DNA of 17,859 nt from Candidatus Thorarchaeota archaeon (GCA_011364985.1 RDOC01000015.1:1-17859); one strand, 5' to 3'; counted from the first letter of the stretch, positions 1-17,859 are shown. Notes: generated by a model not told the origin, from the sequence alone. Numbers and translations are program-made.

Positions 1-502
1 TGGCTGTCAATGCGAGCAAAGCTCCCTTTGGTTGAAGCGATTGAATTGCCGCATTTAGGTATGGGGTTGGCGAACCAAAAGGGTCTATATCAACAAAATC
101 AAATCGCTTCCCTCTAGATTCTGTGAGTAGTAAGACCTTGGCATTGCCAATCATTGCATTCGCTCGTGTAGTCAGTTTATTCCTTACTATGTTCTTCTGA
201 ATCGTTTCAATGGCCAGAGGGTTGGCATCGAACATCAATGCTTGGAAACTGCCCGGGCATTCGTTGAGATATCGTAATGTTCTGACCCCACACCCAGCAA
301 GAGGTTCACACATAAGCTTGACATCACTGCTTTGAAGGTACGTTGCAAGGAACAAAATGGAGAAGTCACGATTGAGTTTCATTCTGGGGTTATAGAAGAC
401 AGGCATATCTGTCGTTGGTTGTTTCTTTGTTTCACTATAGTGGTCCACATCTGCACCAATGAAGGTCGTTCTTCCTTCTCTATACTGTTTCTCCACAATC
501 AT
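1..502 (-). CDS. trm1: tRNA (guanine-26-N2)-dimethyltransferase Trm1, 5' part (runs off left edge)
   Basis: Manual minus-strand translation from ATG at 502: MIVEKQYREGRTTF...PVFYNPRMKLNRDFS...EPLAGCGVRTLRY...FDANP...FDFVDIDPFGSPTPY...LLALTA. VFYNP, NRD, GxRxxRY and DxDPFGSP are Trm1 hallmarks. Not in the ORF track. Confidence 0.95.
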   Translation of the reverse strand, partial: MIVEKQYREGRTTFIGADVDHYSETKKQPTTDMPVFYNPRMKLNRDFSILFLATYLQSSDVKLMCEPLAGCGVRTLRYLNECPGSFQALMFDANPLAIETIQKNIVRNKLTTRANAMIGNAKVLLLTESRGKRFDFVDIDPFGSPTPYLNAAIQSLQPKGALLALTA

Positions 503-638
503 GACTAATGACCAAAAGTCATGAATTGCTAATAAGATGATATGCAATCGATGAAGCCGCGCCTTTGATTCTGACGTCTTAGGAATCTCTAAGAGGGTGT
601 TTGCTCCGCATTGACCAGAATGCTACTCCTTTCCACAA

Positions 639-1139
639 ATGGTAGTGATTAACGTGGCTACAAGAATAAAGATACACACCGAAAAGGGCGACATTGTTGC
701 CGAGCTATGGTCTGATGATGCAATCAACACTGTGAAGAATTTCACCACCTTGGCGCAGAAGGGCTACTATGATGGATTGGTCTTTCATAGAGTTGTGCCT
801 GACTTTGTAATCCAAGGCGGTGACCCAACAGGCACAGGTTCTGGCGGTCCGGGATATGCCATTCCATGCGAAACGCGAGGTCACAGACAGAAGCATAAAA
901 ACGGGGCTTTTTCAATGGCTCATGCAGGACGTGACACTGGAGGCTCACAATTCTTCATCGTTCTCAATGGCGACAATTGTAAACATCTCGATGGGAAGCA
1001 TACGGTATTTGGACAAACCATAGATGGTTTTGAGGCTGTGCAAAAAATTCGGCAGGGCGACAAAATGCTGAAGGTTGAAGTTCTAGAGCTGGGCCCAGCT
1101 ATCCAGAAGCATGAGCTTCAAACACTCAAATCTTGCTGA
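639..1139 (+). CDS. Cyclophilin-type peptidyl-prolyl cis-trans isomerase (start may be GTG at 654)
   Basis: Motifs [56 protein letters not shown]. Confidence 0.96.
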
Positions 1140-1190
1140 TAAATCTCCATTGTCGTGCTGCAAGGAAGCAGTATTGCCAAAAGGGAGTGC

Positions 1191-1224
1191 CTATATAGCA
1201 GGCATGCCTCTATCGATTAAGGAG
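1191..1224 (+). promoter_or_regulatory. Putative TATA box (TATATA 1192-1197) and Shine-Dalgarno (AAGGAG 1219-1224) of hppA
   Basis: Position about 36 nt and 8 nt upstream of ATG 1233. Confidence 0.5.
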
Positions 1225-1232
1225 CACTTATT

Positions 1233-3392
1233 ATGTCAGCCATACTCTTCATGGGAACCGCAATATTGTCTGGACTTCTGGCAATTTTCGTCGCTCTCTA
1301 CACCTATCAGCGGATTGTCAGGGCTGATGAGGGCGATGAACGAATGAGAGAAGTGAGTGGCCTTATTGAAAAAGGGGCTTATTCGTTTCTCAAAGTACAG
1401 TATAGAATCCTTATGTTATTCACAATCATCGTTGGAGCATTCATTGCCGTCTTATTCGGGCAGTTCGGAATACCAATCGCAATCTCCTACTTCTTGGGGT
1501 CTTTAGCTAGCATGGCTGCTGGATATATAGGGGTCATAGTTGCAACAAAGGCAAATCGACGTACGGCAGCGGCTGCGATTACGGGCGGGTTAAATCCTGC
1601 GTTTAAGGTGGCCTTTCGAGCTGGATCTGTTATGGGGCTAATGATAGCCGGAATTGCTTTGGTAGGTCTCGGTTCGCTCTACTGGCTATGGAATTTCGTC
1701 CTACCTGACTCTCTATTCACGGCGACTCCAAAAGAGGCAGAGCTCTGGGAGATCATAACAGGGTTCTCATTCGGCGCAAGTACTGTTGCATTGTTTGCTA
1801 AGGCAGGTGGTGGGATATATACCAAGACGGCGGACCTCTCTGCTGACTTGGTGGGTAAGATTGAACACCACATCCCTGAGGACGATCCCCGTAATCCCGC
1901 TGCTGTTGCCGACGCTGTCGGCGACAATGTGGGGGATGTTGCCGGAACGGGGGCCGATATCTATGATAGCAATGTGGCTGCAATTCTTGCCGCAGCAATT
2001 CTAGGCGCAGGAATTGACATTCATTTCACTCCCGTGCTCCCCCTTGGATTATTGCCCCTCATGATTGCAGCTATCGGGACAATATCCTCCGTTCTGGGAG
2101 TGTTCCTCGTTAGACCAAAGGAAGATCAAGACCCTGGCCCGGCACTAAATCGAGGGACTTATTTTACAACGCTGCTTTTTGTTGTGTTTACCGTGGTAGT
2201 TGTAATAGTCCTGAACCTCTCTATCATCATTGCAGTATCAGCAATTGTTGGCCTCATAGCAGGAGTTTTCATTGCATTTACTAGTGATGTATTTACTAGC
2301 GATCGTGGCTTGTCGACCTTCAAGCCTGTGCCCCGAATGGTCGAGTCAGCCGAAAAAAGCGCAGCAAATCTGATCCTCTCTGGCTACTCATATGGGCTTC
2401 TTAGTGTTATCCCATCGGTGCTGGGTATAGCTACTGCCATGGTTGTTTCCTTCATTCTGGGGTCCAACCTTGGATATGGAGAGTGGGAAGGTGGTATCTA
2501 TTGCGTCGCAATTGCCGCAGTAGGTCTTCTATCTACTAATGGAATGATAATGAGTTCCGATGCTTACGGTCCAATTGTCGATAATGCCAGAGGTGTTATC
2601 GAACAGGCTCAAGCCCCCAAGGAAGCAATCGTAGCTTGTGACAAATTGGATGCAAGCGGGAACACTGCCAAGGCGATCACCAAGGGATTTGCAATAGGTG
2701 CTTCTGCTATCTCTGTTCTTGCTTTGTTTGCTGCATTCATAGAGTCGACTGGCACACTCAATATACCCGGTGTCGTTGGACTAACTGATGTTAACTTAGC
2801 AAATCCTTACGTCCTTGCAGGTGCGTTGATTGGGGCTTTGGTTCCAGTTGCATTCTCTGCAATCCTCATCCTTGGAGTAGAACGAAATTCGGAGCGTATG
2901 ATTGAGGAGATTCGCAGGCAGTTTCGGGAATACCCGGGTATTCTTGAAGGCACAACAAAACCTGATTATGATAGGTGCATAGCTATAGCGACATCTGGTT
3001 CAATTCGCGAACTGATGCCAGGAACTCTGGTTGCAATTCTTGTCACTGTGACCACCGGGATCATTCTTGGCATCGAGGCGCTTGCAGGGTTTCTTGGTGG
3101 TGCTGTCATGGCAGGATTGATACTGGCCCTATTGATGGATAATGCCGGTGGGGCTTGGGATAATACCAAGAAGATAATCGAGTCGCCTGAATACATCACT
3201 TATGAGAAGGGAACTGAGGACTGGCATAGGGTTCATGACATTTCTGTTACTGGCGACATGGTTGGAGATCCCTTCAAGGACACTGCAGGGCCTGCAATCA
3301 ACACGCTACTAGTTGTTATCTCCCTAACCGCAATGCTTTTCCTCCCTGTGATAGCGAGACTTAACATCTGGCTCATTGGGCTATTCTGGTAG
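1233..3392 (+). CDS. hppA: Membrane-bound ion-translocating pyrophosphatase, predicted K+-independent H+ pump, divergent type
   Basis: Many TM helices; GGGIYTKTADLSADLVGKIE, IPEDDPRNP, DAVGDNVGD, DAYGPIVDNA, GNTAKAITKGF, GGAWDNTKK, GDMVGDPFKDTAGP. Confidence 0.96.
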   Translation: MSAILFMGTAILSGLLAIFVALYTYQRIVRADEGDERMREVSGLIEKGAYSFLKVQYRILMLFTIIVGAFIAVLFGQFGIPIAISYFLGSLASMAAGYIGVIVATKANRRTAAAAITGGLNPAFKVAFRAGSVMGLMIAGIALVGLGSLYWLWNFVLPDSLFTATPKEAELWEIITGFSFGASTVALFAKAGGGIYTKTADLSADLVGKIEHHIPEDDPRNPAAVADAVGDNVGDVAGTGADIYDSNVAAILAAAILGAGIDIHFTPVLPLGLLPLMIAAIGTISSVLGVFLVRPKEDQDPGPALNRGTYFTTLLFVVFTVVVVIVLNLSIIIAVSAIVGLIAGVFIAFTSDVFTSDRGLSTFKPVPRMVESAEKSAANLILSGYSYGLLSVIPSVLGIATAMVVSFILGSNLGYGEWEGGIYCVAIAAVGLLSTNGMIMSSDAYGPIVDNARGVIEQAQAPKEAIVACDKLDASGNTAKAITKGFAIGASAISVLALFAAFIESTGTLNIPGVVGLTDVNLANPYVLAGALIGALVPVAFSAILILGVERNSERMIEEIRRQFREYPGILEGTTKPDYDRCIAIATSGSIRELMPGTLVAILVTVTTGIILGIEALAGFLGGAVMAGLILALLMDNAGGAWDNTKKIIESPEYITYEKGTEDWHRVHDISVTGDMVGDPFKDTAGPAINTLLVVISLTAMLFLPVIARLNIWLIGLFW

Positions 3393-3406
3393 GAGAGGAT
3401 ACGAAT

Positions 3407-4297
3407 ATGCTTCGATTTGGAATGGTAGCACTGGAGTTTGCACCTGCAATTGATAGAATCGTCAGGAATGGCGTGCCAGACTTCTCACACTTTGTTCTTC
3501 CAGAGATTGTGAGAGAAGACCTAGAGATTGGCAACATCTCTGTGATTGAGGTGACTATGGACATGGTGCAAATCATTCCCGGTGTTCTAAGTCCCAAGAC
3601 TATCACTGAACTTATGGAACTGAAGGAAGAAATTGGTCACTCTTACACAGTCCATCTACCTCTCTGGTCAATAGAACCCTCTTCTTTCAACAGGTATATT
3701 CGAGAGGCGAGCACAGAGGCTATCGTTCATTCCATCAAGCTGGCTCAGGAATTGGAACCTGAAGCATTTGTGTTTCACTCAACTGGCGCACTTGCTGCTG
3801 AGTTCTCCCGATTACCATTACCATCAGAACTCCGGTTTGTCTTGGCTTCTTATATCAATGCATTTGCAGAGGAGAGCCTTGAAGACATTCTAGCAAAGAC
3901 TGAGATCGCCCCAAGAAAGCTGGCAGTTGAGAATATCGAGTTTCCTTTCGAAGTAACCCGTGATCTTGTTGATAGATTCGATACGGGAATCTGTCTTGAT
4001 ACAGGTCATGTCCTGAGCCGACAATCAGGGGATGAGTCTCTCATGGAGTTCTACAGAAACCACCGCGACCGGATTGTTGAGATTCATATCCACGATGGCA
4101 GCTATCCTGAAGGCGGAAGGCCTTTCCGCACAGAGCACACTGCATTGGGCAGGGGTGAGATGCCTATTCGCGAGTTCCTCCTTGAACTCATGAAGGACAA
4201 ATACGATGGACCACTCATTTTCGAACTTACGCCTGATGAAGTAGTAGAGTCTCTGGCCAAAATCAGACAGGTAGTTCCTGAGGCGCTTGGCAACTAG
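3407..4297 (+). CDS. AP endonuclease 2 / xylose-isomerase-like TIM-barrel metalloenzyme (possibly CbiR-like phosphodiesterase)
   Basis: Metal-ligand pattern VHLP, FH, VEN, LDTGH, EIHIHD, EH, FE; 14 bp after hppA stop with GGAGAGG RBS. Confidence 0.8.
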   Translation: MLRFGMVALEFAPAIDRIVRNGVPDFSHFVLPEIVREDLEIGNISVIEVTMDMVQIIPGVLSPKTITELMELKEEIGHSYTVHLPLWSIEPSSFNRYIREASTEAIVHSIKLAQELEPEAFVFHSTGALAAEFSRLPLPSELRFVLASYINAFAEESLEDILAKTEIAPRKLAVENIEFPFEVTRDLVDRFDTGICLDTGHVLSRQSGDESLMEFYRNHRDRIVEIHIHDGSYPEGGRPFRTEHTALGRGEMPIREFLLELMKDKYDGPLIFELTPDEVVESLAKIRQVVPEALGN

Positions 4298-5226
4298 GGA
4301 AGTAGTTTCTGCGCAATCCACTCTTTGAGCATTTCGCTAAAGGGAATCTTTTCTTTCCAAGTCGGGTCATTGTGAAATGTCTCATGGCGTAGCGTTATGC
4401 AGTCTTCCAACGAGCTTGGTTTGGAATCAGTACTATCTTCCGCATACAAATGAATGGGGTAGTTATAACTCGAGGGAAGCTCAACCATCTCTTCAATCTT
4501 AATGCTTGAGAGTATCACTCCTGTAAGAACAGCCTGATGAATGAAAATAGCATATCTCTCATCCCGTTTGTACAGCCCTTGTAGAGTGGGGTCCTGATAG
4601 ACCTTGAAGAAAGAGTCACACCATCTCGTGAACAATCTCCTCTCAGGTCGTATGGTCAAGGAACCTGCATTAAAGTATGGATTGATTGGTTTTTCTTCGA
4701 TGTGCGGCTTCATTGGGAATATCTGCTCCTTCCCTATATCAAAATGGTCGTATACAGTCTTCCAGAACACATCGAGAGGTTCTTCATAGTCAAGTCCGAG
4801 GAGCTTATGGTGCACTGGTCGATAACCCAAGATCACATCCTTTACAAGAAAGAAATCACTTGGTTCACGAAGAACAAGTGTGTTGGGTGCAAGCCACACC
4901 AAGAGGTCCATACTTCCAATGGCCTTAGACTCAGCAAGAGCAGCAGCCTCTACGTGGCCGGCAAACGGAAACTTAAGAGCATGCAACTCAATTTCGAAGG
5001 GGATTATATCCACATTCAACTTCTCAAGACGAGCCCTAGCTTTCAAAGACAATTCATGATCAAGTCTTGGTGCAAAATACCATATTGGTTGGGTCGAGAG
5101 TGCTCCTCCAAACTCTCGAATGCTTCCGGCCAGCAGCAATGAATTGGATTCTGCGGCCTTGCCCGGATATAATATAGAACTGAATACCAACGATTGATGT
5201 GTTGCTCTCTCTGGATGTGGAGTCAT
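4294..5226 (-). CDS. GT8-like (GT-A fold) glycosyltransferase homolog
   Basis: 310-aa ORF; LLAGSIREFGG, PYFNAG and YNYP motifs resemble GT8; 4-nt convergent overlap with the TIM-barrel gene. Confidence 0.55.
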   Translation of the reverse strand: MTPHPERATHQSLVFSSILYPGKAAESNSLLLAGSIREFGGALSTQPIWYFAPRLDHELSLKARARLEKLNVDIIPFEIELHALKFPFAGHVEAAALAESKAIGSMDLLVWLAPNTLVLREPSDFFLVKDVILGYRPVHHKLLGLDYEEPLDVFWKTVYDHFDIGKEQIFPMKPHIEEKPINPYFNAGSLTIRPERRLFTRWCDSFFKVYQDPTLQGLYKRDERYAIFIHQAVLTGVILSSIKIEEMVELPSSYNYPIHLYAEDSTDSKPSSLEDCITLRHETFHNDPTWKEKIPFSEMLKEWIAQKLLP

Positions 5227-5754
5227 AGACAGCTGCGATATTCGTTTGTAACTTAATCATTTGTTTGGGGCAACACGTTTGCAAATCAAATTTATTTGGG
5301 GAGAAATACGACCTCGCGTGGAATGACTCCAGTGGTAGTTGTAAATGTAGTACCCACGTAGAGGATTTTGGGTGGCTCCTTATGACATGGACCCGAAGAG
5401 GAAATGCTACTCCATTTCAATCATTTTGAGAATCTGGTTCAGTCTTTCTATGGGTTCATTGCTAAGGATTGAGCGCTTTCCTATCTCGAATCTGAAAGAA
5501 TGGGGATTCTTGGTGCAGCGCTCTTGACTGAATGCTGTCAGCTTGTGAATGTCAATTCAGCTCATGTGCCCAAATTAACCATAGACGCTTATTGCAGTAA
5601 TAGATTGTCTTGAGGAAGAAGGTCCTTGCCATGATTCATTTCTAGAGATGGCTGGCAATGTCATCAACGGTTATGGATTGTGAAGATGTATGAAGAGCAG
5701 AGGAAAAGGACTGTTCGATTTACAGCAATCGAATTCCCCTTGCTAGAGAATGAA

Positions 5755-5863
5755 TGGTGGGCCCGGGGAGATTTGAACTCCCGACCCCCGCCTTACAGAG
5801 TGAGAGAGCAGAAGCCCAATCACGTATCAGAGCGGTGCTATAACCAGTCTAAGCCACGGGCCC
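5755..5863 (-). tRNA. trnI: tRNA-Ile(GAU) with 31-nt intron at 37/38 and encoded CCA
   Basis: Reverse complement folds: acceptor GGGCCCG/CGGGCCC-A-CCA, anticodon stem CCGCT/GGCGG, loop CT-GAT-A|A, T arm GGGAG-TTCAAAT-CTCCC; anticodon at 5828-5826. Confidence 0.96.
5794..5824 (-). other. tRNA intron forming a bulge-helix-bulge motif
   Basis: Intron CGTGATTGGGCTTCTGCTCTCTCACTCTGTA; outer helix GTGA/TCAC, 3-nt bulges, central helix CUGA/UCUG with one U-U mismatch. Confidence 0.9.
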
Positions 5864-5898
5864 AACGATTGCTGCTAGAGCGCATGGTTGCGATTGCG

Positions 5899-5910
5899 AT
5901 AAAAAGGTTG
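5899..5910 (-). promoter_or_regulatory. TATA-like promoter of tRNA-Ile
   Basis: Minus strand CAACCTTTTTAT about 36 nt upstream of the tRNA 5' end; similar to CCTTTTAT before acs and CCTTTAAG before the ABC gene. Confidence 0.55.
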
Positions 5911-6173
5911 TGAATTGCAGGACTCGTAGCCAAGAATTTAGGACATGAGTATAAATGCTCTGATAAGGCAGATGTTGCATGTTCAAGTCATGTCGGGTCA
6001 TTATATCCTCTCGTTTCTCTTTTCCAACATCTCAGTGTTCTGGTTATTTTCTTTCAGGTTTTACTTCTTCAAATGGAATAGTCTAGTTCTTCTTCAATTC
6101 TTTCTCTCCAATAAGGAGAAATGCTGACTCCCTGATTATCTGACATCAGAAGACAGATGATTATTGGATATCC

Positions 6174-6584
6174 TTGAGAAGAAGCTCCTATCACGTACAG
6201 CGAGATCGGATGGTGTTGTTCTACCCACTTTGCTACAAGCTATTAGAGCAACTCCTTTCATTACTTTCAACCGGAACTCTTTGTTCAATTCGAGCAAGTG
6301 AGGATCATTCCGAGTTTGGATATTATGGTTATGCTTCTGCCTTCAATCTTCTTTCTCTTGAGGATGATAGGCCCACTCATGACGAAACTGGTTTGAGGCT
6401 GGCCCTGATTGGCTGAAAATACGGGATAGGAATGAGTATCTTGGTTCTTGTATTGACCCCTGTTCTGTCCCTTTTGCTTTTGACAAGACACATCGCGCTC
6501 TTGCACATCATCATTGACCTTTTTTCAGTGGCTGAACTTGTCACGCTGCTTACTCCCGATTCTCGTAGGACCTATAGGAGATAG
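6174..6584 (+). pseudogene. Possible decayed membrane-protein gene
   Basis: ORF 6174-6416 ends at TGA but the frame continues KYGIGMSILVLVLTPVLSLLLLTRHIALLHIIIDLFSVAELVTLL to TAG 6582-6584; hydrophobic, no recognised family. Confidence 0.3.
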
Positions 6585-6691
6585 ATTCTGCATAATCTGC
6601 TCTGAATCTCTTACACTCTATGCCTGATTTTCTACTGCTTTCTTGGTTAATTTTATCACGGACGGTTTGCATAGACACGCCGGTGCTTCTA

Positions 6692-7015
6692 ATGAATCTC
6701 AATCCATGTGGTCATCATTGTGACAAGTGTCCGAGCTACCGGAGCAGTAGTGAACCAACGTGCCCAGGTTGCATACCCACCAATGGAACTCCTTGGTGGG
6801 GGACTTGTAAGGTCTTCAAGTGCTCAACGGAGAAGGGCCTTTCTCATTGTGGCTTGTGCGACCAGTTCCCCTGCGATGGTCTTGTGAGCCACTATAATCC
6901 AGATAATCCTCAAGGCCAAAGGAATGCAGTTATTCGCACGGGGATTCTAGCTTACCGCACTAAGCACGGCGATGAAAAGGCTATCGAACTAGCGCAGAAG
7001 CTCATGCGTCTTTGA
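6692..7015 (+). CDS. Cys-rich DUF3795-like metal-binding protein (107 aa)
   Basis: CGxxCxxC...CxGC...CxxxxC...HCGxCxxFPC pattern; ATG 6692 preferred because a TATA-like TTTTAT lies near 6651-6656. Confidence 0.8.
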   Translation: MNLNPCGHHCDKCPSYRSSSEPTCPGCIPTNGTPWWGTCKVFKCSTEKGLSHCGLCDQFPCDGLVSHYNPDNPQGQRNAVIRTGILAYRTKHGDEKAIELAQKLMRL

Positions 7016-7057
7016 ATCTGCCCAGACGTCTCCCATCGGTTCGTATTGCGGTTTGAA

Positions 7058-7075
7058 TTGGAACACGTGTTCCAA
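7058..7075. promoter_or_regulatory. Perfect 18-bp palindrome TTGGAACACGTGTTCCAA (candidate operator)
   Basis: Self-complementary; about 22 nt upstream of TATA-like TTTAAT (7098-7103) of the nucleotidyltransferase gene. Confidence 0.55.
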
Positions 7076-7142
7076 ATACTCGCTTCGAACAGCATGCTTT
7101 AATTCCAGACACTCCATGCAAGCTATTGAGGCACGCGTTCTG

Positions 7143-7964
7143 ATGACTGGAAGTCGAATCAGCATTGTAAAGAGCATTGAAGAAATTGATGATCCTATGG
7201 CCCGCGAACGGCTCGAGAATCTTATCAAAGAACCCTATGTGAAGGGAATCATGCTCTGGGGGAGTAGAGCCACTGGTTTTGGTGCACCGAGTACAGACTG
7301 GGATGCTCTGGTTTATGTGACTGATGAGTACTATCAAGAATTGGATGTGAAGGACACCATTTGGCTCGAGTTTGACGAGTCTGTTGAGCCAAAACGACTT
7401 GTAATCGATTTTTCTCCGATATCCGATGCATGGTTCAAACAGCAGTTGGACTCCCCTCTTGACATCGACCACTCACCTTACTCCGAAGGAGTAGTCATCT
7501 ATGACCCCACTGGTGAACTAGAAGAGTGGCGCAAGAAACTGGCAAGATATCCAGAAGAGGAGCATCTTGAGCGACTAAAGAACAAGTATGGCCTCTTCAT
7601 GGGTGCTCTTGGCAATGCAATTGTTGACGAGCGAAGAGAATTCTCTCATGATGCCAAGCTAAACCTCTATCGTGCAATTATTGCAGCTGTGAACCTCTGG
7701 TTCTCGATAAAGAAGTCTTGGACACCACCTTTGAAGTGGTGGACGTCTCATGCCAAGAAGCTAGGAATTAGTGAAAAAACCTACAAGCTGTTCTGTGAAG
7801 CCCTAGATAGTCCAACAACGCAGTCCACTCGTGCCCTATTTGTTCATCTGAAAGACATGATTCTGGACGAAGGGTTCGAATTTCCAAACGATCCGATCAC
7901 TGCTTTCTTAGAAACTATTCATGTCAATGGTCGTCCTGGGCAAATTCGTCACAGCTATCTCTGA
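7143..7964 (+). CDS. Pol-beta superfamily nucleotidyltransferase with helical C-terminal domain (KNTase/DUF4037-like)
   Basis: hhWGSRATG...TDWDAL (GS + DxD) and a third acidic residue in VIDF; helical C-half; ATG 7143 preferred over TTG 7053. Confidence 0.8.
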   Translation: MTGSRISIVKSIEEIDDPMARERLENLIKEPYVKGIMLWGSRATGFGAPSTDWDALVYVTDEYYQELDVKDTIWLEFDESVEPKRLVIDFSPISDAWFKQQLDSPLDIDHSPYSEGVVIYDPTGELEEWRKKLARYPEEEHLERLKNKYGLFMGALGNAIVDERREFSHDAKLNLYRAIIAAVNLWFSIKKSWTPPLKWWTSHAKKLGISEKTYKLFCEALDSPTTQSTRALFVHLKDMILDEGFEFPNDPITAFLETIHVNGRPGQIRHSYL

Positions 7965-8038
7965 GAATGAATTATTCAGCAGGTGTGGTTTCTGATTTTA
8001 CCGGGACTACATTCAATCCTCAAGCCTCAATGCTCTCC

Positions 8039-9970
8039 TCAAAGACGAAGCTTGAAAATATACTCCTCATCAGCCATGCTTAATTGGCTTTCAATGATCT
8101 TCCCTGTTTTGTGAAGGAATCTTATCATTGGCTGATTTCTTGGATGCACGTATGCTATGAATGCTTTGACACCCTTACTCTTTGCAATTCTCACTAGATG
8201 ATTCAGCATGAAGGTGCCTATTCCCATTCCCTGATACTCATCTTGAATTAGAAGAGCAAACTCGGCCTCATTTGTGCTTCTGTTCAGGAGATATCTTCCA
8301 GCACCAATCACCTGTTCTGTTTCTTTCTCATCATCAGGATGAATCACAGCCACAATTGATACATCCCGGTCAGCATCTACGTCATAGAAATCTTGCAGTG
8401 TCCGTCGTGGTAGACTCTTTAGAGGTGTAAGAAATCGGAAGTATATGCTCTCTTCAGATAAGTCGTAGAATAGATCCTTTATTCTATCCGCATCATCAGG
8501 TCTGGCCAATCGGAAATGGACTGTGACCTCTCCCTCTACCCCCTTGAAAGTTTCTTGATACTCGAACTCAGAGAGAAAGTAGGTTCCTTTCACCTGGAAC
8601 GGAACCTGATCTTCGAAGACATAGCGAAGTTTCTTTGCAGCCTCAAGAAGGCCGTTTCTAAAATCAGGGTGTGCAATGGCAATAAGTGAAAGAACTCGTT
8701 CTCTAATTGTCTTGCCATGTAAAGTTGCAAGGCCATATTCAGTAATAACAACATCAACGTCACCACGTGTTGTCACAACTCCTGCTCCCTCACTGAGCCG
8801 TGGCACAATCCTAGATACAGCGCCGTCCATCGCTGTGGATCGGATGCATATGATTGCTTTCCCACCAGGAGACCGTGCTGCGCCGCGAATGAAGTCTACT
8901 TGCCCGCCAATACCACTGTAGAACTTATGACCAATGGAGTCTGCACACACCTGTCCGGTTAGGTCCACTTCTAACGCAGAGTTGATTGCTATCATCTTCT
9001 TGTTCTGACTGATTACATAGGGATCATTGACATACGAGGTATCATGGAAGTGAAATAGTGGGTTGTTGTCCACATAATCATAGAGATTCTTGCTTCCCAT
9101 GGCAAAACTGGCAATAGCATGCCCTCGATGAATACTCTTCTTCATATTTGTCACGACGCCATCTTCGATAAGCGGAATCAAGCTGTCGCTGAACATCTCA
9201 GTATGAATTCCCAAGTCCCGCACACCAGTTTCAAGGAGATTGTTGCACACTGCTTGAGGCAGAGCTCCGATTCCCAGTTCCAAGGTCGATTCATTCTCGA
9301 TGAGTCTGGCAACATAGGAACCAATCAGATTCACAGTATCATCAATATCCGCTGCCTCGAATTCGCGAAGAGGCTCATTAAAAGGCACAATATAATCGAT
9401 TTCTTTTGCATTGATGAAGGAGTCACCATGAGTGACAGGCATTTGGTCATTTACCTGCGCAATCACAAGATCCGCACTCTCTGCTCCTGCTTTTGTTATA
9501 TCCACTGAGATTCCATAGGAGCAATACCCATGTTCATCTGGAGGGCTCACTTGGATAAGGGCGACATCGATTGGCATTCTCTTTGACCTGAACAATCGTG
9601 GAATATCAGAGAGCATTATTGGTGTATAATCTGCGCGCCCCTCCGAAACCGCTTCGCGAATATTCTCTGAAACGAAGAATGTGTTGTGCCTGAACTGCGA
9701 CTGAAACTTCGGGTCTGCGGAGGGCGTATCTCCAAGAGTTAGGAGATGCATAATTTCATTATCTGCCATTCGGTCAGAATGCTTTGCCAACTCCTGAACA
9801 AGATGATACGGGACGCCACACCCAGTACCAAGAAAGATCCGCGTACCTCGCTTAATCTTCTTAATTGCGGTATCTGCTTTCAACACCTTCTGTTTGTATT
9901 TCTCAATCCATTTGGCATCGGCCACTGCTGCTCTCTCGCGTTGCGACCTCTCATAGTTCCTAATAGACAT
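8039..9970 (-). CDS. Acetyl-CoA hydrolase/CoA-transferase (family I, 4-hydroxybutyrate CoA-transferase-like) fused to a C-terminal Pat-type GNAT acetyltransferase
   Basis: GRADYTP, QVSPPDEHGYCSYG, GIHTEMFSD (catalytic Glu), SGIGGQVDF, VVTTRGDVDVVITEYG; GNAT part about 8039-8530: LSEESIYFRF, IGAGRY, EAEFALLIQDEYQGMGIG, NQPMIRF; start likely ATG 9970. Confidence 0.92.
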   Translation of the reverse strand: MSIRNYERSQRERAAVADAKWIEKYKQKVLKADTAIKKIKRGTRIFLGTGCGVPYHLVQELAKHSDRMADNEIMHLLTLGDTPSADPKFQSQFRHNTFFVSENIREAVSEGRADYTPIMLSDIPRLFRSKRMPIDVALIQVSPPDEHGYCSYGISVDITKAGAESADLVIAQVNDQMPVTHGDSFINAKEIDYIVPFNEPLREFEAADIDDTVNLIGSYVARLIENESTLELGIGALPQAVCNNLLETGVRDLGIHTEMFSDSLIPLIEDGVVTNMKKSIHRGHAIASFAMGSKNLYDYVDNNPLFHFHDTSYVNDPYVISQNKKMIAINSALEVDLTGQVCADSIGHKFYSGIGGQVDFIRGAARSPGGKAIICIRSTAMDGAVSRIVPRLSEGAGVVTTRGDVDVVITEYGLATLHGKTIRERVLSLIAIAHPDFRNGLLEAAKKLRYVFEDQVPFQVKGTYFLSEFEYQETFKGVEGEVTVHFRLARPDDADRIKDLFYDLSEESIYFRFLTPLKSLPRRTLQDFYDVDADRDVSIVAVIHPDDEKETEQVIGAGRYLLNRSTNEAEFALLIQDEYQGMGIGTFMLNHLVRIAKSKGVKAFIAYVHPRNQPMIRFLHKTGKIIESQLSMADEEYIFKLRL

Positions 9971-10074
9971 TTCCAAGCGAACACAAGTGCTTCCAATGCA
10001 TGACGATAACCTTTTAGTGAGGTAATTCTCGCCACCTTCTTCAAGACTAGACAATCATTTAGGAGAATGACCTA

Positions 10075-11352
10075 ATGTCTGAAGAGAAAATCGGAAACCG
10101 CGGCCTTGTGATTATTGGGGCGATAATTGTTCAGCTCTGTTTGGGCACAATCTATGCGTGGACAATCTTCCAGACTGCCCTTACGGGTGGGACCTACAAT
10201 TGGCCGTCGCTAAATACACAGCTGCCATTTGCTGCAGGACTTGCGTCATTTGCCCTGTTCATGATTTTTGCCGGACGGTGGCAAGACAACGTTGGCCCGA
10301 GAAAAGTCGCTACTGTCGGCGGTATTCTTCTGGGACTCGGCTATATCCTCGCATCTCTCATTGACTTTCTGGCGCTTGATGCAACGATGGGCACAATCTA
10401 CCTCATTGTCACTTACGGTATAGTCGGTGGTGCTGGTATTGGATTTGCATATGTATGTCCAATTGCAGCATTAGTCAAGTGGTTCCCCGACAAGAAGGGT
10501 GCAATAACTGGGATTGCAGTTGCCGGCTTCGGTGGTGGAGCACTCATCTTTCTCTATATTGAAGAATTCCTCATCAATACGCTCTCTGGCGGCTTTGTTG
10601 GTATGCCATTTCTGTATCTCGGAATTATCTATCTTGTTGGTGTTGTTCTGGGTTCCCAGATCCTAGTCAATCCACCAGAAGGATGGTTGCCTGAAGGATT
10701 CACACCCCCCGCAACAACTGCCGATGCCTCAGGTGAAGGAGCGATGCCCAGTGAGATGATCCGCACAAGCTCTTTCTGGCTTCTTTGGCTTATGTTTGTC
10801 TTCGCAGCGACTGCTGGTCTAATGACTCTTGGCAACGTGAAGAGTGCTGCAGGCTTTGTGGATCCACTAGTTCTTGATCCGTTGCTGCAGCTGGGTGCGC
10901 TCATAGGTGGCATTATGTCCATCTTCAATGCTATTGGCAGAATCGTCTGGGGTGCAGTTTCTGACAAGCATGGAAGAGCTAATACGATGGCCTTGATGTT
11001 CATTATTCTGGCAGCGGCAATGTTCGGTCTTGCATGGGTTTCTTCCTCAACGCCAACAGAAGGCCTATGGATCACAATCACGGTCTTTGCATCATTAGTG
11101 GGCTTTTGTTTCGGAGGTAATTTCGCACTATTCCCATCCGCTACGGCTGACTTCTGGGGGTCCAAGAATGTTGGAAAGAACTATGGTGTGATGTTTACTG
11201 CATACGGTATTGCAGGAATTACTGGCGCCCTTGTTGCTGGGCCTATCGTTGATGCGACTGGTTCCTACTTCATGGCGTTCGTTGTTACTGGAGTACTTGC
11301 ACTTGTCGCAGTAATTCTCATCCTTGTGCTCAGAAGAATGAAAACACAATAA
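10075..11352 (+). CDS. MFS transporter, OFA/monocarboxylate family
   Basis: About 12 TM; GRWQDNVGPR, GFAYVCPIAALVKWFPDKKG, FNAIGRIVWGAVSDKHGR, GKNYG; RBS AGGAGA at 10061. Confidence 0.92.
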   Translation: MSEEKIGNRGLVIIGAIIVQLCLGTIYAWTIFQTALTGGTYNWPSLNTQLPFAAGLASFALFMIFAGRWQDNVGPRKVATVGGILLGLGYILASLIDFLALDATMGTIYLIVTYGIVGGAGIGFAYVCPIAALVKWFPDKKGAITGIAVAGFGGGALIFLYIEEFLINTLSGGFVGMPFLYLGIIYLVGVVLGSQILVNPPEGWLPEGFTPPATTADASGEGAMPSEMIRTSSFWLLWLMFVFAATAGLMTLGNVKSAAGFVDPLVLDPLLQLGALIGGIMSIFNAIGRIVWGAVSDKHGRANTMALMFIILAAAMFGLAWVSSSTPTEGLWITITVFASLVGFCFGGNFALFPSATADFWGSKNVGKNYGVMFTAYGIAGITGALVAGPIVDATGSYFMAFVVTGVLALVAVILILVLRRMKTQ

Positions 11353-11382
11353 TACACGACAAAGAGGTTAAGGATTATCTCC

Positions 11383-11409
11383 TTACTCCTCTTTTTCTTC
11401 TTTCTTTTT
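11383..11409 (+). terminator. Pyrimidine/oligo-T tract after MFS gene
   Basis: CTCCTCTTTTTCTTCTTTCTTTTT just downstream of stop 11352. Confidence 0.45.
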
Positions 11410-11445
11410 GCCACTTCTCAGCGAGATTTCTTTCAAAACTACTTA

Positions 11446-11555
11446 GTCGAATCAAAATTCGACGGTTTTCGAACAAAGTGCAAGAAAACGTGTCAATGGA
11501 CAATCCTTTTATTGGTGTTTCTGTGGCGTCGGCCAAAGCATCGATGCTAGGTGAC
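11446..11555 (+). promoter_or_regulatory. acs upstream region: palindromes, TATA-like box and RBS
   Basis: GTCGAAT-caaa-ATTCGAC (11446-11463), TGTC-aatg-GACA (11491-11502), CCTTTTATT (11505-11513), AGGTGA (11549-11554). Confidence 0.5.
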
Positions 11556-11562
11556 ATTTTAG

Positions 11563-13557
11563 ATGTCTGACGAAAAGAAAATCACTGTTACAAGCCAAGA
11601 GGGAAGACGATTCTCTCCCCCCCAGAGCTTTGTTGATAAGGCCTATGTAAAGAGCCACGGCGAGAGGATGAAGCTTTGGAAGGAGTCAATCGAGAATCCC
11701 GATGATTTCTGGCTTAAGTTAGCAAATTCTGACCTATTCTACTGGAAGAAACCACCCACAAAGGGTTTCAATTGGAAGAACCCTGAGAATGCTGAATTCA
11801 CTTTCTTCGAAGATGGTGTGACCAATCTGGCCTACAACTGTCTCGACAAGTGGGTTGAGCGCGGACGTGGTGATCAAATCGCCATCATCTGGCAAGGTGA
11901 TCCAGTTGAAGAGTCTAAGACCTACACATATTCGGAGCTCCTTAGTGAAGTCAACAAGGCTGCAAATGTACTGAAGAACCTTGGTCTGAAGAAGGATGAC
12001 ACAGTCACTATTTACCTGCCCATGATTCCTGAGCTAGCGATTCTCATGCTGGCTTGTGTCCGAATTGGCGTAATCCATAGTATTGTCTTTGGTGGGTTCA
12101 CTGCTGATTCGCTGATTGATAGGATTCAAGACTGTAAGAGCAAGGTACTCATCACAGCCGACGGATACTACCGCGGTGGAAAGGTGATTCCACAGAAGAA
12201 GAACGCCGACAGAGCCATCGAGGACACTCCAGTCATTGAGAAGGTCCTTGTTGTCGGGAGAATCGGCATCAATGACACGCCAATGCAGAACGGTCGCGAT
12301 TTCTGGTACCATGAGGAATACGCAAAAGTGAATGACAAATGCGATCCTGAATGGATAGGCGCTGAAGAGCCTCTCTTTATCCTCTACACATCAGGTTCCA
12401 CAGGAAAGCCAAAGGGTGTCCTTCACACCTTGGGAGGCTACATGGTCTACACAGCTCATAGCTTCTTGAAAATCTTCGACTGGCACCCGGGTGATGTCTA
12501 TTGGTGCACTGCTGACATTGGCTGGATTACTGGTCACTCCTACATTGTATATGGTCCTCTCGCTGCAGGAGCAACCTCAATGATGTACGAGGGTGTTCCT
12601 ACATGGCCAGAGCCTGACAGATTCTGGCATGAGGTCGAGAAATGGAAGGTAAACCAGTTCTACACCGCACCCACAGCAATTCGTGCCCTGATGAAGTTTG
12701 GTGACGACCCAGTGACCAAGCACGATTTGAGTTCTCTGAACCTTTTGGGGACTGTAGGAGAGCCCATCAATCCTGAGGCATGGATGTGGTATCACAGAGT
12801 TGTTGGCAAGGAGAAATGCCCCATTGTTGATACCTACTGGCAGACTGAGACCGGTGGTGTGATTTTCACCCCATTTCCCGGGTCCACAGCAACAATTCCA
12901 GGCTCATGCACCTTCCCATACTTTGGTGTCGATCCCCTGCTCGTTGCAGAAGATGGTACTCCATGCGGTCCAAACGAGGGAGGTTATCTCTGTATCAAGA
13001 AGCCCTGGCCTGGTCTAATGAGAACCGTCTATGGTGACCATCAGAGGTTCGTCAATACCTATTGGGTGCAGTACAAGGATCCTGACACTGGCAAGCCAAT
13101 GTACATGACTGGTGACGGCTCCCGATACAACGATGATGGTTACTACTTCGTCATGGGTCGAATCGATGATGTGCTCAAGGTATCCGGTCACCGGCTCGGA
13201 ACTGCCGAAATCGAGAGCGCTCTTGTCAAGCATTCCTCCGTGGCTGAAACCGCAGTTGTTGGCTTTCCCCACGATATTAAAGGTGAAGACATATACGCCT
13301 TCGTCACTCTGAAGGTTGGTGTCGAGAAGACAGATGAGCTGAGAGAGGAATTGCGAAAGTGGGTCCGGACTGAGGTGGGTCCAATCGCTACTCCTGCAAA
13401 GATTCAGTTTGCTGATGCGCTGCCCAAGACTCGTTCAGGCAAGATTATGCGCAGAATTCTGAAGAAGATTGCTGCAGGAACCATTGATGACATTGGCGAC
13501 ACCAGTACACTAGCCGACCCGGCAGTTGTTGAGGCCCTGATTAAGGAGCGACAATAG
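11563..13557 (+). CDS. acsA: Acetyl-CoA synthetase (AMP-forming)
   Basis: [82 protein letters not shown]. Confidence 0.98.
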   Translation: MSDEKKITVTSQEGRRFSPPQSFVDKAYVKSHGERMKLWKESIENPDDFWLKLANSDLFYWKKPPTKGFNWKNPENAEFTFFEDGVTNLAYNCLDKWVERGRGDQIAIIWQGDPVEESKTYTYSELLSEVNKAANVLKNLGLKKDDTVTIYLPMIPELAILMLACVRIGVIHSIVFGGFTADSLIDRIQDCKSKVLITADGYYRGGKVIPQKKNADRAIEDTPVIEKVLVVGRIGINDTPMQNGRDFWYHEEYAKVNDKCDPEWIGAEEPLFILYTSGSTGKPKGVLHTLGGYMVYTAHSFLKIFDWHPGDVYWCTADIGWITGHSYIVYGPLAAGATSMMYEGVPTWPEPDRFWHEVEKWKVNQFYTAPTAIRALMKFGDDPVTKHDLSSLNLLGTVGEPINPEAWMWYHRVVGKEKCPIVDTYWQTETGGVIFTPFPGSTATIPGSCTFPYFGVDPLLVAEDGTPCGPNEGGYLCIKKPWPGLMRTVYGDHQRFVNTYWVQYKDPDTGKPMYMTGDGSRYNDDGYYFVMGRIDDVLKVSGHRLGTAEIESALVKHSSVAETAVVGFPHDIKGEDIYAFVTLKVGVEKTDELREELRKWVRTEVGPIATPAKIQFADALPKTRSGKIMRRILKKIAAGTIDDIGDTSTLADPAVVEALIKERQ

Positions 13558-13589
13558 ACGCATACCATCGGGACGGGAACCTCCCGTCC
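13383..13589 (+). repeat. Direct repeat copy 1: acs 3' end plus terminator hairpin
   Basis: 13383-13557 aligns without gaps to 17290-17464 (offset 3907; 28 mismatches in 175 nt by hand); hairpin start also at the same offset. Confidence 0.95.
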
Positions 13590-13604
13590 ATCTCACTTTT
13601 TTTT
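13571..13604 (+). terminator. acs terminator
   Basis: GGACGGGA-acc-TCCCGTCC hairpin followed by T8. Confidence 0.8.
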
Positions 13605-13886
13605 GCAAAAGCAAAGACGACCTATGCTCTTTTTTCGGGTAGCAACAGTGGTCGTCATCATTCCATAGGCAATCCACACATCTCCTTTGAGATAAACCCC
13701 TGATATATTCCGCCATGTCCTCAGGAACAGTATTGGTCTCTTCACGCATGTAGGACATGTCCAACTCCCAGTTTCCTTTGTTGGCCAATTGGGCGCCCGC
13801 TGCCAATATTCATCATCAAGTACCAATAAAGCAATACTATATGTTGATGAGGTATCTGTGACCTATTAGAAGGCAGAATGAATTCA

Positions 13887-13925
13887 GGAGTGCTAGGACT
13901 CTTACTACTTAGCACGCCTTTTTTT
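13887..13925 (+). terminator. Orphan hairpin + T7 terminator-like element
   Basis: GTGCTAGG...CTTAGCAC stem then TTTTTTT; no convincing + strand ORF between it and the acs terminator. Confidence 0.45.
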
Positions 13926-14077
13926 CTTCTGCATATTGAAATGGGCTCTCTAGGCTGCAAAACACGGCGGCCTCGCAGTAAGAACATATTTCCATATATG
14001 AATAGCAGTAGGAAACGGCTTTAATAAAGCGATAAGAAGTATCCTTTAAGTGGCACTATAGGAGTTTAAAGGGAAGA

Positions 14078-14998
14078 ATGACCGACATCATCGTTTCTGT
14101 TTCAGGAATCAAGAAGCGATTTGGCAAAATGCAGGCGCTAGATGGTGTTGAAATCTCAATCCCATCAGGAGTGTCTGGAATTATCGGTCCGAATGGGGCT
14201 GGCAAGACTACACTCCTACGAGTCTTGCTCGGCCTGATACGAGCAGATGAAGGTAGGGCTTCAGTACTTGGATTGGATTCTGAAATGCAGTCTCTTGAGA
14301 TTAGAAGAAGAATTGGAGTCCTACATGAAAGGCCAATTTATCCACGCTTTCTTACTCCACTAGAATATCTCAAGATGATATCAGACTTGTATTGGGAACA
14401 TAGAGAGCCAATTGAGTTGCTCAAACTAGTGGATTTAGATAAAGCATGCGATCGCAAAATAAAAGATCTCTCCGCAGGAATGCATCAACGACTTGGCATT
14501 GCACAGAGTCTAGTAGGATATCCCGAGATTGTGTTTTTAGATGAGCCAACATCCAATCTTGATGTGACGGGGCGAAATGCTGTTCTTCAATTAATAATGG
14601 ATTTGTATAACAATACTGGTACAAGCTTTGTCATTTCATCACACATACTCTCGGAGCTGGAGAGGATATGCCACAATTTGGTCTTCATTGATGGAGGCAA
14701 AGTCATAGAGAGTGGCAGACTTGTTGAAATATTCAAAAAGTACGCTTCAGACAGATGGAGAGTACTCACATCTGATTCTGAGGTTCTTTATAGGTTAATC
14801 ACAAGCCTTTCTGGATTCGAGAATATTGGGATTACAGGAGTCAACACCATTTCGTTCTCAAACAAGGGTGACATCAACACCATTCGCCATGAGATAGAAT
14901 CTATTGCGAAAGAACACGAGATAGATGTCTATGATGTTTCTAGGTCTACTAGCCTTGAAGAAGTCTTCAAAGAGGTATCAAGAAATGAAAGCGAATAA
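14078..14998 (+). CDS. ABC-2 type exporter ATP-binding subunit
   Basis: Walker A GPNGAGKTT, signature LSAGMHQR, Walker B IVFLDEPT, H-loop ISSH. Confidence 0.95.
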   Translation: MTDIIVSVSGIKKRFGKMQALDGVEISIPSGVSGIIGPNGAGKTTLLRVLLGLIRADEGRASVLGLDSEMQSLEIRRRIGVLHERPIYPRFLTPLEYLKMISDLYWEHREPIELLKLVDLDKACDRKIKDLSAGMHQRLGIAQSLVGYPEIVFLDEPTSNLDVTGRNAVLQLIMDLYNNTGTSFVISSHILSELERICHNLVFIDGGKVIESGRLVEIFKKYASDRWRVLTSDSEVLYRLITSLSGFENIGITGVNTISFSNKGDINTIRHEIESIAKEHEIDVYDVSRSTSLEEVFKEVSRNESE

Positions 14999-15806
14999 GA
15001 ATCTCATCGAAGGCATAGTAAAGCTGGGACGAATTGAACTTGCATTGTCGTACCGAATACCCCTAATCGAGTCAATGGCAGCCATAGTTGCTTATACTTC
15101 TTGCATAAGCGTATTCATGGTAATATTCCAAACTATTGGCTTGAATCTAGTTCTAAGTGACACATTATACAACGGACCAGAGAATGTGGGTGCATATCAA
15201 CAGATTATCAGTGAACGAGCAACTATGTCATATGCTCTAGCTCAAACCAGTTGCTGGACATTCTTTACAATCCTCGTTCCCCTCTTCTTTGCCTTCACTC
15301 TCGCAAGAGCGTTTGAAGATGGAACTCTTAGAACTCTTATGTCTTACCCAATAAGTCGTACAATGTTGTTGACTGTGAAGACGTTGGTATTTATTATAGT
15401 TATCTCGATACCTGTCATCCTAATCCCTCTGCTTCTAATTGCCACTTACCTGCCATCAGAGGCAATCGTAAACTATCTGGGTTTGTTCATCATCTCAACA
15501 TTATTGTCAGTTGCACAACTCTCAGTTACTTCAATCCTTCTGTCGGTTTTATCTAAGGATGCTGCAACAACTGCGGTGGTTGGAGTCCTATTATGGGTCG
15601 GGCTGTCATATCTATCCTCACTTCCGACCATCCCCATTCATTTCTTAATGCTATGTAGTCCTATTAAGATGCTATCAAACTATGCAGTAGGGCTGTATCC
15701 GGAAATGATAAATTGGGAGCTTCTATTTCTACTGCTGGGTTCGCTTGCTTTTGTAGCGGCACTCTTTATTATCGGAATAAGAGTTTTCAGGAGGGTGGAG
15801 ATTTGA
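14985..15806 (+). CDS. ABC-2 type exporter permease
   Basis: About 6 TM; FEDGTLRTLMSYPISR...K motif; start ATG 14985 after GAGGT, overlapping the ATPase end. Confidence 0.9.
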   Translation: MKANKNLIEGIVKLGRIELALSYRIPLIESMAAIVAYTSCISVFMVIFQTIGLNLVLSDTLYNGPENVGAYQQIISERATMSYALAQTSCWTFFTILVPLFFAFTLARAFEDGTLRTLMSYPISRTMLLTVKTLVFIIVISIPVILIPLLLIATYLPSEAIVNYLGLFIISTLLSVAQLSVTSILLSVLSKDAATTAVVGVLLWVGLSYLSSLPTIPIHFLMLCSPIKMLSNYAVGLYPEMINWELLFLLLGSLAFVAALFIIGIRVFRRVEI

Positions 15807-16306
15807 CCAGGTATCGTTTCAATCGGCTGAGCTGGCTGCTCATTTGTTTCGGAATTGCAGGAGTCTTGATTGGTATCACGATCCCAAGCTTTGGCATGGG
15901 AGACGCAGGGCAGTTTGACCCAGATGAACTAAGAGGAAGAATCTACTTCGTTGTAGGTGATGTGAATGTTGATATCACTGTTAACGAGGGCGGACCAATT
16001 TCATTCTATGTGCTCGATTGGAACAACTCAATGGAACTTGTCCGTACTCAATCCCTAAAAACCATAGACTCGATCTTTGTATTAGAAAACATAACACACT
16101 TTGAGGGAATCATTACTATTCCAGTGTCTGGGCTTTACTCCTTCATTTCACAAAATATGGATAACGAGAGTGTGGCTTTCCGCGTTGACATGAGTCGAGT
16201 TCTACCGCAGCGCCACATTTTCTACCCATCTGTGCTTGTAACCACGATAGGAATGATTTTGTTTCAGGCTGTGCGAACTCCAAGATCTCCGCTAAAGGAA
16301 CTATGA
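15803..16306 (+). CDS. Two-TM membrane protein with central beta-rich (GOLD-like) domain; ABC cassette accessory gene
   Basis: TTG start in TTGA overlap with permease stop, GGAGG RBS; N- and C-terminal TM helices flank VNVDITVNEGGPISFYVLD...IPVSGLYSFISQN. Confidence 0.75.
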   Translation: MTRYRFNRLSWLLICFGIAGVLIGITIPSFGMGDAGQFDPDELRGRIYFVVGDVNVDITVNEGGPISFYVLDWNNSMELVRTQSLKTIDSIFVLENITHFEGIITIPVSGLYSFISQNMDNESVAFRVDMSRVLPQRHIFYPSVLVTTIGMILFQAVRTPRSPLKEL

Positions 16307-16329
16307 GCTAGAACAGTGCAGTTTCTAGC
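16307..16329 (+). terminator. Hairpin directly after the ABC cassette
   Basis: GCTAGAA-N9-TTCTAGC right after the stop codon; a second hairpin ATGGGATTC/GAATCTCAT at 16356-16378; no strong T tract. Confidence 0.35.
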
Positions 16330-16392
16330 ATGATTGGTCTATGGAAACTGTCTAATGGGATTCATTTAGAATCTCATGGAAGTGTTTCTTAA

Positions 16393-17289
16393 TCCATTCG
16401 ATGGCTCCACATCGAAACTACTATGTTCCAAAATCGCCATATTTTCAAATCTCATATTAATCTTAAAGAAACCTTTAGCGAATCCGACCTACTGGGTCTT
16501 CTCGAGTATCTTAAGGACGCGGGCTATGCTGCTGGTCACCTTCCGGATGGCGAATCCGATTTGAGTAGTTATCACGTAAATCGTGGCGGAGCGTACATTC
16601 AGGTTAAGAAACTCTCCTTTCATGATTTGGGAGTGCAAGCCGCTATTGATGTGGCCAAGCGTGTTCTGGAACGCAGTAGTCATATCGTCTTTTCCTATCA
16701 TAAATCAATGACTGGAGAGCTTGTGTTGTACCGTGTGACGGTTGATGGGCAATCTACCTACGAAGAACCTATCCTTGTGACCTCCGATGGAGATCCTAAC
16801 CTATGATGGCATCTCGTCCCTTCAGCCATACTATATTGGCACTCAGTCAGGCATATCCTTTCTATCTCCGGTAGACCACATGGAAAAGTGGAAGAACGAA
16901 TGGTTTGAGAAGCAGTATCGACTGTGGAAGTCAAAGAAGAAAGATACAGAGCTTCAGGTACTGGAATCAGAAAATGAAGCCAAACGAGAGTCCAAGAGAA
17001 TCATGCTCAAGGAGCATTTGGAGAGAAGGCCTCGAGATGTCAGAGTAGAGCAAGTAAAAACAATCTGCCCGGTGGAATTCGAGAAGACTGAGAGTGAACA
17101 AGCATGGCTGGAGCGCCATGAGGTTGAAGAACTTGCAATGGCAGCCGCTATGTCGTGTCATGATAATCTGGGTCACAACGTCGAGGATGTTGCGAGGAAG
17201 AACCGGGGATATGATATTCTCTGCAAGTCAACAACAGGAGTTTCACGTGTTGAGGTGAAAGGTATCATTTGCGCATCCTTCAGAGCCAT
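16393..17289 (+). pseudogene. Frameshifted, truncated remnant ending in a DUF3883/NOV_C PD-(D/E)XK domain (probably the C-terminus of a helicase-nuclease)
   Basis: ORFs 16423-16806 and 16787-17464 join by one base near 16789 (PILVTSDG|EILTYDG); [10 protein letters not shown]...[16 protein letters not shown]...RVEVKG; domain cut shortly after EVKG. Confidence 0.7.
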
Positions 17290-17464
17290 AATCGCTACTC
17301 CTACGAAGATTCAGTTTGCTGATGCACTGCCCGAGACTCGTTCAGGCAAGATCATGCGCAGAATTCTGAAGAAGATTGCTGCAGGCACTGTCGATGACAT
17401 CGGCGACACAAGCATACTGGCTTACCCAGCCGTTGTTGAGGCTCTCGTCAAAGAACGCCTCTAA
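17290..17464 (+). pseudogene. acsA: Displaced 3' fragment of acs (57 codons), direct repeat copy 2
   Basis: [57 protein letters not shown], 50/57 aa identical to the acs C-terminus. Confidence 0.95.
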
Positions 17465-17477
17465 ATAGGTTCAAAGC

Positions 17478-17512
17478 GGACGGATGCAATCCCGTCCTCA
17501 CACTCCCTTTTT
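17478..17512 (+). terminator. Homolog of the acs terminator
   Basis: GGACGG...CCGTCC hairpin 13 nt after stop, same spacing as copy 1, followed by T5. Confidence 0.7.
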
Positions 17513-17554
17513 CCAAGGTCAAAATATTGAAAGCCATATCACCTCTCTCAGTAG

Positions 17555-17719
17555 ATGACTATGCCAGAGTGGGATGATATCTTCGCAAAGCAAGGCCAAG
17601 TATTCACTAAGCCTCATCATTACATGGAAAGCTTGGTCCAATTCTTCAGTTGTTGTACAGATGGGGCGGCTCTGAAAAACCGATACTATTCTCCTCAATC
17701 CCCCTTGTCAAAAGTCTAG
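17555..17719 (+). pseudogene. 5' stub of a probable class I SAM-methyltransferase gene, interrupted near 17648
   Basis: MTMPEWDDIFAKQGQVFTKPHHYMESLVQFF resembles N-termini preceding the LDLGCGxG motif, which is absent; the frame then runs through unrelated sequence to TAG. Confidence 0.45.
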
Positions 17720-17859
17720 TTTCCGACGTGTGGATCGATATACTTCTTGAACTGTATCAAAGCTCCAACTATTACCAATCCAAGGCCAGGAATCATCAAG
17801 GGCAGCGCAGGTGTTACAGGTTCGATATCAATCTCAACGGATGTGTTATTCGCAGATGA
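17716..17859 (-). CDS. 3' end of a membrane protein paralogous to 15803-16306 (runs off right edge)
   Basis: Minus translation SSANNTSVEIDIEPVTPALPLMIPGLGLVIVGALIQFKKYIDPHVGN*; shares D-x3-V-x-P-x6-P-x7-G plus TM helix with 15803-16306. Confidence 0.7.
   Translation of the reverse strand, partial: SSANNTSVEIDIEPVTPALPLMIPGLGLVIVGALIQFKKYIDPHVGN

Follow-up and report, generated by a model that had tools for sequence, protein, structure and literature searches.

A CoA-transferase-GNAT fusion beside acs in a Thorarchaeon as a candidate Pat-type regulator of acetyl-CoA synthetase

Known Acs acetyltransferases and the Thorarchaeal locus

Lysine acetylation of acetyl-CoA synthetase (Acs) is a paradigm of how bacteria regulate their metabolism. 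The type I and type II Pat enzymes (S. enterica Pat, E. coli PatZ/YfiQ and S. lividans PatA) join a GNAT domain that targets the PX4GK lysine of Acs to an accessory domain resembling NDP-forming acyl-CoA synthetases; in PatZ this ACD domain has lost its catalytic His, H254 being replaced by L245 (PMC12184503). Type III enzymes (mycobacterial cAMP-Pat and the ACT- or NADP-binding forms) have, ahead of a C-terminal Pat GNAT, an N-terminal module of a few hundred residues that binds a ligand. In the acsA/acuABC locus of Bacillus subtilis, the writer gene is divergent from acs, the writer AcuA is a single-domain GNAT, and the mark is erased by a Zn-dependent HDAC-family enzyme (AcuC type), not by a sirtuin alone.

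The protein described here, a fusion of a CoA-transferase with a GNAT, shares with the type I/II enzymes a homologous GNAT with the same catalytic Glu and P-loop and, as proposed below, the same lysine target. It differs from them in its archaeal host and in its accessory domain, which is a family I CoA-transferase: no ACD domains, and hence no regulatory domain homologous to NDP-forming acyl-CoA synthetases, were found in the fusion, and in its bacterial relatives the ACD is a separate neighbouring gene. Whereas the regulatory domain of PatZ has lost its catalytic residue, the Thorarchaeal CoA-transferase keeps its own. The order of domains is that of type III Pat, but in place of a cNMP, ACT or NADP module the fusion has an enzyme fold that possesses an active site itself and whose ligands would be CoA thioesters. 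As in B. subtilis, the putative writer gene is divergent from acs, and the candidate erasers are of the Zn-dependent HDAC type; bacterial relatives of the fusion cluster writer, eraser and acs together. In contrast to acsA/acuABC, no eraser is adjacent in the window, a transporter belongs to the unit, and the GNAT is of a different subfamily from AcuA. No CoA-transferase accessory domain was present in the published type I-V schemes of lysine acetyltransferases that we examined, and the fusion family would add a new class of regulatory domain to these enzymes. Literature searches found no experimental study of a CoA-transferase-GNAT fusion and no report of an Acs writer in Asgard archaea.

The window, that is, the whole 17,859-nt stretch of DNA analysed, contains the open frames of the fusion, of an MFS transporter and of acs (Table 1). 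A sequence-only reading had placed the fusion divergent from a monocarboxylate-type transporter and acs, and this arrangement was confirmed. The frames lie on opposite strands, and both neighbours passed family cut-offs. The transporter scored 383.6 bits against the NCBIfam SfMCT L-lactate transporter equivalog (cut-off 320), and Acs scored 977 bits against NF001208 (cut-off 657) and 944.7 bits against TIGR02188 (cut-off 725), both models of acetate-CoA ligase. The PKTRSGK motif occupies Acs residues 621-627, so its lysine is K627, at the codon that the earlier reading had given. A 14-residue stretch at this site was invariant in 26 fusion-linked Acs proteins.

The open frame of the fusion extends on the minus strand from a TTG at 10054 to 8039 and encodes 671 aa, to which residue numbers refer unless stated otherwise. 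The true start is probably GTG 9925, because the resulting 628 aa is the modal length of the homologues. An alternative ATG at 9970 is disfavoured because it lies inside a BRE/TATA-like box (9959-9974) that is kept in 13 Thorarchaeota intergenic regions and was assigned to the fusion as its putative promoter. A second promoter-like box at 10010-10019, placed 56-65 nt ahead of the MFS start, reads ACTAAAAGG on the minus strand; judging from this alignment, both boxes may act as promoters.

Table 1. Features of the fusion-transporter-acs locus, numbered from the first letter of the window
Feature	Position	Strand	Basis or remark
Fusion gene, CoA-transferase plus Pat-type GNAT	8039..9925	-	628 aa from probable start GTG 9925
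Pat-type GNAT domain	8042..8524	-	residues ~511-671; Pfam, NF058543, PDB relatives
Acetyl-CoA pyrophosphate-binding loop QGMGIG, residues 608-613	8216..8233	-	motif conservation
GNAT catalytic Glu codon, E598 (= SlPatA E123, PatZ E809)	8261..8263	-	alignment read against PMC12184503
Family I CoA-transferase domain, 4-hydroxybutyrate/butyryl-CoA:acetate type	8624..9919	-	residues ~46-477; Pfam PF02550 and PF13336
CoA-transferase catalytic Glu codon, E286 (E243 of the 628-aa protein), in HTEM	9197..9199	-	aligned with HTEM of solved 4-hydroxybutyrate CoA-transferases
Divergent intergenic region, two conserved promoter-like boxes	9926..10074	.	alignment of 13 Thorarchaeota intergenic regions
MFS monocarboxylate transporter, OFA family, 425 aa	10075..11352	+	NCBIfam SfMCT L-lactate transporter equivalog
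AMP-forming acetyl-CoA synthetase, 664 aa	11563..13557	+	NF001208, TIGR02188
Acs K627 codon in PKTRSGK, proposed acetylation site	13441..13443	+	= K609 of Salmonella Acs

Domains and active sites of the fusion

Pfam searches found both lobes of a family I CoA-transferase, AcetylCoA_hydro N (PF02550, E 1e-34) and C (PF13336, 9e-68), at fusion residues 63-473, and the solved 4-hydroxybutyrate CoA-transferases 9vag, 3eh7 and 3gk7 matched the N-terminal part of the protein (3e-134, 3e-127 and 2e-106, respectively). The HTEMF motif lies at residues 284-288, which makes E286 the catalytic Glu, and the CoA-thioester motif (GXGGXXD) reads GIGGQVDF at residues 381-388. The family I CoA-transferase with intact catalytic Glu of the earlier reading was confirmed. 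AbfT (4-hydroxybutyrate CoA-transferase) and butyryl-CoA:acetate CoA-transferase have the fold, the HTEM Glu and the GGQxDF motif in common with the fusion, whose transferase domain is ~50% identical to the solved enzymes; unlike the fusion, they are stand-alone proteins of 430-450 aa. Because the fusion scored 305 bits against TIGR03948, the butyryl-CoA:acetate CoA-transferase equivalog, below the cut-off of 674.8, no substrate pair was assigned. In the contig-level set of loci, the HTEM Glu and the GGQxDF motif were invariant in 82/82 full-length fusions.

The GNAT was matched by Pfam at residues 514-651 (Acetyltransf_1, E 7e-11; also Acetyltransf_3), and NF058543, the model for mycobacterial Pat, scored 62 bits across this part. 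All nine best solved relatives in the PDB search were Pat-type: the S. lividans PatA GNAT (4nxy/4u5y, 2e-17), full-length Pat/PatZ (9isq/9it0, 1e-14), Sulfolobus Pat (3f8k) and mycobacterial Pat (4oll/4orf/4onu/4ava). Sequence-library neighbours included type I Pat proteins of 820-890 aa, a type II form and stand-alone GNATs. By these relatives the GNAT groups with Pat-type enzymes and not with other GNAT subfamilies, as the earlier reading had suggested; a tree of GNAT domains did not separate the clades, so that no specific Pat subclade can be named. The catalytic role of the Glu aligned with E598 is described for SlPatA and PatZ (PMC12184503); the position is E in 80/82 fusions and D in the other two. 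A GNAT fold with the Q/R-x-x-G-x-G/A loop was likewise found, the Q being present in 80/82 fusions and G611 and G613 in 82/82. To judge from these motifs, both domains look catalytic in this Thorarchaeon, and CoA transfer is probably kept there because the transferase motifs are intact. The AF2 model of the full-length protein was confident overall (pLDDT 87, pTM 0.80).

Homologues at 78-93% identity came from MAGs named Thorarchaeota or other Asgard. The family as a whole was present in at least 560 species genomes, which span Asgard archaea, Thermoplasmata and many phyla of anaerobic bacteria.

A proposed acetylation switch on Acs

We propose, with a probability of roughly 0.6, that the fusion is a protein lysine acetyltransferase of the Pat kind that most likely shuts off Acs by acetylating K627; target, signal and direction of control are what we infer from comparison and prediction. 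The MFS carrier would import acetate or another short monocarboxylate, and Acs would activate acetate to acetyl-CoA, converting ATP to AMP and PPi. The CoA-transferase, standing where Pat has its inactive ADP-forming-synthetase-like regulatory domain, would read a high acyl-CoA/CoA state, upon which the GNAT would acetylate K627 with acetyl-CoA and block the adenylation half-reaction, as happens in Salmonella, Bacillus and mycobacteria, until the mark was removed by a deacetylase of the Zn-dependent HDAC/AcuC type whose gene lies at another place in the genome. The CoA-transferase would probably also shuttle CoA between acetyl-CoA and a C2-C4 acid, and an ATP-free acyl-CoA route would thus be physically tied to the shut-off of an ATP-costly one. 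The proteins concerned are ordinary soluble ones, so the proposal is open to direct in vitro testing.

Apart from the fusion, no Pat-like GNAT was found in the 74%-complete assembly, and the Acs beside the fusion is the sole canonical AMP-forming Acs there. The same was true of two complete Thorarchaeota chromosomes, in which the only close Acs (74-80%) was the gene adjoining the fusion.

Structure prediction was carried out with GNAT residues 495-671 and the Acs C-terminal domain, residues 530-664. The pair reached an ipSAE of 0.77, compared to 0.04 for the best of three controls, a mark attained by 58/80 solved complexes and 2/110 mismatched pairs, and one that may reflect memory or likeness because similar complexes are known (SlPatA GNAT with Salmonella Acs, 4U5Y, PMC12184503; AcuA-AcsA). 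Runs agreed in at least 92% of contacts, with partner pLDDT of at least 85. The predicted complex, similar to the solved SlPatA-Acs mode, sets K627 and Acs residues 623-628 against GNAT residues 540-547, 598-600 and 635; E598 contacts Acs residues 623 and 625, the nearby A600 contacts K627, and K627 forms the contact of lowest error. The docking is therefore predicted to put K627 at the GNAT active site.

A deacetylase partner had been suggested in the form of a sirtuin or an HDAC. Five HDAC-family (Hist_deacetyl) genes were found in this genome, all outside the window, and no sirtuin (SIR2) was found in the 74%-complete assembly. One of the five, right at the beginning of contig C4, is a 66% orthologue of an HDAC that two sister genomes encode ~4.6 kb past acs, and in one other Thorarchaeon (L111) an HDAC adjoins the fusion in place of acs. 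An HDAC-type gene resembling HDAC6, HDAC8 and HDLP was present in 15/41 bacterial fusion loci, mostly in the same cluster and in several directly after the fusion, for instance in the order ACD-fusion-HDAC-Acs-MFS. Such bacterial clusters suggest a writer/eraser pair that would choose between ATP-yielding acetate formation and ATP-costly activation, avoiding a futile cycle.

Linkage across genomes and competing explanations

Fusion and acs were found together repeatedly in the synteny survey. Among 30 Asgard fusion loci, 20 contained acs, and the other 10 were cut by contig ends except three (L020, L024, L026). In bacteria (Planctomycetota, Verrucomicrobiota, Spirochaetota and Chloroflexota), acs lay within 10 kb in 16/41 loci, with at least four different arrangements of the genes; by our own estimate the chance of a gene falling within this distance is ~1%. 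Across 121 sampled Asgard genomes, Acs was present in 31/37 with the fusion and 23/84 without it, and 20 of the 31 genomes holding both had the two genes within 5 kb, in layouts that differ among three families. Alongside acs, an MFS gene was linked in 22/30 Asgard and 13/41 bacterial loci. The linkage to acs is thus shared by three Asgard families and four bacterial phyla, with varied gene orders. What the earlier reading would have counted as refuting, a GNAT outside the Pat type that lacks a conserved link to acyl-CoA synthetases, was not seen.

Such synteny could merely mirror shared acetate metabolism. The fusion might then serve mostly as a metabolic enzyme at the acetate/acyl-CoA node, its GNAT acting on ACD, chromatin proteins (Alba), many proteins or a small amine. 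The commonest bacterial neighbour of the fusion is not Acs but the ADP-forming acetyl-CoA synthetase ACD (36/41 loci), often translationally coupled to it and apparently active, with the SHTG His loop retained in 34/38, and the core partnership of the family may therefore be metabolic. The invariance of the transferase motifs points the same way, as does the distribution of acs, which was found within 10 kb in 0/9 Thermoplasmata loci, was absent from 25/41 bacterial loci and was never adjacent to the fusion in Asgard families f22, f24 and f18. Moreover, the reported substrate of the Sulfolobus Pat homologue among the GNAT relatives (3f8k) is Alba. PatZ is described as acetylating many substrates (PMC12184503). 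Against this stand the position of K627 in the predicted complex, where controls were clean, the recurrence of an HDAC eraser together with acs in the same clusters, and six acs-adjacent fusions of Asgard family f9. In these six, HTEM is replaced by HSHY and GGQxDF by GETIDF or GDTVDF, whereas the catalytic Glu and P-loop of the GNAT are retained, a combination hard to explain by metabolism alone. On balance we regard a mainly metabolic role as unlikely.

The f9 proteins also bear on how the CoA-transferase would contribute to a switch on Acs. Since their transferase motifs are dead and the GNAT is intact, the acs-linked role there needs no CoA transfer and would rest on the GNAT, and the transferase domain can, as far as motifs tell, serve as a Pat-like regulatory module that is non-catalytic in f9, like the dead ACD of PatZ. 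From the still-catalytic domain of the Thorarchaeon to the degenerate sensor domain of f9, the family offers a rare series, of the sort through which the dead ACD domain of Pat presumably came about. The sequence-only reading had cast the CoA-transferase as acyl-CoA sensor or donor generator; the f9 proteins favour the view that a sensor or scaffold is enough, and donor generation cannot underlie the link to acs in general because the f9 transferases are dead.

Donor generation would mean that an imported acid and acetyl-CoA are turned by the CoA-transferase into a non-acetyl acyl-CoA (propionyl-, butyryl-, lactyl- or 4-hydroxybutyryl-CoA), which is passed to the GNAT, the mark on Acs or other proteins reporting the acid taken up. 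Consistent with it are the two intact active sites of the Thorarchaeon lineage, a transporter that scores as an equivalog of a lactate carrier, the action of the closest transferases on C4 acids and a review that names CoA-transferase and GNAT among its lactylation terms; given the f9 fusions, we find it quite improbable. There is similarly little chance that the fusion is an acyl-specific writer. Its still-active CoA-transferase would then turn the imported monocarboxylate and acetyl-CoA into the matching acyl-CoA right beside the GNAT, and K627 or other lysines would receive lactyl, propionyl, butyryl or 4-hydroxybutyryl groups as a code for the acid consumed, with the dead-transferase lineages as a later simplification to acetyl-CoA sensing.

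That the GNAT auto-acetylates its own CoA-transferase, in cis or within a dimer, or is a structural appendage that transfers to no other protein, is highly improbable. In its favour, both domains share one chain and the full-length model is confident overall; but the repeated presence of HDAC and acs genes next to the fusion suggests a target in another protein, and the GNAT Glu and P-loop are kept where the transferase is dead, so that the role of the GNAT is not limited to controlling transferase catalysis. The domain, motif and locus details given by the sequence-only reading were all confirmed, and its functional statements draw comparative and predictive support from the linkage and the docking.

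Organization of the locus and domains of the fusion

The source assembly (Thorarchaeota, Asgard archaea) is 1.70 Mb long and 74% complete, and the window is the whole of its contig C6 (17,859 bp). Coordinates, Pfam domains and equivalog scores all agreed with the layout described by the sequence-only reading, in which a CoA-transferase-GNAT fusion lies beside an MFS transporter gene and acs, with the lysine codon of the Acs PKTRSGK motif at 13441. Homologues of the fusion are mostly 628 aa long and their alignment begins at residue 43-44 of P0001, the open frame numbered from TTG 10054; the codon of residue 44 is GTG 9925. Furthermore, ATG 9970 falls within a BRE/TATA-like box with the consensus GAAAnGCCTATATG, kept across 13 Thorarchaeota intergenic regions. 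For these reasons GTG 9925 was taken as the start of the fusion, and TTG 10054 and ATG 9970 were dropped. The resulting 149-bp gap between the fusion and the MFS gene would be a divergent promoter region; alignment of the same 13 intergenic regions revealed a second conserved box 56-65 nt upstream of the MFS start.

Features of the window discussed in the text
Feature	Coordinates	Strand	Remarks
Membrane H+-pyrophosphatase	1233-3392	+	~5 kb from the module
CbiR-like TIM-barrel gene	3407-4297	+	cobamide-remodelling phosphodiesterase equivalog, 133 bits (cut-off 105)
310-aa open frame	4294-5226	-	no Pfam match; between the CbiR-like gene and the region downstream of the fusion
DUF3795 gene	6620-7015		in the place of the tandem paralogue
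DUF4037/Pol-beta nucleotidyltransferase gene	7053-7964		in the place of the tandem paralogue
Open frame of the fusion	8039-10054	-	671 aa from TTG (P0001)
MFS transporter	10075-11352	opposite to fusion	upstream of the fusion; NCBIfam SfMCT L-lactate carrier equivalog, 383.6 bits (cut-off 320)
acs	11563-13557	opposite to fusion	upstream of the fusion; both acetate-CoA ligase cut-offs passed
Acs K627 codon	13441-13443		PKTRSGK, Acs residues 621-627
ABC ATPase/permease cassette	14078-16306		between acs and its tail copy
Copy of the acs tail	17285-17464	+	last ~56 codons of acs

Pfam placed acetyl-CoA hydrolase/transferase lobes at P0001 residues 63-473, followed by a GNAT domain at 514-651. The N-terminal part matched solved 4-hydroxybutyrate CoA-transferases (E 3e-134 to 2e-106), with the HTEM glutamate and the GGQxDF motif aligned, and scored far under the butyryl-CoA:acetate equivalog cut-off (305 vs 675 bits). 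The nine best PDB matches of the C-terminal 180 residues were all Pat-type (S. lividans PatA GNAT, full-length Pat/PatZ, Sulfolobus Pat and mycobacterial cAMP-Pat), the two weaker remaining matches being other acetyltransferases, which bears out the proposed resemblance to the Pat/PatZ acetyltransferase domain. When the alignment was read against PMC12184503, E598 of the fusion proved to be the counterpart of SlPatA E123 and PatZ E809, residues that lie close to both the acetyl moiety and the lysine that accepts it (PMC12184503). In an alignment of 82 full-length fusions, drawn from Asgard archaea, Thermoplasmata and ~10 bacterial phyla, the CoA-transferase Glu, His and GGQxDF showed no variation, the GNAT glutamate position was E in 80 and D in 2, and the QxxGxG loop was conserved. 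The AlphaFold2 model of the fusion, built from a 44-row alignment, had a pLDDT of 87 and a pTM of 0.80. Judged by these motifs, both domains look catalytic in the lineage of the window.

Linkage of the fusion to acs and to deacetylase genes

Acs, MFS and other recurrent neighbours were mapped on 80 fetched fusion loci. Among the 30 Asgard loci, 20 carried acs and 22 carried MFS, laid out as in the window; all but three of those without acs end at a contig edge, and the exceptions (L020, L024 and L026) have none in the available upstream sequence. In bacteria, acs lay ≤10 kb from the fusion in 16 of 41 loci, belonging to Planctomycetota, Verrucomicrobiota, Spirochaetota and Chloroflexota, in at least four gene orders (e.g. 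ACD-fusion-HDAC-acs-MFS or acs-MFS-fusion); by our own estimate, the chance of an acs neighbour within 10 kb is ~1%, given one or two acs per genome. Both of two complete Thorarchaeota chromosomes encode a single close Acs, the one adjoining a fusion, and the source assembly has one canonical Acs only. Among 121 evenly sampled Asgard genomes, which are related so that the counts are not independent, the fusion was present in 37 (Acs present in 31, not found in 6) and not found in 84 (Acs present in 23, not found in 61). The two genes were ≤5 kb apart in 20 of the 31 genomes with both, adjacency being seen in 11 of 14 members of family f1 (divergent, with MFS), 6 of 8 of f9 (divergent) and 3 of 3 of f16 (convergent), and in none of the six of f22, f24 and f18, which have no such layout. 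The survey of fusion-acs synteny called for by the sequence-only reading thus revealed a link that recurs in three Asgard families and four bacterial phyla, and the variety of layouts argues for repeated retention of this linkage.

Other recurrent partners were found in the bacterial loci. A Hist_deacetyl protein of ~390 aa, whose best solved relatives are HDAC6, HDAC8 and HDLP, was encoded in 15 of 41, mostly in the same cluster and in several directly after the fusion; it is of the AcuC class, known in Bacillus for the reactivation of Acs. An ADP-forming acyl-CoA synthetase (ACD) of ~700 aa that passes the TIGR02717 cut-off and resembles the ADP-forming 4-hydroxybutyrate-CoA ligase 8wzu (2e-161) directly preceded the fusion in 36 of 41. 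Its SHTG histidine loop was intact in 34 of 38 copies, whereas PatZ has lost this histidine (PMC12184503). The bacterial clusters therefore bring together an ATP-yielding acetate-forming enzyme and an ATP-costly acetate-consuming one with a carrier and a writer/eraser pair, and this pair would prevent a futile ACD/Acs cycle. When a sirtuin or HDAC partner was looked for in the source genome, as the sequence-only reading proposed, five HDAC-family genes were found, but no sirtuin in its 74%-complete assembly. One of the HDAC genes opens contig C4 (79-1038) and is a 66% orthologue of an HDAC that two sister genomes carry ~4.6 kb past acs, and in another Thorarchaeon (L111) an HDAC, not acs, adjoins the fusion. 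The ACD genes of the source genome lie on C16 and C15, away from the fusion.

A candidate acetylation switch for Acs

The complex of the fusion GNAT (P0001 residues 495-671) with the C-terminal domain of Acs (530-664) was predicted with an own alignment for each partner. The score was 0.77 in three runs, compared with 0.04 for the best control; this is a mark that 58 of 80 solved complexes reach, as against 2 of 110 mismatched pairs, counts that are only rough given the own alignments. Contact agreement between runs was ≥92% and partner pLDDT ≥85, and the contacts of lowest predicted error joined Acs K627 and residues 623-628 to GNAT residues 540-547, 598-600 (including E598) and 635. Because the like complex of the SlPatA GNAT with Salmonella Acs has been solved (4U5Y; PMC12184503), this result is to be read as predicted compatibility of the fusion GNAT and Acs with the known Pat-Acs docking mode, not as binding of the pair in the window. 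The sequence-only proposal of an Acs acetylation switch is thus supported by comparative and predictive evidence. We give a probability of about 0.6 to the reading that the fusion is a lysine acetyltransferase of Pat type, with the CoA-transferase as its accessory domain, and controls the adjacent Acs: it would acetylate K627, turning Acs off, and an HDAC-type deacetylase would reverse the mark. That the fusion is a metabolic enzyme with an acceptor other than Acs appears unlikely.

The role of the CoA-transferase domain can be addressed through family f9. In six f9 fusions located head-to-head with acs (L092-L096 and L100), HSHY replaces HTEM and GETIDF or GDTVDF replaces GGQxDF; the GNAT glutamate is kept (AEYS or GEYS), as is the RGKGxG loop in five, the sixth having RGKRIG. 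Four other f9 paralogues, with no acs within the fetched flanks, keep the glutamate (HSEV) and GGQVDF, a pattern that looks like subfunctionalisation after duplication. In f16, whose fusions are convergent with acs, the CoA-transferase motifs are intact. The degenerate motifs of the acs-adjacent f9 fusions imply that the acs-linked role survives loss of transferase catalysis, and this role would then rest on the GNAT plus a CoA-transferase-shaped module. The situation parallels PatZ, whose inactive ACD domain is an acetyl-CoA-binding module that gates the GNAT and gives the Acs pocket its shape (PMC12184503). Of the two functions initially offered for the CoA-transferase, acyl-CoA sensor or donor generator, the first is favoured: in the window it is most likely a Pat-style regulatory, ligand-reading module, which probably also still transfers CoA, since its catalytic motifs are intact. 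Feeding of a special acyl-CoA to the GNAT is less likely as a general mechanism in view of f9, and a fusion acting as acyl-donor generator is improbable. Self-regulation, the remaining alternative for a protein carrying both domains, is very improbable.

The published classifications consulted divide Pat enzymes into types I/II, which have an ACD-like domain, type III, which has a cAMP, ACT or NADP domain, and types IV/V, which lack a regulatory domain; a CoA-transferase accessory domain is absent from all five. By its GNAT the fusion is a Pat and is predicted to work like one, although its architecture is not that of type I/II. Targeted searches of a literature library, on the CoA-transferase plus GNAT/Pat pair, the Pfam names and a Thorarchaeota Acs acetyltransferase, returned no paper about this domain pair, and a study of protein fusions in archaea makes no mention of it. 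In databases the protein is annotated simply as 'GNAT family N-acetyltransferase' or 'acyl-CoA hydrolase/RimJ/RimL'.

Distribution of the fusion and other neighbouring genes

A scan of one genome per species showed the full fusion at ≥560 loci. With the GNAT alone as query, 9,849 relatives were retrieved at E ≤0.001, the nearest being stand-alone GNATs, CoA-transferase fusions of 610-660 aa and type I/II Pat of 820-890 aa. In a tree of 149 GNAT domains from fusions, ACD-type Pat and stand-alone proteins, support was confined to 14 of 146 branches and the different architectures interleaved, so we claim neither a single origin nor a Pat subclade. Of the two closest stand-alone GNATs (45-48% identity), considered as possible split forms and rejected, one is encoded immediately after a different fusion on a contig of 1.7 kb and the second has an unrelated context. 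A search for longer proteins, weak as evidence of absence, gave no ACD, CoA-transferase and GNAT triple fusion; it returned eukaryotic acetyl-CoA hydrolase fusions and a 1316-aa Poribacteria protein (P0126), a natural CoA-transferase, ADP-forming acetyl-CoA synthetase and DRTGG/AAA_26 (Pta N-terminal-like) fusion without GNAT. In at least seven non-Thorarchaeota loci, some of them from Chloroflexota, the fusion is followed by a stand-alone DRTGG/AAA_26 gene, as at L078:11893-13008. Further parts of the acetate node cluster with the fusion family.

About 13 of 30 Thorarchaeota loci (L003, L004-L007, L009, L010, L018, L021-L023 and L031) carry a second, tandem fusion paralogue downstream, with 70-76% identity and both catalytic motif sets intact. 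The source assembly has one fusion only, with no tandem paralogue at 5227-8038 of the window. A 402-aa Amidohydro_1 protein, Xaa-Pro-dipeptidase-like but below cut-off, is encoded directly after the fusion(s) in nine Thorarchaeota loci (L003, L004-L006, L014, L019, L022, L023 and L030) and is absent from the window. Both in the window and in 14 of 30 Asgard loci, the region downstream of the fusion holds the CbiR-like gene, on the opposite strand; in Thermoplasmata, 8 of 9 loci have an endonuclease IV gene after the fusion. These TIM-barrel genes were rejected as a shared partner of Thorarchaeota and Thermoplasmata fusions, the two families being unrelated and the pattern one of lineage synteny. 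The H+-pyrophosphatase gene is also syntenic with the module in a sister genome (L007); since Acs releases PPi, the two could conceivably be linked in function. Finally, the copy of the acs tail, ~3.9 kb downstream of acs, has 89% protein identity, with LPE for LPK and AYP for ADP. The ABC cassette looks to have been inserted into the acs 3′ end, carrying or rebuilding the tail; whichever way the copy arose, the intact acs retains K627.
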